From Deltaproteobacteria bacterium (GTDB lineage: Bacteria; Myxococcota; JADLHZ01), in assembly GCA_020848545.1 (NCBI GenBank), contig JADLHZ010000031.1, positions 18,483-82,482 of the forward strand: 64,000 nt of DNA. The letters are read 5' to 3'. Below are positions 1 through 64,000 of the stretch, piece by piece. Position 1 is the stretch's first letter. Each line of letters starts with the position of its first letter. The notes under the pieces were generated by a model. It was given only the letters and a program-made list of their open reading frames with translations. It searched no databases and was not told where the DNA came from. The translations under genes were made by a program, and so were the position numbers.

Positions 1-1
1 T

Positions 2-1522
2 GCCGTGATCGTGCCGGCCGCCGGGACCACGAACGCGATGAGCGGCATCGGTGAGGCGTACCTCGACGGCATTCCGATGCTCGTCATCTCGGGCGGCATT
101 CGCCGCGACACCGGCAAGGCGTATCAACTGCACGACATCGATCAGAGGAAGCTCGTCGCGGCGGTGACGAAGGCAGCGTTCGTCGTCGATCGCCACGAGC
201 ACGTCGTCGACACGATCTACCGCGCTTACGACATCGCGACGGCCGGCGAGCCCGGTCCCGTGTTCGTCGAGATCGCGAGCGATGTGCTCTTGTTCGTCGA
301 AGACTGCGAGCCGGTGCGGCCGTACCAGCCGAGCGCGACGTCGCCGGATCCAGACCCGGAGCTCGTCGCGAAGGCCGCGGGGATGCTCGCCGCGGCGAAG
401 CGCCCGGGCCTCTACCTCGGGTGGGGCGCGCGCGGTGCGAGCGCGGAGCTGACAAAGATCGCCGAGCGCTTCTCGGCGCCGGTGGCGACGACGTTGCAAG
501 GTCTGAGCGTCTTCGATGCCGCGCATCCGCTGCACACCGGCATGGGCTTTGGACCGTCGGCGGTGCCGGCCGCGCGAAACGCGTTCAACGGCTGTGACTG
601 TTTGCTCGCCGTCGGCGTGCGCTTCTCCGAGCTCGGCACCGCGAGCTACGGCCTGCCGGTGCCGCAAGCGTTGATCCATGTCGACATCAACCGCGGCGTC
701 TTCGACAAGAACTATCCCGCCGCGCTCGCGATCGAAGCGGACGCGCAGCGCTTCAGTCGGGCCTTGCTCGACGCCGTCGGTGCCAGCGCCCTTTCGCCGC
801 GGAGCAGCGTCGTCACCGGCATCGCCGCCGACAAGCAAGCGTACAGGAAGCAGTGGACCGCGCGCACGCGCGACGACAAAGTGAGCCCCGGGATCTTCTT
901 TCGCGAGCTCTCACAAAAGCTCGGCGAGGACGCGTTCGTGGTCGCGGACGACGGCAACCACACCTTCCTCACCGCCGAGCTCTTGCCGATGCACCGGCCG
1001 GCGCACTTCATCTCGCCGACGGACTTCAACTGCATGGGCTACGCGGTGCCGGCGGCGATCGCGACGAAGCTCGCGAATCCCGACGAGCAAGTCGTGGCGA
1101 TCGTTGGCGACGGCGGCTTCTTGATGAGCGGCCTCGAGATCATCACGGCGAACAAGTACGGCATCGCGCCCGTGTTCTTCGTGTTCAACGACGGCGAGCT
1201 CGGGCAGATCGCGCAGTTTCAGGCGGTGCCCCTGAAGCACAAGACGTGCACCGTGCTCGGCGACGTGCGCTTCGAGGGCATCGCCAAGGCCACTGGCGCC
1301 GGCTACTTTCGCCTCGAAAACGACGCCGCCGTGCCGGACGTGCTCGGCGCCGCGCTCGACGAGGCGAAGCTCGGCAAGCCGATCATCGTCGACGTCAACA
1401 TCGACTACAGCAAGAAGAGCGCGTTCACCGAAGGCGTCATCAAGGTGAATTTCTCGCGCTTCCCGCTGCGACAGAAGGCGCGGCTCGTCGGCCGAGCTCT
1501 GAAGCGGCACACCATCGGTTGA
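2..1522 (+). CDS. Thiamine-pyrophosphate enzyme, acetolactate synthase/benzoylformate decarboxylase-like, 5'-truncated by window edge
   Basis: ORF 5..1522 lacks the N-terminal ~100 aa of the family. TPP-binding motif GDGGFLMSGLEIITANKYG...NDGELGQI is present. Confidence 0.85.
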   Translation, partial: AVIVPAAGTTNAMSGIGEAYLDGIPMLVISGGIRRDTGKAYQLHDIDQRKLVAAVTKAAFVVDRHEHVVDTIYRAYDIATAGEPGPVFVEIASDVLLFVEDCEPVRPYQPSATSPDPDPELVAKAAGMLAAAKRPGLYLGWGARGASAELTKIAERFSAPVATTLQGLSVFDAAHPLHTGMGFGPSAVPAARNAFNGCDCLLAVGVRFSELGTASYGLPVPQALIHVDINRGVFDKNYPAALAIEADAQRFSRALLDAVGASALSPRSSVVTGIAADKQAYRKQWTARTRDDKVSPGIFFRELSQKLGEDAFVVADDGNHTFLTAELLPMHRPAHFISPTDFNCMGYAVPAAIATKLANPDEQVVAIVGDGGFLMSGLEIITANKYGIAPVFFVFNDGELGQIAQFQAVPLKHKTCTVLGDVRFEGIAKATGAGYFRLENDAAVPDVLGAALDEAKLGKPIIVDVNIDYSKKSAFTEGVIKVNFSRFPLRQKARLVGRALKRHTIG

Positions 1523-1537
1523 AGTGGGGAGAATGCC

Positions 1538-2254
1538 ATGATCGACGCCAATCAATCGATCGCCAGCGTCGTGCTCGCCGAACCGGCGACCGGGAGTGTC
1601 TTTCAGCGCTACGCGATCGACTTCTGCACTTTTGGGACCGAGACCGTGGCGGAGCGCTGTCGCGCGCTTGGCCTCGATGTCGGCGGCTTGATCGCCGAGC
1701 TCGAGGAGGCGTGCGTTTACAGTGACACGGGCGAGCCGCTGTCGCCTAGGTCGATCATGGAGCTGATGTCGGAGATCGTGGCGACGCATCACGAGTGGAC
1801 GCGCCGCTCGCTGCGCGACCTCCTGCGCACCGCGATCAAGGTGGAGCAGCAACACCCGAGCCACGGTGCCAAGCTCGGGCTTTTGATCGGCGCCATCGAG
1901 CAGACCGATGAGCTCGTTCGCTGGCACCTCGCTCGCGAAGAACGCGAGCTCTTTCCTGCGCTCCTAGAGAAGGCGAGCCGGCGTCACGACATCGCCCACG
2001 AGCTGACGTGCATGCGCGACGAGCACTTCCTCCTGCTCGGCGGTTTGCGCCGGATTCGGGTCGCGGCAGACGGCTTCGTGGCGCCGCCGTGGGCGTGCCA
2101 TACGTATCGCGAGCTGCTCGCGTCCTTGCTCTCGCTCGAGATTCGCGCTCAGCGCGCGATTCACTTCGAGAGCTTCGCGCTGATGCCGCGGCTCATCGTT
2201 GCGCAAGGGGCGCAAGGGGCGCAAGGGGCGCGACCACCGCGGAGTCGACTGTGA
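1538..2254 (+). CDS. Iron-sulfur cluster repair di-iron protein (RIC/YtfE/ScdA family)
   Basis: N-terminus MIDANQSIASVV..FQRYAIDFC matches the ScdA_N/DUF542 motif. It is followed by a hemerythrin-like domain with H/E ligands. Tail has an AQGAQGAQGA 9-bp x3 in-frame repeat. Confidence 0.8.
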   Translation: MIDANQSIASVVLAEPATGSVFQRYAIDFCTFGTETVAERCRALGLDVGGLIAELEEACVYSDTGEPLSPRSIMELMSEIVATHHEWTRRSLRDLLRTAIKVEQQHPSHGAKLGLLIGAIEQTDELVRWHLAREERELFPALLEKASRRHDIAHELTCMRDEHFLLLGGLRRIRVAADGFVAPPWACHTYRELLASLLSLEIRAQRAIHFESFALMPRLIVAQGAQGAQGARPPRSRL

Positions 2255-2357
2255 GCGCTGACGCTGGCGATCCCTTCCGCCGAGAGGTGCGGCAGGGGGC
2301 TTGCATCATGTCCGGCGTGATGCAGCTTGGGATGCAAATGTTACCGCGCGGTGACGC

Positions 2358-3686
2358 TTGAGCTCGGCGGCGCTCCTTCGACGTTACGGCACGGCCACGG
2401 TGCCGCGCTACACGAGCTATCCGCCGGCGAACCTGTGGGGTCCGAGCGACGCAGACTTTGCTCGCACCACGCTGGCGCGCGCGGGTTCGAGGCCGCTGTC
2501 TTTGTATGTGCACGTCCCCTTCTGTCACAAGCTCTGCCTGTACTGCGGCTGCAACATGCTCGTGACGAAGAGCCAAGCGCTCGTCGAACGTTACCTCGCG
2601 GCGCTCGAAGTCGAGATCGAGCGGACGACGGCGTTGCTTGGCGCGAGGGCGCCGGTGGTCCAAGTGCACCTCGGCGGCGGTACCCCGACGTACTTGAACG
2701 AGGCTCAGCTCGCGCGCGTGATGGCGGCGATCGACCGATCCCTGTCGCGCGTGCGCGCGTGCGAGACCTCGATCGAGGTGCACCCGCCGGTCACCACGGT
2801 GGCGCAGCTGGCGACGCTGCGCGCGCTCGGCTTCTCGCGTTTGAGCATGGGGGTTCAGGACTTCGATCCAGATGTGCAAGCGCGCATTCGCCGGACGCAA
2901 CCGTTCGAGCAGACGCGCGATCTGTTCATCGCCGCCCGCCAGCTCGGCTTTCGGAGCATCAGCGTCGACTTGATGTACGGCCTGCCGCTGCAGACGCTCG
3001 CGAGCTTCGAGCGCACGCTCGATCTCGTGGCGGAGCTCCGGCCGGATCGCCTCGCGCTCTTCGGCTATGCGCACATGCCGGTCTTGAAGAAGCATCAAGC
3101 GGTGCTGACCCCGGACCTCCCCGGTCCCGCCTTGCGCCTGGCGCTCTTTCAGCTCGCGACAGAGCACCTCGCGGCACGCGGCTACGAGCACGTCGGGCTC
3201 GATCACTTCGCGCTGCCCGAGGACGAGCTCTGCCGCGCGCGCAAGGATCGCACGCTGCGCCGCAACTTCATGGGCTACACGACGTGCGCCGCCAGCGACG
3301 TGCTCGCGTTCGGGCCGTCGGCGATTGGCGAGATCGACGGCGACCTCCTGCAGAACGCGCGCGGCGTGCTCGAGTGGGCGCAGCGGATCGAGAGCAGCGC
3401 GCTGCCAGCGGTGCGCGGCTGGCGATCGAGCGCGGACGACGTCCGCCGCCGCGAGATCATTCATCGCCTCTTTTGCGAGCTCGAGGTCGATCGCGACTTC
3501 GCGATGCCGATGCTCGGCGACAACGCGCCGATGCTCGCCGCGCTGATCAGCGACGGCCTCGTCGAGCTCGATGACGTGAAGCTGCGGGTCACGCCGCTCG
3601 GCCGCTCGTACCTGCGCAATGTCGCCGTCGTCTTCGACGCCTACTTCGCAGCCGGACCGCCGCGGACGTATTCGGTAGCGGTGTAG
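2358..3686 (+). CDS. hemN: Oxygen-independent coproporphyrinogen III oxidase HemN (radical SAM)
   Basis: 442 aa with PRYTSYPP motif and radical SAM CxxxCxxC (CHKLCLYCGC). TTG start, immediately after an in-frame stop. Confidence 0.9.
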   Translation: MSSAALLRRYGTATVPRYTSYPPANLWGPSDADFARTTLARAGSRPLSLYVHVPFCHKLCLYCGCNMLVTKSQALVERYLAALEVEIERTTALLGARAPVVQVHLGGGTPTYLNEAQLARVMAAIDRSLSRVRACETSIEVHPPVTTVAQLATLRALGFSRLSMGVQDFDPDVQARIRRTQPFEQTRDLFIAARQLGFRSISVDLMYGLPLQTLASFERTLDLVAELRPDRLALFGYAHMPVLKKHQAVLTPDLPGPALRLALFQLATEHLAARGYEHVGLDHFALPEDELCRARKDRTLRRNFMGYTTCAASDVLAFGPSAIGEIDGDLLQNARGVLEWAQRIESSALPAVRGWRSSADDVRRREIIHRLFCELEVDRDFAMPMLGDNAPMLAALISDGLVELDDVKLRVTPLGRSYLRNVAVVFDAYFAAGPPRTYSVAV

Positions 3687-3687
3687 C

Positions 3688-4119
3688 GTGTATCTGTGGC
3701 TGAAGGCGGTTCACGTCATCGCGATCATCAGCTGGATGGCGGGGCTGCTCTACCTCTTCCGCCTCTTCGTCTACCACGCGATGGAGCGCGAGACCGTGGT
3801 CATGGAGCGGCTGCAGGTGATGGAGCGGCGGCTGCTCAACGCGATCACGACGCCAGCGGCGGTGCTTGCCCTGATCACCGGCGCGTCGATGCTCGTTCAG
3901 GCGCCGGATTTGCTGCGCGCGCCGTGGATGCTGTGCAAGCTTGGGTGCGTCGTTGGGCTCATGGCGCTGCACACCTATGCCGCGCTCGCTCGGCGGCGGC
4001 TGATCGCTTCGCCGAATGGCGTGCCGCACAGGACGTTCCGGGTGCTCAACGAGCTGCCCACGCTCTTGATGATCGTCATCGTCATCATGGTCATCGTGCG
4101 GCCGTTTACGGGCACGTGA
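3688..4119 (+). CDS. hemJ: Protoporphyrinogen IX oxidase HemJ (CopD-like, UPF0093)
   Basis: MYLWLKAVHVIAIISWMAGLLYLFRLFVYHA is the hallmark HemJ N-terminus. 4 TM helices. Adjacent to hemN. Confidence 0.85.
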   Translation: MYLWLKAVHVIAIISWMAGLLYLFRLFVYHAMERETVVMERLQVMERRLLNAITTPAAVLALITGASMLVQAPDLLRAPWMLCKLGCVVGLMALHTYAALARRRLIASPNGVPHRTFRVLNELPTLLMIVIVIMVIVRPFTGT

Positions 4120-4125
4120 CGTTCT

Positions 4126-5526
4126 CTAGCGATGGGTGTCTCCGTGCCCGATGACGTGCAGCATCCCCATCATGCCGAGCGCGGCGTGATCGAGGATGTG
4201 GCAGTGGAACATCCACATGCCGGGGCGGTCGTCGAAGTAGACGGCGAAGCGCAAGGTGCTTTTGCCGCGGACGTTCACGGTGTCCTTCCATTCTCGCGCG
4301 CGAAGGTTGTTCTTGGTGTCGAGCACCTGGAACGAGAACCCGTGCAGGTGAAATGGATGATCGTACGACGTCGTGTTGACGATCTCCCAGATCTCGGTGG
4401 TCCCCACATGCGCGTCGATCGGCAGCGCCTCCGAGTACGCTTGGCCGTTGATCGCAAGCACGGTGGTGCCGCCCGCCGCCTTCTCGCCGAGCTCGATGCG
4501 CCGCGTGCTCGCCGTGCTCACGTCGAGCGGGGAGAAGTCGCGCATGACGGCGTCGCTGCGCGCGGGCTCGCTCCACGGCGGCAGATCCGACTTCACGAGC
4601 ACGAAGAGGCGCTCCGGGTCGCGCGTGTAGCCAATGCCGTAGCGGTCCATGTCGTGCCACATGACCTCGGTCCGCGACGCGGCCTCGGGCTTCGGTGTGA
4701 CGACGACGTCCATGCGCTCGCCGGGCACGAGGCGGAGGCTGCCGATCGCGCGCGGCCGCTCGAGGAGCCCGCCGTCGCTCGCGACCTGCTCGAGCACGTG
4801 GTCCGGCACCGAGAGCTCGTAGAAGCGCGCGCGTGACGCGTTGATGATGCGCCACCGCTCGGGCGCGCCGGTTCGCGTCTTGATCTCGGGCAGCACGCGG
4901 CCGTTGACGAGCAGCACGTTGCCTTCGCGGCCGAAGTAGTCGCCAAACCAACCCGTGTCGTTGGGTGGGCGGAGGGTGCCATCGTCCTTGACGCTCGCGT
5001 CGCTGAGCACGAGCACCGCCTCGTCGCCGAGCGGCGGCTCGTCGTCTTCTACGATCAACGCGCCGTAGAGCCCTTGGCCGACTTGGCCGCTCGAGTCGTG
5101 ATGCGGGTGATACCAATAGGTGCCCGCATCGGGCGGCGTGAGCTCGTAGGTGAACGAGGCGCCGGGCTGGATCGGCGCCTGCGTCATCTCGCTGCCGTCC
5201 ATCGCCGCGTCGATGCGCAAGCCGTGCCAGTGGATCGTCGTCGGCGCTGGCAAGTGATTCGTGAAACGCACGCGAAGGACGTCGCCTCTGCGCACGCGCA
5301 GCGTCGGGCCGGGCACCTGGCCATCGTAGGTCCAGAGCTCCGTCACGACGCCGGGCCTGAGCTCTCGCGGCGCAACCCGGGCTTCGAGCGAGACGTCGAC
5401 GATGTGCGTATCAGGATCTTGGTCTTCAGCTTGGCCGAGGGCGATTCCGTCGGCCCAACCCTTTGCCTGGCGTTGCCCAGAGCCGCTGCTGCAGGCGACG
5501 AGGAGAATGAGGAGAGCGTTCTTCAT
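4126..5526 (-). CDS. Multicopper oxidase (CueO/CopA-like) lipoprotein
   Basis: Lipobox LLVACSSG. Copper sites HWHG, HPHHD and HCHILDHAALGMMG at the C-terminus. Confidence 0.85.
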   Translation of the reverse strand: MKNALLILLVACSSGSGQRQAKGWADGIALGQAEDQDPDTHIVDVSLEARVAPRELRPGVVTELWTYDGQVPGPTLRVRRGDVLRVRFTNHLPAPTTIHWHGLRIDAAMDGSEMTQAPIQPGASFTYELTPPDAGTYWYHPHHDSSGQVGQGLYGALIVEDDEPPLGDEAVLVLSDASVKDDGTLRPPNDTGWFGDYFGREGNVLLVNGRVLPEIKTRTGAPERWRIINASRARFYELSVPDHVLEQVASDGGLLERPRAIGSLRLVPGERMDVVVTPKPEAASRTEVMWHDMDRYGIGYTRDPERLFVLVKSDLPPWSEPARSDAVMRDFSPLDVSTASTRRIELGEKAAGGTTVLAINGQAYSEALPIDAHVGTTEIWEIVNTTSYDHPFHLHGFSFQVLDTKNNLRAREWKDTVNVRGKSTLRFAVYFDDRPGMWMFHCHILDHAALGMMGMLHVIGHGDTHR

Positions 5527-6140
5527 CTTGTCTCGCCCGGCAAGAGCAGCTCCTCGAGGAAGAACGCGGCGAGGTTGCTCCTGCCCGCGACGCCGGCTTT
5601 CTTGTAAACGGCCGTGGCCTGCTGGCGGGCGGTCGCTTCGCTGATCGCGCGGGCGCCGGCGATCTCCTTGTGGCTCAGGCCCTTCAGCAAGAGGAGCGCG
5701 ACCTCTTTTTCTGCGTTCGAGAGCCCCCAGCGTTCGAGCTGCTTGTCGATCGCGGCGCTGAGGCCTTGCAAGAGCAGACGAGTCTCCTCACGCCAACGGA
5801 CGGCCTCTGCTTCGGTCGCGGCCAGCCGGCCGGCCAACGCGGCGGCGTTCTTCCGTGCCTCGCGCGCCCGTTGTAGCAAGGAGCGCAGGCGGCGGCTCGC
5901 GACGATCGCCCCTGCGAGGCCGAGCCCGAACACGACGCTCTCGATGAAGACGTGGCGCAGCGTCGTGCCGGCGGCCACATCGACCATGATGTCGATGCCG
6001 GCGAGCAGGCCGACGAGAGCGAACGCCGTGAGCGCAGCGCCGAACAGGCGTCCATCGGAGATGGCTGTGTCGTGGTCCAAGTGTCCGAGATCCTTCATGA
6101 TCACATCTGTCGGATGGCGATCGGGGCGCTGGGCGCGCAC
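5523..6140 (-). CDS. LuxR-family HTH transcriptional regulator with N-terminal transmembrane region
   Basis: C-terminal LSNAEKEVALLLLKGLSHKEIA...AVYKK is a LuxR HTH. Two TM helices. Alternative start near 6098. Confidence 0.7.
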   Translation of the reverse strand: MRAQRPDRHPTDVIMKDLGHLDHDTAISDGRLFGAALTAFALVGLLAGIDIMVDVAAGTTLRHVFIESVVFGLGLAGAIVASRRLRSLLQRAREARKNAAALAGRLAATEAEAVRWREETRLLLQGLSAAIDKQLERWGLSNAEKEVALLLLKGLSHKEIAGARAISEATARQQATAVYKKAGVAGRSNLAAFFLEELLLPGETR

Positions 6141-6166
6141 TTTCTCGCCAACACGGAGGTCCTAAA

Positions 6167-6676
6167 ATGAGCTCGCTCTTCTTTCACCCGATGGTCGTTC
6201 ACTTGCCGATCGCGCTTGGAATCTTGATGCCCTTCGTCGCTGCGGGCGTGCTCGTGGCGATGTGGAAGAATTGGTTGCCGACGCGCGCGTGGCTGGGCGT
6301 CGTCTTGCTGCAAGCCTTGCTCGTCGGCACCGGCATCATCGCGATGCGCAGCGGCGAGGCCGAGGAGGAGCGTGTCGAGCGCGTGACCGGCGAGCCTGCG
6401 ATCGAAGCGCACGAAGAGGCGGCGGAGCAGTTCGTTTGGGCGAGCGGCGCGGTGCTCGGCGTGATGTTGGTCGCCGGTGCGCTGCGCCGATCGCGCTCCG
6501 GGCTGCCGCTCGCCGGCGCGGCCGCGCTCGGCACGTTGCTCGTGCTCGGCTTCGGCTACCGCACCGGAAAGGCCGGCGGGGCCCTCGTGTACGAGCACGG
6601 TGCGGCGCAGGCTTACGCGCACGCGGCAGCGGATGGGGCGAGAGCGAGCGGCGACGGCGACGACGACCATGACTAA
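6167..6676 (+). CDS. DUF2231-like membrane protein
   Basis: FFHPMVVHLPIALG is the HPxxxHxP motif. 4 TM helices with an acidic tail. Convergent with nnrS and overlaps it. Confidence 0.6.
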   Translation: MSSLFFHPMVVHLPIALGILMPFVAAGVLVAMWKNWLPTRAWLGVVLLQALLVGTGIIAMRSGEAEEERVERVTGEPAIEAHEEAAEQFVWASGAVLGVMLVAGALRRSRSGLPLAGAAALGTLLVLGFGYRTGKAGGALVYEHGAAQAYAHAAADGARASGDGDDDHD

Positions 6677-7827
6677 CCCGGCTTGCCGTCAGCGCGCGGG
6701 CTGACGAGCCACGGCGCGTAACGGGCGAGGTAGAGCGCGAAGCCGAGCGTCCAGGCGCCGCCCGCGATGGCGTACCAAACCATGGCAGACGCTGGCGCGA
6801 TGACCGGCAGAAACGCACGCACCGGCGTCGCGATCGCGAGCAGCACGAAGCCGACGACGACGCTCGCCGGCGCGATCATCGGCCGGCCCGTGTGGCCCAA
6901 CGCGACGCGCGACATCATGCCGAGGATCAACGTGCCGATCGCGCCGGTCGTCAACACATGGATCGCAGAGGGCTCGGGCAACGGCACGCCGAGCAAGCTC
7001 AGCCCGCGCAGCACCAGGCCGAGCGCGAGCCACGCGTAGCCTTTGTGCAGCACCCACAAGATCGGCGCGCGCGTCGTGCGGAAGGACGCCCAGCCAGCGA
7101 GCCGCATGGCCTGGACGAGACCCGCGAAGAGGCACGCGGCTCCGAGCGCGCGCGTGTCGCCAGCGATCTCGCAGCCGAGCACAAACGCCATGCTGGCCAC
7201 GCTCAGCGCTTCGATCACGCGATAGGATCGCAGTGGCGCACCAGCGATTGCGCTCCTCGTGAAGAACGGGATCACGCGGCCGCCGATGATCACGATGAGC
7301 GCGAGGACGAGATCGAGCGCCACGAGCCACGCGGTGCGCTTCGCGTCGGTGAAGTAGAACACGCCGTTCGCGACCGCGAGCAGAAAGAGCACGCCAAGGA
7401 TCGCGAGCTGGCGATGCTGCTTCGCTTGCAGGATCGGCCGCGCCACGAAGAAGCCGAGCGCCGGGAGGAAGCAGAGGTCGACGGCCCCGACGAGCGCGGG
7501 GGGTAACACAGCGGCGAGCGCCACCGCGATTCGTCCGGCGAGCCAAAGCGCGCACAAAAACGCGAGGCTCGGGCCGGACGCCGTGTCGCGGCCCGTCCAG
7601 TTGCGCGCCGCGGTCAGCAAGAAGCCCGCGATCACCGCCGTGACGAAGCCGAAGATCATCTCGTGGGCGTGCCAGGCGATGCCGCCGGTCGGAGCGATCT
7701 GCGCGAGGCCGAGGATCCACAGCGGCATCTGCAGCACCGTGAACGTCGCGGCGAGCAGAAAGAACGCGCGAAAGCCGTAGGCGAACAGCGTCATCCCGCG
7801 GCCCGCTTGCCCGCCCAAAGGTGCCAA
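6673..7827 (-). CDS. nnrS: NnrS family haem-copper membrane protein (NO response)
   Basis: MTLFAYGFRAFFLLAA... is the typical NnrS N-terminus. Polytopic membrane protein, 384 aa. Confidence 0.85.
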   Translation of the reverse strand: MAPLGGQAGRGMTLFAYGFRAFFLLAATFTVLQMPLWILGLAQIAPTGGIAWHAHEMIFGFVTAVIAGFLLTAARNWTGRDTASGPSLAFLCALWLAGRIAVALAAVLPPALVGAVDLCFLPALGFFVARPILQAKQHRQLAILGVLFLLAVANGVFYFTDAKRTAWLVALDLVLALIVIIGGRVIPFFTRSAIAGAPLRSYRVIEALSVASMAFVLGCEIAGDTRALGAACLFAGLVQAMRLAGWASFRTTRAPILWVLHKGYAWLALGLVLRGLSLLGVPLPEPSAIHVLTTGAIGTLILGMMSRVALGHTGRPMIAPASVVVGFVLLAIATPVRAFLPVIAPASAMVWYAIAGGAWTLGFALYLARYAPWLVSPRADGKPG

Positions 7828-8420
7828 ACGGTGACCGCACCGACGACGAGCGCGAACGCGCCCATCGCGAAGGTACCGCCGCCCGGCAGGCTCGTCGTCG
7901 TGAAGTTCGCGATCTGCTTCGAGCCGATGATCGCCGGAGTGAAGCCTTCGACCTTCACCGGCGCGTCCGGGCTCAGGTTGTGACCATATATATAGAGGCG
8001 ATAGACGAAGCGGGCCATCGAGAACGCCGAGAAGTAGCCGGTGATCACGATGAGATCGAGCAGCGCCCGCACGTTGCCGATCGCCGCGACGCGCAAGGTG
8101 AGGAGCGCCAAGACGCCGATCGCGAATGGGATCCAGTCGAGATCGCTCAGCTCGGCGCGGTCGAGCTTCCTCATGCCGATGTAGTGGTTCAGCACGTTGA
8201 TCTCGTTGATGTCGGCGCCGTCGTGGCCGCCTTTGATCGTGTGCGCGTAGATGTCGATGCTCAGGCCGTTCCTATACTGCGGGGCCACCATCTCGATGCG
8301 CCAGAGCGGCGAGAAGAACGCGACGCCCAAGAGGAGGCAACTCGCGACGAGCACCGGTCGGGCGCTGAGAAAGAGCGGCTGCTCCAAGAAGACGTAGAAC
8401 TTTTGCAGCGCGACGCGCAT
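7791..8420 (-). CDS. 4-TM membrane protein in nos cluster (possibly NosB-like)
   Basis: Real start MRVALQKF at 8420 with GGGAG RBS. The upstream part of ORF 7791..8810 overlaps nosY and is not coding. 4 predicted TM helices. Overlaps nnrS start. Confidence 0.5.
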   Translation of the reverse strand: MRVALQKFYVFLEQPLFLSARPVLVASCLLLGVAFFSPLWRIEMVAPQYRNGLSIDIYAHTIKGGHDGADINEINVLNHYIGMRKLDRAELSDLDWIPFAIGVLALLTLRVAAIGNVRALLDLIVITGYFSAFSMARFVYRLYIYGHNLSPDAPVKVEGFTPAIIGSKQIANFTTTSLPGGGTFAMGAFALVVGAVTVWHLWAGKRAAG

Positions 8421-8431
8421 AGAACTCCCTT

Positions 8432-9274
8432 TTAGACGAGATCGCGCCGCTCGAGCCGGCGCAGAGCTCGCCAAGTGAAGAAACCACCGAGCAGAACGGG
8501 CCACACGGCGCCGATGGCGAACGCCAAGCCAGCGCCGAGCTTGTTGGCGATCCAGAATCCGACGGGGCCGAGGATCGAGAGCTGCGCATCGACGTTGGCG
8601 AGCAAGGCGACGCGCGCGGCCTCGACCGGGTTCAGCGCGGCCAAGAAGAACACCGTCTGCGGTGGCAGGCTCGTGCGGAGCAAGAGGCCGATCAGTGCGA
8701 AGTCGTGTAGCGCGCTGGCGAAGAGCCACGCGAAGAGCGACCAGAGGATCGCTTTCTCCTCGCTCGGCGCAGCGGCGGAGATCCACAGGCCGAGGCCGAG
8801 GAAGGCGCACGTCAGAGACGCGACGATGATGAACGCGCGCACGACCTCGAGGCCGAGCGCGGCGCCGTTACCTTCGCTCACCGCGCCGAAGACGAGCGCG
8901 AGGGCGAGCATCAGAAAGAGCGGCGCCAGCAGCACGATCGCGCGCGAGGAGAGCAGGCCGAAGAACCAGTCCCGGCGCCGCGTTGGCTGGCTGAGCAGCA
9001 GCTCGAGCAGCCCAGTCGTGCGCGCGCGGACGATGCTCTGGCTGGTCGCGACCAAGACGACGATTGGGATCGCGAGCAGCGTGACGTTCACCACGTTGAG
9101 CACCACGCGCGAGACGCCCGTGAAGCCGAGGATCGCCGACTCGCGCAGGCCAAGCCAGACGAAGAGCAGGAAGAGCAAGGCATCGACGGCGGCCACTGAC
9201 AAGAGCCAGCGCGAGCGCAGCGCGCCCATGAGATCGAAGCGCAGGAAGGTGGCGGCGCGAGATTCAGCGATCAT
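8432..9274 (-). CDS. nosY: ABC-2 type permease NosY
   Basis: 6-TM ABC-2 permease. ATGA overlap with nosL stop. Confidence 0.8.
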   Translation of the reverse strand: MIAESRAATFLRFDLMGALRSRWLLSVAAVDALLFLLFVWLGLRESAILGFTGVSRVVLNVVNVTLLAIPIVVLVATSQSIVRARTTGLLELLLSQPTRRRDWFFGLLSSRAIVLLAPLFLMLALALVFGAVSEGNGAALGLEVVRAFIIVASLTCAFLGLGLWISAAAPSEEKAILWSLFAWLFASALHDFALIGLLLRTSLPPQTVFFLAALNPVEAARVALLANVDAQLSILGPVGFWIANKLGAGLAFAIGAVWPVLLGGFFTWRALRRLERRDLV

Positions 9275-9657
9275 TGCAGTGCTCCTCTGCGCGCCGCGAG
9301 CGCTTCTTTCAGCGCGCCGTAGCTGATGCCCGGTGGCTCAGCGTGCGCCGAGTAGCCGAAGTCCATCGGTGTCGCCGCGCCTTTGCGATAGTGCGCGGCT
9401 TCGGCGCTGATCCACTTGCCCGACGCTTCGTCGCGCACCCACCGCGCGCGCGCCGGCCGGCCCGCTTGGTCGAACTCGGCGAGGCAGCCGACGTCGTCGA
9501 AGTACCGGCGCTGGCCGCGATCGTCGAGGAGTGACGCCGCGTAGCGCTTGTCCGAGACGATCATCTTGCAGTGATCGCACGGCTGCTTGTTCCACACCGG
9601 ATCCTCCGGTGTGGGGGTGCTGCTGCACGCCACCAAAAGGAGCAGCAGCGCTCTCAT
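9271..9657 (-). CDS. nosL: Copper chaperone lipoprotein NosL
   Basis: Lipobox LLVACSS. CDHCKM metal motif typical of NosL. ATGA overlap with nosF stop. Confidence 0.8.
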   Translation of the reverse strand: MRALLLLLVACSSTPTPEDPVWNKQPCDHCKMIVSDKRYAASLLDDRGQRRYFDDVGCLAEFDQAGRPARARWVRDEASGKWISAEAAHYRKGAATPMDFGYSAHAEPPGISYGALKEALAARRGALQ

Positions 9658-10547
9658 GGGAGCACCCGCACCTTCGCGGTCGGGAGCGCGTCGACCTGCG
9701 ACATGCCGAGGTCACGGACGGCGCGGTCGTGGTGGCGCATCAAGCCTTCGATCGCCGACAGCTTGTCCCTCTGCGTGAGCAGCGCCGCGTAGCGATCCGG
9801 CCCGGCCGCAAGAAAGCCGCGCGCGACGAGGAACGCCGCCGCCGCCGCCGCGTCAGCCTGCAGCCATACCTCCACGCGATACGCGCGCCGGTCGTCGAGC
9901 AGCTCGCTCACCGAGCCGTCGTGGATGACAGCGCCGTCGCGCAGCTCGACCACGCGGTCGACCAACTGGCGCACTTCGTCGAGGCGATGCGAGCAGAGGA
10001 TCACCGACGCGTTCGCGGGCCGCGCGGCCACTTGCTGGAAGAAGCTGACGCGGGCCTGCGGATCCAGGTTCGCCGTTGGCTCGTCGCAGACGAGGACCGG
10101 CGCGGCGCTGGCCAAAGCGAACGCCGCGAGCAGCTTCTGCTTCATGCCGCCCGAGAAATCGGCGAAGCGCTTCCTGCGCTCGGCGAGGACGTCGAGGCCG
10201 AAGGCGCGCGAGCGATCGACGACTTCGCCCTCGCTCACGCCGCGCAGCCGCGACCAGGTGCGCATGAGCTCGTGCAACGGCACGTCGATCGGCGGCGCGA
10301 TCTGCGGCACGTAGGCCACTTGCGACAACGCTTCGACCGGCCGCGCCGCGACGTCGTGGCCGAAGATGCGAATCACGCCGTCGAAGCGCAGGACGCCGAG
10401 CACCGAGCGCATCAGCGTGGTCTTGCCGGAGCCGTTGCTGCCGATGAGCGCCACGCGTTCGCCGGCGCCGATGGTCAACGACACACCGTTCAGCGCGGTC
10501 ACCTTGCCGAAGCGCTTGGTCACATGTGCGATCTCGACGCTCATCGG
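9654..10547 (-). CDS. nosF: ABC transporter ATPase NosF
   Basis: Start MSVEIAHV with GGAGG RBS (ORF upstream extension rejected). Walker A GSNGSGKT. Signature FSGGMKQK. Walker B LVCDEP. Confidence 0.85.
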   Translation of the reverse strand, partial: PMSVEIAHVTKRFGKVTALNGVSLTIGAGERVALIGSNGSGKTTLMRSVLGVLRFDGVIRIFGHDVAARPVEALSQVAYVPQIAPPIDVPLHELMRTWSRLRGVSEGEVVDRSRAFGLDVLAERRKRFADFSGGMKQKLLAAFALASAAPVLVCDEPTANLDPQARVSFFQQVAARPANASVILCSHRLDEVRQLVDRVVELRDGAVIHDGSVSELLDDRRAYRVEVWLQADAAAAAAFLVARGFLAAGPDRYAALLTQRDKLSAIEGLMRHHDRAVRDLGMSQVDALPTAKVRVLP

Positions 10548-11734
10548 CGGACCTCCATCTTCGGCGCCGCGTCGCGCACGAGGAGCTTCGACGCGAAGAG
10601 CGGGAGCGACTGCGACACGACGTCGAGCGCGTGCATCGCCACACTCTCCTTGAAGAACGCGAGCGCCGGCTGCTCGTCTGTCCAAGCGCGCGACAACGCT
10701 TTCACCTCGAAGGCGACGTCGCCTTTGCCATCGCGATCGAGATCGAAGCCTTCGTAGTCGCTCCAGTGGTTGTCGTGCACGCTGAGGCCGAGCGCGTCGC
10801 CCCCTCCTTCGACCTCGATGGCGCTCGTGTTGTGGCGAAAGTCGTTCTCGGCGAGCTCGATGCCCTTCTGCGAGCTGTGCAGGCGCACGCCGACGCCGTT
10901 CAAGCCGATGAGCGACGCGCTGACGCGGACGGGCTCGGTCTCCACGCGCGGCGCCCGATCGAAGTAGAGGCCGGTCGTGTTCGCGACGATGCTCGCCCTA
11001 TCGAGCGTGATGTCTTCGCTCTCCTTGACGCCGAGGCCCATGCCGGCCGCTCCACGCGCGCCGGCGAGCACGCTGTCGCTGATGTGCACCCCGCTCGAGT
11101 ACATGACGAACACCCCGACCACGTTGTCGACGAGGGTTCCGTGGCTCACGTCGATGTCGTGCACGTACATGAAGTGCGTGCCGTAGCGGCTGCGACGCAC
11201 CTCGTTACCGAAGAGCCGCACGTGCCGCGAGTACCAGACGACGACGTCACGCGACGCTTCGACATAGGAGCGGGTGACCGCCGACCCGTGCGACTCCCAG
11301 AGCTTGATGCCGTCGCCTTGCACGGGATCGTCTGGGCTGCCGATCACCGTCGCGCGATCGATGACGCACGCCTTGCACTGCTCGAGCGTGATGCCGAAGA
11401 GCGTGTCGGTGACGACGACGTCGCTGATCTCGATGCGTGCGCCGCTCGCTTTGATACCGGCGTCTTCGCTCGTGTTCCTGCGGCCGCTGTGGCGCACGGC
11501 GAGGCGCTCGACGACGATGTCATCGCCGTTCAAGACGAGCACCGAGCCAACGCCGGTGCCCTCGAGGACGGTGCCTTCGCTGCCCGTGATGCGCACCGGG
11601 CGGTGCACGGTCCAATTTCCCGTGAACACGCCCGGTGCGATCGCGATTTCTGCCGCCCCTTCCTCGAGCGCCGTGTGAAGCTCGCGCGGCGACTCCACCA
11701 TCGTCACGCCGACGCAGAGGAAGAGGGGCAGCAT
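10541..11734 (-). CDS. nosD: Periplasmic copper-binding beta-helix protein NosD
   Basis: Right-handed beta-helix repeats (NosD/CASH domain). Position between cytochrome c and nosF. Confidence 0.85.
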   Translation of the reverse strand: MLPLFLCVGVTMVESPRELHTALEEGAAEIAIAPGVFTGNWTVHRPVRITGSEGTVLEGTGVGSVLVLNGDDIVVERLAVRHSGRRNTSEDAGIKASGARIEISDVVVTDTLFGITLEQCKACVIDRATVIGSPDDPVQGDGIKLWESHGSAVTRSYVEASRDVVVWYSRHVRLFGNEVRRSRYGTHFMYVHDIDVSHGTLVDNVVGVFVMYSSGVHISDSVLAGARGAAGMGLGVKESEDITLDRASIVANTTGLYFDRAPRVETEPVRVSASLIGLNGVGVRLHSSQKGIELAENDFRHNTSAIEVEGGGDALGLSVHDNHWSDYEGFDLDRDGKGDVAFEVKALSRAWTDEQPALAFFKESVAMHALDVVSQSLPLFASKLLVRDAAPKMEVRR

Positions 11735-11735
11735 C

Positions 11736-12179
11736 TCATTTCTCCAGTGACTTCAGATACGCGACGAGCAACGGCAGCTCGGTCTTCGGATCCACGCCTT
11801 GTGCTGGCATTGGCGTGAAGTGCGTCGCGAGGAGCTGCTTCGCCACCGGATCTTCCTTCACCATCACGTCGGGGCTGAGGACCATCCGCTGGATCCACGG
11901 CACGGTGCGGCGCGCGGTCACGCCTTTCAACCCCGGTCCGACGAGCTTCGTGTCGTCGGTCTTGTGACACGCCGGGCAGCCCTTCGCCGTGAAGATGCCC
12001 TTGCCCTTCTCGATGTCCGGAGCGGCCGTGCTCACGGTGATCGGGTCGATCTTGATCGACGCGGGTCCGTCTGGGCTCGCAGCGGCCGCTGCTGGTTCCT
12101 CGGCCTGAAGCTGCGGCTTCGCCGGAGCTTTTGTTTCGGTGCAGCCAAACAACGCGAGCGCAAAGAGTACGCGATACAT
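11736..12179 (-). CDS. Lipoprotein mono-haem c-type cytochrome (clade II nos-associated cytochrome c)
   Basis: Start MYRVLFALALFGC (lipobox). Single CPACH haem motif. Lies 14 bp downstream of nosZ. Confidence 0.75.
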   Translation of the reverse strand: MYRVLFALALFGCTETKAPAKPQLQAEEPAAAAASPDGPASIKIDPITVSTAAPDIEKGKGIFTAKGCPACHKTDDTKLVGPGLKGVTARRTVPWIQRMVLSPDVMVKEDPVAKQLLATHFTPMPAQGVDPKTELPLLVAYLKSLEK

Positions 12180-12193
12180 GGTGTGTTCCTTTC

Positions 12194-14167
12194 TCACTGT
12201 GCCGACGCGGTCTTCAGCCGCGGCTTGACCAAGAAGTAGCCCGCCATCTCGAGGTGCAGTGCCGAGCAAAATTCGGTGCAGTACATCGGATAGACGCCGG
12301 CCTTGTCGGCGACGAAGGTGATGTTCTCGTGCTTGCCTGGCTCGAGGCTGACGTTGATGTTGTACATGTTGAGCGCGAAGCCGTGCGTCTGATCGTCCGC
12401 CTGCTCGAGGCTCGTCAGGTGCAGGTTCACGGTGTCGCCTTCGTTCACCTCGATGCGATCCGGCGTGAAGTGGCTGCGGATGAGCGACATGTAGACGTCG
12501 ACGGTGGTGCCCTTGCGATCGATGCGTTCTTTGCCGGCCTCGGCGCGGAAGGGATCGAGCTTCTCCGTATACGGGTTCGTGCCGACGGCGTACTTCATGA
12601 CCGGCTTCAGCTTGTCCATCTTGATCATCTGCGAGTAGTGCGGCTCGCCGATGGCGATGGGCATGTCGTAGATGAGCTTCATCTTTGGGCCGCTCGCGTC
12701 GATGAGCTGGAAGTTCTGCGGCAACAGTGGGCCGACGCGGCTGAAGCGATCCATCGACATCTTGTTCATCGCGACGACGTACTTGCCGTCGGGGCTCACG
12801 GTGTCGCCCTCGGCCGCCATGATGTGGCCGATGTTGTAGTGGACTGGAAGCTTCTCGAGCAGCTTCATTTCCTTCAGTGACCACTTGGCGACGACGCTCT
12901 CGATGAAGACGGAGGTGTAGACGTTGCCCTTGTCGTCGAAGACCGAGTGCAGTGGTCCCAGGCCGATTTCGACTTGGCCGCGGATGCTGTCCTTGAACGC
13001 GAGGATCGGCACACCATAGGCGTCCTTGCCCTCGAACTTCTTCTCTTCGATCAGCGTCTTCAGCTTGCTGAACTCGTAGACCGTCGCGTGCGTGTCGAGC
13101 TTGCCGCCGACGACGACGGCGGTTCCGTCAGGCGTGACGTCGCAGCCGTGCGGGCTCTTCGGCTCGCCGACGAGCGTCAACACGCCCTCGGCGCCTGAGA
13201 CTTCGAGCGGCAACACTTTGAAGCCTTTGATCGTCTTCGCCTTGCCGGCTTTGACGAGCTGCTCGGCCTTTTTCCAGTTGATGATGTGCAAGTAGTCCAT
13301 GTCGTTCTGTGAGGCGCCGGACTCGATCGGGGGCTTGCCTTCCAGCACGCCACCGGTCGCCATCTCGGTGTTGAACGAGTTGATGAAGACGTAGCCGTCG
13401 GAGCCGAGCTTGCCGGCGTCGGCGAGATCCTGCGTGTAGGGCGGAAGCTCGACGGCCCAGCTGTTCTCGGGCTCGATGCGGCCGTGCTCCTTGTTGAACT
13501 TCCAGAACATCGCGAGCCCGCGGTACTTGTCCTTGTACTCGCCGATCGCAGCGTATTCGCGACCGAGCGGCGCCGGGTACTGGCTCGTCTCGACGATGTA
13601 GGTCGTGTTCGGATCGACGAAGGCGCCGCCGTGATCGCTCGAGATCAACGGATTGGCGACGATCTGCTTGGTCATGAAGTCGCTGAGATCGATGACCGCG
13701 ACGCGCGCGTTCGCCTTGTCGTTCACGAAGAGGTACTTGCCGTCGTAGTCGCCGTTCGTCTCGGAGAGGTTCGGGTGGTGCACGTCGGCCCAGGTGATCG
13801 ACTTGCCGTTCTGCTTGCCCTGATCGAACATCTCTTGGCCGCTTTTCGATCCGTAGCCGTAGCCTTGCCACGGCTCGGGGGCGAACACGCCGATCAGCTT
13901 CAGCATGCGCATCGACGGCACGCCGATCGCGAGCACTTGGCCGCCGTGACCGCCCGACGCGAAGATCATGTACTCATCGGCTTTACCGCCAGGTGTGTAC
14001 GTCTTCAGCGCGGCCTCGACGTCGGCCTCGGTGAGTTGGCGCGCGGTCATCAGCTCTTTGACTGACGAGCTGCCGGCGGGCTGGGTAGGTGCGCTGCCGC
14101 CTGTGCAACCGATGACGAGCGCGGCAGCGAGCGCCCATCCGAGAACGATGACGTGGTTTTGTTTCAT
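12194..14167 (-). CDS. nosZ: Nitrous-oxide reductase NosZ, clade II (Sec-type lipoprotein signal)
   Basis: CuA motif YPMYCTEFCSALHLEMAGY at the C-terminus. Beta-propeller CuZ domain histidines. Start MKQNHVIVLGWALAAALVIGCTGG is a lipobox, not Tat. ORF upstream extension rejected. Confidence 0.92.
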   Translation of the reverse strand: MKQNHVIVLGWALAAALVIGCTGGSAPTQPAGSSSVKELMTARQLTEADVEAALKTYTPGGKADEYMIFASGGHGGQVLAIGVPSMRMLKLIGVFAPEPWQGYGYGSKSGQEMFDQGKQNGKSITWADVHHPNLSETNGDYDGKYLFVNDKANARVAVIDLSDFMTKQIVANPLISSDHGGAFVDPNTTYIVETSQYPAPLGREYAAIGEYKDKYRGLAMFWKFNKEHGRIEPENSWAVELPPYTQDLADAGKLGSDGYVFINSFNTEMATGGVLEGKPPIESGASQNDMDYLHIINWKKAEQLVKAGKAKTIKGFKVLPLEVSGAEGVLTLVGEPKSPHGCDVTPDGTAVVVGGKLDTHATVYEFSKLKTLIEEKKFEGKDAYGVPILAFKDSIRGQVEIGLGPLHSVFDDKGNVYTSVFIESVVAKWSLKEMKLLEKLPVHYNIGHIMAAEGDTVSPDGKYVVAMNKMSMDRFSRVGPLLPQNFQLIDASGPKMKLIYDMPIAIGEPHYSQMIKMDKLKPVMKYAVGTNPYTEKLDPFRAEAGKERIDRKGTTVDVYMSLIRSHFTPDRIEVNEGDTVNLHLTSLEQADDQTHGFALNMYNINVSLEPGKHENITFVADKAGVYPMYCTEFCSALHLEMAGYFLVKPRLKTASAQ

Positions 14168-14182
14168 GATCGACGCAGTGAG

Positions 14183-14197
14183 CAAAAGAGGTGCCAC
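14183..14197 (-). promoter_or_regulatory. Sigma-54 promoter (perfect TGGCAC-N5-TTGC) for nosZ
   Basis: Minus strand reads TGGCACctcttTTGC. The -12 GC lies about 16 nt upstream of the nosZ ATG, so the transcript would be leaderless. Confidence 0.7.
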
Positions 14198-14248
14198 CGA
14201 CGAAAAGCGCGTAGCTTCGTGTTCTTGTGCGCGAGTGTTTCCCTCTCG

Positions 14249-14287
14249 TAACGAAGTCATCCCCGCCGTAGCGAAGCGGTAACGAAG
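14249..14287. promoter_or_regulatory. Three direct repeats GTARCGAAG between the divergent nosZ and FixH-like promoters (UAS candidate)
   Basis: gtaacgaag at 14249, gtagcgaag at 14268, gtaacgaag at 14279. The last two form CGAAGCGGTAACGAAG. Confidence 0.45.
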
Positions 14288-14313
14288 CGCATGGTTCCTC
14301 GGGCTGAGCGCCT

Positions 14314-14331
14314 TGGTTCGGAAGCTGCAAC
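14314..14331 (+). promoter_or_regulatory. Sigma-54-like promoter (TGGttcg-gaag-cTGCA) for the FixH-like/OMP genes
   Basis: GG/GC spacing is exactly 10. Predicted TSS coincides with ATG 14342 (leaderless). Divergent from the nosZ promoter. Confidence 0.5.
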
Positions 14332-14341
14332 CTCTCGGCGC

Positions 14342-14722
14342 ATGAAACTCGCGTATGCTTTTTGGGGGCTCGCGTTCTTGGCGGCGTGCGGCCCATCGCC
14401 GACCCCTGCGTCCAGCGACGGCCTCCGCGTCGAGCTCGCGTTCGAGAGCGGAGAGGCTGCTCTCGGCGACAACACGCTGCTCGTGCGCGTCTACGACCAA
14501 GGCGATCGGCCGATGGACGCCGAGGTCACGATGCACCTGCACATGCCGGCGCACGGACACGACCACGGCGATGCCAAGCCACCCGAGCTCACGCGGCGTG
14601 ACACCGGCGTGTACGCGCTCTCACCCGTGCGCTTCTCGATGGCAGGCGAGTGGAGGGTACACGTCAAGTGCAACTGCCCGATGGGCAACGGCGAGGCCGA
14701 GCAGATGGTCATGGTGCGCTGA
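14342..14722 (+). CDS. FixH/YtkA-like periplasmic lipoprotein (putative Cu-binding)
   Basis: Start MKLAYAFWGLAFLAACG (lipobox). Contains HLHMPAHGHDHG His/Met-rich segment and a VRFSMAGEWRVHVKC beta-sandwich. Divergent from nosZ. Confidence 0.5.
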   Translation: MKLAYAFWGLAFLAACGPSPTPASSDGLRVELAFESGEAALGDNTLLVRVYDQGDRPMDAEVTMHLHMPAHGHDHGDAKPPELTRRDTGVYALSPVRFSMAGEWRVHVKCNCPMGNGEAEQMVMVR

Positions 14723-14735
14723 GCGGCGGTGGTCG

Positions 14736-15623
14736 ATGTTCACGCGCAGCCTGATCCTCTTTGCGTTCGCGATCGTTGCGGGAGTTCCGGCGCGCGTTGA
14801 AGCAGGCTGCTGCTTCTCGACCACGGCGACGACGACCGCGCGCCTCGCGACTTGGGAGAAGGGCGTCGCTGGCTTGTCGGCGTCGTACGTGCGCGAGCTC
14901 GGCTACTTCAGCTCCGCAGCGCGCGCGGTGCCGCTCGGCGCCGGCACCGCGGATCAACAGCTTCGCTTCGATCTCTTCGGCCTCGTGCGTGTCACCGACG
15001 CCCTGACGCTCTCGCTGCTCATGCCGCTGTCGATGAACGCACGCTCGGCCTCGGGCGTCTTTGCGCTCGGCGGTGGCCTCGGCGACATCGCCGTCGGCGC
15101 TCGCTACGACTTGCTCCAGTTCGATCACTCGAATCGTCCCGGCCTCGCGCTCATCGCCGGCATCGCGATCCCGACCGGTCGCGCGATCGGCGCGGCGGAG
15201 CGCGCGCTCGCCGTCGACGCGACGGGCCGCGGCACGGCCATCCTCAACCTCGGCGTGAGCACCGAGTGGGCGTCGGAGCCGTGGTTCGTGCGCGGCGATC
15301 TCGTGGGCGGCATTCCGATGCCGACGGCGCAGGACGGAACCTGGGCGTGGCTCTCGCCGACCCTCGATCTCACGCTGATGGGCGGTGTGCGCGCGCATCG
15401 TTACTTGTTCTTCGGCGCCATCGCGCGCTTCGGGGTGCAGCTGCCGACGCGATCGCAAGCGTTCGGATACGATATGGCGCTCGGCGGCGGCGTCGCGTTG
15501 AAGCCGGATCCGCAGTGGGCCGTGCTCGTGAACGTCAGCGTCAGTCTGTTTGCGCCCGGCGCCGGCATGAACCGGAATGCGCCGCTCACCGCGAGCCTGG
15601 CGCTCCGCTATGCAGCCTGGTGA
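14736..15623 (+). CDS. Secreted outer-membrane beta-barrel protein (MetA-pathway/transporter-like family)
   Basis: Signal peptide MFTRSLILFAFAIVAGVPARVEA. Alternating amphipathic beta-strands. C-terminal aromatic residue W. Confidence 0.5.
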   Translation: MFTRSLILFAFAIVAGVPARVEAGCCFSTTATTTARLATWEKGVAGLSASYVRELGYFSSAARAVPLGAGTADQQLRFDLFGLVRVTDALTLSLLMPLSMNARSASGVFALGGGLGDIAVGARYDLLQFDHSNRPGLALIAGIAIPTGRAIGAAERALAVDATGRGTAILNLGVSTEWASEPWFVRGDLVGGIPMPTAQDGTWAWLSPTLDLTLMGGVRAHRYLFFGAIARFGVQLPTRSQAFGYDMALGGGVALKPDPQWAVLVNVSVSLFAPGAGMNRNAPLTASLALRYAAW

Positions 15624-15745
15624 AGCCGGTGGTCGCCCTAGGCTGCGCTGATGTTACGCAGCAGTAACTAGGATCCCACCGTTCGGTAACCCGCGGGGGC
15701 TGCGCCGGCTTGCAAGTGTGCACGGCGTTTGCAAAAGCGAGCGGG

Positions 15746-16207
15746 ATGATCACCCGAATCCTCCTGATGCTCGCGCTCGGCAGTGTCGTTCAAGATGGAC
15801 CGAAGAAGCTGCCGCTCCCGGGCTACATCTCACCACAGTTGCGCAAGGTGCTCGACAAACGCATGGAGCATCACGGCCGCGGGGCGATCGGCCTTTCGAT
15901 CGCGGTCGTCCTCCTCGCGCACGACGACGTCGCGGAGCTCGCGCTCGGGCTCGCGGAGCAGCCAGGCCTCGCGCGCCCCCGTCTCGGCGAAGAAGGCACC
16001 CTCAACGCGACGCTGCCGGCGCAGTTCTTTTCGTTTCAAGACCAGCTGCGCGAGCGCGCCAAGGAGCTCGCGGCGGCGGCGAAGCAGAAGAACAACGCGA
16101 AGATGCACGCGGCGCTCGGGCGCGTCACCGAGACGTGCATGACTTGCCACGCTGTTTACTTGAACGGCCCAGGCAGCGAAGAGAAGTGGTGGCCTCGAGA
16201 CGAATGA
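15746..16207 (+). CDS. Cytochrome c'-like (class II c-type cytochrome) protein
   Basis: Signal peptide. Helical ~150 aa. Single CMTCH haem motif near the C-terminus, as in cytochrome c'. Confidence 0.6.
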   Translation: MITRILLMLALGSVVQDGPKKLPLPGYISPQLRKVLDKRMEHHGRGAIGLSIAVVLLAHDDVAELALGLAEQPGLARPRLGEEGTLNATLPAQFFSFQDQLRERAKELAAAAKQKNNAKMHAALGRVTETCMTCHAVYLNGPGSEEKWWPRDE

Positions 16208-17064
16208 ACGCTTCAGAGCGCGATCGCCAGGTCGTGCGCGTGTCGGCGGCGATCCTGGTCGCGAACATCCTGGTCGCGGCCGGGAAGCTCATTTACGGCA
16301 CCGCGCTCGGCTCGATCGCGATCCGCGCCGACGGCTTCCACTCGCTGCTCGACGGCATCAACAACGTGGTCATCATCGTGGCGATGAGCGTCGCGGGCCG
16401 TCCGGCGGACGACGATCATCCTTATGGACATCGCAAGTTCGAGGTGCTCGCGAGCCTGGGCATCGGCGCGCTCTTCGCCGTGTTGATCTATCGGACCGCG
16501 ACGGATGCGTTCCTCGCGCTCGACGCCCCGCCCCGGACGCTCTCCAGTGACGCCTATGCCGTCGTGCTCGTCACGCTCGTCATCAACATCACGGTCGCCG
16601 CGGTGGAGCACGTCCTCGGCCGCCGCTTGCGGAGCGATTTGCTCATCGCCGACGCTCGCCACACCCTCTCGGACGTCTTCGTGTCTTTGACGGTGCTGGC
16701 CGGAGTCGTGCTGAATCGGCGTGGCGTGCCGGCCGCGGACGCGCTCTCCGCGCTCGTCGTGGTCTTGGTGATTGCGTGGGTGGGCTACGGTGTCGTGCGT
16801 CAGGCGATCGCAGGTCTCGCCGACGAAGTGGGCGTTCCGCCTGAAGAGCTGAGCGCGACGGCCGCATCAGTCGCCGGCGTGCGGGCGGTGTCACGCGTGC
16901 GTTCGCGCCAGTACGGCGGCGAGATCAAGATCGACGTCGTCATCACTGTCGACGGCGCGATCAGCGTGGCGGAGGCACATACGATCGCCGACGCGGTCGA
17001 GGCGGCGATCGAGCAGCGTTGGGCGCACGCGAGCGACGTCGTCGTCCACGTCGAGCCCGCGTGA
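16204..17064 (+). CDS. Cation diffusion facilitator (CzcD/FieF family) transporter
   Basis: 6 TM helices plus C-terminal cytoplasmic domain. HSLLDGINN and HxxxD-like motifs. ATGA overlap with upstream stop. Confidence 0.85.
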   Translation: MNASERDRQVVRVSAAILVANILVAAGKLIYGTALGSIAIRADGFHSLLDGINNVVIIVAMSVAGRPADDDHPYGHRKFEVLASLGIGALFAVLIYRTATDAFLALDAPPRTLSSDAYAVVLVTLVINITVAAVEHVLGRRLRSDLLIADARHTLSDVFVSLTVLAGVVLNRRGVPAADALSALVVVLVIAWVGYGVVRQAIAGLADEVGVPPEELSATAASVAGVRAVSRVRSRQYGGEIKIDVVITVDGAISVAEAHTIADAVEAAIEQRWAHASDVVVHVEPA

Positions 17065-17888
17065 GAGCGCTTGGCACCGCGCTTGCGAGAGCACTCGCCA
17101 TGCTCGGCGCTGCTCTGCCTTCGATCGCCTTTGACGACGCTGGTCACGGCTACGATCGCTTCGGGCTGTCTCCGTCCGCCTTGCGCGTCGCGTTCGCCGC
17201 CGCGTGGCCGCTCTATCGCTACTACTTTCGCGTCGCGAGCGTTGGCGCCGAGCACGTGCCAAAGGCCGGCGCGGCGATCGTCGTCGCGAACCATTCGGGC
17301 ATGCTGCCCTTTGACGGAATGATGTTGTGCATGGACGTGGCGCAGCAGCGGCAGCGCGCGCTGCGGCCGCTCGCCGATCATGCGGTCGGCGCGCTGCCGT
17401 TCATCGGCGTCGCCATGCAGCGCATCGGCGCGGTGTCCGGCACCAGCACGAACGCGCGCGCGCTGCTCGAGGCCGGCGAGATCTTGCTGGTGTTCCCTGA
17501 GGGCGTGCCAGGGATCAGTAAGCCCGCGCGACGAAAGTATCGCCTCACGCACTGGCGGCCGGGCCACGCAGAGCTCGCGCTGCGGCACAAGGCGCCGATC
17601 ATCCCGGCGGCAGTCGTCGGCGCCGAGGAGCAATTCCCGATCGTACACAACAGCAAGCGCCTCGGCCGGCTGGTCGGCGCGCCGCACGTGCCGCTGCCGT
17701 TTCTGCCGGTGCCGTTCGTGCCGGTGCCGCTGCCGGTGAAGTACCGCATCTATTATGGCGAGCCGATTGTTCCCGAGGGTGACGCCAACGATCCGAGCGC
17801 CGTCGAGCACGCGGCGTGGCAGACGCAGAACGCGGTGCAGGCGTTGATCGCGCGTGGGCTGCGCGAACGACGCGGGAGCTTCTGGTGA
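17061..17888 (+). CDS. Lysophospholipid (1-acyl-glycerol-3-phosphate) acyltransferase, PlsC family
   Basis: NHSGMLPFD (HX4D) and FPEG motifs. GTGA start-stop overlap. Alternative ATG at 17100. Confidence 0.75.
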   Translation: MRALGTALARALAMLGAALPSIAFDDAGHGYDRFGLSPSALRVAFAAAWPLYRYYFRVASVGAEHVPKAGAAIVVANHSGMLPFDGMMLCMDVAQQRQRALRPLADHAVGALPFIGVAMQRIGAVSGTSTNARALLEAGEILLVFPEGVPGISKPARRKYRLTHWRPGHAELALRHKAPIIPAAVVGAEEQFPIVHNSKRLGRLVGAPHVPLPFLPVPFVPVPLPVKYRIYYGEPIVPEGDANDPSAVEHAAWQTQNAVQALIARGLRERRGSFW

Positions 17889-18823
17889 GCCGCCTGAAGA
17901 GCGCACTCGTCACCGGCGCGACGACGCCGCTCGGCCGCAGCTTGTGTGCGCGGCTGTTGGCGAGTGGCTGCGAAGTGCTGGCGGTGGGGCTCGAGGCCGA
18001 GAGCGCTGCGCGCTTTCTGATCCCCGAGGCCGCGGCGTATGCAGCCGCCGATCTCGCCAAGCCGCGCGAGCTGCACGATCTCGTGTTTGGGCCGGCGAAG
18101 GCGCGATCGATCGACACCGTGTTTCACTTGGCGACGCATCGCAGCCTCGGCGTCGAAGGCGAGCGTGTGCACGCGCTGAACGTCGAGGCGTTGCGCCAGC
18201 TCATCGCGCACTGCGAAGCGCATCCGACGATCGCGCGCCTCGTCTACCGCTCGTACGCCGAGGTGTACCGCGTGGATCAGCGGCTGCCGAACGTCATCGA
18301 CGAGGAGCACCCGCTCGATCATGGCGCCGGACGCCCGCAGTGGCTGCGCGACCGCGTGGAGGCCGACGGCGTGGCGTGCGCGCGCATGGGCATGACGAAG
18401 CTCGAGATCGCGGTCCTGCGCTGCGCCGACGTCTTCGCCTCGGGCACCGGATCGCAGATCTACGACTACGTGCGTTCGCGGGTGTGCTTCAAGCCGCTCG
18501 GCTTCGATCCCATGATCAACCTGTTGTCGCTCGAAGACGCGGCAGAGGCCCTGTTTCTCGCCGGCGCCGCCGAGCGGGGCCAGGGCGTCTTCAACGTGCC
18601 GGGCGCCGACACGATGCCGCTCGGTTTGTGCATTCGCTCTGCGAAGCGCATCGCCGTGCCGCTGCCGGGACCGCTGCTCTTGCCGCTCTATGCGCTGAGG
18701 CGGCGGATCATTCGCACCGAGTTCTCGTACGGGCTCTATAAAGGACGCATGCACTTTCCCGGCATCCTCGACGGCCGTCGTGCGCGTGAGGTGCTCGGCT
18801 TCCAGCCGGCCGGGGTCAGCTGA
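17885..18823 (+). CDS. NAD-dependent epimerase/dehydratase (SDR family)
   Basis: N-terminal Rossmann motif ALVTGATTPLGRSL. GTGA overlap with upstream stop. Confidence 0.75.
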   Translation: MSRLKSALVTGATTPLGRSLCARLLASGCEVLAVGLEAESAARFLIPEAAAYAAADLAKPRELHDLVFGPAKARSIDTVFHLATHRSLGVEGERVHALNVEALRQLIAHCEAHPTIARLVYRSYAEVYRVDQRLPNVIDEEHPLDHGAGRPQWLRDRVEADGVACARMGMTKLEIAVLRCADVFASGTGSQIYDYVRSRVCFKPLGFDPMINLLSLEDAAEALFLAGAAERGQGVFNVPGADTMPLGLCIRSAKRIAVPLPGPLLLPLYALRRRIIRTEFSYGLYKGRMHFPGILDGRRAREVLGFQPAGVS

Positions 18824-19721
18824 CCAGCCCGTCTCCGCGCACGATGAGCACGCTGCGATCGGCGTTGTTCGCGATCCGCCCGGCGGTCGTTCCGAGCACG
18901 CGGTCGATCGGATCGTAGCCGTGTGAGCCGATGACGATGAGGCCGGCGTCTTTACCGCGTGCGATGTCGAGGACGACGTCAGCGGGCGTGCCGATGCGCG
19001 CTTCCGTCTCGGCGGCGATGGCGTCCGGCAGGGCGCCGCGGACTTGCTCGAGCTGCGTCTTCTCACGTTGCACGAGCATCGCCATGAGCTCATCCGGCCG
19101 CGCACCCCACACCGCCGAGGTGATGTCGGCGGGCGGCTGCACCGCGCGGATCAGCGTGAGGCGCCCGCGGCTCGGCCGCGCGAGGGCTTCGGCGGCCGCG
19201 AGCACGCGCTGCGAACGCTCGGAGCCGTCATGCGCGACGGCGATGCGCTCGAAGCCGACCGCCGCCTTCGCGCCCTTTGCTTGCCGCGCGATCAGCACCG
19301 AGCAGTCGGCGCGGTTCGCGATCTTCGCCGCGGTGGTGCCGAGCAAACGCTCGACCGGCCGGTACGTGTGCGCGCCGATGACGATGATCGCGGCGTGGTG
19401 CGCGATCGCCGCGTCCTTGATCACGCGCCACGCCGGGCCGGCCTCGACCTTCTCGTCGATCACCGTCCCTTGGCGAAAGCTCGACGCTGCCGTAGCGACC
19501 GCTTTGCGCGCGGCCGCGTCCATCTCGTTCCAGATCGTCGAGTCGTTGAAGGCAGCGAGCTCGGGCGGAACGAGCGCCTGCAGCTCCATGCCTTCGACGG
19601 CGGAGATCAGCGCGACCTTTGCGTCGAGCCGATCGGCCATCAGGCGCGCCGCTTCAACGACGAGCGCCGCGCGCGGAGACGGGTCGACGGCGACGACGAT
19701 GACTCTGTTCTTCGTGCTCAT
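18816..19721 (-). CDS. Tandem universal stress protein (2x UspA domains)
   Basis: Start MSTKNRVIVVAVD. Two USP domains with VIGSHG/VIGAHT motifs. Confidence 0.8.
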   Translation of the reverse strand: MSTKNRVIVVAVDPSPRAALVVEAARLMADRLDAKVALISAVEGMELQALVPPELAAFNDSTIWNEMDAAARKAVATAASSFRQGTVIDEKVEAGPAWRVIKDAAIAHHAAIIVIGAHTYRPVERLLGTTAAKIANRADCSVLIARQAKGAKAAVGFERIAVAHDGSERSQRVLAAAEALARPSRGRLTLIRAVQPPADITSAVWGARPDELMAMLVQREKTQLEQVRGALPDAIAAETEARIGTPADVVLDIARGKDAGLIVIGSHGYDPIDRVLGTTAGRIANNADRSVLIVRGDGLVS

Positions 19722-19895
19722 GCTCTGCCGCGGTTTCACGCCTCGTGCCATGCGCCAGGAACGAGGACTGGGGGCTCTTTGTGTCACCGAACGGTAGCAC
19801 GAGTGGTGGTCGAGATTTCCGAACGGTAACTCTCACCCTGTAATCGCACGTCGTCGGCGCGCACGCACTTTGCATTCTTCCTCGCGGAGGTGCCG

Positions 19896-20678
19896 ATGAA
19901 AGGCACGATCAGGTCGTTTTACGAGCGCTACCCGCGGCGGTGGAGTTACCCGGTTGCGGGGCTCGTGCTCGCGCTCGGCGCGCCGATCGGCTTCTTCGTC
20001 GTGCGCGCGCTCTTCGCCGGTCACATTCCGTCGCCGATGTGGATCGAGGTCGAGCTGCGGGAGCGCTTCGATGCTTACGTCTACCTCACCTTCGCCACGG
20101 CGATCGTCTTCTCCTGGGCCGGCCGCGTCGTCGGTGTCGAGCAAGATCGCGTGCGCGCGGACTCGCTGACCGATCCGCTCACCAGCCTGCCGAACCGGCG
20201 CTTCGCGCAAGAACGCGCCGAGGCGCTGCTCTTGCGCGGGGATCCGCGCGTCTCGGTGTTGCTCATCGATCTCGACGGCTTGAAGCAGATCAACGAGAAG
20301 CACGGCCATGACGGCGGCGATCGTGCGCTCTGCGCCGTCGCGGCGACGCTGCGTAAAGTCTGCCGGCGTGAAGACGTGTTCGCGCGCTACGGCGGCGACG
20401 AGTTCATCGTGCTCTTGCCGAAGATGGTCGCCGCCGACGCGATGCGTGTCGCCGAACGCGTGTGCGCGACGATGACGAAGACGGCGCAGACGAACGGCCT
20501 TGGTCCACTCTCGGTGTCCATCGGGGTCGCCGATACCGAGACGGCCGCGACGAACACGCTGCTCGGGCTGGTGCAGGCGGCCGATGCGGCGCTGCAAGCC
20601 GCGAAGCACGAAGGCAAGAACCGTGCGAAGCTGGCCCGCTCGTTGCACAAAGCCGCCGGCAAGGGAGCCGTCTCATGA
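19896..20678 (+). CDS. GGDEF-domain diguanylate cyclase with N-terminal TM region
   Basis: RYGGDEF active site. GGAGG RBS 6 bp upstream of ATG 19896. Confidence 0.85.
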   Translation: MKGTIRSFYERYPRRWSYPVAGLVLALGAPIGFFVVRALFAGHIPSPMWIEVELRERFDAYVYLTFATAIVFSWAGRVVGVEQDRVRADSLTDPLTSLPNRRFAQERAEALLLRGDPRVSVLLIDLDGLKQINEKHGHDGGDRALCAVAATLRKVCRREDVFARYGGDEFIVLLPKMVAADAMRVAERVCATMTKTAQTNGLGPLSVSIGVADTETAATNTLLGLVQAADAALQAAKHEGKNRAKLARSLHKAAGKGAVS

Positions 20679-21127
20679 CCACGAAGAAGATCCTTGCCGC
20701 CCTCGACTTCTCCAAGTTCTCGCAGGAGGTCGTCAACTTCGCCGCTGACTTCGCGCGCCGTTACGATGCGTCGCTCACGCTCCTGCACGTCGCGGATGAG
20801 CCGAACCGCGTCTTCCCCGAGGGCTTCGTCGCGATCATGCCGGCGCGGACCACCGAGTTGCTGAATCTGCTCGAGATGGCGCTGGCCGACGCAAAGAAGG
20901 AGGCGATCGCGGCTGGCGCAACGAACGTGAGCACGATGCTCGTGAAGGGCGTGCCCTTCGCCGAGATCGCGCAGATCGCGCAGGACAAAGCGTACGACAC
21001 GATCATCGTCGGCACCCACGGCCGCACTGGGCTCATGCACGCGCTGCTCGGCTCCGTCGCCGAGAAGGTGGTGCGCAGCGCGCCATGCACCGTGATCACC
21101 GTGCGCGATCGCGCCGCGGCGAAGTGA
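20675..21127 (+). CDS. Universal stress protein UspA
   Basis: Start MTTKKILAALD. ATGA overlap with GGDEF stop. AAGGGAG RBS. Confidence 0.8.
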   Translation: MTTKKILAALDFSKFSQEVVNFAADFARRYDASLTLLHVADEPNRVFPEGFVAIMPARTTELLNLLEMALADAKKEAIAAGATNVSTMLVKGVPFAEIAQIAQDKAYDTIIVGTHGRTGLMHALLGSVAEKVVRSAPCTVITVRDRAAAK

Positions 21128-21129
21128 CG

Positions 21130-22455
21130 ATGCGCGCCACCGGGCGAGCGCTGAACGGGCTGCCTTCCAATCACATCTACGACGCCGTCATCGTCGGCGG
21201 GAGCGTCGCCGGGTCGGCCGTGGCGATGGCGCTCGCCAAGCGCGGGATGGACGTCTTGCTCTGCGAGCCTGGCCTTGCGAGCCACAAGCTTCTCGCCGGC
21301 GAGCTCTTGCAGGCACCGGCGGCAAAAGCGTTGATCGACCTCGGCTTCATGGATGCCGCCTGGTCCGCCGGCGCGGTCGCCTCGTGCGGGATCGTGGTCG
21401 TCGCGCCGGATCTCAAAGCGCCGGTCGTGCTGCCGTATGCGACGGTGCCGGGTCTGCATCCGAGCGGCGTCGCGATCGAGCACGCCACGCTCGCGGCGGT
21501 GATGCTCGCCCGCACGTCTCGCCGGCGTGGCGTCACCTTCGTTGCCGCGCGCGCGCAGGCGTTGCAAGACTTGCACGGCGAGCAAGCCGCGTCGGTCGAG
21601 CTCTGTGACGACGCGGGCTCGCGCCGCGTGCAGGGTCGCGTCATCATCGCGGCTGACGGCAAGCAATCGCGCATGCGTCAGGCCGCCGGGATCTCGATCG
21701 ACAAGGGCCCGAACGTGCGGATGTGTGGGCTGAAGATCGCCGGCACCTTGCCCTGCGAGGGCTTCGGGCACGTCTTTCTCGGCGGGCGCCGGCCGGTGCT
21801 CGCGTACCGCATCTCTGGCGACGAGATCCACGTCGTCTTCGAGCTCGCAGGCGACACCGGCGGCGTCGACCCGCGCGATCTCGACATGCTGCCACTCGAA
21901 GTCCGCCGCCGCGTCTGCGACGTCATCGCGCGCGGTGAGCTCAGCACCGCTGTCATCAACGCCATGACGCCGCACGCGCGCGCGAAGGGACGGCTTGCGC
22001 TCATCGGCGACGCCGGCGGCACCGTGCATCCGATCAGCGCGTCCGGTGTGTCGTTCGCACTGACCGACGCGCTGTGCCTCGCCGGCGCCATGACTGCGCA
22101 CTACGGTGACCATCAGTGCGCCCTCGACGTGTACGCGCGCGAGCGGGAGCAGCCGATGCGCACCCGCAGCGTGCTCGGCGAAGCGCTGGCCGAAACGCTC
22201 GCCGGTGAATCCGAAGCGATGCACGCGCTGCGCGAAGGGCTCTTACACTATTGGATCGACGATCCCGCCAACCGCGCTGCGTCGATCGGGCTCTTGTCGA
22301 CGCACGACGGCCGGCCAGCGGCCCTGGCGAAGGAGTACGGCAAGGTGGCGCTGAAGACGATCGGGCAGTTGCGCGGGCGCGGCGCTTCTTGGAGCGACAC
22401 CGCGCGCGTCGGTCTCGCGCTCGGCAAGAAGGCGCTCGCTATCGCGCGGCGTTGA
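21130..22455 (+). CDS. FAD-dependent monooxygenase/oxidoreductase (UbiH/geranylgeranyl reductase-like)
   Basis: GxGxxG motif DAVIVGGSVAGSAVAMALA. GDAGG second FAD motif. Confidence 0.75.
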   Translation: MRATGRALNGLPSNHIYDAVIVGGSVAGSAVAMALAKRGMDVLLCEPGLASHKLLAGELLQAPAAKALIDLGFMDAAWSAGAVASCGIVVVAPDLKAPVVLPYATVPGLHPSGVAIEHATLAAVMLARTSRRRGVTFVAARAQALQDLHGEQAASVELCDDAGSRRVQGRVIIAADGKQSRMRQAAGISIDKGPNVRMCGLKIAGTLPCEGFGHVFLGGRRPVLAYRISGDEIHVVFELAGDTGGVDPRDLDMLPLEVRRRVCDVIARGELSTAVINAMTPHARAKGRLALIGDAGGTVHPISASGVSFALTDALCLAGAMTAHYGDHQCALDVYAREREQPMRTRSVLGEALAETLAGESEAMHALREGLLHYWIDDPANRAASIGLLSTHDGRPAALAKEYGKVALKTIGQLRGRGASWSDTARVGLALGKKALAIARR

Positions 22456-22975
22456 GCGTCGCTGCGACGACGACGCAGAGCTCGGGCTTCACTTGCAGCG
22501 CGCCGAACATCGCGGAGTACGGACGGATGCCGAACGCCGGTTGATCGATGCGCACCTCGGCGCGCCAAGCACCGTCAAGCTCCGCAACGACGAAGGCCAC
22601 GCGGCCATCGCGCCCGTGCAGGGACAACGTGCCCTCGACGTCGTAGCCGGCGCCCCTCTGCTCGATGCGCGACGACACGAAGCGAATCTCTGGATACCGC
22701 GTGACGTCGAGGATGTCGTCCGCGATCGTGCGCTCGATCTTGCGCTTGTCCCGATCCGAGAGCGCGCTCGTCGCCCGACCGTCCGCGACGGCGTGTAGGA
22801 CGCGCAGGCTCGACGGATCGAATTTCGCCTCGATGCGCGAGCGGTCGTCGGCGATGCTCAGGGTGAAGCGCTCGACGGCGATCTCGAGATCGTGCGCCAT
22901 CGCGCTCAGCGCCCCGTGCTTGAACGTCAGCACACGACAGCTCACCTGCGAGGCCGGCAGCACGAGCATCTTCAT
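22439..22975 (-). CDS. YceI-family periplasmic polyisoprenoid-binding-like protein
   Basis: YceI-like beta-barrel sequence. Start MKMLVLPASQ. Confidence 0.7.
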   Translation of the reverse strand: MKMLVLPASQVSCRVLTFKHGALSAMAHDLEIAVERFTLSIADDRSRIEAKFDPSSLRVLHAVADGRATSALSDRDKRKIERTIADDILDVTRYPEIRFVSSRIEQRGAGYDVEGTLSLHGRDGRVAFVVAELDGAWRAEVRIDQPAFGIRPYSAMFGALQVKPELCVVVAATLNAAR

Positions 22976-23009
22976 ACCGTGACCGCCCCGCCGTCGGCGA
23001 ACAAGGCCC

Positions 23010-24329
23010 TCATACGAGCCGCATTTTCTTCGCCGCGTCGAGCAGCTCGTCGCGAAATCGCGGCGAAGCGATGGCGATGAGCCCGAGCGCTCGTTCGCGC
23101 ACGGATTTGCCTTTGAGATCGAAGACGCCGTGCTCGGTGACCGCAAAATGCGTGTCGGTCCGGGGTGTCGTGACCGGCCCGCTCAGCTTTGGCACGATGC
23201 GCGACACGCTGCCGTTCTGGGCGGTCGATTGGAACGCAATGATCGACTTGCCGCCGCGCGAGGCGTAGGCGCCGCGCACGAAGTCGACCTGGCCGCCGGC
23301 GCCGCTGTACTGCTGGCCAGCGACGAACTCCGAGTTACAGGCGCCGAAGAGATCCATCTCGAGCGTCGCGTTTACCGACACCACGTTGTCGAGCTGCGCG
23401 ACGATGGCCGGATCGTTCACGTAGCTCACCGGGTAGCTCTCGACGCCCGGGTTGTCGTTGATGAAGTCGTAGAGCCGCGCGTCGCCCATCGCGAAGGTGA
23501 AGACGGTCTTGCGCCGGTTGAGCGCCTTCAGCCGGTTGGTCACGACGCCCCGCTCGATGAGATCGACGAGCCCGGGCGTCAACAGCTCGGTGTGGATGCC
23601 GAGATCTTGGTGGTTGACCAGCGCTCGGCACACCGCGTTCGGCACCGCGCCGATCCCCATCTGGAGCACGGCGCCGTTCGGCACGAGCTCGGCGATGCGC
23701 CGGCCGATGAGGTCGTCCACCGGGCGCACCGGCGCCGGCGCACACTCGAGCAGCGGCGCGTCGTGCTCGACGATCGCATCGACCTCGGCAACGTGCAGCA
23801 ACGAGTCGCCGAACACCCGCGGCATCCGCGGGTTCACTTCGACGATTAAGCGCTTCGCGGAGCGCGCGACTTGCGAGCCGTAGTCGTTGTTGGTGCCGAA
23901 GGTGAAGTAGCCGTGCTCGTCCATGGGCGACACCGTCACCACGAAGGTATCGATGGCGACGTGCTCGGAGAGGAAGCGCGCCGATTGGCTGAAGTGGTTT
24001 GGCACGAAATGGATGACCGTGCGTTCCTCTGCGCGGCGCATGAGCTCCCGCTCGATCGCCGACAAGAACATGCAGTGTGGGGCGATGCGATCGAGCAGAT
24101 CGAAGGCGAGGATCGTGCTCTTCGCGTGCTCCTTCGACTCGAAGTAATAGACGCGCAGGTCGCGGAGCGCATCGTGACGGACGCGGTCGGCGATCGCCGC
24201 GAGCAGCGCCGGCGGCTCCGACACGCCCATGCCCATCGAGAGCTTGGAACCGCTGGCGATCGAAGACACCGCCGCCGCGGGCGTCGCCAGCTTCGCTGCG
24301 TATTCGCCGCGAGCGTTCACTTCGGCCAT
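23010..24329 (-). CDS. Acetyl-CoA hydrolase/transferase family protein (4-hydroxybutyrate CoA-transferase-like)
   Basis: 439 aa with N- and C-terminal AcetylCoA_hydro domains. Conserved GIG and EMDLFGACNSE regions. Confidence 0.8.
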   Translation of the reverse strand: MAEVNARGEYAAKLATPAAAVSSIASGSKLSMGMGVSEPPALLAAIADRVRHDALRDLRVYYFESKEHAKSTILAFDLLDRIAPHCMFLSAIERELMRRAEERTVIHFVPNHFSQSARFLSEHVAIDTFVVTVSPMDEHGYFTFGTNNDYGSQVARSAKRLIVEVNPRMPRVFGDSLLHVAEVDAIVEHDAPLLECAPAPVRPVDDLIGRRIAELVPNGAVLQMGIGAVPNAVCRALVNHQDLGIHTELLTPGLVDLIERGVVTNRLKALNRRKTVFTFAMGDARLYDFINDNPGVESYPVSYVNDPAIVAQLDNVVSVNATLEMDLFGACNSEFVAGQQYSGAGGQVDFVRGAYASRGGKSIIAFQSTAQNGSVSRIVPKLSGPVTTPRTDTHFAVTEHGVFDLKGKSVRERALGLIAIASPRFRDELLDAAKKMRLV

Positions 24330-24475
24330 ACGAACCTCTGACGCGTCACCCGATCACTTTTCGTGCCACTTTCGCATACTTGTGGCGAAGCGGAAGATGT
24401 TTCGGCTTGGTAACGCCGCCGATGGGATCGTCACCGACAGGTGCGTTTCCCTCGGTGTCTTCGCGGTGAACTCCT

Positions 24476-24491
24476 TGGTGTGCGCTTTGCA
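24476..24491 (+). promoter_or_regulatory. Sigma-54 promoter (TGGtgtg-cgct-TTGCA) for Host_attach-EBP-kinase operon
   Basis: Correct GG-N10-GC spacing. TTGCA -12 element. About 15-nt leader with GAGGTG SD before ATG 24517. Confidence 0.6.
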
Positions 24492-24516
24492 TAAAAGCCG
24501 CCTTCGAGGTGAAACG

Positions 24517-24879
24517 ATGGAGACGATCTGGGTCCTGGTCTGCAACCAAAAGAGCGCTGTGATCCTGAGCGCCAAAGCGCGGACCGCAGCTCCTCAGATC
24601 GTGGAGACCATCGGCAATCCCGACGAGAGCGACCCTCTGGTCTTTGCGCGGCGCTTGGCGGCGATGCTCGAGAGCGCGGCCGATATGGGCGGCTTCGATC
24701 GCCTCGTCGTCATGGCGCCGGCGCCGTTTCTCGCCAGCCTCGAGGACGTGTTCCATGCCCCGGTGCGAGGGCGCATTGCCCTCACCATCCAGGAAGACAT
24801 CGCCGAATGGCCGATGCCGGAGATCGTTGCGTCGGTACGCAAAATCATCGATGAGCAGGTGCGTGTAGCCGGCGCCTAG
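24517..24879 (+). CDS. Host_attach (baeRF1-like) family small protein
   Basis: IWVLVCNQKSAVIL ... GFDRLVVMAPAPFLASL ... DIAEWPMPEI matches the Host_attachment signature. GAGGTG RBS. Sits downstream of a sigma-54 promoter. Confidence 0.55.
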   Translation: METIWVLVCNQKSAVILSAKARTAAPQIVETIGNPDESDPLVFARRLAAMLESAADMGGFDRLVVMAPAPFLASLEDVFHAPVRGRIALTIQEDIAEWPMPEIVASVRKIIDEQVRVAGA

Positions 24880-24903
24880 GCGCAAACGGCGAGGGGAAGG
24901 TAG

Positions 24904-26268
24904 ATGCTTTCGATCTTGCTCGTAGACGATGAGCCTTCGATCCGGTTGGCGGTCGGCGATGCCCTCGCCGGCAACGGGCACAAGGTGACGCGCGCCAGTG
25001 ACGGCGGCGAGGCACTCGCGCTGCTCGATGCACAGGTCTTCGACCTCGTGGTCACGGACATCAGCATGCCCAAGGTCGACGGGCTGACGCTCTTTCGTAA
25101 GTTGCGCGAAGCGAGCCCGTCGACCGACGTCATCTTGATGACCGCGTACGGCAAGGTGACCGACGCCGTCGAGGCGCTCAAGCAGGGTGCTGAAGACTAC
25201 CTGACGAAGCCTTTTTCTACGGAAGAGATGCTCGTGCGCGTGCAGCGGATCGACGATCGCCGCGCGTTGAAGCGCGAGCTGCAAGCGGCCAAGTCCGAGC
25301 TGACGGGGGGTGGCATCATCGGCCAATCGCCGGTGATGGTGCGCCTGCTCGATCGCATCGATACGATCGCAGCGAGCGATGCCAGCGTCTTGATCCTCGG
25401 CGAGAGCGGCACGGGCAAGGAGCTCGTCGCCAGGCGCTTGCACGATCAGAGCGCGCGCAAGGCGAAGCCCTTCGTCGCCGTCAACTGCGCCGCGTTTCCC
25501 GAGACGCTGATCGAGGCTGAGCTCTTCGGCCATGAGCGCGGTGCGTTCACTGGCGCGGCGCAGCGGCGCGAAGGCAGGTTCAAGGCGGCCGACGGCGGCA
25601 CGCTCTTTCTCGACGAGGTGGCCGAGATCCCGTTGCCGGTTCAGGCGAAGCTCCTGCGCGTGCTGCAAGAAGGGGTGTTCGAGCCGATCGGAACGAACAC
25701 GCCGATCAAGGTGAACGTCCGCGTCATCTCGGCCACACACAGAGATCTGCGCGCGCGAATCAAAGAGCACGCGTTCCGCGAGGATTTGTTCTATCGCTTG
25801 AACGTGCTCGACGTGCACCTGCCGCCCCTGCGCGAGCGTCGTGGCGACTTGCCGCTGCTCGTGGAGGCGTTCTTGAAGCGCGCAGTCGGTCGCGGCGGTG
25901 CGCAGCCGGCGGGGATCTCGCCGCGCGCGTGGGCAGCGCTCTCGGACTACTTGTTTCCGGGCAACGTGCGCGAGCTTCAGCACGCGATAGAGCACGCCGT
26001 CGTGCTCGCCCGCGGCGGCGAGATCGATCTGCACCACCTGCCGCGCGATATCGTCGGCATCGCCGAGGCCAAGAAGGATCAAGCGACGACTGCCGTACGG
26101 ACGCTGGCGGTGGCGGCCAAGGAGTTCGAGCGCGAATACCTCTTGCGCGCGCTGCACCAGGCCGACGGCAAGAAAGGACGCGCGGCGGACCTGCTCGGCA
26201 TCTCGCGCAAGAACCTCTGGGAGAAGCTCAAGGGTCATGACATCGCAGACAGCGACGACGACGCATGA
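24904..26268 (+). CDS. Sigma-54-dependent Fis-family response regulator (NtrC-like EBP)
   Basis: REC domain (D54 region VVTDISMP). AAA+ sigma-54 activation domain with GESGTGKE and GAFTGA. C-terminal Fis HTH. Confidence 0.9.
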   Translation: MLSILLVDDEPSIRLAVGDALAGNGHKVTRASDGGEALALLDAQVFDLVVTDISMPKVDGLTLFRKLREASPSTDVILMTAYGKVTDAVEALKQGAEDYLTKPFSTEEMLVRVQRIDDRRALKRELQAAKSELTGGGIIGQSPVMVRLLDRIDTIAASDASVLILGESGTGKELVARRLHDQSARKAKPFVAVNCAAFPETLIEAELFGHERGAFTGAAQRREGRFKAADGGTLFLDEVAEIPLPVQAKLLRVLQEGVFEPIGTNTPIKVNVRVISATHRDLRARIKEHAFREDLFYRLNVLDVHLPPLRERRGDLPLLVEAFLKRAVGRGGAQPAGISPRAWAALSDYLFPGNVRELQHAIEHAVVLARGGEIDLHHLPRDIVGIAEAKKDQATTAVRTLAVAAKEFEREYLLRALHQADGKKGRAADLLGISRKNLWEKLKGHDIADSDDDA

Positions 26269-26338
26269 GCGACGCGATGCAGACGCTCGGCAAGCGCGGG
26301 TTTGACGTCGTGCCGCTCCTGCGCGAACCCACGCCGCG

Positions 26339-27418
26339 ATGATCCGGGTCTTTCTCGTGGACGACGACGAGGACGACTACGTCCTCACGCGTGGCCTCCT
26401 CGGCGACATTCCCGGGAGCTTCGAGCTCGCGTGGATGCCGTCGATCGACAAGGCGCGCGCCGCGTTGCGCGACACAGTGCCCGACCTCATCCTGCTCGAC
26501 TATCTCCTTGGTGCCGAGAGCGGCCTCGATTTCCTGAAGGAGCTGCGCAGAGCCGGGCTCGGGCTGCCAGTGATTATCCTCACTGGGCAAGGCGATCGCG
26601 AGATCGACATGGCGGCCATGGCGGCCGGGGCCACGGACTACTTGGTGAAGAGCGAGCTCTCGGCCGCGATCTTGGACCGGGCGATCCGCTACGCGATGTC
26701 GGTGAGCGAGCTGCACCGAAAGCTGCTCGAGGATCACGAGCGCTTGCAGCAGATGGAGAAGCTTTCTGTCGTCGGGCTGATCGCCGCGGGGATCGTGCAC
26801 GAGGTGAGCAACCCGCTGACCGGCGTCATGAGTCTCGTGCAAGCGCTGCACGACGGCAAGGCGGGCGACTCGCGCGACGAGTACTTCAAGGCGGTCAAAG
26901 ACGGGCTCGAGCGGATGCGCGTCACCCTGCGATCGTTGCTCGATCTCGCGCGCGAGCAGCCGTTGACGCTCGCTGAGGTGGACGTCGCAGAGCTCGTGGC
27001 GGCCTGCTTTCGCCTGATGGCGGCCACGCTGCGCTCGCGCGGCATCACGCCGGTGCAGGACGTTCCCGCTGGCTTGCGCGCGCGCGCCGATCGATCGCGG
27101 GTGATTCAGGCGATCCTGAACCTGATGATGAACGCCGCCGACGCGACCCCCTCCGGCGGCAGCATCACGGTCAGCGTCACGAAGAAGCCCGGCAGCATCG
27201 GCATCGTCGTCACCGACACCGGCGCCGGCATTGCGCCCGCGATCGCCGAGCGGATCCTCGAGCCCTTCTTCACGACGAAGTCGGTGGGGAAGGGCACGGG
27301 CCTCGGCCTACCCTTCGTCGTCCAGACGGCGAAGCTCCACGGCGGCGACCTGACCATCGCCAGTCAGGTGGGCAAGGGGACGACGATGACGATGTGGCTA
27401 CGCGATGACGCGCGGTGA
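26339..27418 (+). CDS. Hybrid histidine kinase with N-terminal receiver (REC-HisKA-HATPase), cytoplasmic
   Basis: N-terminal REC (LLDYLLGAESG). H-box IVHEVSNPLTG. N, G1 and G2 boxes. No TM segment. Confidence 0.85.
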   Translation: MIRVFLVDDDEDDYVLTRGLLGDIPGSFELAWMPSIDKARAALRDTVPDLILLDYLLGAESGLDFLKELRRAGLGLPVIILTGQGDREIDMAAMAAGATDYLVKSELSAAILDRAIRYAMSVSELHRKLLEDHERLQQMEKLSVVGLIAAGIVHEVSNPLTGVMSLVQALHDGKAGDSRDEYFKAVKDGLERMRVTLRSLLDLAREQPLTLAEVDVAELVAACFRLMAATLRSRGITPVQDVPAGLRARADRSRVIQAILNLMMNAADATPSGGSITVSVTKKPGSIGIVVTDTGAGIAPAIAERILEPFFTTKSVGKGTGLGLPFVVQTAKLHGGDLTIASQVGKGTTMTMWLRDDAR

Positions 27419-27787
27419 GCGGCGACGGCGGCGCTCCTCGATGGTGCCGATGCGCGTGAGCAGCTCCTCCTCGGTGAACGGCTTCGTCAAGTACTCGTCG
27501 GCGCCGAGCTTGAACGCTTGCACCACGTTCGGAACGCTGCTGAACGCGGTCATGACCACGACGTCGGTCGTCGGGCTCAGCGTGCGGACTTCGCGCAAGA
27601 GCGTCATGCCATCCATCTCGGGCATGCTCACGTCGGTGATCACGAGATCGAAGACCTGCTTCGTGCACTTCTCGGTCGCCTCGACGCCGTCGTTGGCTCG
27701 CACCACGCGGTGACCGGCGCGCGTGAGAGCGTCGCCGATCGCCAGGCGGATCGACGGTTCGTCGTCGACGAGGAGGATGGAGAGCAT
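27398..27787 (-). CDS. Single-domain CheY-like response regulator, paralog of the EBP receiver
   Basis: MLSILLVDDEPSIRLAIGDAL is nearly identical to the EBP N-terminus MLSILLVDDEPSIRLAVGDAL. Codon usage differs, so the duplication is old. Confidence 0.85.
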   Translation of the reverse strand: MLSILLVDDEPSIRLAIGDALTRAGHRVVRANDGVEATEKCTKQVFDLVITDVSMPEMDGMTLLREVRTLSPTTDVVVMTAFSSVPNVVQAFKLGADEYLTKPFTEEELLTRIGTIEERRRRRSPRVIA

Positions 27788-27792
27788 GCGCT

Positions 27793-28044
27793 TTAGATCT
27801 TCTTCTTCGTCGTCTTCTGGAATTCGATCAGCGCTTGGATCGCGCCGCCGAGCGCTGCCGCGGAGACCTCCGTCACTTCGAGCGCGGCCTCCTCGGCCTT
27901 CAGCACGCGCGGTTCGAGCGCCGCCCACGCTTGCTTCAGCTCCATGCCGAACAAGTGCGCCTGCACGCGGATCTCGTCGCGCAGCGTGCGCAGCTTGCTC
28001 AGGCTCTCGTCGATCTGCTTCTGTAGCTCCTTCTTCTTTTCCAT
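27793..28044 (-). CDS. Small all-helical protein (83 aa), possible Hpt-like or coiled-coil connector
   Basis: Start MEKKKELQKQ. Coiled-coil heptads. AHLFGMELK is weakly Hpt-like. Lies between CBS and CheY genes in the same operon. Confidence 0.4.
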   Translation of the reverse strand: MEKKKELQKQIDESLSKLRTLRDEIRVQAHLFGMELKQAWAALEPRVLKAEEAALEVTEVSAAALGGAIQALIEFQKTTKKKI

Positions 28045-28070
28045 CGCCTGCTCCTCGTCCGTTTGTGAAA

Positions 28071-28520
28071 TTAGTCTTCGTCCAAGAGATCGAGCACCCA
28101 AGCGAGCGCCGCTAGCGCGTCGACGGCGGTGAAGATGCCGACGACGCGTCCCTTGTCTGCGACGACGGCCGAGCCGAACTTCTTGCGCGCCATCACCCGC
28201 ACCGTCTCGTCCAGCTTCGCCAGCGGCGCCACCACGTAGGGCTCCGACGTCATCGCCTCTTCGACCGCGATCGCGCCCGGATCGACACCGTCGAGGGTCT
28301 CGACCATCTCGAGATCGCGCTGCGACACGATGCCGACCAGCTTGCCGCCGTCGAGCACGGGCAAGTGGCGGATGCCGTGCTCGCGCATCAGCTCGTGCGC
28401 TTTCTGCAGTGTTTGCTTCCTACCAATCGTATGCGGCGTGGCGGTCATGTACTTGTCGACCGTCTCGGCGACGTGCTTGCCCCTGATCGAGATCGTCTGT
28501 GCTCGTGGCCTAGGCGACAT
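28071..28520 (-). CDS. CBS-domain pair protein
   Basis: Two CBS motifs (HLPVLDGGKLVGIVSQRDL and AVVADKGRVVGIFTAVD). GGAGGA RBS. Sigma-54 promoter upstream. Confidence 0.8.
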   Translation of the reverse strand: MSPRPRAQTISIRGKHVAETVDKYMTATPHTIGRKQTLQKAHELMREHGIRHLPVLDGGKLVGIVSQRDLEMVETLDGVDPGAIAVEEAMTSEPYVVAPLAKLDETVRVMARKKFGSAVVADKGRVVGIFTAVDALAALAWVLDLLDED

Positions 28521-28545
28521 GTTCGAATCCTCCGGCGACAGGAAT

Positions 28546-28561
28546 TGCAAAGTAGGGACCA
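28546..28561 (-). promoter_or_regulatory. Sigma-54 promoter (TGGtccc-tact-TTGCA) for CBS - small protein - CheY operon
   Basis: Minus-strand sequence TGGTCCCTACTTTGCA. About 17-nt leader with GGAGGA SD before ATG 28520. Confidence 0.6.
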
Positions 28562-28600
28562 AGGTCGAATGCCTGGGCTCATCGGTGGAATGGTTTCGAA

Positions 28601-28630
28601 TCGGTAACGCCCGCCCGTTGGTGCGTTACC
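28601..28630. promoter_or_regulatory. Palindrome CGGTAACGC-N12-GCGTTACCG upstream of CBS-operon sigma-54 promoter (UAS candidate)
   Basis: Perfect 9-bp inverted repeat, 45-75 bp upstream of the -24 element. Confidence 0.5.
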
Positions 28631-28636
28631 GCCGGG

Positions 28637-29044
28637 TCAGCGGCTGTTGTGGCAGCTCGTGCAGGATCCGGTCAGCGCGCCAGCGAGATAGTAGTTCGGA
28701 GGGTCGGCCTCGGCTGCCAGCTTCGCGGCCGTTACCGCGCGCCGAAAGTCATCGAGGTGCTCGTCGATCTTCGGGTGATTCGTCGGCTTGCCGTCGAGCG
28801 TCGCCGCGTGTGCTTGCATGAGCGAGAGCCGGTCGACCACGTCTTTTCCCACGACGAGCGGCGCCGGTCGCTGCAGCAGGTTTTCGAGCTCGACGACGTC
28901 CCCCGCGAGGAGCCACATCGTCGTCCTCAACTCCGCGCGCGGAATGTAGTGGAAAGTCGGCGCGTAGGTCACGGCGCGAATGCTTCCGGTCAGCGGTGCG
29001 CAGGCGAGAAAAAGCGCGGCGAACGGGAGGAGCTTGCGGGTCAT
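28637..29044 (-). CDS. Cytochrome c'-like lipoprotein (second copy)
   Basis: Lipobox LFLACAP. Helical. C-terminal CTSCH haem motif. Confidence 0.55.
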   Translation of the reverse strand: MTRKLLPFAALFLACAPLTGSIRAVTYAPTFHYIPRAELRTTMWLLAGDVVELENLLQRPAPLVVGKDVVDRLSLMQAHAATLDGKPTNHPKIDEHLDDFRRAVTAAKLAAEADPPNYYLAGALTGSCTSCHNSR

Positions 29045-29087
29045 GCGCCGCGGAGTTGCACGAGTCGGACCAAGCACGGCTGACGCT

Positions 29088-29951
29088 TCAGGCAAAAACG
29101 AAGCGATCGGCGTACCCGGCGGCGGCGGTATCGACTTCTCCGCGCGCCGCCGTTTGCATCAGGCGATCGCGGCCGCAGAGCAGCGCGAGCTCCGGAATGT
29201 CGCGCATGACGCCCCAGACGACGACGGGCAGCACGCGCTTCGCCACCGCCAAGCGCACAGGGCCGAGGCGGCTGCGCACGAAGTGAACGTGGCCCACCTC
29301 GTCGACCATGATCTGCGCGAAGAGCGTCTCGATGCGCGCGAGCACGGCGGGCTGATCGGCGAAGAGCACGCGCGCCTTTTCGAGCAGCAATGTGAAGATC
29401 GCGACGCCCACGATCTCTCCGCAGAGCACGAAGACGTCGGACATCTGGCTCGGCAGGCGCACCATGGCGTTGACCATGGCGCGGGTCACGGCGGTCGGCC
29501 GGCCGATCTCGACCGTGAGGCCGATCGTCGCGAGCGCGTCGCGCAGGATCCGCGTGTGATAGAGCTCTTCGATCATGATGTACGCGTGCGGGTCGTTTGC
29601 GGCGTCGGGCGGCTTGCCGTTGTGGGCGATCTCGAAGTCGACGCCGAAGCGCTCGGCGCGGTTGGTCTTAGCCGTGGCGAGCGCCCACAGCGTGCGTTCG
29701 TCGAGGCCGCGCTCGGGGACCCGGCGTTCATGATTGCGATCGAACACGCGTTGATCGACCGGCGGCCGCCCGCACCAGCACTGCGGCTGCGCATCGACGC
29801 CGGCGAAGAAGCGCTCGCGGATGTCGAAGCGCTGGGCGTCGAGATCGGGCGTGCCATCACGGGCGTGCAAATAGGCGAGGTAGGCGCTGCGGAAGCGACT
29901 TTGGTCGGCGGCGCTCATCGGATCGAAGGCGGTGCTCACCTGCTGCTCCAT
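29088..29951 (-). CDS. Ferritin-like di-iron carboxylate protein (AurF/DUF-type oxygenase-like)
   Basis: Two ExxH motifs (EELYH, DEVGHVHF) with upstream E residues. Start MEQQVSTAF. Confidence 0.5.
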   Translation of the reverse strand: MEQQVSTAFDPMSAADQSRFRSAYLAYLHARDGTPDLDAQRFDIRERFFAGVDAQPQCWCGRPPVDQRVFDRNHERRVPERGLDERTLWALATAKTNRAERFGVDFEIAHNGKPPDAANDPHAYIMIEELYHTRILRDALATIGLTVEIGRPTAVTRAMVNAMVRLPSQMSDVFVLCGEIVGVAIFTLLLEKARVLFADQPAVLARIETLFAQIMVDEVGHVHFVRSRLGPVRLAVAKRVLPVVVWGVMRDIPELALLCGRDRLMQTAARGEVDTAAAGYADRFVFA

Positions 29952-30036
29952 CCGCTGATGATACCAAACGCTGCGTTCCAATCGGCAAAAGGTTCGCGCA
30001 ACCGGTCGCGGCCGTTGTCGATAATCCTGCCCCGCT

Positions 30037-31080
30037 ATGCCTACCCGCGTGACACTTCCCACTTTCGTTCCTGTTCAGCCCTCGTTCCTCGCCAGCTCGG
30101 CGCCCGTGGCGATCGCTTCGAGCACGAACCCGTATGGCACCGTGCAGCAGCGCGCCGACAAGATCACGGCGCTCCAAAAGGGCTGGACCACGCACTCGGA
30201 CGAGAAGAAGATCCGTGACATCATCCTGTCGACGCACGGCGCCGAGCTGAGCACCTTGAAGCGCCTCATCGATCTCGGCGGCGAGAGCCACGATCTCGTG
30301 AACCTGCTGAACGATGACATCGACGACGCGGCGATCAAGAAGCAGATCGTCGCGCACTTCTACAACGAAGCCGTCGCCACCGGGCAGGTGAAGGTCTACA
30401 GCGACATCGACGACACCTTCTATTCGAACCTGAAAGACGCGCGCTTCCCGAAGGGCACGATCTATCCCGGCGTGCGGACGTTCTACCGCGCGCTCGATCT
30501 CGGCAAGGGCGGCAATGACGCGACGGGCGACATGCTCTTCCTCACCGCGCGGCCGGGCATCGTCGAAGACAGCACGCTCGACATGCTGAAGCAGAAGGGC
30601 GTCGCGCAGGCCAGCGTGCTCGAAGGCAACCTCCTCGACAACCTGCGCCTGACCGAAGCCGATCGGAACAGCGCGATCGCGGCGACCAAGGTCACGAACT
30701 TCATGACCCACCGCGCGCTCTATCCGGAGTACGGCTCGGTGTTCATCGGCGACAGCGGTCAAGGTGATGCGATCGCCGGCGCCGAGATGCTGCGCCGCGC
30801 GCCCGGCTCGACGAAGGCGGTCTACATTCACAACGTCACTGGCTTGGACGCTGCGGCGCGCGCGAAGCTTCTGAGTCAAGGCATCGTCGTCTTCGACAGC
30901 TACCTCGACGCGGCGATCGACGCCTTCGGCCGCGGCCTCATCTCGCGCGCGAGCCTCACGAACGTTGCCAAGGCGGCGCGCGCGGAGCTGAACGCGCTGC
31001 CGAACCTCGGCGCCGCCCAACGCGTGGCCGCGACGGCGACGCTCGCGGCGGCCGAAGCGCGGCTCGCGCTCGTGCCCTGA
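30037..31080 (+). CDS. App1-like/DUF2183 HAD-type phosphatase
   Basis: YSDIDDTFY (DxDxT) and GDSGQGD motifs, typical of the App1 catalytic domain. Confidence 0.6.
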   Translation: MPTRVTLPTFVPVQPSFLASSAPVAIASSTNPYGTVQQRADKITALQKGWTTHSDEKKIRDIILSTHGAELSTLKRLIDLGGESHDLVNLLNDDIDDAAIKKQIVAHFYNEAVATGQVKVYSDIDDTFYSNLKDARFPKGTIYPGVRTFYRALDLGKGGNDATGDMLFLTARPGIVEDSTLDMLKQKGVAQASVLEGNLLDNLRLTEADRNSAIAATKVTNFMTHRALYPEYGSVFIGDSGQGDAIAGAEMLRRAPGSTKAVYIHNVTGLDAAARAKLLSQGIVVFDSYLDAAIDAFGRGLISRASLTNVAKAARAELNALPNLGAAQRVAATATLAAAEARLALVP

Positions 31081-31091
31081 GTTTGTTCACA

Positions 31092-31433
31092 CTAGTCGAC
31101 GACGATGCGCGCGTTGATCATCTTGTTCATCCCGCAGCCGTACTTCAGCGTGCCGCTCTTCTTCGGCGTGAAGCTCACGGTCACCGCCTGATTCAGCGGC
31201 AGCGCTTGCTTGATGTTGTGCTCGTCGATCACGATCTCGGTGGCGCAGGTCTCGTCGGTCTTGCGGGTGATCACGAGGTTCAGCTGCTCGCCAAGCTTCA
31301 CGCGGATCTCTTTTGGCTCGAAGCCTTTCGCCGTGACGCTGACCTCGTAGGTCTTTCCCGGCAGCGGCTTCTTCTCTTCGGCGTTGGCGGCAGCGACGAA
31401 GATCAACAGGGCGGCGAGGGTGAGGCGAATCAT
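31092..31433 (-). CDS. Small periplasmic cupredoxin-like protein
   Basis: Signal peptide. Ligand-like C..H..C..M residues (TCATE, HN, GCGMNKM). Immediately downstream of the multicopper oxidase. Confidence 0.6.
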   Translation of the reverse strand: MIRLTLAALLIFVAAANAEEKKPLPGKTYEVSVTAKGFEPKEIRVKLGEQLNLVITRKTDETCATEIVIDEHNIKQALPLNQAVTVSFTPKKSGTLKYGCGMNKMINARIVVD

Positions 31434-31459
31434 CGAAGGCTCCATTCAGTGTCGAGACA

Positions 31460-32761
31460 CTAACTGTCGAAACGAATCCCGTCTTTCTGCATCTGCTCGG
31501 GCGTCGCGGCGCTCGCCGTCGTGCCCGGCGGATGTTTGTACCATCCTTGCGCGTCCGGCGCCGACGGATCGTCGCGCACCTTCAACACCGTGAACATGCC
31601 GCCCATGTCGATGTAGCCGAACGGCCCGTTGCCGCCGCGCATCGGCGCGCTGTTCTCCGGGATCGGCATGATCATCTCGCCCATCCCGCCCATGCCCGTC
31701 GTGCCCATCGTCATGTACTCGGGCAGCAAGCGCTCCATCCGCTGCTCGAGCTTCGTCATGTCGGCGCCGACCATCGGCACGATGCCGTGGCCCATCTGCA
31801 TCATCACGTGGTGGGTCATGTGGCAGTGCATCGCCCAGTCGCCTGATTCAGGCGGCGTGAACTCGATCGTGCGCGTGCTGCCGACCGGCACGAGCACCGT
31901 CGTCTCGGCATGCTGCGCGCTCGCGGGCGTGTCGCCGCCGTCGGTCGCGGTGACGGCGAAGTTGAGGCCGTGGATGTGGATCGGGTGGTGATCCATCGGG
32001 CTCAAGTTGCCGAAGCGCATGCGCACGCGCTCGCCTTTGCCGACGAGCATCGGCTGCGTGGCCGGGAACGCCTTGCCGTTGAACGTGAGCACGTTGAAGT
32101 CGCTCATCGCGTTCGGATCTGGGCGCTTGGTGCCGGCGGCGATCTTCCACTCGTGCGTCATCAAGGCGAAGTCGCGATCGACCTTCTTCGCCTGCTTCGG
32201 ATGGACGACGAACATGCCGTGCATGCCGAGCGCGATCTGCGTCATCTCGTCGAAGTGCGGGTGATACATGAAGGTGCCGTGCTGCCTCAGCGTGAATTCG
32301 TAGACGAAGGTTTGCCCCGGCGCGATCGGCGGCTGGTTGAGCCCGGAGACGCCGTCCATTCCGTTGGCCAAGATGATGCCGTGCCAGTGCACGGTGGTCG
32401 GCTCGCGCAGGCGGTTCGTCACGTAGAGGCGCAGGCGATCGCCTTCCATGCACTCGATCGTCGGCCCGGGCGTGCCGCCGTTGTAGCCCCAGACGCGCAC
32501 CTTCAAGCCCGGCGCGAAGTCGTGCTCGAATTCCTCGGCGACGAGGTGGCCGACCTTGACGTTGCCGACGGTGCGCAAAGGCAAGGTCGATCCGTTCGGC
32601 GTGACGACGGCGAGCGGCCCGCCTGGTGTGACGGCCGCGCTCTTCGCTGACGGCGTGTCGGTCGCGTTGGCAGCCGCGGCGGGCGCCGCGTCCGCGTGGC
32701 GCGTCAAGATCGCCGCGCTCGCGGCGGCGCCCGTCAATTGTAGGAACTTGCGTCGGTGCAT
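31460..32761 (-). CDS. Multicopper oxidase with Tat signal and Met-rich region (CopA-like)
   Basis: Tat motif RRKFLQL. HWHG, HPHFD and HCHMTHH sites. MTMGTTGMGGMGEM Met-rich segment. Confidence 0.85.
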   Translation of the reverse strand: MHRRKFLQLTGAAASAAILTRHADAAPAAAANATDTPSAKSAAVTPGGPLAVVTPNGSTLPLRTVGNVKVGHLVAEEFEHDFAPGLKVRVWGYNGGTPGPTIECMEGDRLRLYVTNRLREPTTVHWHGIILANGMDGVSGLNQPPIAPGQTFVYEFTLRQHGTFMYHPHFDEMTQIALGMHGMFVVHPKQAKKVDRDFALMTHEWKIAAGTKRPDPNAMSDFNVLTFNGKAFPATQPMLVGKGERVRMRFGNLSPMDHHPIHIHGLNFAVTATDGGDTPASAQHAETTVLVPVGSTRTIEFTPPESGDWAMHCHMTHHVMMQMGHGIVPMVGADMTKLEQRMERLLPEYMTMGTTGMGGMGEMIMPIPENSAPMRGGNGPFGYIDMGGMFTVLKVRDDPSAPDAQGWYKHPPGTTASAATPEQMQKDGIRFDS

Positions 32762-32773
32762 CGCCTCGACTCC

Positions 32774-33150
32774 TTAGCCGATCCAGCGCCGCGCGGCGAC
32801 CAGGCCGAGAAAGCCGGCGGCGAGGCAGCCGCCCGCGGTCACCGTAAAGTTGAGCGCCGCCGATCCGAGCGCGCCGTCGCGTGCGAGCATCGTCGTCTCG
32901 TAGTTGAAGCTCGAATAAGTGGTGAGGCCGCCGAGAAAGCCCGAGACCAGCGCGAGGCGCAGCGTGGGCGAGAAGCCGGCGACGTTCGTGGCCAGGTGCA
33001 TGATCGCCGAGATCAGAAAGCACCCGACGACGTTGACGATGAGCGTGCCGACCGGAAACGCCGGGAAGCGCTCGGCCGCCCACAGCGTGATCAAATAGCG
33101 GACGCCGGTGCCGCACGCGCCGCCGAGGCAGACCCAGAGGAAACGCTCCA
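32774..33150 (-). CDS. crcB: Fluoride channel CrcB/FluC
   Basis: 125 aa, 4 TM. GGLTTYSSF signature. GGAGG RBS. Confidence 0.85.
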
Positions 33151-33217
33151 TCGTCTCAGGACCTCCGTGATTCTCAAATGAATACCGTGTAACGGCGAAA
33201 GGACAGGGGAACAACAA

Positions 33218-33649
33218 ATGAGAATCGCTTTCGCCGCCTTGCTCTCGACCGCCGCGCTCTTCGTCACCGCCACCGCCTTCGCCGAGATCGAGGTTCGCAA
33301 GAACGGATCGAGCTGGGCGAAGATCGAGAACGACGGCACCATCCGCATCAACGGCAGCTCGGTCGGCAAGTTCGAGTCCGACGGCACGGTGCGCAAGAAC
33401 GGCAGCAGCATCGGCAAGGTGGAGAGCGACGGCACCATCCGCAGCAACGGCAGCTCGGTCGGCACCATCGAGAGCGGCGGCACGCTGCGCAAGAACGGCA
33501 GCAGCATCGGCACGATCGAGTCCGGCGGCACGATCAGGAAGAACGGCAGCAGCTGGGGCACGGCGTCGAACTGCTGCGGCGATCACGGCGGCAAGCGCGC
33601 GGTCGCGGCGGTCATCGTGTTCTTCTCGAGCGACTTCTTCAACCTCTGA
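33218..33649 (+). CDS. Secreted protein with 5.5 tandem 16-aa repeats (RKNGSSxGxxESDGTx)
   Basis: Signal peptide MRIAFAALLSTAALFVTATAFA. 48-bp DNA periodicity from 33293 to 33560. Cys-rich C-terminus NCCGDHGG plus a hydrophobic tail. Confidence 0.6.
   Translation: MRIAFAALLSTAALFVTATAFAEIEVRKNGSSWAKIENDGTIRINGSSVGKFESDGTVRKNGSSIGKVESDGTIRSNGSSVGTIESGGTLRKNGSSIGTIESGGTIRKNGSSWGTASNCCGDHGGKRAVAAVIVFFSSDFFNL
33293..33560 (+). repeat. 5.5 x 48-bp tandem coding repeats
   Basis: cgcaagaacggcagcagcatcggcaag...gacggcaccatc units. Synonymous differences between units. Confidence 0.85.
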
Positions 33650-33760
33650 TCAGTGGTCGCAGCCGCGCGGCGCGGGCGGAAAGCCTTCGAGCACGAGCGC
33701 CTCGCCGCATTTTTGGGCGGCGGGTGGCGCGGCGCTCGCTTTTCCGCCTACGCTCCTCCC

Positions 33761-34177
33761 ATGGCCGTCTTTCGCTCCGTCCAGCGCGTTTACTTCGACG
33801 ATCTCGACGCTCTGAACATCCTGCACAACGTGCGCTATTTGTTGTTCATCGAGCGCGCGCGCGGCGAGCTCTTTCAGTCGGCCGGCTTTCGCTGGAACGA
33901 CGACCTCCAGCAGAACCCGGACAAGTGGCATGTGATCGCCGCGCACGAGATTCACTACCTGCGGCCGGTGACGGGCGAGCAGGAGATCGCCGTCCTCACG
34001 AACGTGACCAAGATCGGCACGACGAGCCTGCTCCTCGACGCGCGTGTGACCAGCACGAACGGCGACGTCGTCTACGCCACGAACGCGACGCGGCTGGTGC
34101 GCCTCGATCCGGCGACCAACAAGCCCTGCCCCTGGAGCGATCGTTTTCGCAGCGCGATGCAGCCGTACATGAAGTAG
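33761..34177 (+). CDS. Acyl-CoA thioesterase (hotdog fold, YbgC/4HBT-like)
   Basis: N-terminal Y-F-D-D-L-D-A-L-N-I-L-H-N catalytic region typical of 4HBT thioesterases. Confidence 0.7.
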   Translation: MAVFRSVQRVYFDDLDALNILHNVRYLLFIERARGELFQSAGFRWNDDLQQNPDKWHVIAAHEIHYLRPVTGEQEIAVLTNVTKIGTTSLLLDARVTSTNGDVVYATNATRLVRLDPATNKPCPWSDRFRSAMQPYMK

Positions 34178-34204
34178 GCGGATCGATAGGCTACAATCTG
34201 ACGC

Positions 34205-34645
34205 ATGAGCGAACGGCCTGAAGTCGAGCGCTTCAAGACGCTGTCCACCTTGTTCTCGACGCTCGACACGAAGGGCGTCGAGCGCCTCGCCTCCATCGCG
34301 CAGACCAAGACATTCAAGCCGAACGACACGATCGTCCGTGTGGGCGAGCCGGCCGAGACCTTTTACGTCATCGTCCGCGGCGGCGTGCGCGTCATCGCCA
34401 AGGGCAAAGACGAAGGCAAGGAGGTGGCGCGCCTCGCCGCCGGCCAGTTCTTCGGCGAAATGGGCATCCTGAACGACGAGCCACGCACCGCCGACGTGCG
34501 CGCCATCGGCGACGTCGTTTGCCTGATCTTCACGAAGGACGACCTCTTGAAGGTGCTCGAGGACTATCCGCAGATCATGCACACGCTCGGCGCCGTCGGA
34601 GTCGAGCGGGCAGGCAAGCTCGTCGACGCGCTCGAAGAATCCTAG
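34205..34645 (+). CDS. Cyclic nucleotide-binding domain protein
   Basis: FGEMGIL...PRTADVRA is the cNMP-binding signature. No HTH. Confidence 0.8.
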   Translation: MSERPEVERFKTLSTLFSTLDTKGVERLASIAQTKTFKPNDTIVRVGEPAETFYVIVRGGVRVIAKGKDEGKEVARLAAGQFFGEMGILNDEPRTADVRAIGDVVCLIFTKDDLLKVLEDYPQIMHTLGAVGVERAGKLVDALEES

Positions 34646-34657
34646 TATGCGGGGCGC

Positions 34658-35164
34658 ATGAAAACGTGCACCAGCTCCGTCGTGCTTCCGTGCAGTCCCG
34701 AGCGCTTTTGGCAGATCTATCTAGATGATGCGTTCCTGCGCGCGTTGTACCTGGACGCCCTGCAGTACAAGGCGTTCTCGATCATCGAGGGCGGCACCGA
34801 GAGCAAGAAGCTGCACATCGTGCCGAAGCTGAACCTGCCGGGGCCGATCGCCAAGCTGATGGGCGACAGCTTCGCCTACGAGCAGCACGGCCGCTTGGAT
34901 CGCGCGAAGAGCCTGTGGACCTGGCAGATGCTGCCGCCGGCCGCGCACGCGTCGAAGAAGCAGCTCGTCTCCACGCACGGCTCCATCCGCATCGAGGCCG
35001 CCGGCGACGGGCGCTGCCGCCGCCACGACGAGGTGGTGATCGACGCAAAGGTGTTCGGCCTCGGCGGCATGATCGAAGCGGCCGCCGAGAAAGAGACCCT
35101 CGCGGCACAAGCGAAGGAAGTCGCCTTGATCGAGCAGTGGGCGGCGAAGTCGCACGCAGCGTAG
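34658..35164 (+). CDS. SRPBCC/DUF2505-like protein
   Basis: Family-level resemblance only. Confidence 0.45.
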   Translation: MKTCTSSVVLPCSPERFWQIYLDDAFLRALYLDALQYKAFSIIEGGTESKKLHIVPKLNLPGPIAKLMGDSFAYEQHGRLDRAKSLWTWQMLPPAAHASKKQLVSTHGSIRIEAAGDGRCRRHDEVVIDAKVFGLGGMIEAAAEKETLAAQAKEVALIEQWAAKSHAA

Positions 35165-35174
35165 CGATGGATCC

Positions 35175-35765
35175 ATGAGCGACCTGAAAGCGCGCTTCTC
35201 CGAAGTCTTCGAGCAGAACCACTGGGCCGACGGTGAGTCGCTGTCGGGGCCGGGCTCGCGGCGCGACTCGGATGACGTGCGCTTGACGATCGCGGCGCTG
35301 CATCGCGCGGTGGCCGACCACGGCGTGCGTTCGGTGAACGACATTCCGTGCGGTGACTTCAACTGGATGCCGCACTTCCTGGAGCAAGCGCCGCAGGTCC
35401 GCTATCACGGCTTCGACATCGTCGACGTGCTTGTCGAGCGGCACCGGCGCATTTACCCGTCACTTGCTTTCAGCGTCATCGACATCACGTGCGAGGTGCC
35501 GCCGCAGGCGGATCTCGTGCTCTGCAAGGATCTGCTGAATCACTTGGTCGAGGCCGACATTCGCCGCGCGCTCGCGAACATGAAGGCGTCGAGCGCGACC
35601 TTCCTCTTGGCGACCAACAACTTCGGGTTCGAAAACCGCGAGTTGCGCGATCCCATCGGCGGCGCGTCGCGGCACTATGACCTGTTGGCGCCGCCCTACG
35701 GCTTTCCTATGCCGCTCTGGCACGACCAATACCTCGGGCTCTGGCCGTTCGCTGCGCTTCCTTGA
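35175..35765 (+). CDS. Putative SAM-dependent methyltransferase
   Basis: Acidic-residue motifs after beta-strands (VNDIPCGDFNWMP, VIDIT, LVLCKDLLNHL), consistent with a class I methyltransferase fold. Confidence 0.5.
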   Translation: MSDLKARFSEVFEQNHWADGESLSGPGSRRDSDDVRLTIAALHRAVADHGVRSVNDIPCGDFNWMPHFLEQAPQVRYHGFDIVDVLVERHRRIYPSLAFSVIDITCEVPPQADLVLCKDLLNHLVEADIRRALANMKASSATFLLATNNFGFENRELRDPIGGASRHYDLLAPPYGFPMPLWHDQYLGLWPFAALP

Positions 35766-35809
35766 GGCCGCGCGCGATTTCGGGCAGGAGGGCGACTGGA
35801 GGGCAACCC

Positions 35810-36253
35810 ATGCCAAAGAACGTCATTCAACACATCGAGTGGACGACCCGCGACACCAAACGCCTGCAGGACTTCTACGGCCGCATTTTCGATTGGAAGT
35901 TCCGCCAAGCCATGCCTGATTACACGATGATCGACGGCGTCGGCGGGCTCTTCACGGCGCCGGATCAGCAAATGCCGACCGGCATCACTTGCTACGTCAA
36001 CGTGAAGGATCTCGCCGCGACCGAGGCAAAGATCGTGGCTGCCGGCGGGCAGATCTACAAGTCGAAGCAGGAAGTGCCGGGCATGGGTTGGTTCACGATC
36101 TTCGGCGATCCAGACGGCAACACGATCGCCGCGTGGCAACCGAACCTGAAGGCGATGGCCGCGAACCAGCGCGCTGCCGCGGCGAGGACAGCCGCGCGGA
36201 CTGCCACGAAGAAGAAGAAGGCAGGCAAAGCCAAGGCGAAGAAGAAGAAGTGA
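35810..36253 (+). CDS. VOC (glyoxalase/bleomycin-resistance fold) protein with lysine-rich C-terminal tail
   Basis: IQHIEWTTRD...FGDPDGNTIAAWQ VOC core. Tail [17 protein letters not shown]. Confidence 0.6.
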   Translation: MPKNVIQHIEWTTRDTKRLQDFYGRIFDWKFRQAMPDYTMIDGVGGLFTAPDQQMPTGITCYVNVKDLAATEAKIVAAGGQIYKSKQEVPGMGWFTIFGDPDGNTIAAWQPNLKAMAANQRAAAARTAARTATKKKKAGKAKAKKKK

Positions 36254-36927
36254 TCGTCGAGCTCCCGGATCTCTTGCCTCGCGACACCGTTCAGACGATC
36301 GTCGCCGATCTCGCGAGCGCGCCCTTCGAGGACGGCAAGGCGACGGCGCGCGGCAAGACGAAGGATCTGAAGAACAACTTGCAGCTGACCTACGATCATC
36401 CGGTGGCAAAGCGGTGGAGCGCGCACCTCTTGAAGACGCTCTCGGAGCATCGCACGGTGAAGGACGCGGCGCTGCCGAAGACCTTCTTGCCGATGCGCTT
36501 TTGCAAGTACAGCGTCGGCATGGAGTACGGCGAGCACATCGACGCGCCAGTGATGCGCTTGGATCCCACGGCGCCCGTACGCACCGACCTCGCGCTCACG
36601 GTCTGGCTCACCGACAAGCAGAGCTACGACGGTGGAGAGCTGATCGTGCGGGGACCGTTGGGCGAGCGCGCGCTGAAGGGCGACGCCGGCTCGGCAGTGA
36701 TCTACCCGGCGTCGACGCAGCATCGCGTGGCGCCCGTGACCCGCGGCGAGCGGATCGTCGCAATCTCTTGGGTGCAGAGCATGATTCGTTTGAACGAGCA
36801 GCGCGCGATCCTCTTCGACTTGGCTCTGGCGATCGGCGGTGCGTCGGCGCATCCGGACCTCGCGAGCGACGTGAAGGCGCTGCGCCGCGCGAAGAACGAG
36901 CTCGTGCGCATGTGGGCTGAGTGCTGA
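36250..36927 (+). CDS. PKHD-type Fe(II)/2-oxoglutarate hydroxylase (YbiX/PiuC-like)
   Basis: [14 protein letters not shown]...DGGELIV...[26 protein letters not shown] matches YbiX including the HxD...H facial triad. GTG start with GTGA overlap. Confidence 0.8.
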
Positions 36928-36928
36928 G

Positions 36929-38902
36929 ATGGCGGTGAAGAAGAAGAAGGTCGCCGCGAAGAAGAAGGCGCCGGCGAAGAAGAAGGTCGCGGCACCGAAG
37001 AAGAAGGTTGCAGCGAAGAAGAAGCCGGCGCCGAAGAAGAAGGTCGCGGCGAAGAAGAAGCCCGCGCCAGAACCCGTGGCCGTGAACGTGGCCGTGGCGG
37101 TGGCCGAGCGGATGCACGGGCTCGAGGAAGAGGAGATCATCGAGGCGGAGCCGCATCCGGTGGCCGCTGCGCCGCTTGGGTCCGGCGACGACGACGGCGA
37201 CGTCAACGGCGACGTCAGCGATGAGGACTTTGAGCCGGAACCCGCTGGTCAGGCGCAGCCGGGGCTCGCACAGCAGCCACAGCAACCGGGACAAGGCCGC
37301 CGCCGCCGGCGAAGACGCCGCCGAAGACGCGGGCGTGGAGGCGGCGCAGAGCAGCATCACGATCCGCGCATTCCGCAGCCGCAGCACGGACACCGCGACA
37401 ACCAAGCGCACCCCCCCCGCGACCCGAACGCGCCGCCGCCGCCGCCGCCGCCCGCACCGCTCTCGCCGATCGACGACGTCGCCAAGCGTGTCTTCGGCAT
37501 CGAGCGCGTGCAGTCGGAGCAACGGGAAGCGATCGAAGCCGTGCTCGCCGGTCGCGACACCTTCGTGGTGCTGCCGACGGGCTACGGCAAGTCGCTCATC
37601 TATCAAATCGCGGCGATGCTCTCGAACCGCCCGACGGTCGTCATCTCGCCGCTCATTGCCTTGATGCGCGATCAAGAACGCAGCTTGCGCGAGAAGCACG
37701 TGCCGGTCGTTCGCCTGGACAGTACGCTGCACGCCGAGACGCGCCGGCAAGTGCTCGCGCGCATTCGCAAGGGCGGCCGTGTGATCGTGCTGACGACGCC
37801 GGAGACGCTTCAATCGGAGAAAGTTCGGCCGTTCTTCGTCGAGGCGAAGCCGGGCCTGCTCTGCGTCGACGAGGCGCATTGCATCTCGGAGTGGGGCCAC
37901 GACTTTCGGCCGGCGTACTTGCGCTTGGGATCCGAACGCGACGCGCTCGGCATTCCGACGACGCTCGCGTTGACCGCGACGGCGACGCCGGACGTCCGCG
38001 AGGACATCGCCAAGAAGCTGCACATGAAGGATCCGGCGTTGATCTTCGCGCCGCCTCATCGGCCGAACCTGCGCCTCGCCGTGTATCAAGTCGAAGGCAA
38101 CACGAAGATCGAGCTCGCCGGCCGCCTGATCCGCCGTTTGCCGCGCCCGGGCATCCTTTATTGCGCGACGACGAAGGCGGTCGACGAAGTGTTCGCCGCC
38201 ATGAGCCGCGCGCAGATCCCCTGCGCTCGCTACCACGGCGGCATGGGCACCGATGAGCGAACGGCGGCGCAGCGCCGCTTCATGCGTGACAAGCCGCTGA
38301 TCATGGTGGCGACGAGCGCGTTCGGCATGGGCATCGACAAGGCCGATATCCGCTCGATCGTGCATTACCAAGTGACCGGCTCGCTCGAGCAGTACGTGCA
38401 AGAGTCCGGGCGCGCGGGTCGCGATTGGCGACCGGCGAACTGCATCTTGCTCTTCGATCCGCAGGACCAAGAGATCCACCGCTTCTTGCAGCGTACCGGC
38501 CGGCCGAACGGCGCGCAGCTCGCCCGCGTGGGCGATGCGCTCGCGGCGTGGGCCAAGGACGGCAAGCCGGTGAACGTGCAGGATCTCGCGCTGTCGGCAG
38601 CGGCGCCGGCCACGACCGTACGCGCGCTGTGCGGTGAGCTCGAGCAGCTCGGCGTCATCGAGCTCGACGAAGAACGGCGCTTCGTCTCCCTCGTCCCGGC
38701 CGATGACCTGCGTGAAGCGGCGCACGATCTCGCGGCGCGCTTCGACCGGCAGAAGATCGAGGATGAGCGGCGGCTCCACGGCATCGCCGAGTATGCGCGC
38801 ACCGAGGGCTGCCGTAGCGTGTTCATCAGGAAGTGGTTCGGCGAGACCGATCCCCCGAAGTGCGAGAAGTGCGATCGCTGCAGACCGGAGAAGACCCCGT
38901 GA
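36929..38902 (+). CDS. recQ: RecQ-family DNA helicase with N-terminal lysine-rich histone-H1-like tail
   Basis: N-terminal [11 protein letters not shown] repeats plus an acidic and poly-Pro linker. Helicase motifs [31 protein letters not shown] and [12 protein letters not shown]-like C-terminus with 4 Cys. Confidence 0.9.
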
Positions 38903-39750
38903 GCGACGTCGTCGTCATCCCGGCGTGGCGGCGAGCGGATTTCTTGGCCCTGACGCTCGAGCGGATCGCGGCGGCGCGCCACAGCGACGAGCATCACTAC
39001 TTCATCACCTTGGATCGCGGCTTCGACCCCGAAGTGCTCGCGGTGGCGCAGGCGTGGAAGCAAAAGGACGTCGCTGTGCTCGCGCGGACGAGCGACCACG
39101 GTTACTACGGCAACAGCTTCAACGTGCTCGAAGGTTTTCGTTACGCGCTCGGGCAAGCGGCGCGGCTCGGGTCGCGCTTGATCTACACGATTGAAGAGGA
39201 CGTCTGGGTGGCGAAGGACTTCTTCGCGTTCAGCCGGCAAGTGCACGACGCGTTTTCACCGTTCGCGTTCTCGGCGTCGGTGAACCAGCCGTCGACCGGC
39301 ACGGCGACCGAGACGATCCGAAAGCCGCGCGAGCCCGAGAAGGTCTACGGGCATCCGTTCTTCCAGAGCTACGGCGCGAGCTTTGCGCCTTCTGCGGTCG
39401 TCGAGATCCTGAAGCACGCGACGCACGACTACTACCGCGACATGGGCCGCTACGTGGTGAAAAGCTTTCCCGGCACGGGTGAGCGGCGCTGGGAGCAAGA
39501 CGGACTCATCACGCGGGTGATCGGCGCGGCCGGCGGCGAGACGTTGTACCCGTACGTGCCGCGCGCGATGCACGCCGGTTTTCACGGGTACAACCGCGCC
39601 GGGACGCCGTTGAAGGGCACGCTCGATGAGCGCATCGCGAAGCTGCGGGAAATGGATCAGGCGGCGATGAACCGGGCCGCGAGCGCGATCTTCGACATCG
39701 AATTCTGCGACTTCGAGGGCTTCGAAATCGACGCTGTCACTAGATCGTAG
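38899..39750 (+). CDS. GT-A-fold (GT2-like) protein, putative glycosyltransferase
   Basis: N-terminal VVIPAWRR resembles GT2 VVIPAYNE. EED replaces the canonical DxD. GTGA overlap with recQ stop. Confidence 0.45.
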
Positions 39751-39824
39751 CCGTGAAAGATGGCCGTGGCCGAAATCGCAAGATCCGGAGTGTTCCGCCT
39801 CGACGCTGGGGCTACGTTCGCGGC

Positions 39825-40706
39825 ATGATCCACGCCCCGATGAACGCCTCGCTGATCACCGAGCTCTGCCGCCACATCGAACGCGCCGAGGAGGAACCGT
39901 CGCTCACGGACCTCGCGGCGCGCGCGCACTTGAGCCCGTCGCACCTGCAGCGGATCTTCAAAGCAGCGACCGGTGTCTCGCCGAAGGAATACGCGAAGGC
40001 GCATCGGGCGAAGCGCGTGCGCCAACAGCTCGCTGAAGGCACCAGCGTCACGCGAGCGATCTACGACGCCGGCTACAACTCGAACGGCCGCTTCTACGAA
40101 GAGTCGCGGGCGATCCTCGGCATGACGGCGCGCGACTTTCGCAAAGGCGGGCAGGGCGCGAGGATCCGCTTCGCCGTCGGCGAGTGCTCGCTTGGCGCGA
40201 TCCTGGTCGCGGCGAGCGATCGCGGCATCTGCGCGATCGCGCTCGGCGACGATCCGAATCGCCTCGTGCGCGAGCTGCAGGATCGCTTCCCAAAGGGCGA
40301 GCTCGTCGGCGGCGATCGCGGCTTCGAGCGCACGGTGGCGGCGGTCGTTGGCCTCGTCGAAGAGCCGCGGCTCGGCCTCACTCTGCCGCTCGACGTCCGC
40401 GGCACCGCGTTTCAACACCGTGTGTGGCGAGCGCTGCGCGAAATCCCGGCGGGAAGCGCGCTGAGCTATGCCCAGATCGCTGCCACGATCGGCCGGCCGA
40501 AATCTGTCCGTGCCGTGGCACGCGCGTGCGCGAGCAACGTCATCGCCGTCGCGATTCCCTGCCACCGAGTGGTCCGGACCGACGGCGCAATCAGCGGCTA
40601 TCGTTGGGGCGTCGAGCGCAAGCGCGCGCTCCTCGATCGCGAGCGGGAAGCTGAGGTAAGGGCGAAGCGTGTTTCGAGTCATCGAGCTGCAGAACGGCAA
40701 GATTGA
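39825..40706 (+). CDS. Ada-like bifunctional AraC-HTH / O6-methylguanine-DNA methyltransferase
   Basis: AraC-type HTH (LSPSHLQRIFK). C-terminal MGMT domain with active-site IPCHRVV. Confidence 0.85.
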   Translation: MIHAPMNASLITELCRHIERAEEEPSLTDLAARAHLSPSHLQRIFKAATGVSPKEYAKAHRAKRVRQQLAEGTSVTRAIYDAGYNSNGRFYEESRAILGMTARDFRKGGQGARIRFAVGECSLGAILVAASDRGICAIALGDDPNRLVRELQDRFPKGELVGGDRGFERTVAAVVGLVEEPRLGLTLPLDVRGTAFQHRVWRALREIPAGSALSYAQIAATIGRPKSVRAVARACASNVIAVAIPCHRVVRTDGAISGYRWGVERKRALLDREREAEVRAKRVSSHRAAERQD

Positions 40707-41643
40707 GGTCCACGAGGGGAGCGAGCGCGTGGGGCCGCCGCCGCCGGGCGTCACCCGCTGGATCGACCTGCGCGATCAAGACGACGCGCAGCTCGAGCTC
40801 CTGCGCTCGCGCTTCGACTTGCACCCGCTGGCGATCGAAGACTGCGCGCACTTGGATCAGCGGCCGAAGCTCGAGGAGTACCGCGATCACATCTTCCTCG
40901 TGACCCAAGGCTTCTCGTGCCCCGGCGAAAGAGTGCGCGAGCTCAACATGCACGAGCTCCACACCTTCCTCGGCGAGCGCTGCATGATCACCGTGCACAC
41001 AGGCGACATCGCCGCCCTCGACCGCGCCTGGCGGCGGGTGAGCGGCGACGCCCGGCCGCTCGAGCGTGGGGTCGACTTCGTCTACTACCTGATCGCCGAC
41101 GGCATCGTCGATGACATCTTCCCGCTGCTCGATCGCATCGCCGATGAGCTCGAGGAGATCGAAGACGCCGTCCTCGCGTCGCCGAAGCACAAAGACCTCG
41201 GGCGGATCTTCGAGCTGAAGCACCACTTGGTGCAGATGCGCAAGGTGCTCTCGCCGCAGCGCGACGTGCTCGGCGTGCTCGCCAAGCGCGGCGATGCGCG
41301 GGTCAGTGAGCGGACGGCGCTCTATCTGCGCGACGTCTACGATCACCTGGTGCGCATCAACGAGTCGATCGAATCGAACCGCGATCTGCTCGGCAACGCG
41401 CTCGAAGCATACTTGTCGGCCGTCGCGCAGCGCACGAACGAGATCATGAAGCACCTGACGATCATGAGCGCGGTGTTCTTGCCGCTCGCGTTCATCGTCG
41501 GCTTCTTCGGGCAGAACTTCGACAACTTGCCGGGCGCGAAGGACTGGATCCACTCGGACACGCTGATGTGGACGATGATCGTGCTCTGCGCGGCGTTGCC
41601 GATTGGGATGTTCAGCTGGTTCTTTCGAAAGGGATGGCTATGA
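40669..41643 (+). CDS. corA: CorA-family divalent cation transporter
   Basis: Cytoplasmic domain plus two C-terminal TM helices. GQN variant of the GMN motif (FFGQNF). Its 5' end overlaps the Ada-like gene. Confidence 0.85.
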   Translation: MFRVIELQNGKIEVHEGSERVGPPPPGVTRWIDLRDQDDAQLELLRSRFDLHPLAIEDCAHLDQRPKLEEYRDHIFLVTQGFSCPGERVRELNMHELHTFLGERCMITVHTGDIAALDRAWRRVSGDARPLERGVDFVYYLIADGIVDDIFPLLDRIADELEEIEDAVLASPKHKDLGRIFELKHHLVQMRKVLSPQRDVLGVLAKRGDARVSERTALYLRDVYDHLVRINESIESNRDLLGNALEAYLSAVAQRTNEIMKHLTIMSAVFLPLAFIVGFFGQNFDNLPGAKDWIHSDTLMWTMIVLCAALPIGMFSWFFRKGWL

Positions 41644-42164
41644 GCGCTGCAAAGAAGAAGACACCGGCGAAGAAGAAGGCCGAGAAGCTGCCCGAGCCCG
41701 CGATGCGTCCGCCGCCGAAGGAAGGCGCTGCCGCCCCCGCCTTCTCGCTCCCCGCGGACGATGGCAGCACGGTGCAGTTGGCCGATCTGCGCGGCAAGAA
41801 GGTCGTCCTCTACTTCTATCCGAAGGACGACACGCCCGGTTGCACCATCGAAGCGTGCGCGTTTCGCGACGCCTACAAAGAGATCCAGAAGAAGGGCGCC
41901 GTCGTCTTCGGCGTCTCGCGCGACACTATCGAGAAGCACCAGAAGTTCAAGGCGAAGTACAAGCTCTCGTTCCCGCTGCTCTCGGATCCCGCGGGCGACG
42001 TCGTTTCGGCGTACGGGAGCTGGGGGCCGAAGCAGTTCATGGGTCGCAAGTTCAACGGCATCTTGCGCACGACCGTGATCATCGACGAGCAGGGCAAGAT
42101 CCAAAAGCTCTACCCAAAGGTGTCGCCGAAGACCCACGCTGACGAGATTCTTGCGGCGCTGTGA
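41640..42164 (+). CDS. bcp: Thiol peroxidase Bcp (peroxiredoxin Q) with lysine-rich N-terminal extension
   Basis: PKDDTPGCTIEAC peroxidatic and resolving Cys motif. N-terminus MSAAKKKTPAKKKAEK. ATGA overlap with corA stop. Confidence 0.85.
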   Translation: MSAAKKKTPAKKKAEKLPEPAMRPPPKEGAAAPAFSLPADDGSTVQLADLRGKKVVLYFYPKDDTPGCTIEACAFRDAYKEIQKKGAVVFGVSRDTIEKHQKFKAKYKLSFPLLSDPAGDVVSAYGSWGPKQFMGRKFNGILRTTVIIDEQGKIQKLYPKVSPKTHADEILAAL

Positions 42165-43231
42165 CCTTCGCGTGTCTCGCTTGCCGGAGCGCGCTCGCGA
42201 AGCGTGACGATGCGCTCGCCTGCGAAGCGTGCGGCCGCCGGTGGCCCGTCGTCGGCGGCCTGCCGATCCTCGTGGCTGATCCGGCGGCGTATCTACACGC
42301 GACGAGCGAGCGCGCAGAGGACAAGAAGCGGGTGGCGTTTGCGCCCTACGCGTTCGCAGGCGCCACCGCCGTCGAGCGCATCGACGTGGATCCGACACAG
42401 CTCGCCTCGATCACGGCGGCGGCACAGGCAACGCAGGAGAACTTCCGCGCCGTTGACGCTTGGCTCGCGCCGTTGCGAGAGGCGCTGCCGCGCTTCGAAC
42501 GGCGCTCCGATGTGCTCGCCGAGGCCGACCTCGATCGTCTGTGCGGCTACGGCCCGTTCGGCACCTTCGATCACCTCTTGCGCGATTGGCGGTCGGACTC
42601 GGACGACGCCGAGAAGATCGCGCGCGCGACCGCGATCGACGGGCGCGCTGGCGTGGCGCTCGTGCTCGGCAGCGGCGGCGGCCGTTTGCTCACGGAGATC
42701 GCGCCGCAGTGCAACGAGGTCATCGCCGTCGAGCTCTCGTACCTCCTGGCCACGGCCTCGCGCGCGATCGTCGAGGAAGGCGCCGTGATCGATCTCTTCG
42801 AGGTGCGCATGCGCAGCGTGAAAGCGATCGCCGATCGGGTGACGCGTCAAGCGCTGAAGGGGCGCGCGCGTCGCGAGAACGTGCGCCACGTCGTCGCCGA
42901 CGCGCATGCAGTGCCGCTCAAAGATGGGGCGGCCGATTGGGTGATCGCGGCCTTCCTCTTCGACGTCGTCCCCGACGGCCGCCGCTTGATCGACGAGATG
43001 CGCCGCCTCGTGCGTGCGGGCGGCCGCATCGTCGTGACGACCTTGTTCGGTTACGAGAACGACGACTTGTGGACCTACTATGCGCCCGAGCAACTCATCG
43101 CGATGATCGAGGCGCATGGGTTCACGCTGGAAGAGGCGACTTGGTCGGAGCACCCGTTGCTCGCATCGCCCGGCGCGACGCGGCGCTACGTGGGGCAGAT
43201 GTTGAAGGTCGTCGCCCGGCGGTCGATGTGA
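42161..43231 (+). CDS. Trm112-like zinc-ribbon fused to SAM-dependent methyltransferase
   Basis: CLACRS...CEACGRRW is a Trm112-type C4 ribbon. ALVLGSGGG is methyltransferase motif I. GTGA overlap. Confidence 0.7.
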   Translation: MTFACLACRSALAKRDDALACEACGRRWPVVGGLPILVADPAAYLHATSERAEDKKRVAFAPYAFAGATAVERIDVDPTQLASITAAAQATQENFRAVDAWLAPLREALPRFERRSDVLAEADLDRLCGYGPFGTFDHLLRDWRSDSDDAEKIARATAIDGRAGVALVLGSGGGRLLTEIAPQCNEVIAVELSYLLATASRAIVEEGAVIDLFEVRMRSVKAIADRVTRQALKGRARRENVRHVVADAHAVPLKDGAADWVIAAFLFDVVPDGRRLIDEMRRLVRAGGRIVVTTLFGYENDDLWTYYAPEQLIAMIEAHGFTLEEATWSEHPLLASPGATRRYVGQMLKVVARRSM

Positions 43232-43238
43232 TCCCGGG

Positions 43239-44222
43239 CTACGGAGCGATCTTCGCGTGCAGAGCGTCGACGATGGGCGCTGTGCGATCGAAGACTTCGA
43301 TTTCGCGCAGGCGCTCTTCGACCGGCTTCGGGCGCTTCTTCGCCTTCTTCTTCGCCGCAGCTTCCGCGCGTGCGGTCTCGAGCTGCAGGCGCTCGTAGAG
43401 GGCGAGGGCGCCGTCGGTCTCTTTGAGCACCATGGGATTCGCGGCGATGCGGCGCTCGATCTCGGCGCGCTTCTCACGGAAGACTTCGTAGGGCGAGCGA
43501 GGCGGCGTGGCCACGGGCGGCGTCGGCGCGACGACGGTCGGAGCCGAGGTGGGAGCGACGGCTTCGACGGGCTTTGGCGGCGGCGGTTTTGACGATGGCG
43601 GCGCGGGGGCGAAGATGCCGACGGCGATGATGGCGCCGACGATGAAGACGCCGCTCCCGCCGCCGAGGATCAGCGGGAGGAGACTCGCTTGGCGGGCCGC
43701 GTCCGATGGCACCGCTTCGACGGCCGGCTCTGGCGGCGGATCGCGCGGCGGCGGACTGGTGAGCGGCGGCAGGTTGAGGGCGTGCGCCGCGGGCGATGGC
43801 GATGGCGATGGCGATGGCGATGGCGATGGCGATGGCGATGGCGATGGCGATGGCGATGGCGATGGCGATGGCGATGGCGATGGCGCGGGTGTCACCACAG
43901 GCGCCGGCGGTTTTTGCGGCACGCTCGTCGACACCGCGATCGGTAGGACGACTTCGAGCTTGTAGTCGGCGATGACGATGCGCATGCCGGCGCGGAGCTC
44001 GTGCGCCGCCGTGATCTTCTGACTGTGGATCCAGGTGCCGCTCTCGGACTTCAGATCCTCGACGTACCAGCGGCCCTGCTGCGTATAGATGCGCGCGTGA
44101 CGCTCGGCCACCCGTGGGTCGTCGATGACGACGTCGGCGCTTTTGTCGCGGCCGATGGTGACGCCTTGGTCGCCGACTGGGATGCTCTTCGCCGTCTGCA
44201 GGTCTTTGAGCGTCAGTTGCAT
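43239..44222 (-). CDS. FHA-domain membrane protein with (PS)15 linker
   Basis: N-terminal FHA (GRDKSADVVIDDPRVAERHARI). (SP)15 is encoded by (GGCGAT)15 on the plus strand. TM helix. C-terminal coiled coil with KKKAKKRPK. Confidence 0.8.
   Translation of the reverse strand: MQLTLKDLQTAKSIPVGDQGVTIGRDKSADVVIDDPRVAERHARIYTQQGRWYVEDLKSESGTWIHSQKITAAHELRAGMRIVIADYKLEVVLPIAVSTSVPQKPPAPVVTPAPSPSPSPSPSPSPSPSPSPSPSPSPSPSPSPAAHALNLPPLTSPPPRDPPPEPAVEAVPSDAARQASLLPLILGGGSGVFIVGAIIAVGIFAPAPPSSKPPPPKPVEAVAPTSAPTVVAPTPPVATPPRSPYEVFREKRAEIERRIAANPMVLKETDGALALYERLQLETARAEAAAKKKAKKRPKPVEERLREIEVFDRTAPIVDALHAKIAP
43795..43884. repeat. (GGCGAT)15 hexanucleotide microsatellite inside FHA gene, encoding (SP)15
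   Basis: Perfect 15 units, in frame. Confidence 0.9.
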
Positions 44223-44324
44223 GCCTTCATTTTCCGCCGCCTTGGGCATTTGTCCAAAAAAGGCCTCACTTTCCGGCGGCAAACGACGACGGCAACGCGA
44301 TGAAGAACGGGCTAAGCTTCGTTC

Positions 44325-45332
44325 ATGCCCTTCCTTCTGCTCACCGCCAGCGCGATCATGCCGGCGCTCCTCCTCTTCTGGTACTTCTGGGCCAAGGACA
44401 AGAACCCCGAGCCGCGCGGCGCCTTACTGAAGACGTTCTTCGGCGGCGTGCTCATCTGCTTCCCGGTCGTCTTCGTCGTCCATGGCCTCGAGGGCTATTG
44501 GGCGGGCGCCGAAGGGATGTGGCCAAAGGCGTTCACCAAGGCGTTCTTCGGCGCCGGCATCCCCGAAGAGAGCTTCAAGCTGCTCGTGCTCTTGACGGTC
44601 GTCTGGAGGAACGCGGCGTTCGACGAGAAGATTGACGGCATGATCTACGGGGTGACCGCGTCGCTCGGCTTCGCCACGCTCGAGAACGTGCTCTACGTCT
44701 CGACCGGCGGCCTCGGCACAGCGGTGATGCGCGCGGTGACTGCGGTGCCGTGCCACGCGTTTCTCGGCGTGATCATGGGCGCATTTCTGACCAAGGCGAA
44801 GTTCGGCCCGAAGGAGCAGGCACTCGGGTTCATCGCCACAGGGCTCGTCGCCGCGATCGTGCTTCACGGTCTTTACGACATGTTCCTCTTCACGCAGAGC
44901 GGGTGGGCCGTGTGCGCGCTCGTCGTCCTCGCCGTGATGGTGCGCTGGGGCCGCACGATGTTCTTGCGCGAGCGCGACGCGCAGCTCACGCAGGTGACGG
45001 CGACGACGGCGCAGGTCGTGGTCGCGATGGCGTCGGCTGACGGCGTGGTGAGCGCTGCGAGCGTGAGGGCGCAATCGGTGCGCACCACCGTGGCGCCGCC
45101 GCCCGCTCGGTCGTGGGGCGCGCGCTTCAAGATCTTCTTCGGCGGCGTCGGGCTCACGGCGTGCTCTTTGGTCGCCGTCGCGCTCGTCGCCGTCGCGTTC
45201 GATGGGAAGACCGAGATGCTCGGGATCATCATCCTCGGCTTCATGACCTTCGTGCCTGGCGCGATCTCGTTTTGGCTCTTCCGCGCCGGCCTGCGCGCGC
45301 CGATGCTGACACCGATGTCGCAGCCGGCTTGA
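44325..45332 (+). CDS. PrsW-family intramembrane metalloprotease
   Basis: Polytopic. EESFKLLVLL (EExxK) and FATLENVLY motifs. Confidence 0.7.
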   Translation: MPFLLLTASAIMPALLLFWYFWAKDKNPEPRGALLKTFFGGVLICFPVVFVVHGLEGYWAGAEGMWPKAFTKAFFGAGIPEESFKLLVLLTVVWRNAAFDEKIDGMIYGVTASLGFATLENVLYVSTGGLGTAVMRAVTAVPCHAFLGVIMGAFLTKAKFGPKEQALGFIATGLVAAIVLHGLYDMFLFTQSGWAVCALVVLAVMVRWGRTMFLRERDAQLTQVTATTAQVVVAMASADGVVSAASVRAQSVRTTVAPPPARSWGARFKIFFGGVGLTACSLVAVALVAVAFDGKTEMLGIIILGFMTFVPGAISFWLFRAGLRAPMLTPMSQPA

Positions 45333-45392
45333 GGCATGGCGCCGCGAATGCTGCGTTTTTGCCGCGGCCCGAGATTTGCTCGGCGCCGCCGC

Positions 45393-46535
45393 ATGCGCTT
45401 TTACCTTTGCCTCCTGTTCGTGGGCTGCGCTGCGCCAGAGGATCCCAGCTTCGTTCCCAAGACCTTTGATCTTCCTGTGCTGCGGATCACCAGTGACGCG
45501 GCCGTGACGTCGAAAGAGATCGAGGTGCCCGGTGTCTTCACCTTGGCCGGCCCCGCGGGCAGCGAAGCGGGCGGGGCGCTGACGATCAAAGGGCGCGGCA
45601 ACACGACGTGGAATTATCCGAAGAAGCCGTACGCGATCGATCTCGAAGAAAAGACGGAGCTGCTCGGTATGCCTGCCGGCAAGGACTTCGTGCTGCTCGC
45701 GAACTACGCCGACAAGACACTGCTGCGCACGGCCCTCGCCTTCGAGCTGAGCGAACGTCTCGGCATGGCGTACACAACGCGCTCGCGCTTCGTCGAGCTG
45801 TTCTTGAACGACGCGTATCTCGGCGTCTATCAGCTCACCGAGAAGATCAAATTCGGCAAGAAGCGGATCGACGTCTCGGATGAAGCATTTCTCCTCGAGA
45901 TCGAGCCGCACACGGACGCGCACATCTACATCGCGACGACGAGCGGCGTCGAAGCCGCGATCCGCGAGCCGGACGAACCGAGCGCAGAGCAGACGGCGAG
46001 CATCAGCGCGTCATTTCAAGGCGTCGAGGATGCGATCGCGGCCGGAGACGCGAGCGCCGTGCTCGACGAAGACTCGGCGATCGCGTGGTATTGGACGAAC
46101 GAGCTCTTGAAGAATCCGGACGCCGCGCTCGATCGCAGCGTCTACTTGTACAAAGACACGGGCGCGCCGCTCGTCTTCGGGCCGGTTTGGGACTTCGATC
46201 TCTCCGGCGGCAACAATGTGACGGCGGCGAGCGGCCCGGAAGGCTACTGGGTGCGTCGAGCGAAGTGGTTCGAGCAGCTCTTCGCGCAGGATGCGTTTAC
46301 GTCGAAGGCGTGGGCAGCGTGGCGCGCGCTCGACAAGAATGCGTTGACGGCCTTCATCGACAGTGAGTCGGCGCGCCTCGCGCTCGGTCAAGAGCACAAC
46401 TTCCGTCGTTGGCCGATCCTCTCCTTTCGTGTGCAGCACAATCCGGTCGCCCGCGGTTCCTACGCGGCCGAAGTCGCCGCCCACCGCGAGTGGTTGACCG
46501 CGCGCATCGCGTGGCTCGACGCGCAGGCGCCGTGA
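45393..46535 (+). CDS. CotH-family (spore-coat protein H-like kinase fold) lipoprotein
   Basis: Start MRFYLCLLFVGCA (lipobox). CotH-like central region (KKPYAIDL, FLLEIE, WDFDLS). Confidence 0.65.
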   Translation: MRFYLCLLFVGCAAPEDPSFVPKTFDLPVLRITSDAAVTSKEIEVPGVFTLAGPAGSEAGGALTIKGRGNTTWNYPKKPYAIDLEEKTELLGMPAGKDFVLLANYADKTLLRTALAFELSERLGMAYTTRSRFVELFLNDAYLGVYQLTEKIKFGKKRIDVSDEAFLLEIEPHTDAHIYIATTSGVEAAIREPDEPSAEQTASISASFQGVEDAIAAGDASAVLDEDSAIAWYWTNELLKNPDAALDRSVYLYKDTGAPLVFGPVWDFDLSGGNNVTAASGPEGYWVRRAKWFEQLFAQDAFTSKAWAAWRALDKNALTAFIDSESARLALGQEHNFRRWPILSFRVQHNPVARGSYAAEVAAHREWLTARIAWLDAQAP

Positions 46536-46577
46536 CGCTCGTTCGGCGTCGACGTCGTGCGCGATGTGCTGAAGGCT

Positions 46578-47156
46578 CTAGCACTTCGCGCCGGGCGGCA
46601 GCTTGTGCGGGTTCTCCATGTGCGCTGCGAGGAAGCGCCGCAGGGACAGGCGCCCGTTCTCCTCGACGAGGATGACGCTCACGTCGAGCCACCGGCCGTT
46701 TTGATCGGCGCCATAGAGATGCACGGCGAACTCGCCGGGCTCGAGCGGGATCATGCCGTGGTCCCAGGGCGGCGGCTCGTCGGCCTTGGCTCCGTGTTTG
46801 TGCGCGGCGGCGGCGGCCTGCGGCACCACGTGAAAGTGCTTGATCGCCGTCAACTGACCGAACTGGGCATAGAAGGTGGAGAGGTCGCCGAGGAAGTGCG
46901 CGTCATTGGCGTAACACGCGGCGCTTTTCAGGCACGCGTCGTCCTTGCTCCGGTAGCTGCCTGTGGTCGCCGAGCCTTTGGTGTCGACGTGCGCCTGCAG
47001 GAAGATCTTCACGGCTTGCTCAGCGAAGGCGACGCGGCTGCGCTCCTCGGCGGTCGTAGGCGGATGCGGGTTTTCGTCCGGGGGGCGCGGCGGGGCTTGC
47101 TTCGCGTAGGCGTTCGTCGCGAGGAGGCAAAAGAGGAGCGTGGCGCGCAGGATCAT
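46578..47156 (-). CDS. Secreted hypothetical protein (192 aa)
   Basis: Signal peptide MILRATLLFCLLATNAYA. Balanced composition. The opposite-strand ORF 46557..47243 is RG-rich and judged spurious. Confidence 0.5.
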   Translation of the reverse strand: MILRATLLFCLLATNAYAKQAPPRPPDENPHPPTTAEERSRVAFAEQAVKIFLQAHVDTKGSATTGSYRSKDDACLKSAACYANDAHFLGDLSTFYAQFGQLTAIKHFHVVPQAAAAAHKHGAKADEPPPWDHGMIPLEPGEFAVHLYGADQNGRWLDVSVILVEENGRLSLRRFLAAHMENPHKLPPGAKC

Positions 47157-47255
47157 CCGGCGAGAATAGCACCGGCGTTTGGGCCCGCCATTCTGCGCAA
47201 CGACGGGTCGATTGCCCGTGACAAGAGCGCGCGGCTCCACTAGTGCGCGTGCCCC

Positions 47256-47963
47256 ATGTGCCCCTACGACACCTGGCCGGCCGCCACCGTTTCGTTTTGC
47301 GAAGCGCGGCTCTGCGATGCGGTGCGTGAGCCTTCGAACGCGTGGTCGAGCGCGGCGTACGTCGTCGCCGGGATCTTGCTCTTGCTGCGGCCGCACGGTC
47401 CGGCGCGCGATCAGGCCCGGGCGATCGGCCTGACGACCTTCTTCGTCGGCTTCGGCTCGTTCTTCTTTCACATGACGGCGAGCTTCGTCGGCGAGGTGGT
47501 CGATCTGTCGACGATGTACCTCGTCAGCGGCCTCATGCTCTCGCTCGAGCTGAACCGCTTCTTGAAGCTCGAGCGGCGGCGCTTCATTTGGCTTTACTGC
47601 GCGCTCGTCGTGCTGCCGATCGGGCTCGTCGTGTGGCTGCGCAGCGTGGGCATCGCGCTCTTTGCGGCTCAGATTGGCACGACGGTCGTGCTGCTCCACC
47701 TCGAGCCGCGCTTGCTGCCCGGAACGGACTACCGGCCGATGTATTGGCTACAGGGGACGTACGCGTTCGCGTCGCTCATCTGGCTCGGGGATCAAACCGG
47801 CCGCCTGTGCGCGCCCGCGAACCACGTCTTCACCGGCCACGCGATGTGGCACGTGCTCGGCGCGACCTGCATGGTGATCTTCGCCGCGCACCGGCACGCG
47901 TGCGAAGCGACGGTGCCAGCGCGGGCTTCGGTCGACCCCGGTGGCGCCGCCGAGTTGTCGTAA
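47256..47963 (+). CDS. Alkaline ceramidase-like membrane hydrolase
   Basis: N-terminal C..WP..FCE...C...EP.N..S motif. 7 TM. Conserved His and Asp residues. Confidence 0.6.
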   Translation: MCPYDTWPAATVSFCEARLCDAVREPSNAWSSAAYVVAGILLLLRPHGPARDQARAIGLTTFFVGFGSFFFHMTASFVGEVVDLSTMYLVSGLMLSLELNRFLKLERRRFIWLYCALVVLPIGLVVWLRSVGIALFAAQIGTTVVLLHLEPRLLPGTDYRPMYWLQGTYAFASLIWLGDQTGRLCAPANHVFTGHAMWHVLGATCMVIFAAHRHACEATVPARASVDPGGAAELS

Positions 47964-48172
47964 ACCGATTCGGCGTGGGCGCGTGCGAGCCCTTGGCGCG
48001 GTTGGTCATTGGCACGTCCGACTTTTCGCGCCGGCAGGGCTTGGTTGCTTCTGCGGCTTCCGAGCGAGACTCCTGCGTGCTGCGGCCGAAGTTGAGCTTA
48101 GCGGCTGCGCATGTGTTTTCGGTTGCGGCCTTTATGCGTGGCAGCGGTTCGATCGTTCTGTGCTCGGCGCCG

Positions 48173-49009
48173 TCAGCGCGTGGCCCACGGGTGCATCGCG
48201 AGCACGCGTTCGAGGCGGCGTCCGCGCGCCCGTGAAATCGGCGGATCGGCGCTCGTATGTAGCTCGGCGAACGAAGTGAAGCTATCGACCTCGATGTAGC
48301 GCGTACGCGTGTTCGACGCTGCGATCTTGCACCGCACGACGTTCATCGCGCCGAAGTGCTTCGCCGCGTTCCTGAACAGGTACTCGAGGCAATTCGCGAT
48401 TTCGGTCGGTGTTTGGAGGGCATGCAGATGGTAGCGTTCGAGGAACACTGGGCCAATCCAGCCGGGCCTCACGCTCATTGCGCCGTCGCGCGGATCGAGC
48501 GACCCACCGGCCTCGCGCACGCTCGCGGCGTTGAGCGAACGCGCGAGGCTGATCGCGATCTTCTGCACCCCGCGCGCGAGCCACTTTGACGAGTCGACCT
48601 CGCACAACATGTGCACGTGGTCACCGAGCACCGCGTAGTGGACGAGGCGAAAGCCATCGCCATCGCGCGCAGCGTCCTGCCGCTCGACAACCCGCGGCAG
48701 ACCCCGCGACACGAGGCGAAAACGCGAAAACGCTCGCTTCACGAGCGCATACGTCTTGCGCTTGCGCAGACTGGGCACGTTGCGACGCAACTTCAACGTC
48801 ACGTGCACCGCGCTCTGGATTCCAAGAGTCGGGCGCGGGATGTGCGGCGCCACCTTCTTTGCCCCCGCAGGTTTTGGCGGCCGCCCCGGACCTCGCTTGA
48901 TGTCGCGCGCTTTCTTCCCATCCAAGCGCTCCGCGATTTGCCGATTCACCGAACGCTCGGAGCGTCCGAACGGCAGCATGGCTTGGCGCGGAATGCGTTT
49001 CATGTTCAT
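48173..49009 (-). mobile_element. IS200/IS605-superfamily Y1 (RAYT-like, COG1943) transposase gene, solitary
   Basis: HxH motif LGDHVHMLCEV. C-terminal catalytic Tyr region FLERYHLHALQTP...YLFRNAAKH. Lower-GC, AT-rich flank at 49010..49080. Confidence 0.7.
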
Positions 49010-49349
49010 AATTATATGCAGATCTATTGATTTGTCAATGACAGTGAGGTAGATTGTTGAAGATAGGGTGGCGAATCCTTGGGCGGTGCGAACCGAGGAC
49101 ATTCCTGACGGGGTGAGCCTGCGCTGCAGCGGCGTTGCTGAACCAACCGCGTCAGCGCAGATCCATCGCACCGGCTGCTCCGCATATAGGCGGCCGCGGA
49201 GGTGGTTCGAAGCACGGAGTCATGCCCGCCGGCGCATGCAGGAGGTCATTCGAAGGGACACGCAAGAGATGGACGCAGCAACGCCTCATGCGCACCACGA
49301 AGGCTGCGACGAATGAACCAAGCTCGCGCTAAGTGCTGTATTGAAGATC

Positions 49350-49400
49350 GCGCGCGTGACAGAGGGCGCGCGTGACAGATCGCGCGCAAGGACAGAGGAC
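49350..49400. repeat. Three tandem about 16-bp GC-rich repeats (GCGCGCGTGACAGAG-like), REP-like, beside the RAYT gene and the 3' end of the M36 gene
   Basis: gcgcgcgtgacagag / ggcgcgcgtgacagat / cgcgcgcaaggacagagg. Confidence 0.5.
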
Positions 49401-49404
49401 GCGC

Positions 49405-52400
49405 CTACGAACGCCGCCGCCGCCGCCCGGCGATCACCAGCGCCGCGAGCGCCAGCACGATCGCATCGCCCGGGTTCGCCCCTTGCCGGCAACCGCAGCC
49501 CGTCGTCTCCGCGATCGGTCCGGCCGCGGCAGGAGCCGCCGGTGTATTCGGCGTCGCCGGCGTCTTCCCTGCGACTTCTTCCTCTTCCGCGGCGCCCGGC
49601 ACCTTGCAGGAGCCATCGTCCACGACGATCGTCGAGAAGGGCTTGTTCTTGATCCCCGAGAACTTCAAGTCGTCGATGTTCCAGCCGACCGATCCCGCCG
49701 CGTCGTCGGTGCCGATGCGGAAGCGGATCTGCACCGTCTGCCCCTGGTACGCGTCGCCGAGCTCGAGCGTGACGTCCTTCATCTCGGGATAGCCTTCGCT
49801 GGTGCCGCCGTACGCCTTCTTGCCCTTCAGCGGGTTCGCGCTCATCTGCGCCTCGATTGTCCCGGTGTACCGGGGCGTCGCGTGGGCGCCGATGTCTTCC
49901 CATGTCTTGCCGCCGTCGCTCGACAGCTCGATGACGCCGCCGTCGTAGTAGCGCTGGTGCCGCGCTTCGAAGCGATGGCTGTGCTTGAAGGTGATCGTCA
50001 GATCGCCCGTGTCGGCGACCTCGAGCACCGGCGACGTGAGGTACATGTCCGCCGGCTCGGTCGCGTTGACGCCGAACCAGTGATGATTCTCGGCGTCCTT
50101 CTGCACGCGGGCGAAGTCGAAGTTGCCGAGCTTCGGATCGTGCGTCGCGGTCCAGGCGCTCACGTCGGCCTCGACGTCGTCGTCGGCCGAGGTCTTGGGC
50201 GCGACGTTGTAGTTGGCGCGCACTTGCAGCGTGCCGTCGACGGTGCCGGCGACCGCGAGCGAAGGATCGCTGACGGCGATCGAGAACGCGATCGCCGTGA
50301 TGTCCTTGGCGCCGCTCAACGACACGCCGATGATCCCCTTCTGCGTGGCGAAGGGCTGCATGGGCGCGAAGGTGATGACGCCGCCGTTGTCGAGCGTGAC
50401 GCCCGGGGTCGTGGTCGTCACCGTTGCTTTGGTCGCCTTCAATTGACCGATGCCGGTGTTCTTCACCGTCACTTCGATCTCGGCCGTGTCGTCGTTGTCC
50501 AAGACCTCGTCCGGCGCGCACTTCGGCGACGCTTCGAAGAGGGCGGCCGACGCCATCGCGACGTCGTTGCCGAAAGCGAAGCTCTCGACCACCGGCTTGT
50601 TGTCGCGCGAGAAGCGATCCGGTCCCGTGGCGCGCAGGCCGGCACCGCGCTTGGCGAAGGCTTTCGCAAAGGTGGCGAAGTCGGTCGCGTCCTTGGCGGC
50701 GGCGGCTGCGAGCACGGCGTCGCGCGCTTCGAGCAAGGTCGGGCTCATCGGCGTCAGCTTCAGCGATGCGACGAGGTAGGAGCGCATGCGCTTCTGTGCT
50801 TCGGTGAAAGAGTGGCGCGGATCGTTGAGCAGCCCGACGTAGCACTCCCACAGCATGTTCGCCCACACTTCGCCGGCGGCGTGCGCTTCGTTGTTGTCGC
50901 CGCCGTCGTCACCGTATGCGTACGGCGCCGGTGGCAGCGCCACGTCGGCTTGGATGTGTTTGAAGGTCAGCGGGTTCTTCGCCATGTTCGTCGAGTACGG
51001 CACGCGGCGGATGCCGAAGTACATGCCCTGGTTGGCGCCGCCGCTCGAGGTGTATTGCGCGAGCGCGTAGACGCCGGAGTAGTTGGCGTTGTTCGGCTTC
51101 GTCTTGTCAGCCTCGCGCGCGGTCATGAGCAGCGCGCCAAAGTCCGACCAACCTTCGCCGAGCGCGCCCGAGAAGAAGCTGTTCAGGCCGTTGCCGTTGC
51201 CGACGAGGCGCCCCGACAAATAATGCGTCCACTCGTGCGCGACGATCAGGTTGTCGATCGTGCCGTCGCGTTCGGGCACGGCGCCGCGGTCGAGCTTCGC
51301 CGTCACGGTTTGGCCGGCGATGAGCGCTCCCGCGATCGTCGCGCCGTCCGCCTGGGAGATCATGAGCGACGGGCAGCTGACGCTCACTTCGAGCGGGTTG
51401 TTCGAGCGCGGCATCTCCACCGGATCGCCCGGCACGTTGTTGACGACGATGACGCCGATGGCGCCTGCGGCCTGCGCGTTGTTCACCTTGTCGACGAAGC
51501 GACAGGTGCCGCGATCGAGCAGCGCGATCTTGCCGGAGAGCGCCGCTGCGTTGGCGAAGGGCGTCTGGCACGCGTCACTGAGGACGCCGGTGCCGTCGTT
51601 CACGCGCACGACCTCGGCCGTCACGGAGAAGCTCGACGGACCGAAGCCAGCGGCGGCGGCGGTCTTGGTCCCGGCGATGCCGGCGGGCGCGGTGACTTGC
51701 ACGGTGCCGCCGCTGATCGGGCTGAACACGTACATCTGCATGATCGGGCTCTCGCCGTCGCCCGGGGTCTGCATGTTCGCGTTGTTCTTACCGGAGTAGT
51801 CCTGCGCCTCGGCGAGCATGCGGTCGCCGCCCGTGCCGCCGCGGCCGAAGTTGTCGTGCTGCGCGTTGCCAGCGGCCTCGTTGAAGCCGAGATCATAGTA
51901 GACGTCGTGCAGGTAGTTCGTGACATAGAAGAGCGAGGTCGTCGCCGCCATGATCTGTGCTTCGTTCAGGTTCGGCGCCTTCGTCGTGTCGTAGGTGCGG
52001 TCGAACACGCCTGGCGCGGTCGTCGTCGGCACGAGGTCGCCCGCGCCGAGGCCGTCCGGGCTCTTGAGGTCGGCGTAGGCGCTCACGTTGTTACCGGCGG
52101 TCGTCGTCGCGCCGGCCGGGAGCCAAGGATCGTTCGTGCTGATCGGCCCGTGATCGATCGAGCGCAGCACCGGCGCGATGAACGGCGCTTGATACCCGTC
52201 CGGCATGCCCGTCGGGTGCGGCGTCACCTTGCCCATCGGACCGTCGTCCGGGATGCCGTTCTGGTCGGCCCAGACGCGGTAGCTGAAGGCGTGCGACGTG
52301 AGGTTGTTGCGGAAGAGCAAGCGGCCGTCCGCCGCCGACACGACATAAGAATAGTAGTCCGAGTCGAGGCGCTCCTCGAGGCCGACGTTGAGCTCCACGT

Positions 52401-53085
52401 ACCACGCGGCTTCGACGCCGTCCGGCAACGCGAACCACACCCGCTTCGCGCGCGCGGGCCGCACGAGGTGCACGTTCGGCGCCGCCGCATCGAGCGCGTA
52501 GGTCGCGCCGTCGCCTTTCGTTTCGCCGGTGGCCGAAAACGCCGCGTCGTCGCCTGTGAGATCGAGGAACGCGAAGGCCAACGCGTCTTCGGCGCCGAGC
52601 CTGAACGTCGCGCGGCCGCCGAGCGGAAGCTGCGGCGACAGGTGACCGCTGATCGCCACGAGCGCGTGCGCGCGGTTCATCGCGACCTTGAGCTCGTGGC
52701 GGAACACGTCGATGCCGGCGATGCGCTGCTTGAACGCGACGATGATCGCGCCATCGCCGGTGTCATGCACTTCGCGCACCGCCGCGGTCGCGAGCACGGC
52801 CGGGCTCACGCGATAGCGATCGGCGTAGGCACCAAGATACGTCCACGCCGCCGTCTCGGTATCGAGGCCGTCGGCGAGCGCCGCATCTTCCGGCGCGGCC
52901 CAGGTGATCGTCGGCAAGGCGGTTCGCGCGTCGATCGCATCGCCCGGCGCTCCCGGCAGCGACACTTTCGGGGCGCTCTCATTGGCGTCGAAGTTCGCTG
53001 GTGTGCGGATCGGGTCGAGTCGACCATCCGCCTGGCATGCAGCCGCGGCGACCAGGGAAAGCGCGAGGAGTCTCCGAACGACCAT
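49405..53085 (-). CDS. M36 (fungalysin) family metallopeptidase with PA domain and MYXO-CTERM sorting tail
   Basis: HEWTHYLSGRL zincin motif. FTP/PepSY-like N-terminal region. PA domain. C-terminal GCGC...IVLALAALVIAGRRRRRS. GGAGG RBS at start 53085. Confidence 0.9.
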   Translation of the reverse strand: MVVRRLLALSLVAAAACQADGRLDPIRTPANFDANESAPKVSLPGAPGDAIDARTALPTITWAAPEDAALADGLDTETAAWTYLGAYADRYRVSPAVLATAAVREVHDTGDGAIIVAFKQRIAGIDVFRHELKVAMNRAHALVAISGHLSPQLPLGGRATFRLGAEDALAFAFLDLTGDDAAFSATGETKGDGATYALDAAAPNVHLVRPARAKRVWFALPDGVEAAWYVELNVGLEERLDSDYYSYVVSAADGRLLFRNNLTSHAFSYRVWADQNGIPDDGPMGKVTPHPTGMPDGYQAPFIAPVLRSIDHGPISTNDPWLPAGATTTAGNNVSAYADLKSPDGLGAGDLVPTTTAPGVFDRTYDTTKAPNLNEAQIMAATTSLFYVTNYLHDVYYDLGFNEAAGNAQHDNFGRGGTGGDRMLAEAQDYSGKNNANMQTPGDGESPIMQMYVFSPISGGTVQVTAPAGIAGTKTAAAAGFGPSSFSVTAEVVRVNDGTGVLSDACQTPFANAAALSGKIALLDRGTCRFVDKVNNAQAAGAIGVIVVNNVPGDPVEMPRSNNPLEVSVSCPSLMISQADGATIAGALIAGQTVTAKLDRGAVPERDGTIDNLIVAHEWTHYLSGRLVGNGNGLNSFFSGALGEGWSDFGALLMTAREADKTKPNNANYSGVYALAQYTSSGGANQGMYFGIRRVPYSTNMAKNPLTFKHIQADVALPPAPYAYGDDGGDNNEAHAAGEVWANMLWECYVGLLNDPRHSFTEAQKRMRSYLVASLKLTPMSPTLLEARDAVLAAAAAKDATDFATFAKAFAKRGAGLRATGPDRFSRDNKPVVESFAFGNDVAMASAALFEASPKCAPDEVLDNDDTAEIEVTVKNTGIGQLKATKATVTTTTPGVTLDNGGVITFAPMQPFATQKGIIGVSLSGAKDITAIAFSIAVSDPSLAVAGTVDGTLQVRANYNVAPKTSADDDVEADVSAWTATHDPKLGNFDFARVQKDAENHHWFGVNATEPADMYLTSPVLEVADTGDLTITFKHSHRFEARHQRYYDGGVIELSSDGGKTWEDIGAHATPRYTGTIEAQMSANPLKGKKAYGGTSEGYPEMKDVTLELGDAYQGQTVQIRFRIGTDDAAGSVGWNIDDLKFSGIKNKPFSTIVVDDGSCKVPGAAEEEEVAGKTPATPNTPAAPAAAGPIAETTGCGCRQGANPGDAIVLALAALVIAGRRRRRS

Positions 53086-53270
53086 GAGGTGCCTCCAACG
53101 AGGCGGAGCGGATAGCAGGATGGGCGGGAAAATGAAGCGAAATTTAGTGCGATAATCGTTCAGTTTTTTTTCACGATTGCCGGCGCCGAAAAGCGTGGGC
53201 GAAGCGCAGCGCGCAGCCGCAGGTGAGCTGACCCTGGCCATCGACCTTGGATCGCGCGTAGAGGGGCGCC

Positions 53271-53666
53271 ATGCGTCGTGCGTCCCTGCTCGCCTTGTTC
53301 CTCTTCGCCGCCTGCGGACCGAAGCCCTTCGTGCCGACCGACAAGATCGCCACGCTCGATCGCTTGGACGACGTGATGCACGTGCAAGCGCGCGACGCCG
53401 ATCCGTGGTTCAAGAAGATTGGCCAAGCGCAGTACGCCGACGCCGATTGGGAAGCGCTCGCCACCGTCGCGCTGCGCATGCAAACGACGGCGGCCAAGAG
53501 CAAGTCGTTCTCGCGCGGGCAGAGCTTCGACGTCCTCGCCGATCGGCTCGCCAAAGACGGCGCCGACCTTGCGGCGGCGGTAAGCACCAAGGAAGCGCCG
53601 GCGGTGAACGCAGCGCTCGAGAAGATGCGCGGCACCTGCCGGGCGTGCCACAAAGAATTCAAGTGA
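53271..53666 (+). CDS. Cytochrome c'-like lipoprotein (third copy)
   Basis: Lipobox LFLFAACG. Helical. C-terminal CRACHKEF. Confidence 0.55.
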   Translation: MRRASLLALFLFAACGPKPFVPTDKIATLDRLDDVMHVQARDADPWFKKIGQAQYADADWEALATVALRMQTTAAKSKSFSRGQSFDVLADRLAKDGADLAAAVSTKEAPAVNAALEKMRGTCRACHKEFK

Positions 53667-53743
53667 GTCCGGGCTCCAACGTAAGTCCTTCAGCCGAGTC
53701 GGGGCCCTTTGACGCTCGCGCCGCGTGCCGCTAGAAGCGCGCC

Positions 53744-54784
53744 GTGCCGTCCCTCAAACGCAGGCTGCTTTTCGCCGCGGCCTTTTTTCTCTCGCTCAAC
53801 GCGATCGGAGTGATCGGATACTGGAGGCTCGCCGAGGGCGACGCTTCGCTCGTCGACGCGCTTTATATGACCGTGACGACGATCGCTTCGGTCGGGTTCG
53901 GCGAAATCACGAAGAATTCGAACAGCGCCGTCGGGCGAATGTTCACCATCGGCCTCATCTACACGAACATGATCACGCTCGTCTTCGTCACCACGGCGCT
54001 CACCGCGGTCCTGGTCGAAGGTGAGCTCACGCGCATGTTGGAGAAACGTCGCATGTCCAAGCGCATTCATTCGCTTCACGACCACTTCATCGTTTGCGGA
54101 GTCGGTTCGACGGGCATTCACGTCGTGCGCGAGCTCTGCCTCACGGAACGGCCTGTACTGTTCATCGAGCACGGCGAGGAGCGTGCGCGGCACGTGATCT
54201 CGGAGATCGAGCCGATCGTCAAGAAGAAGGAGCAGCTCGCGTACATCGTCGGCGACGCCACCGACGATCTCTTGCTCGAAGAGGCTGGCATCAAGCGCGC
54301 GCGCGGGATCGTGGCGTCGTTGCCAAACGACAAAGACAACCTGTTCATCGTCGTCACGGCCAAGCAGCTCAATCCCGACCTGCGCATCATCGCACGCGTG
54401 AGCGACTCCGCCTCTATCGACAAGCTCAGGCGGGCCGGCGCTCATTCGGTGATCTCTCCAAACATGATCGGCGGCATGCGCATGGTGAGCGAGCTCGTTC
54501 GCCCGAGCGTCGTGAGCTTTCTCGACATCATGCTTCGTGACAAGGACGCTGCCATGCGTATCGAGGAGGTTGTCGTCGGGCCCAGGGCGCCCTTCGCGAA
54601 CAAGCGCTTGCGCGAGGCGCCGCTGCGCAGCGAATTCGAGTGCCAAGTCCTTGCCGTGCGCCCGAGCCCCGATTCGCCCTTTGACTACAACCCGAAAGCG
54701 GACACTCCGATGACGCCCGGCGTGACGCTCATCGTCCTCGGCAGCGCCGCGAACGTCAACCGCCTCCGCAGCGCCGCGGCGTGA
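53744..54784 (+). CDS. RCK/TrkA-gated 2-TM potassium channel (MthK-like)
   Basis: Pore helix and filter TIASVGFGE. RCK N-domain FIVCGVGSTG. TrkA-C domain. Confidence 0.85.
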   Translation: MPSLKRRLLFAAAFFLSLNAIGVIGYWRLAEGDASLVDALYMTVTTIASVGFGEITKNSNSAVGRMFTIGLIYTNMITLVFVTTALTAVLVEGELTRMLEKRRMSKRIHSLHDHFIVCGVGSTGIHVVRELCLTERPVLFIEHGEERARHVISEIEPIVKKKEQLAYIVGDATDDLLLEEAGIKRARGIVASLPNDKDNLFIVVTAKQLNPDLRIIARVSDSASIDKLRRAGAHSVISPNMIGGMRMVSELVRPSVVSFLDIMLRDKDAAMRIEEVVVGPRAPFANKRLREAPLRSEFECQVLAVRPSPDSPFDYNPKADTPMTPGVTLIVLGSAANVNRLRSAAA

Positions 54785-54979
54785 GCATCGTCACGCTCGT
54801 GGCTGTAATCTAGCCTTCCGCATGCCGGCTATCGATACTGGAATGTCGCTTTCGTACGAGAATTTTCGAGGAAATGCCTAGCTTCGCACTCGCAAATCAG
54901 CATATGAGCAGCGCTCTGTTTGACCTGGGCTGCGTTTGCAGCCGAGAAATTGCGGGTAAAAACCTCAAGGAGAGATGAA

Positions 54980-55291
54980 ATGGCGAAGGGTAAAGTGGCA
55001 ACCAAGAGCGAGATCATCGGCAACATTTCGAGCGCGACCGAGCTGTCGAAGAAGCAGGTTTCGGCCGTGCTCGAAGCGCTCGCTGGTGAGATCAAGAAGG
55101 GCTTGAAGGGTCCGGGCGTGTTCGCGATCCCGGGCCTCGTCAAGATCGAGAAGAAGAAGGTGCCGGCCCGTCCGGCGCGCAAGAACGTTCCGAACCCCTT
55201 CAAGCCGGGCGAGCTCATGAACGTCGCGGCGAAGCCGGCCAGCACGAAGATCAAGGTGCGTCCGCTCAAGAGCCTGAAAGACATGATCTAA
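54980..55291 (+). CDS. HU-family nucleoid-associated DNA-binding protein with extended basic C-terminus
   Basis: MAKGKVATKSEIIGNIS...GFGTF-like arm RPARKNVPNPFKPGE. AAGGAGAG RBS. Confidence 0.9.
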   Translation: MAKGKVATKSEIIGNISSATELSKKQVSAVLEALAGEIKKGLKGPGVFAIPGLVKIEKKKVPARPARKNVPNPFKPGELMNVAAKPASTKIKVRPLKSLKDMI

Positions 55292-55295
55292 GTTT

Positions 55296-55375
55296 CCCAC
55301 GTGGCCGTCGCCGTGGTCGTGGCCGTCGCCGATCACAATCGGCGACGTTCACGGCCACGGCCACGGCCACGAGAT
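55296..55375. repeat. Long imperfect palindrome built from GTGGCC/GTCGCC hexamers downstream of HU gene
   Basis: cacgtggccgtcgccgtggtcgtggccgtcgccgat / atcggcgacgttcacggccacggccacggccacg with loop cacaa. Precedes the canonical terminator. Confidence 0.6.
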
Positions 55376-55382
55376 TCGAATC

Positions 55383-55415
55383 AAACGCCGAGTGACCCTC
55401 GGCGTTTTTTTTTGC
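55383..55415 (+). terminator. Rho-independent terminator after HU gene
   Basis: Stem ACGCCGAG/CTCGGCGT with loop TGACC, followed by T9. Confidence 0.8.
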
Positions 55416-55445
55416 CCTCGGCCCGCGCGGCGGTACACACAGGAC

Positions 55446-56825
55446 GTGGCCGCCGAGGGATCTCCGCCGTTTTATCGTTCGACCGCGTTCAAGGTCGGCG
55501 TCGCGGCGCTGATCTTGGCCGGCATCGGCACGCTCGTCTCGCGCATCGACACCAGCAAGAACCTGAAGAAGCTGCAGGCGCGGATGCTCTCGGGCGCGCC
55601 CGAGGGCAACTACTACGCGCTCGTCACGCGGATGGCGGCGCTCGCCGAGAAGCAGCAGGGCAAGATCGAGAACGTCTCGAGCGCTGGCTCGGTCGACAAC
55701 TTGAAGCGGCTCGTCGCCGCGCGCGAAGGAGCGTGCGACGCCCACTTCGGCTTGATCCAAGAGGGTCAAGACTGGCCGGAGAAGCCGAAGCTCGAGACGC
55801 TCGGCCGTTTGCCGCGCGCCGAGTCGGTGTTCTTCCTCGGCAAAGACGCGAACCAGCTGAAGGAGCTCGCGTCGATCGCCAAGATGAGGATCGGCATCGG
55901 TCCGCCGGCGAGCGGCACCGAGAAGATCGCGCGCCAGATCTTCGAGTCGCGCGATCTGGCGCCGCTCGCGCTCGTGCTCTCGAACCATACGCTCGCCGAG
56001 CAGCTCGACCTGTTGAGCAAAGGCCAGCTCGATCTCGGCGTGTTCGTGATGGATCGCGACGGCCCGTTGATCGATCGCGCCATTCGCGAGCACGGCCTGC
56101 AGATCGCCGGCTTCGCCCACGCCGAGGTCCTCGCCGGCAAGGTGCCGCACTTGAGCCTCGGGCGCATCGAGGCGGGCCACTACGATCCGGTGAAGGTATT
56201 GCCGCCTGAAGACAAGCCGGTCTTGCAGATCAGCACGCTCGTCGTCGGCAACGGCTGCGCGTCGCGCTCGGCGACGGTGGGCATGTTGAGCGTGCTCGAC
56301 GCGACCTTCCCCGATTTTTTGCGCTTCAACAAGGCGACGGCGAACACCAGCGGCCTCGAGCTCGCCGGCGCCGCCAAGAGCTTCTACGAGAACGAAGGGC
56401 CGGATCCCTTCGACGAGTACGCGCCGTGGCTGGTCGACATCATGCCGCCCGGCAAGTGGGTGTACTTGGTGACGGCGCTGTCCATCCTGTTCAACATCAT
56501 GGGCTTCGGTAACCGCTTCCAGCTCTGGCGCATCGACGCGAGCCGGGTGAAGACCGACGCACAGCTGATGGCGGTGTTTGGCCAGAGCGTCACGATCGGC
56601 GACATCGCGCGCATGGAGCCTCCGAAAGAGCGGCGGGCGGAGATCGTGCAAGGCGTCAGGGACGTCATGAAGGAGCTCGAGGTGCTCGCGGCGAAGTCGC
56701 GCAAGCAGTCGCTCTCGATCCTCGTGCCGATGGGCGGTGAGCTCGCCTATCGCTATCAAGAGAGCTTGATGTTCGAGTCGATGACGGTGCTGCGCGCGTT
56801 TCTCGAGCGTTGTGGTGCGGCGTGA
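55446..56825 (+). CDS. TAXI-family (TRAP-associated) solute-binding domain fused to membrane anchors
   Basis: GNYYALVTRMAALAEKQ and SAGSVDNLKRLVAAREGACDAHFGLIQ TAXI motifs. N-terminal TM and a C-terminal TM segment. Start uncertain: GTG 55446 proposed because ORF start 55392 lies inside the terminator. Confidence 0.55.
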   Translation: MAAEGSPPFYRSTAFKVGVAALILAGIGTLVSRIDTSKNLKKLQARMLSGAPEGNYYALVTRMAALAEKQQGKIENVSSAGSVDNLKRLVAAREGACDAHFGLIQEGQDWPEKPKLETLGRLPRAESVFFLGKDANQLKELASIAKMRIGIGPPASGTEKIARQIFESRDLAPLALVLSNHTLAEQLDLLSKGQLDLGVFVMDRDGPLIDRAIREHGLQIAGFAHAEVLAGKVPHLSLGRIEAGHYDPVKVLPPEDKPVLQISTLVVGNGCASRSATVGMLSVLDATFPDFLRFNKATANTSGLELAGAAKSFYENEGPDPFDEYAPWLVDIMPPGKWVYLVTALSILFNIMGFGNRFQLWRIDASRVKTDAQLMAVFGQSVTIGDIARMEPPKERRAEIVQGVRDVMKELEVLAAKSRKQSLSILVPMGGELAYRYQESLMFESMTVLRAFLERCGAA

Positions 56826-56842
56826 AGGAGGTCGGAGGAAGC

Positions 56843-57058
56843 ATGAGCGACGAGGCGAAAACCCAGGTACCGAAGCAGCCGAAAGCCGCGGAGACAGCGG
56901 CCAGCTTGATCAACGATTGGCGCGTCCTGCTCACCCAGGCGACTGAGGAGACCGAGCGCTTCACTAAAGAAAAACCCCTCATCGCCCTCGCCGCGTCGTT
57001 CACGGCCGGCATGGTGTTCAACGAGATCATGAGCGCGCTGTTCCGGCGGCGGCGCTGA
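56843..57058 (+). CDS. DUF883 (YqjD/ElaB-like) small membrane-anchored stress protein
   Basis: GGAGG RBS. C-terminal KPLIALAASFTAGMVFNEIMSALFRRRR tail typical of ElaB/YqjD. Confidence 0.5.
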   Translation: MSDEAKTQVPKQPKAAETAASLINDWRVLLTQATEETERFTKEKPLIALAASFTAGMVFNEIMSALFRRRR

Positions 57059-57060
57059 CG

Positions 57061-57363
57061 GTGGGACCCTCTGCCTCTGACGAGAAGGCGTCGCCACGCG
57101 TCGACGAGCTGATCGAGCGCACGAGCCAGTTCGTGACGCGCACCTTGACCGACACCATCGAGCGCCCGGTGCGGCGCGTCGGCCGGAGGCTCGGCGGGCG
57201 ACTCGTTCGCTTCGCGCTCGGCGCCACCTTGCTCATCTGCGCCGCGGGCTTCTTGCTCTTCGGCTTCATGTCGCTCTTGACCCTGTGGCTGCCGCTCTTT
57301 GGGGCCTGCTTGCTGGTCGGCGGTTTTGCTCTTCTCCTTGGGCTCCTCTTCCTCAAGGTGTAG
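57061..57363 (+). CDS. YqjE/DUF1469-like inner-membrane protein
   Basis: Two TM helices. Conserved partner of DUF883 genes. Confidence 0.45.
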   Translation: MGPSASDEKASPRVDELIERTSQFVTRTLTDTIERPVRRVGRRLGGRLVRFALGATLLICAAGFLLFGFMSLLTLWLPLFGACLLVGGFALLLGLLFLKV

Positions 57364-57374
57364 ACTAGGGTGAG

Positions 57375-58199
57375 ATGCGCTCGCTGATTATCGCGCTGGC
57401 CCTGACCTTTGCTCTTAGTACGCTCACGGCACCGGGGTCGGCGGCCGCCGCGAAGGCAAAGAAGAAGGATACGAAGAAGCCGCCGAAGAACAAGCACCTC
57501 GGCAAGATGAAGCTCGATCCCGACGAACCGGCGAGCCTGCCGACGTCGGCGACGCACGTACAGGCCGAGCCCACGTCGCAGCCGATCGAAGCGACCCCGG
57601 CGGAGACGCCCGGGCAGACCCCTCAGCAGATCGAGACGGTCGAGCCGACACCCGCCTCCGATGGAAAGCGATCGCCGGCCGGCTTCGGCTTCAACGCGAA
57701 GGTCGGTGTGCTCGTGCCGTTCAAGGGCTTCGGTCCGACGATCGTCGCCGGCGGCGAGCTGCGCGAACGCTTCCCGTTCTTGAAGCGGATGTTCGGGCTC
57801 GCGCTCGAGTTCGACTACTTCGAGCCGCGCGCGCGCGGGACCGCCGCTGCACCAGGCATCACCGGAGACTTCGCCTACTCAGCGTCGCTGCGTGGCTTTC
57901 AGATGTCGGCGGACGTGCTCTTCTTTCTGCCGCTCGCGATCCCGATCGATATCTATGTCGGCGCCGGTTATTCGGCGTTCCTCTACACGGTGAGTCTGAC
58001 CGCGTTCCTCTTGACGCAGACCGAAACGCAGCTGCGGCACGGCGTCCGCGCGCGGCTCGGCGTGCAATGGCAGTTCTGGGGTCCGCTCTACATCGCCCTC
58101 GAAGGCACCTATCACTGGGTGCAGTACGACTTCCTGATCACCGGCACCTCGAACATCGGGTCGTTCATCGGCGTCTTTGCCGCGGGGTTCGAAATTTGA
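57375..58199 (+). CDS. Outer-membrane beta-barrel protein (OmpA-like barrel family) with basic N-terminal region
   Basis: Signal peptide. KKKDTKKPPKNK and Pro/Thr-rich linker. Alternating beta-strands. C-terminal F. Confidence 0.6.
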   Translation: MRSLIIALALTFALSTLTAPGSAAAAKAKKKDTKKPPKNKHLGKMKLDPDEPASLPTSATHVQAEPTSQPIEATPAETPGQTPQQIETVEPTPASDGKRSPAGFGFNAKVGVLVPFKGFGPTIVAGGELRERFPFLKRMFGLALEFDYFEPRARGTAAAPGITGDFAYSASLRGFQMSADVLFFLPLAIPIDIYVGAGYSAFLYTVSLTAFLLTQTETQLRHGVRARLGVQWQFWGPLYIALEGTYHWVQYDFLITGTSNIGSFIGVFAAGFEI

Positions 58200-60613
58200 G
58201 CCGACATCACCTCACCGCGTGCGCGGCCCTCGCCCTTTTCGCGTGCGATCACACGATCACCTCGCGCGTGCCCGAGCTCTTCTTGATCACGCCCCCTCGA
58301 ATCTGCGGCGGCGGCGATCGGGTGGTCCGGCTGGTCGGTGCCAACTTCGATCCGCTGATCGAGTCGCTCGAGGACGGCCTCGGCAGTGGGCAATTCAAGG
58401 TCGTGCTCCCTGACGTCAGCGCGACGCAGCAAGGCGCGTTCCTCGACCTCATCAACGAGGTTTGGATCGACGATCGCACGCTCGACGTGACGGTGCCGGC
58501 CACGGTGCCGACCGGGCTCTACACGATTGCCGTGCAGAGCCCCTTTGGCGAGGTCGCGGTGCGCACCGTCAAGCTCGAGGTGCTGCCGGCGGCAGGTACG
58601 GTGACGGTCACCGGCGTGGATCCGGGGCGCGCGTTCAACGGCGACGACACGCGCATCGCGATCAGCGGCACCGGCTTCTCGGCCACCGCAGCGCCATCGC
58701 TCTTACAGTCAGGCGCTGCGAGCCCGACGTTGCTGACGAACGTCGTCGTCGAGAGCGCGACGCGAATCTTGGCGACGGTGCCGAAGGGATTCACCGCCGG
58801 CCTGGCGACGCTCAGCGTGGTCGACGCGTCGGGCTGCGGCGGGCAGCTGCCGCCGACCTCGTTTCGCATCACCGAGACGAAGGTGCCGCAGATCGCGTTC
58901 GTCGCCGGCGACGGGTTCACCGACGGCCAGCCGCTGAGCACCGTCGTGTGTGGCGCCAACTTCGCGGCGACGAGCGCCTTGCTCGTCGCCGATCCTAGCG
59001 GCGCCGCGACGGCGATGAGCATCTCGGCGGCGCCCGTGGGCGCATGTCCGTCGACGCTCGAAGGGATCACGGTGACGACGGCAAACGCCGTCAGCACCGG
59101 CACCTATCGCATCCGCATCAGCTCGACGGCAGACACCGTCGCGCTCTCCGAGAAGTCCGGGATCATGGTCACCTCGCCCTCGCCGACGCTGTCGATGTTC
59201 ACGACGCTGACCGGCGCGCTGACGCAACCGCGCCGCGGCGCCGCCGTGGTCGCGGCCCAGAGCGACGGCGGTTCTCGCTTCGTCTACGCGATCGGTGGTG
59301 ACGCGCCGACGCTCGACGGCGAAGGCAAGTCATACGCAGGCACCTCGACGGTGCGCGCGAGCGTCGAGATGGCGCAGGTCGTCTTCGACGACGCCACCCG
59401 CAGCTACGGCCTCGGACCGTTCGTCGCCAATCGAACGGCGCTGCCCGAGGGCCGCTTCGGCGCGCGCGCCATCTTCGTCGAGGTGACCGACAAGCGCTTC
59501 ATCTATGTGCTCGGTGGCAACAGCGGAAGCTCGAATGCGACGCCGAACGTCGTGCGCGCGCTCGTCTTGCCGGTGAGCCAAAAGCCGAGGTTGTCGCCAG
59601 CGAGCGTCGCCGCGGGGGTGCTCCCTGCTGGCACTTACCTTTATTCAGTCGCCGCGATCATGGACGCCGCCGACGCCGACAACCCGGGTGGCGAAGCGCT
59701 GCCGAGCGATCGCGCGGCAGCCACGTTCGCCGATCCTAGCAACGTGACGCTGTCGTTTGCGCCGGTGACTGGCGCGGTCGCGTACCGCATCTATCGCACG
59801 CCGGCGCCGCCCGATCCGGACGCTGGGATCGCCGGCAAGGAGCGGCTGCTCGTCGAGCTCACGGCGGCCGTCGCGTGTCCGGCGACCCCGTGTACGCACA
59901 CCGACAGCGTCGAAGCGCTCGGGGCCGGCACGCCGCTCGTCCCAGGAAGCCTCGGCAGCTGGCACACCGTGGCGGCGAACGCCAATGGCGGCACCTTCGC
60001 GATGTGGGGAATGAGCGCCGACTTCTACAAGACGAGCGCGACGCCCGGGCGCGCGGGTTACATCTACCTCGCCGGCGGTACCGCCAACGGCGCCTCGGGC
60101 TCGGCGCAGATGGTCACGCTCCCGGTCCGCACCGACGGCGCGTTCGATCCCGGCGACGCGTCGCTCTTGCCGGGCCCGACGTTCTGGCACGCGAGCACCT
60201 TGATGTTCGGCGTCGGCACGCCGGCGCGCGATCGTTTGTACGTGCTCTTCGGGCGGCCCGACCCTTACTATCACACCGCATCGATCACCGCGGCGAACGG
60301 CGGTTTGTCCGCGTTCGGCACCGACACCTCAGCGGGTCTGCCGGCGATCGTCGGCAGCGCCGCAGTGAGCATCGGCAAGAAAGCGTTTCTCTTCGGCGGG
60401 CTCGGCCATGCGAGCCAGGTCATTCAGAACACCGTCCTGGAAGGCTCGACGGTGATCTCCGGAAACTTCTCCGGCTTCCTGCCGGCGAGCCAAAGCCTGC
60501 AACAGCCGCGCTTCCTCGCCGGCGCTGTGCGCGTCGGTGGCTTCATCTTCGTCATCGGCGGCTTCGCCAACGGTTTGACGCTCGGCTCGATCGAGCGCGT
60601 CCAAGCCCAGTGA
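58196..60613 (+). CDS. Lipoprotein with three IPT/TIG domains and Kelch-type beta-propeller repeats
   Basis: TTG start overlapping upstream stop. Lipobox ALALFAC. Kelch-like YAIGG, YVLGGNS, YLAGG, FLFGG and FVIGG motifs. Confidence 0.7.
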   Translation: MSRHHLTACAALALFACDHTITSRVPELFLITPPRICGGGDRVVRLVGANFDPLIESLEDGLGSGQFKVVLPDVSATQQGAFLDLINEVWIDDRTLDVTVPATVPTGLYTIAVQSPFGEVAVRTVKLEVLPAAGTVTVTGVDPGRAFNGDDTRIAISGTGFSATAAPSLLQSGAASPTLLTNVVVESATRILATVPKGFTAGLATLSVVDASGCGGQLPPTSFRITETKVPQIAFVAGDGFTDGQPLSTVVCGANFAATSALLVADPSGAATAMSISAAPVGACPSTLEGITVTTANAVSTGTYRIRISSTADTVALSEKSGIMVTSPSPTLSMFTTLTGALTQPRRGAAVVAAQSDGGSRFVYAIGGDAPTLDGEGKSYAGTSTVRASVEMAQVVFDDATRSYGLGPFVANRTALPEGRFGARAIFVEVTDKRFIYVLGGNSGSSNATPNVVRALVLPVSQKPRLSPASVAAGVLPAGTYLYSVAAIMDAADADNPGGEALPSDRAAATFADPSNVTLSFAPVTGAVAYRIYRTPAPPDPDAGIAGKERLLVELTAAVACPATPCTHTDSVEALGAGTPLVPGSLGSWHTVAANANGGTFAMWGMSADFYKTSATPGRAGYIYLAGGTANGASGSAQMVTLPVRTDGAFDPGDASLLPGPTFWHASTLMFGVGTPARDRLYVLFGRPDPYYHTASITAANGGLSAFGTDTSAGLPAIVGSAAVSIGKKAFLFGGLGHASQVIQNTVLEGSTVISGNFSGFLPASQSLQQPRFLAGAVRVGGFIFVIGGFANGLTLGSIERVQAQ

Positions 60614-60624
60614 GTGCACTGCGT

Positions 60625-61275
60625 CTATTTGTAGCGGCCGTAGGGTTGGCCGTCTTTGTTCAGGTGGCTCGTCGCCTCGTCGCGCGCTTTCAACGCGAAG
60701 TCGGCGGTCGCCGGCTTGTCGGCCTTCACTTCGATCTTCTTCTTCTCCGGCGTGTGGTGCGGCGTCCAGGCGACGAGCGTGTAGTTGCCGTAGGGCACGT
60801 TCGGGAGCACGTAGGTGCCGTCGTCGTTTACTTTGGTGAAGAGCTCGTTTTGCAAGACGAGGACCTTCGCGGCCATGTCCGGATGGATGTTGCAGTAGAT
60901 ATCGACCTCGCCCGGCGCCTTCATCTGCATCGCCTTGCTGACGCCGCCGCGGTACAAGCCGAGATCGAACTCGTTGCCGTCGCTCGCCGAAAAGACGTTG
61001 TGATAGAACTTGTCCTCATTCGGGAAGTCGATCGTCTGGCCTTGGAGCACGACGAGCACGGTCGGGAGAAACTGCGTGTTCTTCTGCGTCAGCTTCGGGC
61101 GCTCGACCAAGTTGATCGACGGACCCGCGAGCTTCTCGATGTAGACGACGGCCGGCTTCCAGTTGCCGTCGGCTTTCACCTTGCCGGTGACCGTCGCCTT
61201 GTTGGCGTAGGCGACGCTCGCGGGAAACAACGCGAGACCGACGAGGAGCGTGAGGGTCGTGCGACTCGAGACCAT
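60625..61275 (-). CDS. Secreted cupredoxin-like protein
   Basis: Signal peptide. YCNIHPDM gives type-1 copper ligand-like C, H and M residues. Confidence 0.55.
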   Translation of the reverse strand: MVSSRTTLTLLVGLALFPASVAYANKATVTGKVKADGNWKPAVVYIEKLAGPSINLVERPKLTQKNTQFLPTVLVVLQGQTIDFPNEDKFYHNVFSASDGNEFDLGLYRGGVSKAMQMKAPGEVDIYCNIHPDMAAKVLVLQNELFTKVNDDGTYVLPNVPYGNYTLVAWTPHHTPEKKKIEVKADKPATADFALKARDEATSHLNKDGQPYGRYK

Positions 61276-61306
61276 GGTTGGCAGGTTCGTCCAGACTCAT
61301 CAGTGC

Positions 61307-61350
61307 GTCAAAAATTTCATGCAGGAGGCGCGGCTCTCGAAATTTTTGAC
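61307..61350. promoter_or_regulatory. AT-rich perfect 12-bp inverted repeat GTCAAAAATTTC-N20-GAAATTTTTGAC in the divergent promoter region of the cupredoxin-like gene and cytochrome c peroxidase
   Basis: Stands out against the 70% GC background. Lies between divergent starts 61275 (-) and 61391 (+). Confidence 0.6.
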
Positions 61351-61390
61351 ACACCCGTGGCGCCGGCTTCTCATTCGAGGATTGAACCTG

Positions 61391-62824
61391 GTGCATCGCT
61401 ACGTCTTCGCCGCGTCGATCGCGCTCGGCCTCACGGTCGGGCTCGCCTGCGATCGATTTACGGCCGAGCGCTGCGCCGGTGACGCGTGTTTCTTCTCGAA
61501 GCGGGAATGGCTCTTGCTCGGCTCGTTGACAGGTGTGCCTGAAGCACCGCCGGATCCGTCGAACAAATACGCGCTCGATCCGGCGGCGGCGGCGCTCGGG
61601 CACGCGTTCTTCTTCGATCCGAAGTTCTCGGGCTTCGCGTCGCAGGTCGATCGCTTGGATCGGCCGAAGCCCTACGCGCGCGCGCCCAAGGGTCAAGCGA
61701 TCAACATCTCGTGCGCGAGCTGCCACAACCCGGCGCGCGCAGCCATCGACGACACATCTACGCCTCGCCACGTCGCCATCGGCGCCGGCTGGCACTACTT
61801 GAACGCGACCTCGCTGATGAACACCGCGCACTGGCAGGTCTACTCGCTGACCGGCCGCGCCGACTCGCTCTGGGATCTCGGCATGGCTGTCATCACGGGG
61901 GTGGCGATGGGCTCGAACCGCATCCACGTCGCGCGGCGGGTGATGGACGCCTACCGCGCGGAGTACGAGGCGCTCTTCCCAGAGTACCCTTTGCCGCTGT
62001 CGATCACCGCGACTGACGGCGATCCCGGCAAGAAACCAGGCTGCCAAGCGGGCGACGTGACCGAGCCCTTCGGCGACGCCTTCGATTGCCTTCAGCCGGC
62101 CGAGCAAGAAGCCGTCACGCGCACGTGCGTGAACTGGGCGAAGGCGATCGCCGCGTACGAGTATCTCCTGCGCAGCGACCACTCGCGCTTCGATCTCTTC
62201 ATGGCCGAGGGGCCCGACTCGCCGCGCTTGTCCGCCGCCGAGAAGCGCGGCGCGAAGCTCTTCGTCGGCAAGGCCAACTGCGTCGACTGCCACTCCGGGC
62301 CGCTGCTCACCGACCAAGGCTTTCACAACATCGGCGTGCCGCAGCTCGGCGACGCGGTGCCGACCGAGGCCGAGTGCGTCGCCGGCAGCGTCTGCGACTG
62401 CGTCAACGGCACGAGCTGCTTGCCGTGGGGCGAGTACGAAGGATTGCAGCGCTTGCAGAACGCCGATCGCTTTCGCCGCGACTCGAAGTGGAGCGACGAT
62501 CCCGGCGACGCCTCGCGCGCGGCGATCTACGAGAAGCCGCTCGACGACACGATGAAGGGTCGCTGGCGGACGCCGAGCCTGCGCGACATCGCGTTGACGG
62601 CGCCATACATGCACGACGGGATCTACGAGACGCTCGACGACGTCGTCTGGCACTACCACTTAGGGGGTGCGCCGAGCGGCCCCTTCGCCGGTGAGATCGA
62701 TCCGTTGATCGCGCCGCTGCACTTGTCGGCGCAGGAACAAGCGGATCTCGTGGCGTTCTTGCAGACGCTCACCGGCGAGCCGTTGCCGAAAGAGATCGCG
62801 CAAGAGCCGGTGCTGCCGCCATGA
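61391..62824 (+). CDS. Di-haem cytochrome c peroxidase (CCP/MauG family) lipoprotein
   Basis: Two CxxCH motifs (CASCHN, CVDCHSGP). GTG start with GAGG RBS and lipobox LTVGLAC. Upstream in-frame ATG lies inside a palindrome. Confidence 0.9.
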   Translation: MHRYVFAASIALGLTVGLACDRFTAERCAGDACFFSKREWLLLGSLTGVPEAPPDPSNKYALDPAAAALGHAFFFDPKFSGFASQVDRLDRPKPYARAPKGQAINISCASCHNPARAAIDDTSTPRHVAIGAGWHYLNATSLMNTAHWQVYSLTGRADSLWDLGMAVITGVAMGSNRIHVARRVMDAYRAEYEALFPEYPLPLSITATDGDPGKKPGCQAGDVTEPFGDAFDCLQPAEQEAVTRTCVNWAKAIAAYEYLLRSDHSRFDLFMAEGPDSPRLSAAEKRGAKLFVGKANCVDCHSGPLLTDQGFHNIGVPQLGDAVPTEAECVAGSVCDCVNGTSCLPWGEYEGLQRLQNADRFRRDSKWSDDPGDASRAAIYEKPLDDTMKGRWRTPSLRDIALTAPYMHDGIYETLDDVVWHYHLGGAPSGPFAGEIDPLIAPLHLSAQEQADLVAFLQTLTGEPLPKEIAQEPVLPP

Positions 62825-64000
62825 GACTCTTTGTCTTGCTCATGGTGCTCCTGCCGAGCACGGCGTTCGCCGCGGCGTCGCAGCCGGTCGATCCGGACGT
62901 CATCAAGGACATTCAGCAGCGGCTCGACGATCTCGAGGCCGAGAACAAAGCGCTCAAGAAGGATCTGCTGCAGCGGCTCAAGAAGATCACGGTGCCGACG
63001 ATCCACGTGATGGACGGCGTCAACCTGCGCTTCTCGGCGTACATGGACGTCGGCTTCTTCAAGGCGTTCGGCGACGGCGTGGCGTATGTGCGCGACGTCG
63101 GCAACGCGAGCGCGCCGAACGAAGAGGCGCCGTGGGTGTTCCGCGGCGATCCGTGGGCGAACGCCGTCAACTCGCAGGGTGACTCGGCGGATCTCGGCCT
63201 CGATCGCACGACGATCCCGCGCGCCGATCCCATTCGCTCGCGCGGGCGGCCGACGTTCATCTTGAACATGGTGAACATCGGCATCGTCGCCACGGTGGGC
63301 GAGAGCCTGCTCTTCGAGACCACGCTCAACTTCGAGCCGCGCCAAGGCACGCTCGGCAGCCCCGGCGATTGGTTCGAGGTCGCGCTGGCGTACGTCGAGT
63401 GGATCCCGTTCAAGACGGTCGATCTGCACATCTTCGCGGGCAAGTTCGAGTCGGTGTTCGGCATCGAGTACCGGACGCGTACCGCGCCGGATCGCTTCAA
63501 CGTCACGCCCTCGCTCGCCGGCCGCTACACGATGGGCACGCCGCTCGGCCTCAAGATCCGCGGCAGCCTGGGCAAGGGCGTCTTCAGCTACGCCGCGGCG
63601 TTGACGAACGGGAGCATGTTCACCGAGCGCTTCGGCCACTTCTTCGACGAGATCGACAGCAACGTGCCGAAGACCGGCACCATGCGCCTCGCGTGCAAGC
63701 TGCCGATCCCGTTCTTCTTGGAGTTTGGCGCGTCGGGCTCGATCGGCGCGCAAGATCACCAGCCGTCGAACACGGCGAAGCAGTGGGCCGTCGGCGCCGA
63801 CCTCAAGATCAGCGTCGAGGGCTTCACCTTCCGTGGTGAGTACATGCACGTCGTCACCGAGGGCGGCGGCGCAACCGAGGCGGCGGCCCTTCGCGCGGAT
63901 GCGTGGTACGCCGAGGCGAGCTACCAGATCCTCGAGTGGCTCGGCGTCTTTGCGCGCCTCGATCACCGCCGCGCGCGCTTGTTCACGCCGCCGAACCTGT
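62821..64000 (+). CDS. Secreted coiled-coil + beta-barrel (porin-like) protein, 3'-truncated at window end
   Basis: Not in ORF track because no stop is reached. ATGA overlap with CCP stop. Signal peptide MRLFVLLMVLLPSTAFAAAS. LDDLEAENKALKKDL coiled coil, then amphipathic beta-strands. Confidence 0.5.
   Translation, partial: MRLFVLLMVLLPSTAFAAASQPVDPDVIKDIQQRLDDLEAENKALKKDLLQRLKKITVPTIHVMDGVNLRFSAYMDVGFFKAFGDGVAYVRDVGNASAPNEEAPWVFRGDPWANAVNSQGDSADLGLDRTTIPRADPIRSRGRPTFILNMVNIGIVATVGESLLFETTLNFEPRQGTLGSPGDWFEVALAYVEWIPFKTVDLHIFAGKFESVFGIEYRTRTAPDRFNVTPSLAGRYTMGTPLGLKIRGSLGKGVFSYAAALTNGSMFTERFGHFFDEIDSNVPKTGTMRLACKLPIPFFLEFGASGSIGAQDHQPSNTAKQWAVGADLKISVEGFTFRGEYMHVVTEGGGATEAAALRADAWYAEASYQILEWLGVFARLDHRRARLFTPPNL

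Follow-up and report, generated by a model that had tools for sequence, protein, structure and literature searches.

The closest described counterparts of the nosZ locus analyzed here are the classical sigma-54/NtrC-type promoters, represented by glnAp2 and nifH and by the NmpR- and PexR-dependent promoters of Myxococcus xanthus. They are characterized by a GG-N10-GC core within TGGCAC-N5-TTGC, repeated upstream sites 50-120 bp away, and an activator of the REC-AAA+-HTH_8 architecture encoded nearby. In M. xanthus, the pexR-ahpC (PMC12754779) and mxan_4235/4236 (PMC11841059) pairs are separated by short divergent intergenic regions, which contain two promoters and several upstream sites. Counterparts of these characteristics, with the upstream sites and the activator as candidates, are seen in the 64 kb stretch of DNA analyzed here (hereafter, the window). 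The locus differs from the classical promoters in that a clade II nosZ operon would be controlled, that the promoter abuts the start codon and would leave no 5' leader, and that the candidate upstream sites are direct repeats, not dyads.

In the known systems, nosZ is controlled by FNR/CRP-family regulators (NnrR, DNR, FixK2, and NssR) or by NosR (PMC5582078, PMC11539149 for FNR/CRP-family control), and N2O reduction is induced at low oxygen or by N-oxides; the same logic would apply here. In these systems, sigma-70-type promoters are combined with a box for a dimeric activator near -41.5, while the present locus shows -24/-12 elements, no such box, and no nosR gene in its nos cluster. For one clade II thermophile, Crp/Fnr control was suggested. 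No published report of sigma-54 control of nosZ was found in the literature searched.

Leaderless mRNAs are abundant in Actinobacteria, Deinococcus, and Leptospira, and they are also present in rhizobia and, in the case of pexR, in myxobacteria. Their 5' end begins directly with an ATG, they carry no Shine-Dalgarno sequence, and their promoter lies at a fixed distance. The same layout is predicted here. However, the described leaderless genes use sigma-70-type promoters with a -10 or an extended -10 element (PMC4842269, PMC12754779), while the fixed-distance element here is a sigma-54 -24/-12 site. A sigma-54-driven class of leaderless mRNAs was not found in the literature searched.

NmpRSTU is a phosphorelay of M. 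xanthus which responds to oxygen limitation. The published NmpR regulon includes genes for a CBS protein, a USP, HemN and hemerythrin, and cbb3 oxidase, and does not include nosZ; the NmpR site was experimentally defined as GCGCA-N5-TGCGC (PMC11841059).

The features of the locus are listed in Table 1. NosZ scored 831 bits against the model of Sec-dependent enzymes TIGR04246 (cutoff 625), and only 398 bits against the Tat-type model (cutoff 625). Its N-terminus, MKQNHVIVLGWALAAALVIGC, is a lipoprotein-type signal peptide and contains no twin arginine. Judged from these matches, NosZ is a clade II, Sec-dependent nitrous-oxide reductase. A start codon farther downstream was rejected; the only further ATG in this frame, at residue 40, would cost the protein its signal peptide. 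The nos genes have nnrS, scdA, and hemN as neighbors, genes characteristic of regulons for N-oxides and anaerobiosis. A multicopper oxidase gene (4126-5526) was considered as nirK and rejected, as its product is CueO-like and misses the NirK cutoff by far.

Table 1. Coordinates of genes, sigma-54-type sites, and repeats in the window.
Feature	Position	Strand	Remarks
Cytochrome c gene	11736-12170	-	3' of nosZ on the same strand, together with nosD, nosF, a 128-aa gene, nosY, and a gene for a 200-aa membrane protein
nosZ CDS	12194..14167	-	Predicted Sec-dependent, clade II nitrous-oxide reductase; ATG at 14167
Predicted nosZ transcription start	14167..14170	-	A of ATG or at most 3 nt upstream; mRNA 5'-(AUC)AUGAAACAAAAC
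nosZ sigma-54-type promoter TGGCACCTCTTTTGCT	14181..14196	-	GG 14195-14194, GC 14183-14182; exact TGGCAC-N5-TTGC core
Three direct repeats GTAACGAAG / GTAGCGAAG / GTAACGAAG	14248, 14268, 14279 (14248..14287)	+	Candidate shared upstream activating sequence (UAS)
ytkA sigma-54-type promoter TGGTTCGGAAGCTGCA	14314..14329	+	11.3 bits; -12 C at 14328, 14 nt from ATG 14342
Divergent operon	14342..17064	+	Pfam matches; gene frames from GC3 profile
YtkA-like lipoprotein (PF13115)	14342-14722	+	
Outer-membrane-type protein	14736-15623	+	
Cytochrome c'-like protein	15710-16207	+	
Cation-diffusion-facilitator (CDF) transporter	16204-17064	+	
Third sigma-54-type promoter TGGCACCGCGCTTGCG	17072..17087	+	Second exact TGGCAC-N5-TTGC of the window; 14 nt from ATG 17100
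Acyltransferase gene	17100-17888	+	Putatively served by the 17072..17087 site
GGTAACG-N13-CGTCACC	24409-24435	+	Upstream of the activator operon
Sigma-54-type promoter TGGTGTGCGCTTTGCA	24476-24491	+	Heads the operon of the baeRF12-like gene, activator, and hybrid kinase
baeRF12-like gene	24517-24879	+	First in the activator operon
NtrC-type enhancer-binding protein, REC-AAA+-HTH_8	24904-26268	+	About 10 kb from the nosZ promoter
REC-HisKA-HATPase hybrid kinase	26339-27418	+	Candidate activator system 24904..27418
REC-only protein	27398-27787	-	From the sigma-54-type promoter TGGTCCCTACTTTGCA
CBS-domain protein	28071-28520	-	From the sigma-54-type promoter TGGTCCCTACTTTGCA
Sigma-54-type promoter TGGTCCCTACTTTGCA	28561-28546	-	Heads the CBS/REC operon
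GGTAACG-N14-CGTTACC	28603-28630	-	Upstream of the TGGTCCCTACTTTGCA promoter

The exact sigma-54 core TGGCACCTCTTTTGC is present on the minus strand at 14196..14182, and the nosZ ATG begins 15 nt beyond its -12 C (14182). The earlier note had reported this perfect motif one base off, at 14197..14183, and about 16 nt from an ATG placed at 14168 instead of 14167; the motif and the close spacing are retained with these corrections. The exact TGGCAC-N5-TTGC appears twice in the window against 0.13 expected (0 of 100 shuffles contained two or more), and both copies adjoin start codons. When both strands were scanned with a rough weight matrix based on the published consensus, the nosZ site was the best match of the entire window with 16.3 bits. 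The nosZ and ytkA sites both match TGGCACG-N4-TTGCW, with 10 nt between the GG and GC doublets. The two sites are both inside the 174-bp intergenic region, each facing its own gene. No RpoN box is encoded within the 64 kb window; for M. xanthus, an essential role of sigma-54 has been described (PMC12316311).

Related Polyangia are strongly enriched in sigma-54-type sites before nosZ. Of 53 related loci, 21 (40%) have one that scores at least 10 bits in the 250 nt preceding nosZ, compared with 2.4% of control windows (n = 4094), which corresponds to p ~1e-20 for loci that are phylogenetically non-independent. The sites are positionally clustered. The closest relatives have TGGCATCACGCTTGCT (L058) and TGGCATGGTCATTGCC (L059) before nosZ, both containing TGGCAT-N5-TTGC, and such a site is likewise present in L060. 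In 13 relatives, a histidine kinase and an NtrC-type activator are encoded beside nosZ and divergently from it. The proposal of the earlier note that nosZ has a sigma-54-type promoter is supported in silico by these data.

A promoter of the same type for the divergent lipoprotein and outer-membrane protein genes had also been proposed. The ytkA orthologue of L058 is at another genomic position and nevertheless keeps a -24/-12 element, TGGCGTGGTTGATGCA, 15 nt from its ATG. This conservation supports the prediction that the ytkA operon is transcribed from its own sigma-54-type promoter.

The distance between the -12 C and the start codon appears to be fixed. In 748 kb of sequence, in which several of the cases are orthologues of each other, the -12 C of a sigma-54-type site is followed by an ATG at a distance of 13-16 nt in 52 cases against 15 expected (p ~8e-14). 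The peak was not significant with a decoy matrix, and no 13-16 nt peak was seen for GTG, TTG, or CTG; it is specific to ATG. About 40 of the 52 ATGs start long, high-GC3 ORFs, and the preceding base is C in 31 of 40 (p 1e-8). The ATG-specific spacing and the C at -1 fit leaderless mRNAs. The nosZ, ytkA, and acyltransferase genes all start with ATG, and no GGAG-like sequence is present in the 14-15 nt before these ATGs. GGAG or GGAGG precedes the usp2, CBS, GGDEF, and baeRF12-like genes in the same window, which indicates that this organism uses Shine-Dalgarno sequences where a leader exists. In the predicted nosZ mRNA, whose start was deduced from the promoter geometry (15 nt from the -12 C to the ATG), the first 18 nt are unpaired, and the structure at the 5' end is at the level of shuffled sequences (z = -0.03). 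With this z value and no Rfam match in the whole window, the idea of a riboswitch or another structured RNA at this locus was rejected. Altogether, the leaderless nature of the nosZ and ytkA mRNAs, which the earlier note had predicted for both divergent transcripts, is indirectly supported. The identical 15-nt layout is seen at nosZ of L050. Most relatives with a site have a leader of 35-65 nt including a Shine-Dalgarno sequence, and thus the leaderless nosZ layout is a minority state.

It is likely that nosZ and the ytkA-OMP-cytochrome c'-CDF operon are transcribed as leaderless mRNAs from sigma-54 promoters abutting their start codons, under an NtrC-type activator acting at the repeats. The in silico results show that the promoters are present and conserved and that their spacing is fixed and specific to ATG; the exact start site, the binding of the activator to the repeats, the identity of the activator, and the signal are inferred. 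The sigma-54 holoenzyme would remain in a closed complex and await the action of an NtrC-type enhancer-binding protein, and thus expression would be set almost wholly by the activator. The binding sites of the activator would be the repeats with GTAAC(G) that separate the two promoters, and it would open one or both promoters by ATP hydrolysis. Transcription would start at the A of the ATG or 1-3 nt before it; the mRNAs would therefore have no Shine-Dalgarno leader and would be translated as leaderless messages. The activator would most likely be the REC-AAA+-HTH_8 protein at 24904, as part of a conserved multi-component phosphorelay, and nosZ would share a sigma-54 regulon for hypoxia or anaerobiosis with further genes of the window, usp and CBS among them.

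The repeats GTARCGAAG are found three times in the window, all in 14248..14287, against 0.43 expected, and are spaced by 20 and 11. They are located at approximately -78..-117 from the predicted nosZ start and -53..-92 from that of ytkA. Their role as a UAS shared by both promoters, which the earlier note had suggested, is plausible. Inverted repeats are the usual binding sites of NtrC-type activators, while the repeats here are direct. The window contains 8 copies of the core GGTAACG (2.1 expected). Four of these precede sigma-54-type promoters, among them the promoters of the activator operon and the CBS-REC operon. Over all loci, CGTTAC (17 against 2.5 expected) and GGTAAC (14 against 2.0) are enriched upstream of sigma-54-type sites. 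L058 has related motifs before both nosZ and ytkA, and L059 has one before nosZ. In L061 and L062, GTAAC motifs are located between divergent sigma-54 promoters adjoining orthologues of the activator. It is this recurrence of the GTAAC(G) core before the activator operon and at the orthologue loci that links the repeats to the 24904 protein. The connection with this protein encoded 10 kb away, which the earlier note had drawn, is plausible on this basis, and the 24904 protein is most likely the activator of nosZ and ytkA.

Winged-helix response regulators favor direct repeats about 10-11 bp apart, and the direct orientation and the spacings of 20 and 11 are compatible with a different reading: the sigma-54 promoters are real, another activator serves them, and the GTARCGAAG repeats bind another kind of regulator, possibly a winged-helix response regulator, or nothing. 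The other activator might be an enhancer-binding protein from another part of the genome, for instance an orthologue of the pair of kinase and activator that adjoins nos in Labilithrix-like relatives; a NorR-type sensor of NO is a further candidate. The dedicated pairs in the 13 relatives are in favor of this reading; their activators show 38-47% identity to that of the window and have a different palindrome as the upstream site. The palindrome GACTCTCA-N4-TGAGAGTC is the dominant upstream motif in Labilithrix-like relatives; it was rejected as the upstream site here, as it was not found in the nosZ region of the window. The window's activator is below every specific NCBIfam family cutoff, and Myxococcota are rich in such activators (PMC12316311). 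Against this reading, the GTAAC(G) core precedes the activator operon and the CBS-REC operon and adjoins activator orthologues in two other contigs, and the 64 kb window contains no second activator gene. Another activator is considered unlikely.

The NtrC-like regulator, the REC-HisKA-CA hybrid kinase, and the stand-alone REC protein of NmpRSTU (PMC11841059) have putative counterparts in the window. Orthologues of the activator (64-88% identity) are encoded in clusters of PAS kinase, REC, REC-kinase, and activator genes, with an upstream sensor kinase added in L061 and L062; one orthologue is beside cbb3 oxidase and P-type ATPase genes. In the window, CBS-domain and USP genes are under sigma-54-type promoters, and hemN and a hemerythrin-domain gene are nearby. 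The genes with sigma-54-type sites resemble the NmpR regulon set. Unlike NmpRSTU, the sensor kinase at the orthologue loci has PAS instead of protoglobin, and there is no such kinase beside the window's activator; no protoglobin kinase was seen in the window or in the L061 and L062 loci. The NmpR site GCGCA-N5-TGCGC was rejected as the upstream site, as the window has 17 matches (at most one mismatch) where 24 would be expected, with no match between nosZ and ytkA, and GTAAC(G) is found instead. The NmpR site occurs in L004, L005, L031, L040, and L060, and is perfect in L060. The phosphorelay of the activator is probably Nmp-like and hypoxia-sensing.

It is also conceivable that the -24/-12 matches are not working promoters, and that transcription starts farther upstream from an unrecognized housekeeping-type promoter under FNR/CRP-type or other control, and that translation starts at the ATG, or at a TTG or GTG upstream in the same frame, and needs no conventional ribosome-binding site. 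Housekeeping promoters of myxobacteria fit the E. coli consensus poorly, and thus the absence of a match in a sigma-70-type consensus scan of 13900..14600 is weak evidence. TTG (14185) and GTG (14197) are in frame upstream of the nosZ ATG, 6 and 10 codons away, and a longer transcript, if there is one, could be translated from them. A good sigma-54 site is missing from about half of the related nosZ loci, among them those of the cultured Myxococcus and Pyxidicoccus genomes, and nos genes of other systems are controlled by FNR/CRP-family regulators (PMC5582078, PMC11539149). This reading is nonetheless very improbable, given the excess of the exact consensus with both copies abutting start codons, the top rank of the nosZ site, the strong enrichment and clustering of sites before nosZ in relatives, an ATG-specific peak and a C at -1 that are hard to explain otherwise, the lack of an FNR-type TTGAT-N4-ATCAA box in the 174-bp intergenic region (a weak negative, by eye), and the lack of a Shine-Dalgarno sequence at all three candidate start codons.

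Nitrous-oxide reductase breaks down N2O, a greenhouse gas. Organisms with clade II nosZ are major N2O sinks, and little is known about the regulation of their nosZ; the current models, with FNR/CRP-family regulators and NosR, come from Proteobacteria. On balance, we lean towards the view that Polyangia, and perhaps Myxococcota, have a sizeable class of sigma-54 promoters initiating on the A of the start codon, and that the clade II nosZ of several lineages has been recruited to it, through either a nos-adjacent kinase/activator pair or an Nmp-like phosphorelay acting at GTAAC-type sites. If this is true, leaderless mRNAs would be gated by enhancer-binding proteins, and N2O reduction in abundant soil and groundwater bacteria would follow a logic missing from denitrification models. 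An all-or-none switch of sigma-54 and its activator, possibly linked to oxygen limitation, would shift the expected timing of nosZ expression in myxobacteria, and concrete cis-elements and candidate regulators are now available. The fusion of sigma-54 promoters to start codons, a combination without description in the literature searched, would abolish leader-based post-transcriptional control. The fixed geometry of sigma-54 start sites would also help promoter prediction and start-codon annotation in high-GC genomes.

The DNA, with a G+C content of 66%, is part of a contig from an uncultured myxobacterium. Its NosZ shares 100% identity with an annotated protein of a 'Deltaproteobacteria bacterium' MAG; Polyangiaceae/Polyangiales MAGs are the nearest relatives. 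The nosZ gene is followed by genes for a cytochrome c, nosD, nosF, a 128-aa protein, nosY, and a membrane protein. The N-terminus of NosZ, MKQNHVIVLGWALAAALVIGC, is a lipoprotein-type signal peptide. A downstream start was rejected, as the next in-frame ATG is residue 40 and its use would delete the signal peptide. Two multicopper oxidases are encoded elsewhere in the window, at 4126-5526 (-) and 31460-32761 (-). The former was considered as NirK and rejected, being CueO-like; its gene adjoins a LuxR/GerE-type regulator and nnrS, and contains an 11.0-bit match to the sigma-54 matrix at 5229.

The earlier note proposed that nosZ and the divergent operon headed by ytkA are transcribed from sigma-54-type promoters. 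The TGGCAC-N5-TTGC element is present upstream of nosZ, but one base away from where it had been placed, and its -12 C (the C of the GC doublet) is 15 nt rather than about 16 nt from the ATG. When the window was scanned on both strands with a weight matrix, a rough and approximate one built from the published consensus, the nosZ site topped all matches at 16.3 bits, and the second element, claimed for the divergent operon, was also found with correct spacing. The window contains two exact copies of TGGCAC-N5-TTGC, where 0.13 would be expected. The other copy lies in the short gap between the transporter gene and an acyltransferase gene, and this stretch (17072-17888) would be the third leaderless-type sigma-54 unit in the window. 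A simple scan of 13900..14600 revealed no sigma-70-type promoter, Rfam revealed no RNA family over the entire window, and rpoN was not found in the window. With nosZ, ytkA, and the further sites, the first 30 kb of the window look like a sigma-54 regulon island.

Features of the nosZ-ytkA region and sigma-54-type sites in the window (distances from the -12 C to the A of the ATG)
Feature	Position	Strand	Remarks
nosZ	12194..14167	-	Sec-dependent, clade II type; TIGR04246 831 bits (cutoff 625)
nosZ promoter, TGGCACCTCTTTTGC	14196..14182	-	15 nt
GTARCGAAG repeats	14248, 14268, 14279	+	between the two promoters; the sole three copies in the window (0.43 expected in the whole window)
ytkA promoter, TGGTTCGGAAGCTGCA	14314..14329	+	11.3 bits; 14 nt
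Divergent operon	from ATG 14342	+	YtkA-like lipoprotein, outer-membrane-type protein, cytochrome c'-like protein, cation-diffusion-facilitator transporter
Second exact TGGCAC-N5-TTGC	17072..17086	+	14 nt to ATG 17100 of the acyltransferase gene (17100-17888)
usp site	19735-19750	-	15 nt; weak -12
Second usp (usp2) site	20632-20647	+	leadered, GGGAG
Activator operon site	24476-24491	+	leadered
CBS-REC operon site	28546-28561	-	leadered
Lipoprotein gene site	29057-29072	-	14 nt; sequence closely like the ytkA site
CotH-like gene site	45365-45380	+	14 nt
GGTAACG	nosZ-ytkA region		one copy
GGTAACG-N13-CGTCACC	before promoter 24476		heads the baeRF12-like / activator / hybrid-kinase operon
GGTAACG-N14-CGTTACC	before promoter 28561		two copies of GGTAACG; CBS-REC operon

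Two further matches stand apart. Upstream of hemN (2290-2361, +), CGGCAGGGGGCTTGCA (11.3 bits) stands 16 nt ahead of the ATG of a 13-codon ORF, MQLGMQMLPRGDA, with GTTACCgcgcGGTGAC inside it and a TGA stop overlapping the TTG start of the hemN ORF (TTGA); this arrangement may represent a leaderless upstream ORF with coupling to hemN, or be due to chance. The second-best match of the window, TGGCTCGGGTGTTGCT (15.3 bits, 1848-1863, -), is antisense within an scdA/hemerythrin-domain gene with no gene downstream, and would be an antisense promoter or else a binding site inside a gene.

For comparison, 57 related nosZ loci were fetched from species-representative genomes, with few exceptions annotated Myxococcota or, under the older name, 'delta proteobacterium', and mostly Polyangia, and three closer relatives were added via their proteins. 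All are nos neighbourhoods of related genomes and are phylogenetically non-independent. In the 53 loci with sufficient upstream sequence, the best sense-strand match within 250 nt upstream of the nosZ start reached at least 10 bits in 21 (40%), compared with 2.4% of 4094 control windows from the same loci (binomial p ~1e-20, with loci not independent), and at least 13 bits in 11 (21%), compared with 0.7%. Sequence and position of the site vary among groups (TGGTTCG-N4-TTGCA, CGGCACGGAACCTGCT, TGGCAT-N5-TTGC); the enrichment is not one inherited stretch counted repeatedly. In L058, the closest relative (NosZ 88% identical), TGGCATCACGCTTGCT is ~48 nt upstream of a GTG start that has a GGAG ribosome-binding site, and the related loci L059 and L060 carry TGGCATGGTCATTGCC and CGGTACGGACCTTGCG, respectively. 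The proposed sigma-54 control of nosZ is supported in silico. About half of the loci, including those of cultured Myxococcus and Pyxidicoccus genomes, show no convincing site, which indicates a lineage feature and not a universal one. The transporter, the nosZ cluster, ytkA with the outer-membrane gene, usp, and GGDEF are found both in the window (14342-20678) and in L058 (6990-17561) in different order and orientation, and every L058 module retains its own sigma-54-type promoter, which amounts to seven sites in 18 kb.

In 713 kb (the window and 58 loci), later 748 kb, all ATGs downstream of a site of at least 9 bits were recorded by their distance from its -12 C. ATGs at 13, 14, 15, and 16 nt numbered 9, 21, 13, and 7, against ~3 per offset elsewhere. 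The peak comprises 52 ATGs against 15 expected (Poisson p 8e-14), or 44 against 13.6 without the window, and a reversed decoy matrix gave no distance peak. Long, high-GC3 ORFs of some twenty families begin at about 40 of these ATGs, including usp, scdA, a ribosome-hibernation-factor-like gene, the transporter, a PAS-GGDEF gene, a sigma-70-family gene, the nos-adjacent sensor kinase, and ytkA. After ORF filtering, the counts at 13-17 nt were 6, 16, 11, 4, and 5 for ATG and 2, 1, 3, 2, and 1 for GTG (background 2.2 for both), and TTG and CTG gave nothing. Genes in genomes of this kind often start with GTG. Leaderless translation requires AUG (PMC3616915). Thus, a peak restricted to ATG is the expected signature of leaderless mRNAs. 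The base before the peak ATGs is C in 31 of 40 (p 1e-8). Since bacterial RNA polymerase usually initiates with a pyrimidine at -1 and a purine at +1, the transcription start is probably the A of the ATG itself. Window genes with room for a leader carry a clear GGAG/GGAGG (usp2 at 20675, CBS at 28520, GGDEF at 19897, and the baeRF12-like gene at 24517), which makes the absence of a Shine-Dalgarno sequence before nosZ, ytkA, and the acyltransferase gene meaningful. The 15-nt layout is also seen at nosZ of the related locus L050. The ytkA orthologue of L058, at a different genomic position, still has its -24/-12 element 15 nt from the ATG, which strengthens the case for the divergent promoter. 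In the predicted nosZ 5' end, AUCAUGAAACAAAACCACG, the first 18 nt are unpaired in the minimum-energy fold. The leaderless transcripts predicted by the earlier note agree with the ATG-only peak, the C at -1, and the missing Shine-Dalgarno sequences.

The three direct repeats between the promoters are present as the earlier note described. They are not dyad-symmetric. Relative to the starts of nosZ and ytkA, they sit at about -78..-117 and -53..-92, respectively, suitable positions for a putative shared enhancer. The core motif GGTAACG occurs 8 times in the window against 2.1 expected (0 of 100 shuffles reach 8), and 4 of the 8 copies are directly upstream of sigma-54-type promoters. L058 has GGTAAC-N5-GTTACC and GTAACG before nosZ and GTAACG-TG-CGTTAC before ytkA, and L059 has GTAACG before nosZ. 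Across all loci, CGTTAC (17 against 2.5 expected) and GGTAAC (14 against 2.0) are enriched upstream of sigma-54-type sites. L061 and L062, contigs with orthologues of the window's NtrC-type activator, show GTAAC-type motifs between divergent sigma-54 promoters beside those genes.

This activator, encoded at 24904, has many homologues with 64-88% identity and is a member of a well-conserved family; that it acts on the nosZ-ytkA promoters is the leading hypothesis. The genes for its orthologues are clustered with those for PAS kinase, REC, and REC-kinase, and one such cluster adjoins cbb3 oxidase and P-type ATPase genes. In Myxococcus xanthus, the oxygen-limitation phosphorelay NmpRSTU includes an NtrC-like regulator which activates the sigma-54 promoters of a CBS gene, USP, hemN-hemerythrin, and cbb3 oxidase (PMC11841059). 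The system here resembles it in layout and associated genes (CBS, USP, hemN with a hemerythrin-domain gene, and cbb3 oxidase), but differs in that GCGCA-N5-TGCGC, the published NmpR site, shows no enrichment in the window. In L060 (6880-6975), GCGCAATCTCTGCGC, a perfect NmpR-type site, was observed between divergent sigma-54-type promoters, one on the nnrS side (13.0 bits, leadered) and one for a 309-aa gene adjoining nosZ (15.3 bits, 16 nt to the ATG). A stand-alone receiver protein in the window (27398-27787, -) shares 61% identity with the activator's receiver domain (24904-25250, +), which suggests that the two compete for one kinase.

In thirteen relatives, mostly Labilithrix-like, the gene for a membrane HisKA/HATPase sensor kinase is divergent from nosZ, and that for an REC-AAA+-HTH_8 activator comes after it. 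These relatives were defined by having such an activator gene 1.5-5 kb upstream of nosZ and on the other strand, and the pair lies 1-6 kb upstream (L016, L022, L023, L028, L029, L031, L033-L035, L037, L039, L052, and L054). At least eight have a leaderless-type sigma-54 promoter on the kinase gene, and most have one or two copies of the palindrome GACTCTCA-N4-TGAGAGTC before nosZ. The word GACTCTC is found upstream of sigma-54-type sites 21 times against 1.7 expected. This pair has the appearance of a two-component system dedicated to nos.

All of the evidence is computational: observed in silico are the promoters, the conservation of these, and their fixed, ATG-specific geometry. In the mechanism proposed, with start site and binding protein as inferred here, sigma-54 holoenzyme would occupy the two back-to-back promoters, and an activated hexamer of the NtrC type, formed on the GTAAC(G) repeats, would open both. 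Transcripts would begin on the AUG or 1-3 nt before it and be translated without a leader. The signal is probably low oxygen.

In the literature, no report of sigma-54 control of nosZ and no class of sigma-54-driven leaderless mRNAs was found. Described leaderless mRNAs come from sigma-70-type -10 or extended -10 promoters (PMC4842269), and for myxobacterial pexR a leaderless transcript from a sigma-A promoter has been suggested (PMC12754779), whereas the promoters here are sigma-54-type. The putative leaderless sigma-54 class is seen within nos neighbourhoods of related genomes. The sigma-54 promoter, the NtrC-type activator, leaderless translation, and the clade II nos cluster are each of an already known kind; their combination and its target are new.

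Follow-up and report, generated by a model that had tools for sequence, protein, structure and literature searches.

A predicted sigma-54 enhancer box recurs at N2O-reductase, haem and stress-gene promoters in an uncultured myxobacterium

Introduction

Why should the word GGTAAC recur between genes as different as those for an N2O reductase, a haem enzyme, stress proteins and a diguanylate cyclase? A first-pass annotation of the stretch of DNA analysed here (the window, 64 kb in length) had noted GGTAAC-containing words in six promoter regions and had proposed a common regulator for N2O/NO respiration, haem synthesis and the c-di-GMP/USP genes. Our answer is that these recurring words are very probably genuine enhancer sites of a sigma-54 regulon, their binding being predicted from the sequence. 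EBP dimers that activate sigma-54 promoters from phased dyads are a textbook mechanism; the type of control is therefore already known, and it is the example, in an uncultured myxobacterium, that is new.

Results

All six places carry the words that had been quoted for them, but several of the quoted coordinates were wrong. The two copies of CCGAACGGTA in the USP/GGDEF region start at 19787 and 19819, not at 19773 and 19811, and the true starts of the remaining words are 14272 (CGAAGCGGTAACG), 28597 (CGAATCGGTAACG), 15681 (GTTCGGTAAC), 24406 (CTTGGTAAC) and 2340 (GTTACCGCGCG). The motif in its literal form (CGAAnCGGTAACG / CGAANCGGTAACG, at most two mismatches) shows no enrichment, with 6 matches against 7.85 expected. 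Two other words were tried and set aside. With at most two mismatches CCGAACGGTARC gives 18 matches against 10.95 expected, which is at most marginal (18 was reached in 4 of 100 shuffles), and GTARCGAAG with at most one mismatch is mildly enriched (34 against 21.8 expected) and was dropped for the dyad model; the three perfect matches to it all come from the nosZ/ytkA region and overlap with the boxes of that region.

Over 35 sites the consensus unit is an imperfect dyad of 17 nt, tGTTaCC-N4-GGTAAC (7 + N4 + 6), with a core formed by the 16-bp imperfect palindrome GTTACC-N4-GGTAAC. Dyad symmetry is thus present as a palindrome of GGTAAC, of which the right half is better conserved than the left. 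CGAA, formerly regarded as part of the motif, loses that status, as it sits in the unconserved N4 spacer or in the weak left half-site.

A scanning matrix trained on 8 sites from other genomes only (L060, L061 and L063), partly circular as an 'independent' matrix because the sites were chosen by eye in short orthologous intergenic regions, gives 7 window matches of at least 14 bits against 0.20 expected (300 first-order Markov simulations; mean 0.20, maximum 2). Considering this result of the realigned dyad matrix, the recurrence across six promoter regions is real. The top seven distinct matches, at 2340, 14236, 15652, 19782, 19814, 24398 and 28593, are all intergenic and belong to the hemN, nosZ/ytkA, cytochrome c', USP/GGDEF, CoA-transferase/EBP operon and CBS regions; intergenic placement beyond chance, as the first-pass annotation had claimed, is upheld, and the box is not equally frequent in coding sequence. 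GGTAAC itself occurs 15 times on both strands of the whole window, with no excess over composition, and 7 of the 15 fall in the intergenic part of about 6%, as delimited by an approximate GC3-based map that was hand-corrected for part of the window.

In each of the box-bearing regions the flanking genes are closely preceded by properly oriented promoters of the sigma-54 (-24/-12) type. The predicted elements of the two divergent regions, USP/GGDEF and nosZ/ytkA, are as follows.

19782..19798, plus strand: enhancer box 1, USP/GGDEF divergent region, TGTCACCGAACGGTAGC; top matrix match, 18.3 bits
19814..19830, plus strand: enhancer box 2, USP/GGDEF, GATTTCCGAACGGTAAC; centre 32 bp from box 1
19735..19750, minus strand: sigma-54-type promoter, tandem-USP gene, TGGCACGAGGCGTGAA; C of -12 replaced by A
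19859..19874, plus strand: sigma-54-like promoter, GGDEF gene, GCGCACGCACTTTGCA; first G of the -24 GG replaced
14236..14252, plus strand: enhancer box, nosZ/ytkA divergent region, TGTTTCCCTCTCGTAAC; 17.9 bits
14268..14284, minus strand: weaker partner box, nosZ/ytkA, CGTTACCGCTTCGCTAC; 6-9 bits
14181..14196, minus strand: near-consensus sigma-54 promoter, nosZ, TGGCACCTCTTTTGCT; best sigma-54 match in the window
14314..14329, plus strand: sigma-54-type promoter, ytkA-like/outer-membrane-protein operon, TGGTTCGGAAGCTGCA; consensus score

Orthologues of the first USP/GGDEF box are found in L063, L060 and L061, with second boxes 21 or 31 bp from the first. The predicted +1 of the tandem-USP gene lies about 3 nt before its ATG at 19721, and TGGCACG-N4-RTGAA is likewise located upstream of the L061 USP gene, while the GGDEF promoter is conserved as YGCAC-N5/6-TTGCA in four GGDEF orthologue regions. 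No sigma-70-type promoter was detected in the USP/GGDEF region in a scan of 19650-19950, and a metagenome scan with the tandem-USP protein returned one distant match only. The orthologous nosZ/ytkA intergenic region of L063 carries TGTCACCCTGCGGTAAC, its nosZ promoter reads TGGCACCGTGCTTGCT, and the 16-mer of the ytkA-like operon promoter is identical there; GG-N10-GC promoters are present upstream of nosZ in most related loci. The box at 14268, centred 31 bp from that at 14236, includes the previously noted CGAAGCGGTAACG and is preferred as the partner to 14256-14272 (GTCATCCCCGCCGTAGC), a site 20 bp away with a score under 5 bits. In the window one set of boxes may serve a single promoter or two divergent ones.

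The cytochrome c', CBS and hemN regions have the following predicted elements.

15652..15668, plus strand: enhancer box 1, cytochrome c', TGTTACGCAGCAGTAAC; 15.4 bits
15674..15690, plus strand: enhancer box 2, cytochrome c', TCCCACCGTTCGGTAAC; centre 22 bp from box 1
15718..15733, plus strand: sigma-54-like promoter, cytochrome c', GTGCACGGCGTTTGCA
28592..28608, plus strand: enhancer box 1, CBS-domain gene, GGTTTCGAATCGGTAAC; previously noted at 28595
28625..28641, minus strand: enhancer box 2, CBS-domain gene, inverted, GCTGACCCGGCGGTAAC; centre 32 bp from box 1
28546..28561, minus strand: sigma-54-type promoter, CBS-domain gene, TGGTCCCTACTTTGCA
2340..2356, minus strand: box immediately upstream of the hemN start (TTG at 2358), CGTCACCGCGCGGTAAC; 17.7 bits
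2290..2305, plus strand: sigma-54-type promoter, hemN, CGGCAGGGGGCTTGCA; upstream of the hemN box

The second cytochrome c' box corresponds to the site previously noted at 15680. Since the hemN promoter lies upstream of the hemN box, the box is located in the 5' leader; the hemN boxes are downstream of the only recognisable promoter, a position that is atypical for activation. The same position and orientation are kept in the hemN orthologue loci L071 and L072 (two boxes, 32 bp apart) and L073, and the promoter is conserved as CGGCAGGAAAATTGCA in L072.

The last of the six regions separates a CoA-transferase gene from an operon that encodes a candidate activator and a kinase.

24398..24414, plus strand: predicted enhancer box, CoA-transferase / baeRF12-EBP-kinase operon, TGTTTCGGCTTGGTAAC; 14.1-14.5 bits
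24429..24445, plus strand: putative weak partner box, CGTCACCGACAGGTGCG; centre 31 bp from the 24398 box
24353..24368, minus strand: sigma-54-type promoter, acetyl-CoA hydrolase/transferase gene, TGGCACGAAAAGTGAT
24476..24491, plus strand: sigma-54-type promoter, baeRF12-EBP-hybrid kinase operon, TGGTGTGCGCTTTGCA
24904..26268, plus strand: candidate binding protein, NtrC-family response regulator (REC, sigma-54 AAA+ and HTH_8 by Pfam; MCC6807495.1)
26339..27418, plus strand: hybrid REC-HisKA-HATPase kinase (Pfam), NmpS-like architecture

The 24398 box is the site previously noted at 24403. Its partner at 24429 is a putative one, read from the letters, because its matrix score stays below 5 bits; a promoter near-identical to that of the CoA-transferase gene, TGGCACGAAACGTGAT, is found in L063. 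In NCBIfam naming the EBP reaches no equivalog cut-off and remains below those of NtrC and AtoC. Among its best 120 homologues, which reach down to 64% identity, the 45 rows that were inspected all have the HTH recognition region LLGISRKNLWEKLK unchanged; the 10 homologues with cluster records that were checked all come from uncultured MAGs, assigned to Polyangia or Myxococcota where named. The kinase at 26339-27418 is the likely phosphodonor of the EBP. Pfam detected no PAS or protoglobin kinase in most of the remaining window ORFs (the 1278-aa ORF at 49405-53241 was left out), and therefore the sensor kinase of this genome is probably encoded outside the window. The window also has no rpoN.

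Two aspects of the promoter regions are highlighted. On the one hand, all nine flanking genes have a sigma-54-type match that scores 16.5 or more and is no farther than 70 nt from the start codon, compared with 14 of 58 other genes that score at least 16 (Fisher p = 1.9e-5), and orthologous loci keep the promoters of nosZ, ytkA, GGDEF, USP and hemN. Several promoters deviate at normally invariant positions: the C of -12 is replaced by A or T in the USP and CoA-transferase promoters, and the first G of -24 by C or T in those of GGDEF and cytochrome c'. On the other hand, the boxes are mostly paired, with centres usually 31±1 bp and sometimes 21-22 bp apart (the best partner is at 30-32 bp in 16 cases, at 21-22 bp in 5 and at other distances in 2). 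These distances correspond to three and two helical turns, and both boxes therefore face the same side of the helix; helically phased dyad pairs are the classical enhancer layout. At 8 of 9 promoters 36-49 bp separate the centre of the proximal box from the -24 element, which lies downstream of the box. Enhancer sites of NtrC-family EBPs are typically located 70-150 bp upstream of the start site, and the proximal boxes of the eight promoters, at about -62 to -75, are at the near end of the usual range.

Footprinting in relatives, which had been suggested as a check, shows boxes kept upstream of orthologues, with pairs again present before GGDEF, nosZ/ytkA and hemN. A reverse scan of L060 and L063 with a window-derived matrix gave 10 matches that reach 11 bits or more, 9 of them intergenic and upstream of GGDEF, USP, CBS, nosZ/ytkA and YceI genes. 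Another 57 nosZ-anchored loci of Myxococcota, which differ in the order of genes near nosZ, were taken as a negative control and not for footprinting, and their 870 kb contain one match of at least 14 bits. L058, with 100% identical proteins, represents the same population as the window and thus carries no evolutionary information.

Orthologues of the EBP (65-88% identity) also adjoin motif-bearing promoters in other genomes, the identities being 81% in L064, 80% in L065, 72% in L066 and 65% in L069/L070. The EBP-containing operon has a box pair before it in both L065 and L066, and the kinase-EBP operon of L069 has a single box before it, so that, with the window, this arrangement is found in at least four genomes. 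Boxes in these loci also lie before USP, CBS, hemerythrin (L065), BON, CoA-transferase, cbb3 oxidase (L069) and porin genes and are followed by sigma-54 promoters; in L064 they follow the EBP gene at 1.4-1.6 kb and precede a porin gene. No box was found in L067, the locus of a 64%-identical EBP homologue; in L068, which closely corresponds to it, one box precedes the EBP operon.

Discussion

The sigma-54 promoters, the phased dyad pairs, their conservation and their co-occurrence with EBP orthologues argue for the common regulator of N2O/NO respiration, haem and c-di-GMP/USP genes that the first-pass annotation had described as 'the EBP or another factor'; for the LuxR-type regulator, which it had also named, nothing speaks. 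Probably one NtrC-type activator switches on the sigma-54 promoters of the N2O-reductase, haem, stress-protein and c-di-GMP genes. Dimers of the NtrC-family regulator 24904-26268 would bind the boxes and the adjacent hybrid kinase would phosphorylate it, whereupon the regulator would oligomerise, contact sigma-54 RNA polymerase and drive promoter opening with ATP. Its predicted targets would be nosZ, the ytkA-like operon, cytochrome c', the tandem-USP gene and the operon of the GGDEF diguanylate cyclase, and further the CoA-transferase gene, the CBS-domain gene, hemN and, by autoregulation, its own operon. That this EBP does the binding, that it activates instead of repressing, and which signal it answers to are what we infer from sequence; considering the gene content and the parallel with NmpRSTU of Myxococcus xanthus, oxygen limitation or redox state would be the likeliest signal.

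NmpR of M. xanthus is an NtrC-like regulator that uses two dyad boxes about 29-30 bp apart, centre to centre, at sigma-54 promoters, and under hypoxia it activates a CBS gene and its own operon, USP and hemN-hemerythrin genes and the cbb3 oxidase (PMC11841059). It is the last member of a relay that comprises the protoglobin kinase NmpU, the double-receiver protein NmpT and the hybrid kinase NmpS (PMC6211767, PMC11841059). The EBP of the window has the same REC-AAA+-HTH_8 architecture, and the REC-HisKA-CA hybrid in the NmpR relay of several kinases has its likeness in the REC-HisKA-HATPase kinase. Common to both systems are two dyad boxes about 29-32 bp apart upstream of sigma-54 promoters, the boxes before the regulator's own operon, and a similar regulon content (CBS, USP, hemN and the EBP operon in the window, hemerythrin in L065 and cbb3 oxidase in L069). 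In L064 and L066 a set of histidine kinase, REC protein and hybrid kinase adjoins the EBP in a U-T-S-like order; its first kinase has PAS domains whereas NmpU has protoglobin, and its stand-alone REC protein has one receiver domain whereas NmpT has two. The boxes themselves differ, GTTACC-N4-GGTAAC here against GCGCA-N5-TGCGC, and the NmpR box (at most one mismatch) is absent from the six regulatory regions. Clade II nosZ, cytochrome c', the GGDEF cyclase and the CoA-transferase go beyond the NmpR regulon.

Enteric NtrC binds TGCACCA-N3-TGGTGCA at glnAp2, where two strong sites are centred about 32 bp apart. Dyads of the form xCACC...GGTxx, two sites three helical turns apart and, as predicted here, a phosphorylated REC-AAA+-HTH protein at a -24/-12 promoter are shared with it; the half-site spacing (ACC-N4-GGT here, ACC-N5-GGT there), the outer bases, the location (about -65 and -95 here, -108 and -140 there) and the gene set, here unrelated to nitrogen assimilation, are not. 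The Crp-family regulators of denitrification genes, FNR, NNR and Dnr, act from a TTGAT-N4-ATCAA box at about -41.5 of sigma-70 promoters. Their logic, by which nosZ, haem c' proteins and hemN are induced at low oxygen or with NO, resembles the one proposed here, but the promoters here are of the sigma-54 type, and none of the 17 window matches to the FNR-type box (at most two mismatches) falls in the six regions. DosR/DevR of Mycobacterium tuberculosis, a NarL/LuxR-type regulator of sigma-70 promoters, likewise controls, with the dormancy genes, a hypoxia-type regulon rich in USP and CBS proteins through a two-component relay with more than one kinase; its 20-bp box is unrelated to the present one.

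It could be argued that the recurrence is a matter of chance, with short GGTAAC words scattered over a GC-rich window, considering that the literal 13-mer pattern lacks enrichment, that 64 kb should contain many 12-mers in two copies and that GGTAAC as a whole is not in excess over composition. Set against the seven intergenic matches of a matrix trained elsewhere, which expects 0.2, the conserved positions upstream of GGDEF, nosZ/ytkA and hemN orthologues, the tightly clustered pair spacing and the single match in the control loci, this explanation has hardly any probability left. It is likewise extremely improbable that the boxes act as RNA or DNA structure, be it terminator or attenuator hairpins or a REP-like dispersed repeat. 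The inverted CBS boxes could pair into a stem of 9 bp that directly follows the stop codon of the preceding gene, and the hemN boxes lie in a transcribed leader; but the CBS hairpin does not exceed shuffled sequence in stability (z = -0.97) and lacks a U tract, the boxes elsewhere are direct, 21-32 bp apart and in many cases upstream of predicted transcription starts, and conservation concerns the half-sites alone, with no stem that shows compensatory changes.

A different question is whether the boxes are real but are bound by another factor, a co-activator or a repressor, the neighbouring EBP being a mere target. Candidates would be another EBP of the organism, the protein of GerE/LuxR type encoded at 5523-6140, or one of Crp/Fnr type, of which the product of 34205-34645 (cNMP-binding) is an example. 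As Myxococcota encode dozens of EBPs, the boxes are assigned to the EBP at 24904-26268 by co-localisation only; a GerE-type regulator is present in the window and a REC-GerE gene on the P0006 contig, hemN of L071/L072 has a Crp-type gene some 1.1 kb upstream, divergent from the 341-aa gene in between, and the leader position of the hemN boxes would suit a repressor better. We nevertheless consider such a factor unlikely, given that the boxes are without exception linked to promoters of the -24/-12 type, for which an EBP is required, that dyads paired in helical phase at a distance of about 31 bp agree with NtrC-type enhancers, those of NmpR among them, and that boxes precede the EBP-containing operon in at least four genomes. 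Across L060-L073 neither a LuxR nor a Crp gene is a regular neighbour of the boxes, and the six regions have no FNR-type box.

Returning to activation by the neighbouring EBP, we ask what this system could be. Tentatively, and with more doubt than confidence, it can be read as the Polyangia counterpart of the NmpR relay, in which the box has been rewired from GCGCA-N5-TGCGC to GTTACC-N4-GGTAAC, PAS has taken the place of protoglobin, and clade II nosZ, cytochrome c' and the diguanylate cyclase have been captured. If that is true, oxygen would gate N2O reduction and c-di-GMP directly via sigma-54 in uncultured soil and sediment myxobacteria, with an unusual promoter grammar (TGA/TGT at -12, YG variants at -24), near-leaderless transcripts and enhancer boxes inside the hemN leader.

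Clade II nosZ is the main biological N2O sink in many soils, and to our knowledge little is known about its regulation; a literature search returned no report of its control by sigma-54. The boxes described here provide a concrete cis-element and a candidate regulator that would tie nosZ to a low-oxygen stress programme in uncultured Polyangia, together with USP, CBS, hemN, cytochrome c' and c-di-GMP genes. The recently described NmpR-type regulon would thereby extend beyond Myxococcus, and our results suggest that the same physiological regulon is wired via different DNA boxes across myxobacterial lineages.

Identification of the conserved box

The GGTAAC-containing words that the first-pass annotation had quoted from six promoter regions all exist in the window, but two of their coordinates were wrong: the copies of CCGAACGGTA start at 19787 and 19819, both inside the 174 bp that separate the tandem universal stress protein (USP) gene (minus strand, start ATG at 19721) from the divergent GGDEF gene (start ATG at 19896). 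The alignment of these words into one motif is statistically unsupported (CGAANCGGTAACG with at most two mismatches, 6 matches against 7.85 expected), and CCGAACGGTARC, at the same tolerance, has 18 matches in the window against 10.95 expected. The proposal of a common regulator, probably the enhancer-binding protein (EBP), is supported.

The window has a G+C content of 66%. Its tandem-USP protein is identical to one from an ENA metagenome contig, and its nearest nosZ relatives (63-79% identity) belong to uncultured Polyangiaceae, Labilithrix and other Myxococcales MAGs.

Table. Gene map of the window from Pfam and NCBIfam (coordinates, strand, gene).
1538-2254, plus, ScdA/hemerythrin-like
2358-3686, plus, hemN (TIGR00538)
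3688-4119, plus, UPF0093
4126-5526, minus, multicopper oxidase
5523-6140, minus, GerE-type regulator
6673-7827, minus, NnrS
7.8-12.2 kb, minus, nos accessory genes (NosD, ABC transporter ATPase and permease)
12194-14167, minus, nosZ, Sec-type (clade II)
14342-14722, plus, YtkA-like lipoprotein ('FixH-like' in the first-pass annotation)
14736-15623, plus, outer-membrane protein
15746-16207, plus, cytochrome c'
about 16.2-18.8 kb, plus, cation-efflux, acyltransferase and epimerase genes
18816-19721, minus, tandem USP
19896-20678, plus, GGDEF
20675-21127, plus, USP
about 21.1-22.5 kb, plus, FAD monooxygenase
about 22.4-23.0 kb, minus, YceI
23010-24329, minus, acetyl-CoA hydrolase/transferase
24517-24879, plus, baeRF12/Host_attach protein
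24904-26268, plus, EBP (REC-AAA+-HTH_8)
26339-27418, plus, REC-HisKA-HATPase hybrid kinase
28071-28520, minus, CBS-pair protein

At the 3' end of the ScdA/hemerythrin-like gene (2201-2227) GCGCAAGGG occurs three times in tandem and encodes a short repeated basic tail. A second cytochrome c' gene (53271-53666, plus strand) lacks an enhancer box, and the intergenic DNA upstream of it is only about 29 bp long.

Orthologues of the GGDEF gene (62-73% identity) led to the related contigs L060, L061/L062 and the syntenic L063. The regions upstream of these genes show no overall alignment to the window, and two features are common to them: two boxes, TGTCACC-N4-GGTA(A/G)C or TTYCC-N4-SGTAAC, spaced by 21 or 31-32 bp, and a proximal YGCAC-N5/6-TTGCA, with the start codon 20-30 nt further on. 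A box pair is also present in the nosZ/ytkA intergenic region of L063, where nosZ has a perfect sigma-54 promoter, TGGCACCGTGCTTGCT, and the ytkA promoter, TGGTTCGGAAGCTGCA, is the same 16-mer as that at 14314 in the window. The consensus of 35 collected sites is tGTTaCC-N4-GGTAAC, a dyad-symmetric palindrome of GGTAAC.

A forward matrix of 17 nt (7 + N4 + 6) was built from 8 non-window sites only. Its best seven distinct matches in the window, all of at least 14 bits, lie at 19782, 14236, 2340, 15652, 19814, 28593 and 24398, which are exactly the six regions first proposed; 300 first-order Markov simulations gave a mean of 0.20 and a maximum of 2 such matches. Conversely, a window-derived matrix applied to L060 and L063 gave 10 matches of at least 11 bits, of which nine are intergenic and precede GGDEF, USP, CBS, nosZ/ytkA and YceI genes. 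A negative control of 870 kb of other Myxococcota nosZ loci gave one match of at least 14 bits. The training sites were picked by eye in orthologous intergenic regions of 100-170 bp, so the test is not fully blind; the control loci and later unplanned confirmations speak against self-deception. The next-best match in the window, TGTCACTAGATCGTAGC (39735-39751, plus strand, 12.8-14.5 bits), lies where a glycosyltransferase gene meets an AraC/methyltransferase (Ada-like) gene and is probably due to chance, since neither a partner box nor an obvious sigma-54 promoter was found with it.

Box pairs and sigma-54 promoters

For the strong boxes, the distance to the best partner is 30-32 bp in 16 cases, 21-22 bp in 5 and some other value in 2; the two main spacings correspond to three and two helical turns, respectively.

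Table. Box pairs in the window (distance between centres).
14236 and 14268, 31 bp (the latter contains CGAAGCGGTAACG, one of the words first quoted)
15652 and 15674, 22 bp
19782 and 19814, 32 bp
24398 and a weak box at 24429, 31 bp
28592 and 28625, inverted, 32 bp

Every box region contains -24/-12 elements in the right orientation, just upstream of the flanking genes.

Table. Promoters of the -24/-12 type.
hemN, CGGCAGGGGGCTTGCA
nosZ, TGGCACCTCTTTTGCT
ytkA, TGGTTCGGAAGCTGCA
cytochrome c', GTGCACGGCGTTTGCA
USP, TGGCACGAGGCGTGAA
GGDEF, GCGCACGCACTTTGCA
CoA-transferase, TGGCACGAAAAGTGAT
baeRF12-EBP operon, TGGTGTGCGCTTTGCA
CBS, TGGTCCCTACTTTGCA

By a simple sigma-54 consensus score, all nine box-flanked genes reach at least 16.5, compared with 14 of 58 other genes reaching at least 16 (Fisher p = 1.9e-5). 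The distance from the 5' end of the -24 element to the centre of the proximal box upstream is 36-41 bp for seven promoters and 49 bp for nosZ. The divergent regions of USP/GGDEF and of the CoA-transferase gene and EBP operon are near-identical in build, with the plus-strand order of a minus-strand promoter TGGCACG-N4-GTGAW, about 39-40 bp, box 1, 31-32 bp, box 2, about 37-39 bp and a plus-strand promoter. A scan of the USP/GGDEF region detected no sigma-70 promoter.

Some of these promoters are unusual. The recurrent variant TGGCACG-N4-(G/A)TGA(A/T) has A, in L066 T, where the -12 C is normally invariant; it occurs at 19735-19750 and 24353-24368 (both minus strand) and in L060, L061, L063, L065 and L066, and the genes that it precedes in these genomes include those for USP, CoA-transferase and YceI. 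Four GGDEF orthologue regions have a second conserved variant, YGCAC-N5-TTGCA, in which the -24 GG lacks its first G. The start codons of nosZ, ytkA, cytochrome c' and the tandem USP lie 12-14 nt past the end of the -12 element (14167-14196, 14314-14344, 15718-15748 and 19719-19750), which places the predicted transcription start 2-3 nt before the ATG and would make these mRNAs near-leaderless; the remaining five promoters have leaders of 11-50 nt, most with a Shine-Dalgarno sequence. A further strong sigma-54-like match, TGGCCCGCTCGTTGCA (20632-20647, plus strand; 19.5 of 20.5), falls inside the GGDEF gene at its 3' end, 27 nt ahead of the USP gene that follows (20675), and has no enhancer box close by.

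The box of hemN is conserved but placed in the leader, where it may either activate from a downstream position or serve as a brake. In the window (2340-2356) it ends 2 nt short of the TTG start codon, which is confirmed by conserved HemN N-termini, and is downstream of the only sigma-54-like promoter there, at 2290. In L071/L072 (hemN 69% identical) the 55 bp immediately preceding hemN contain two boxes with a spacing of 32 bp, the only matches of at least 9 bits anywhere on these contigs; both are downstream of a conserved CGGCAG-N5-TTGCA. In L073 (hemN 65% identical) GCTACCAAGCGGTAGC stands directly before the likely start codon. L073 is from a lower-GC relative (57% G+C; sites 2088-2104 and 8002-8018), and the 14-nt core of this palindrome, TACCAAGCGGTAGC, is found there again between the gene for an Rrf2 regulator and an operon with a multicopper-oxidase/cytochrome c fusion.

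The candidate binding protein

EBP has many homologues at 64-88% identity; all ten cluster records checked are uncultured MAGs, and the names, where given, are Polyangia or Myxococcota. Its recognition region, LLGISRKNLWEKLK, does not vary among the 45 aligned homologue rows inspected, and the protein matches no named equivalog in NCBIfam. The loci of EBP orthologues carry the same boxes, usually as pairs spaced by 30-31 bp and with sigma-54 promoters downstream.

Table. Boxes at loci of EBP orthologues (EBP identity).
L064 (81%), box pair upstream of a porin operon, then TGGCACCAAGGTTGCT
L065 (80%), boxes upstream of three USP genes and of the EBP gene itself
L066 (72%), boxes between a CoA-transferase gene and the USP-EBP operon
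L069/L070 (65%), boxes upstream of cbb3 oxidase, a USP-CBS operon and a PAS-kinase-EBP operon

In L065, BON and hemerythrin genes diverge from the other side of two of the three USP box regions. A contig of 132,170 bp is recorded both for an EBP of 84% identity and for the GGDEF orthologue of L060, and the two records probably refer to one contig. In L064 and L066 the neighbours of EBP include a PAS kinase, a stand-alone receiver protein and a hybrid kinase of the REC-HisKA type. The EBP operon of the window begins with a gene for a small baeRF12/Host_attach-family protein (24517-24879, plus strand), and such a protein is likewise encoded immediately upstream of EBP on the P0007 contig. EBP is thus a candidate binder of the boxes, by guilt by association that is strong but is not proof.

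Relation to known regulatory systems

The closest parallel is NmpR of Myxococcus xanthus, an NtrC-like regulator active at low oxygen at sigma-54 promoters, whose boxes are GCGCA-N5-TGCGC dyads, usually two per promoter and 14-15 bp apart, that is, 29-30 bp from centre to centre; it activates a CBS gene and its own operon, nmpUTS, a USP, hemN-hemerythrin, and cbb3 oxidase together with a P-type ATPase (PMC11841059). The window system and NmpRSTU are alike in logic, layout and gene content, but the box sequence differs, and no NmpR box (at most one mismatch) is present in the six regions. The sensor kinase is of PAS type in the window-related loci, in contrast to the protoglobin of NmpRSTU, and clade II nosZ, cytochrome c', a GGDEF cyclase and a CoA-transferase are extra members of the window regulon. 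The six regions also contain no FNR/NNR box. A reading of the inverted CBS box pair as a hairpin is unsupported (z = -0.97, no U tract).

In most of the 57 related Myxococcota nosZ loci (L001-L057) a GG-N10-GC sigma-54-type promoter, for example TGGTTCGTCGATTGCA, lies 40-90 nt before nosZ; its counterpart in the window is at 14181-14196 (minus strand). Upstream of nosZ in L003, another Polyangiaceae MAG, five NmpR-type boxes GCGCA-N5-TGCGC, two of them perfect, are arranged with a 27-30 bp period (9712-9837) upstream of the sigma-54 promoter and nosZ, and similar pairs are found in L042 and L033, which suggests that nosZ is under NmpR-type control via the canonical box in other lineages. In many Labilithrix-like loci (L016, L022, L023, L025, L028, L031, L034, L035, L037, L039 and L054) CTCTCA-N5-TGAGAG palindromes lie just upstream of the nosZ sigma-54 promoters and look like another kind of enhancer box for this gene.

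Judged from sequence, the boxes are a real enhancer of a sigma-54 regulon, to which EBP is predicted to bind and which probably responds to low oxygen. The main value of this finding is that it offers a testable way into how uncultured Polyangia regulate clade II nosZ.

Follow-up and report, generated by a model that had tools for sequence, protein, structure and literature searches.

NmpRSTU is an oxygen-limitation phosphorelay of Myxococcus xanthus (PMC11841059; PMC6211767). The haem kinase NmpU, which is active in oxygen, phosphorylates the hybrid kinase NmpS (REC-HisKA-CA) and thereby keeps it inactive; at declining oxygen, NmpS passes phosphate to NmpR, an NtrC-like activator (PMC11841059). 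NmpR has been shown experimentally to activate its own operon, in which a CBS gene comes first, from a sigma-54 promoter. Its other sigma-54 targets are nmpUTS, a Usp gene, genes for a P-type ATPase and a cbb3 oxidase, and hemN with a hemerythrin gene. The NmpR site is GCGCA-N5-TGCGC, in two copies 14-15 bp apart; according to the authors, the Nmp regulon outside M. xanthus is not known (PMC11841059).

Here we analyze a locus from a Deltaproteobacteria bacterium (Myxococcota; contig JADLHZ010000031.1) that appears to encode a variant of this circuit. The whole stretch that was analyzed, 64,000 nucleotides with a G+C content of 66%, is referred to as the window. We consider it likely that positions 24395-24516 are the control region of a self-activating operon, with a sigma-54 promoter and, 40 bp upstream of it, a GTWAC-type enhancer whose elements lie two helical turns apart. 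The features discussed are collected in Table 1.

Table 1. Regulatory elements and genes of the locus, with positions in the window.
Feature	Position	Strand	Remarks
Sigma-54 motif TGGCACCTCTTTTGCT	14181-14196	-	13 nt before nosZ ATG (14167); best, near-consensus motif in the window
GTWAC array common to nosZ (-) and ytkA (+)	14237-14283		Minus-strand GTTAC, GCTAC, GTTAC, GAAAC
Sigma-54-like motif TGGTTCGGAAGCTGCA	14314-14329	+	12 nt before ATG of YtkA-like lipoprotein gene (14342-14722)
GTWAC triple (15653, 15664, 15686) and imperfect -24/-12 motif GTGCACGGCGTTTGCA (15718-15733)	15653-15733	+	Before cytochrome c' gene (15746-16207)
Predicted enhancer	24399-24434		GTTTC 24399-24403 (weak), GTAAC 24410-24414, GTCAC 24430-24434
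Sigma-54 -24/-12 promoter TGGTGTGCGCTTTGCA	24476-24491	+	GG 24477-24478, GC 24489-24490; GG-N10-GC
Shine-Dalgarno sequence GAGGTG	24506-24511	+	5 nt 5' of ATG; from sequence
Host_attach PF10116 / baeRF_family12 PF18856	24517-24879	+	120 aa; Pfam
NtrC-type sigma-54 activator	24904-26268	+	REC, Sigma54_activat, AAA_lid_14, HTH_8; Pfam
Soluble hybrid kinase	26339-27418	+	REC, HisKA, HATPase_c; Pfam; NmpS-like architecture
Stand-alone receiver	27398-27787	-	129 aa; predicted decoy / phosphate sink
ORF between CBS and REC genes	27793-28044	-	83 aa; no Pfam match
CBS-pair protein	28071-28520	-	First gene of its operon
Sigma-54 motif TGGTCCCTACTTTGCA	28546-28561	-	25 nt ahead of CBS ATG
Perfect inverted repeat GGTAAC-N16-GTTACC	28603-28630		41 bp upstream of TGG of the CBS promoter

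A Host_attach, activator and kinase operon

The three genes behind the control region are all on the forward strand and are separated by gaps of 24 and 70 nt. Their Pfam domains and the lack of a terminator between them bear out the order first read from the open reading frames, i.e., Host_attach, sigma-54 activator and REC-HisKA-HATPase kinase in one orientation. The ATG at 24517 is the true start of the first gene: the N-terminus METIWVLVCN aligns with those of homologues, such as METVWTLVAN in P0122. An alternative, longer reading of the same frame would begin at 24229 and run into the divergent gene for an acetyl-CoA hydrolase/transferase.

The Host_attach protein scores 53.6 bits against PF10116 (cut-off, 26.7) and 57.9 bits against PF18856 (cut-off, 27.7), matching only the C-terminal half of the profile. 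By alignment it is a short form that misses a central loop of about 36 residues. Its nearest relative, found among others in a full HMMER scan, has 153 aa and is 48% identical; a scan of GTDB genomes gave no match, and a search of a word-indexed protein database returned only the protein itself. The Host_attach alignment is too divergent to scan metagenomes with, and orthologous loci were collected with the activator, not the Host_attach protein, as anchor. In the two with the closest activators, P0003 (88% identical) and L085 (85%), a Host_attach gene lies directly upstream of the activator gene. Proteins of the baeRF-1 family that are reduced to the core domain have been predicted to be non-catalytic ribosome binders tied to hibernation, with loop length unconstrained (PMC6514570). 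It would fit if the Host_attach protein slowed translation at low oxygen.

The activator has the GAFTGA motif, a Walker A motif (GESGTGKE) and the receiver aspartate, on a scaffold of receiver, AAA+, lid and Fis-type HTH domains (PF00072, PF00158, PF25601 and PF02954, respectively). It falls below every cut-off of the named NCBIfam equivalogs AtoC, NtrC, ZraR, GlrR, NtrX and NorR, the best scores being 454 for AtoC (cut-off, 714) and 445 for NtrC (cut-off, 559), and thus is none of these. The kinase is 49% identical to the product of a REC-HisKA gene that adjoins the orthologous activator gene in L083, and an activator gene is paired with a REC-HK gene both there and in the P0005 locus.

Phased GTWAC arrays upstream of sigma-54 promoters

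Upstream of the Host_attach promoter, the predicted enhancer can be written as an inverted repeat, GGTAAC-N15-GTCACC (24409-24435), that ends 40 bp before the TGG. It contains only one perfect pentamer, together with GTCAC and the weak GTTTC. Similar inverted repeats were found ahead of the Host_attach/activator operon of L085, with a gap of 42 bp to the TGG; in L082, whose activator is 84% identical, with a gap of 38 bp and, at a second promoter on the opposite strand directed towards a cation ATPase gene, one of 39 bp; and at a porin gene of L083, with a gap of 50 bp. We scanned 862 kb for GGTAAC-N14-17-GTTACC with at most two mismatches, followed 25-70 bp on by TGG-N8-YTGCW. This strict scan gave five independent matches, all of them in the window and its three closest relatives, versus about 0.45 per 862 kb in shuffled sequence. 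A looser combined scan for enhancer and promoter yielded noise (29 matches versus 12-23 in shuffles) and was discarded.

A single inverted repeat, GGTAAC-N15-17-GTTACC, proved too narrow a model. Because the half-sites upstream of ccoN in L169 are reversed and those at nosZ are direct repeats, we replaced it by an array model, in which a self-complementary pentamer, GTWAC, is repeated in 2-4 copies spaced 10-11 or 20-22 bp apart. Of all 5-mers between -100 and -21 of 16 promoters, GTAAC/GTTAC shows the strongest enrichment, with 28 occurrences versus 0.66 expected (p ~1e-35). The pentamers start at about -35, -45, -56, -66, -76 and -87 relative to the T of TGG, i.e., they are phased with a period of 10.5 bp (Rayleigh R 0.78, p ~2e-5 with one site per promoter). 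Since the promoter set was partly chosen with the enhancer in mind, the p-values for both enrichment and phasing are optimistic; the cases from L169, L166 and nosZ were picked by gene position and sigma-54 motif alone.

The number of GTWAC clusters by itself (14 in 163 kb) is not clearly above that in mononucleotide shuffles (mean, 5.9; maximum, 16). However, 11 of the 14 clusters have a sigma-54-like motif 20-59 bp away. The signal is therefore the association of GTWAC with sigma-54 motifs and not the cluster count. The longer string GGTAACG occurs eight times in the window versus 2.08 times expected, a number that none of 100 shuffles reached, and five of the eight copies are situated 48-175 bp ahead of three promoters, those of Host_attach, CBS and nosZ.

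The convergent CBS and receiver operon

The best enhancer in the window belongs to another operon, that of the CBS, small-ORF and REC genes, which runs on the minus strand from 28520 to 27398 and converges on the activator operon. The original prediction had missed that the same enhancer module probably serves this operon too, and also that the system has a characterized relative, NmpRSTU. The stand-alone receiver of the operon shares 61% identity with the REC domain of the activator itself, versus 24% with the REC protein at the NmpT position of L083. Such a copy may well compete with its parent domain for phosphate and so exert negative feedback. From the architecture we speculate that the protein acts as a phosphate-draining decoy, which would delay this feedback.

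Candidate promoters of nosZ, ytkA and cytochrome c'

N2O is a greenhouse gas, for which organisms with clade II nosZ form an important sink. The nosZ gene of the window is of this Sec-dependent clade (TIGR04246, 831 bits) and encodes a lipoprotein-type signal. Relative to the nosZ TGG, the pentamers GTTAC, GCTAC, GTTAC and GAAAC lie at about -87, -76, -56 and -45; relative to the ytkA TGG, the same array places pentamers at -66 and -35, also in phase. The promoter of the cytochrome c' gene is uncertain, as its -24 GG reads TG.

It had been suggested that the operon and the nos promoter are activated through a common site. In part, and at the level of sequence, this holds, as a sigma-54 motif and phased GTWAC pentamers are present at both; the composite that includes CGAAGCGG, on which the suggestion was built, was wrong. 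The arrangement recurs in L166, in which the nosZ orthologue (88% identical) has TGGCATCACGCTTGCT, with GGTAACAcccaGTTACCgaagcGTAACG ending 38 bp upstream, and ytkA has a GTWAC pair and a sigma-54-like motif. In L167 the orthologue (79%) keeps TGGCATGGTCATTGCC and one GTAACG. Among more distant nosZ orthologues, that of L170 has neither motif, and those of L168 and L171 have weak sigma-54-like motifs and no GTWAC. The link to nosZ is thus confined to the lineage of the window.

Clade I nosZ is controlled at low oxygen by FNR/DNR/NnrR or FixK2 (e.g., PMC5582078). These regulators resemble the proposed circuit in placing nitrous-oxide reductase expression under low-oxygen control. They differ in that they are of the CRP/FNR type and act at sigma-70 promoters of Tat-dependent nosZ, whereas here a sigma-54 motif precedes a Sec-dependent, clade II gene. 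Full-text searches of the literature turned up no paper in which a clade II nosZ is controlled by sigma-54 or by an Nmp-type system. A sigma-54 promoter with a recognizable enhancer at such a gene provides a concrete hypothesis on the regulator, its site and its signal.

Relationship to NmpRSTU and probable identity of the binding activator

The locus and NmpRSTU have in common an NtrC-type activator, a REC-HisKA-CA hybrid kinase and, possibly, the stand-alone receiver, as well as an activator operon with a sigma-54 promoter and an upstream enhancer, which are here known from sequence. Genes for CBS, Usp, a P-type ATPase with cbb3 oxidase, hemerythrin and HemN, i.e., the target classes of NmpR, adjoin the orthologues. 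In the orthologous neighbourhoods, PAS-HK, REC and REC-HK genes occur in the U-T-S order, together with Usp, hemerythrin and BON genes, or with P-type ATPase, cbb3, CBS and Usp genes. Many of these regulon-class genes flanking the orthologous activators have sigma-54 motifs and GTWAC arrays. The window itself contains the CBS gene, two Usp genes, HemN, NnrS and a nos cluster. Because the same parts occur in the neighbourhoods of the orthologues, we read the circuit of the window as working like Nmp.

There are also clear differences. The first gene of the activator operon is of the Host_attach/baeRF-12 type instead of CBS, which heads the separate convergent operon, and the gene for the kinase comes immediately after that for the activator. 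The receiver consists of a single REC domain copied from that of the activator, whereas NmpT has two. Relatives carry a PAS-HisKA kinase in place of the globin-coupled NmpU; in the window there is no second histidine kinase that could be an NmpU-like sensor, which may be encoded outside it. The genes nosZ, ytkA and cytochrome c' are additional candidate targets. Lastly, the enhancer consists of phased GTWAC pentamers and not of paired GCGCA-N5-TGCGC sites. With up to two mismatches, the M. xanthus consensus is absent upstream of the Host_attach, CBS and Usp promoters, and paired sites were found in none of the loci fetched. We rejected it as the site in this locus; in the GC-rich background it gave 164 matches at this threshold. 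The missing site implies either that the specificity has diverged or that the activator is not a true NmpR orthologue. By architecture and neighbourhood the activator appears to be a relative, though perhaps not a strict orthologue, of NmpR.

The dormancy regulon of Mycobacterium tuberculosis is likewise governed by a two-component system, DosR/DevR, that hypoxia induces and that amplifies itself; it includes many Usp proteins, a CBS protein and a cation ATPase (also cited in PMC11841059). DosR, however, belongs to the LuxR/NarL type and works at promoters of the sigma-70 type, without an AAA+ activator and without sigma-54.

We infer that the activator of this operon binds the GTWAC arrays. 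The sigma-54 promoter could instead be real but driven by another activator, to which the arrays belong as binding sites and for which the downstream activator gene is a target. Another protein could own the arrays because Myxococcota carry dozens of sigma-54 activators, and many NtrC-like activators are described in this phylum (PMC11841059). The HTH recognition helix of the activator in the window, LGISRKNLWEKL, is of a common type that says little on specificity, and the experimentally defined NmpR site differs. Moreover, some regulon-like promoters have no GTWAC, namely the sigma-54-like promoters of the window Usp gene (20632) and of the L166 Host_attach gene, and around many loci with activators of 54-65% identity no array was found in the DNA scanned. 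Against this stands the position of the arrays: in four genomes (L082, L084, L085 and L169), whose neighbourhoods are otherwise different, the gene or operon of the orthologous activator has an array immediately in front of it. L169, a 6-Mb MAG contig with an activator of 65% identity that was kept outside model building, has arrays at ccoNO, at a PAS-HK/activator operon and at Usp. Arrays are rare near more distant activators; with strict phasing criteria, five matches were obtained in 231 kb around activators of at least 54% identity versus one in 1.06 Mb around more distant ones. NmpR, which matches in architecture, has experimentally demonstrated self-activation. Control by another activator is, we think, unlikely, and binding by the product of this operon is the reading that we adopt.

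The promoter at 24476-24491

The -24/-12 sequence was reported as exactly spaced and 25 nt upstream of the Host_attach gene. Both statements are correct: the motif is GG-N10-GC, and 24492-24516 separate it from the ATG. Compared with the consensus TGGCACG-N4-TTGCW, TGGTGTGCGCTTTGCA agrees at TGG, at G7 and at TTGCA, and the predicted transcription start of the operon is near 24502. The strict form, TGG-N8-TTGCW, occurs seven times in the window, versus 1.62 +/- 1.17 in shuffled sequence (none of 100 shuffles reached seven), and four of the seven copies lie 13-27 nt 5' of a start codon, namely those of nosZ, Usp (20675-21127), Host_attach and CBS. The motif precedes the Host_attach genes of L085, as TGGTGTGTCACTTGCA, and of L166, whose contig has the 88% identical nosZ, as TGGTGCGTGGCTTGCA.

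The match could in principle be due to chance, with the operon read from an unrecognized promoter of another type, given that loose GG-N10-GC scoring yields more than 50 matches in the window, most of them within genes, so that the loose score alone is uninformative. The strict motif, however, is about fourfold above chance, with some 0.002 copies expected in the 187-bp spacer ahead of the Host_attach gene. It is kept as TTGGTG(T/C)G-N4-YTTGCA in two other genomes although the rest of the spacers has diverged, and there is neither a sigma-70-like promoter nor a terminator-like site in 24200-28700. A chance match is thereby made very improbable; the flagged sequence is very probably a genuine sigma-54 promoter with its own enhancer. 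No rpoN gene is present in the window. An Rfam scan of the spacer gave no informative match, and an RNA element was dropped from consideration because the only hit, an S15 leader, was sub-threshold (E = 0.17).

As for the shared site first proposed, in which GGCGAAGCGGAAG (24384-24396) plus TTGGTAACGCC (24407-24417), about 80-92 and 59-69 bp upstream of the TGG, match the nosZ-region CGAAGCGGTAACG (14272-14284), the strings are near the places named and the GGTAAC part is above chance, but this composite is scarcely credible, since CGAAGCGG (11 in the window versus 11.3 expected) and with it GGCGAAGCGGAAG are at chance level, CGAAGCGG is absent from the orthologous L085 Host_attach promoter and from the CBS promoter, and enrichment and phasing are seen for GTWAC only.

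Proposed circuit

By analogy with NmpRSTU of M. xanthus, the circuit would operate as follows. At low oxygen, the hybrid kinase would phosphorylate the activator, which would then oligomerize on the phased GTWAC pentamers, on that side of the helix to which the promoter also faces, and use ATP to open the sigma-54 promoter complex. Transcription of the operon would raise the levels of activator and kinase, i.e., a positive feedback. The same module would drive the CBS, small-ORF and REC operon, whose receiver would compete for phosphate and thus exert negative feedback, and a related array would place clade II nosZ, the divergent ytkA and cytochrome c' under the same control. The promoter motifs, the gene content, their conservation and the enrichment and phasing of GTWAC can be read from the DNA; low oxygen as the signal and the two feedback loops are what we infer.

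The autoregulated sigma-54 circuit of the original prediction is supported by the conservation of the promoter, the GAFTGA motif of the activator and the precedent of NmpR (PMC11841059), on which grounds self-activation seems probable. The idea is sound, and because of this precedent it is not new in kind; nor is its core claim, since a system of which this circuit is a variant has already been described. What is new is that the enhancer code is a different, phased one, that a Host_attach gene leads the operon, that another operon carries a copy of the receiver and that clade II nosZ is a candidate member. Between Nmp and this locus, the enhancer sequence appears to have changed while the circuit and its classes of targets were kept, and for uncultured relatives the comparison yields predictions of the target genes and of a binding motif unlike that of NmpR.

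In its widest form our proposal is tentative, and we hold it to be somewhat less probable than its negation: that a Polyangia-like group of Myxococcota has an Nmp-type low-oxygen sigma-54 regulon with a phased GTWAC code, often with two divergent promoters, which took in clade II nosZ and a loop-less, baeRF1-type putative ribosome binder. If true, sigma-54 would directly couple both the reduction of N2O and the shutdown of translation to the sensing of oxygen. That a Host_attach gene comes first in the operon would also provide a physiological context for an uncharacterized family, namely low oxygen, in the company of Usp and CBS proteins.

Half-sites similar to those of the GTWAC arrays are known from other activators. 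CbrB of Pseudomonas recognizes TGTTAC/GTAACA half-sites (PMC6296734), and GcsR recognizes TGTAACG-N4-CGTTCCG (PMC4894688). Both share with the activator described here the sigma-54 activator class and a Fis-type HTH, and their GTAAC/GTTAC half-sites likewise stand in arrays of multiple subsites. They are not closely related to it, however, and differ in spacing and in the regulons that they serve, i.e., carbon catabolite control and glycine cleavage, respectively.

Promoters and gene content of the putative denitrification region

The segments 2358-16207 and 31460-32761 of the window look like a low-oxygen/denitrification island, with genes for HemN, two multicopper oxidases, a LuxR-type regulator, NnrS, NosZ, NosD, ABC components, YtkA and two cytochrome c'-like proteins. 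The sigma-54 promoter of nosZ is kept in the orthologues of 88% and 79% identity, and is weak or absent in those of 76-79%. Between nosZ (-) and ytkA (+), in the region 14237-14329, a single array of GTWAC pentamers lies in helical phase with the sigma-54-like motifs of both genes. This one array appears to be common to the two divergent promoters. Comparable bidirectional layouts are found in two related loci with an orthologous activator, namely L082 (activator/cation ATPase) and L084 (Usp/BON).

Sigma-54 motifs, genes and related regions (window coordinates unless a related locus is named)
Feature	Position	Strand	Remarks
nosZ promoter, TGGCACCTCTTTTGCT	14165-14196	-	near-consensus; ahead of Sec-dependent clade II nosZ
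nosZ promoter counterpart	L166 9937-10003		
nosZ promoter counterpart	L167 about 3930-3945		
YtkA-like lipoprotein gene	14342-14722	+	divergent from nosZ (-)
TGGCACCGCGCTTGCG	17072-17087	+	12 nt 5' of acyltransferase gene 17100-17888
TGGCCCGCTCGTTGCA	20632-20647	+	good sigma-54 motif for Usp gene
Usp gene	20675-21127	+	150 aa
TGGCACGAAAAGTGAT	24353-24368	-	23 nt upstream of divergent acetyl-CoA hydrolase/transferase gene
TGGCATGAATCGTGAT	L085 794-809	-	equivalent position, but ahead of another gene
Cytochrome c'-like gene	28637-29095	-	one of the two in the island; no Pfam match; CxxCH motif at end
TGGCGCGCCTCTTGCT and three GTTAC pentamers	L166 19595-19713		belong to 186-aa gene of unknown function

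The motif facing the acetyl-CoA hydrolase/transferase gene has a perfect -24 half, while its -12 half reads GTGAT instead of TTGC; a GTWAC pentamer is located at -46 relative to it. Two other motifs have no GTWAC array. The first, that of the Usp gene, falls within the 3' end of the preceding GGDEF gene and, since it has no such array, may be driven by a different activator or from a site farther away. The second, ahead of the acyltransferase gene, starts 8 nt past the stop codon of a cation-efflux gene.

The distance from the end of the motif to the start codon is bimodal. It is only 11-14 nt in many promoters, i.e., those of nosZ, ytkA, the cytochrome c' gene and 17072-17102 in the window, and, among the relatives, L085 948-977, the Usp and Host_attach promoters of L166 and the Usp promoter of L169. 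In the remainder it is about 25 nt, with a clear Shine-Dalgarno sequence. Given so short a gap, mRNAs from the former class would be leaderless or nearly so.

Host_attach protein and stand-alone receiver

The Host_attach/baeRF-12 protein (24517-24879) is devoid of a loop of ~36 residues that, in longer homologues, bears the conserved HPE...PG motif; it shares its short form with a few others, 112-121 aa in length. On the L166 contig, the 186-aa gene is immediately 5' of Host_attach, and its pentamers and motif suggest that Host_attach belongs to the regulon even when unlinked to the activator.

The stand-alone receiver (27398-27787, minus strand) is 61% identical to the receiver domain of the activator itself, and its gene is part of the CBS operon, which is under a predicted GTWAC enhancer. 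Because of this likeness and location, the receiver may act as a phosphate decoy, providing negative feedback.
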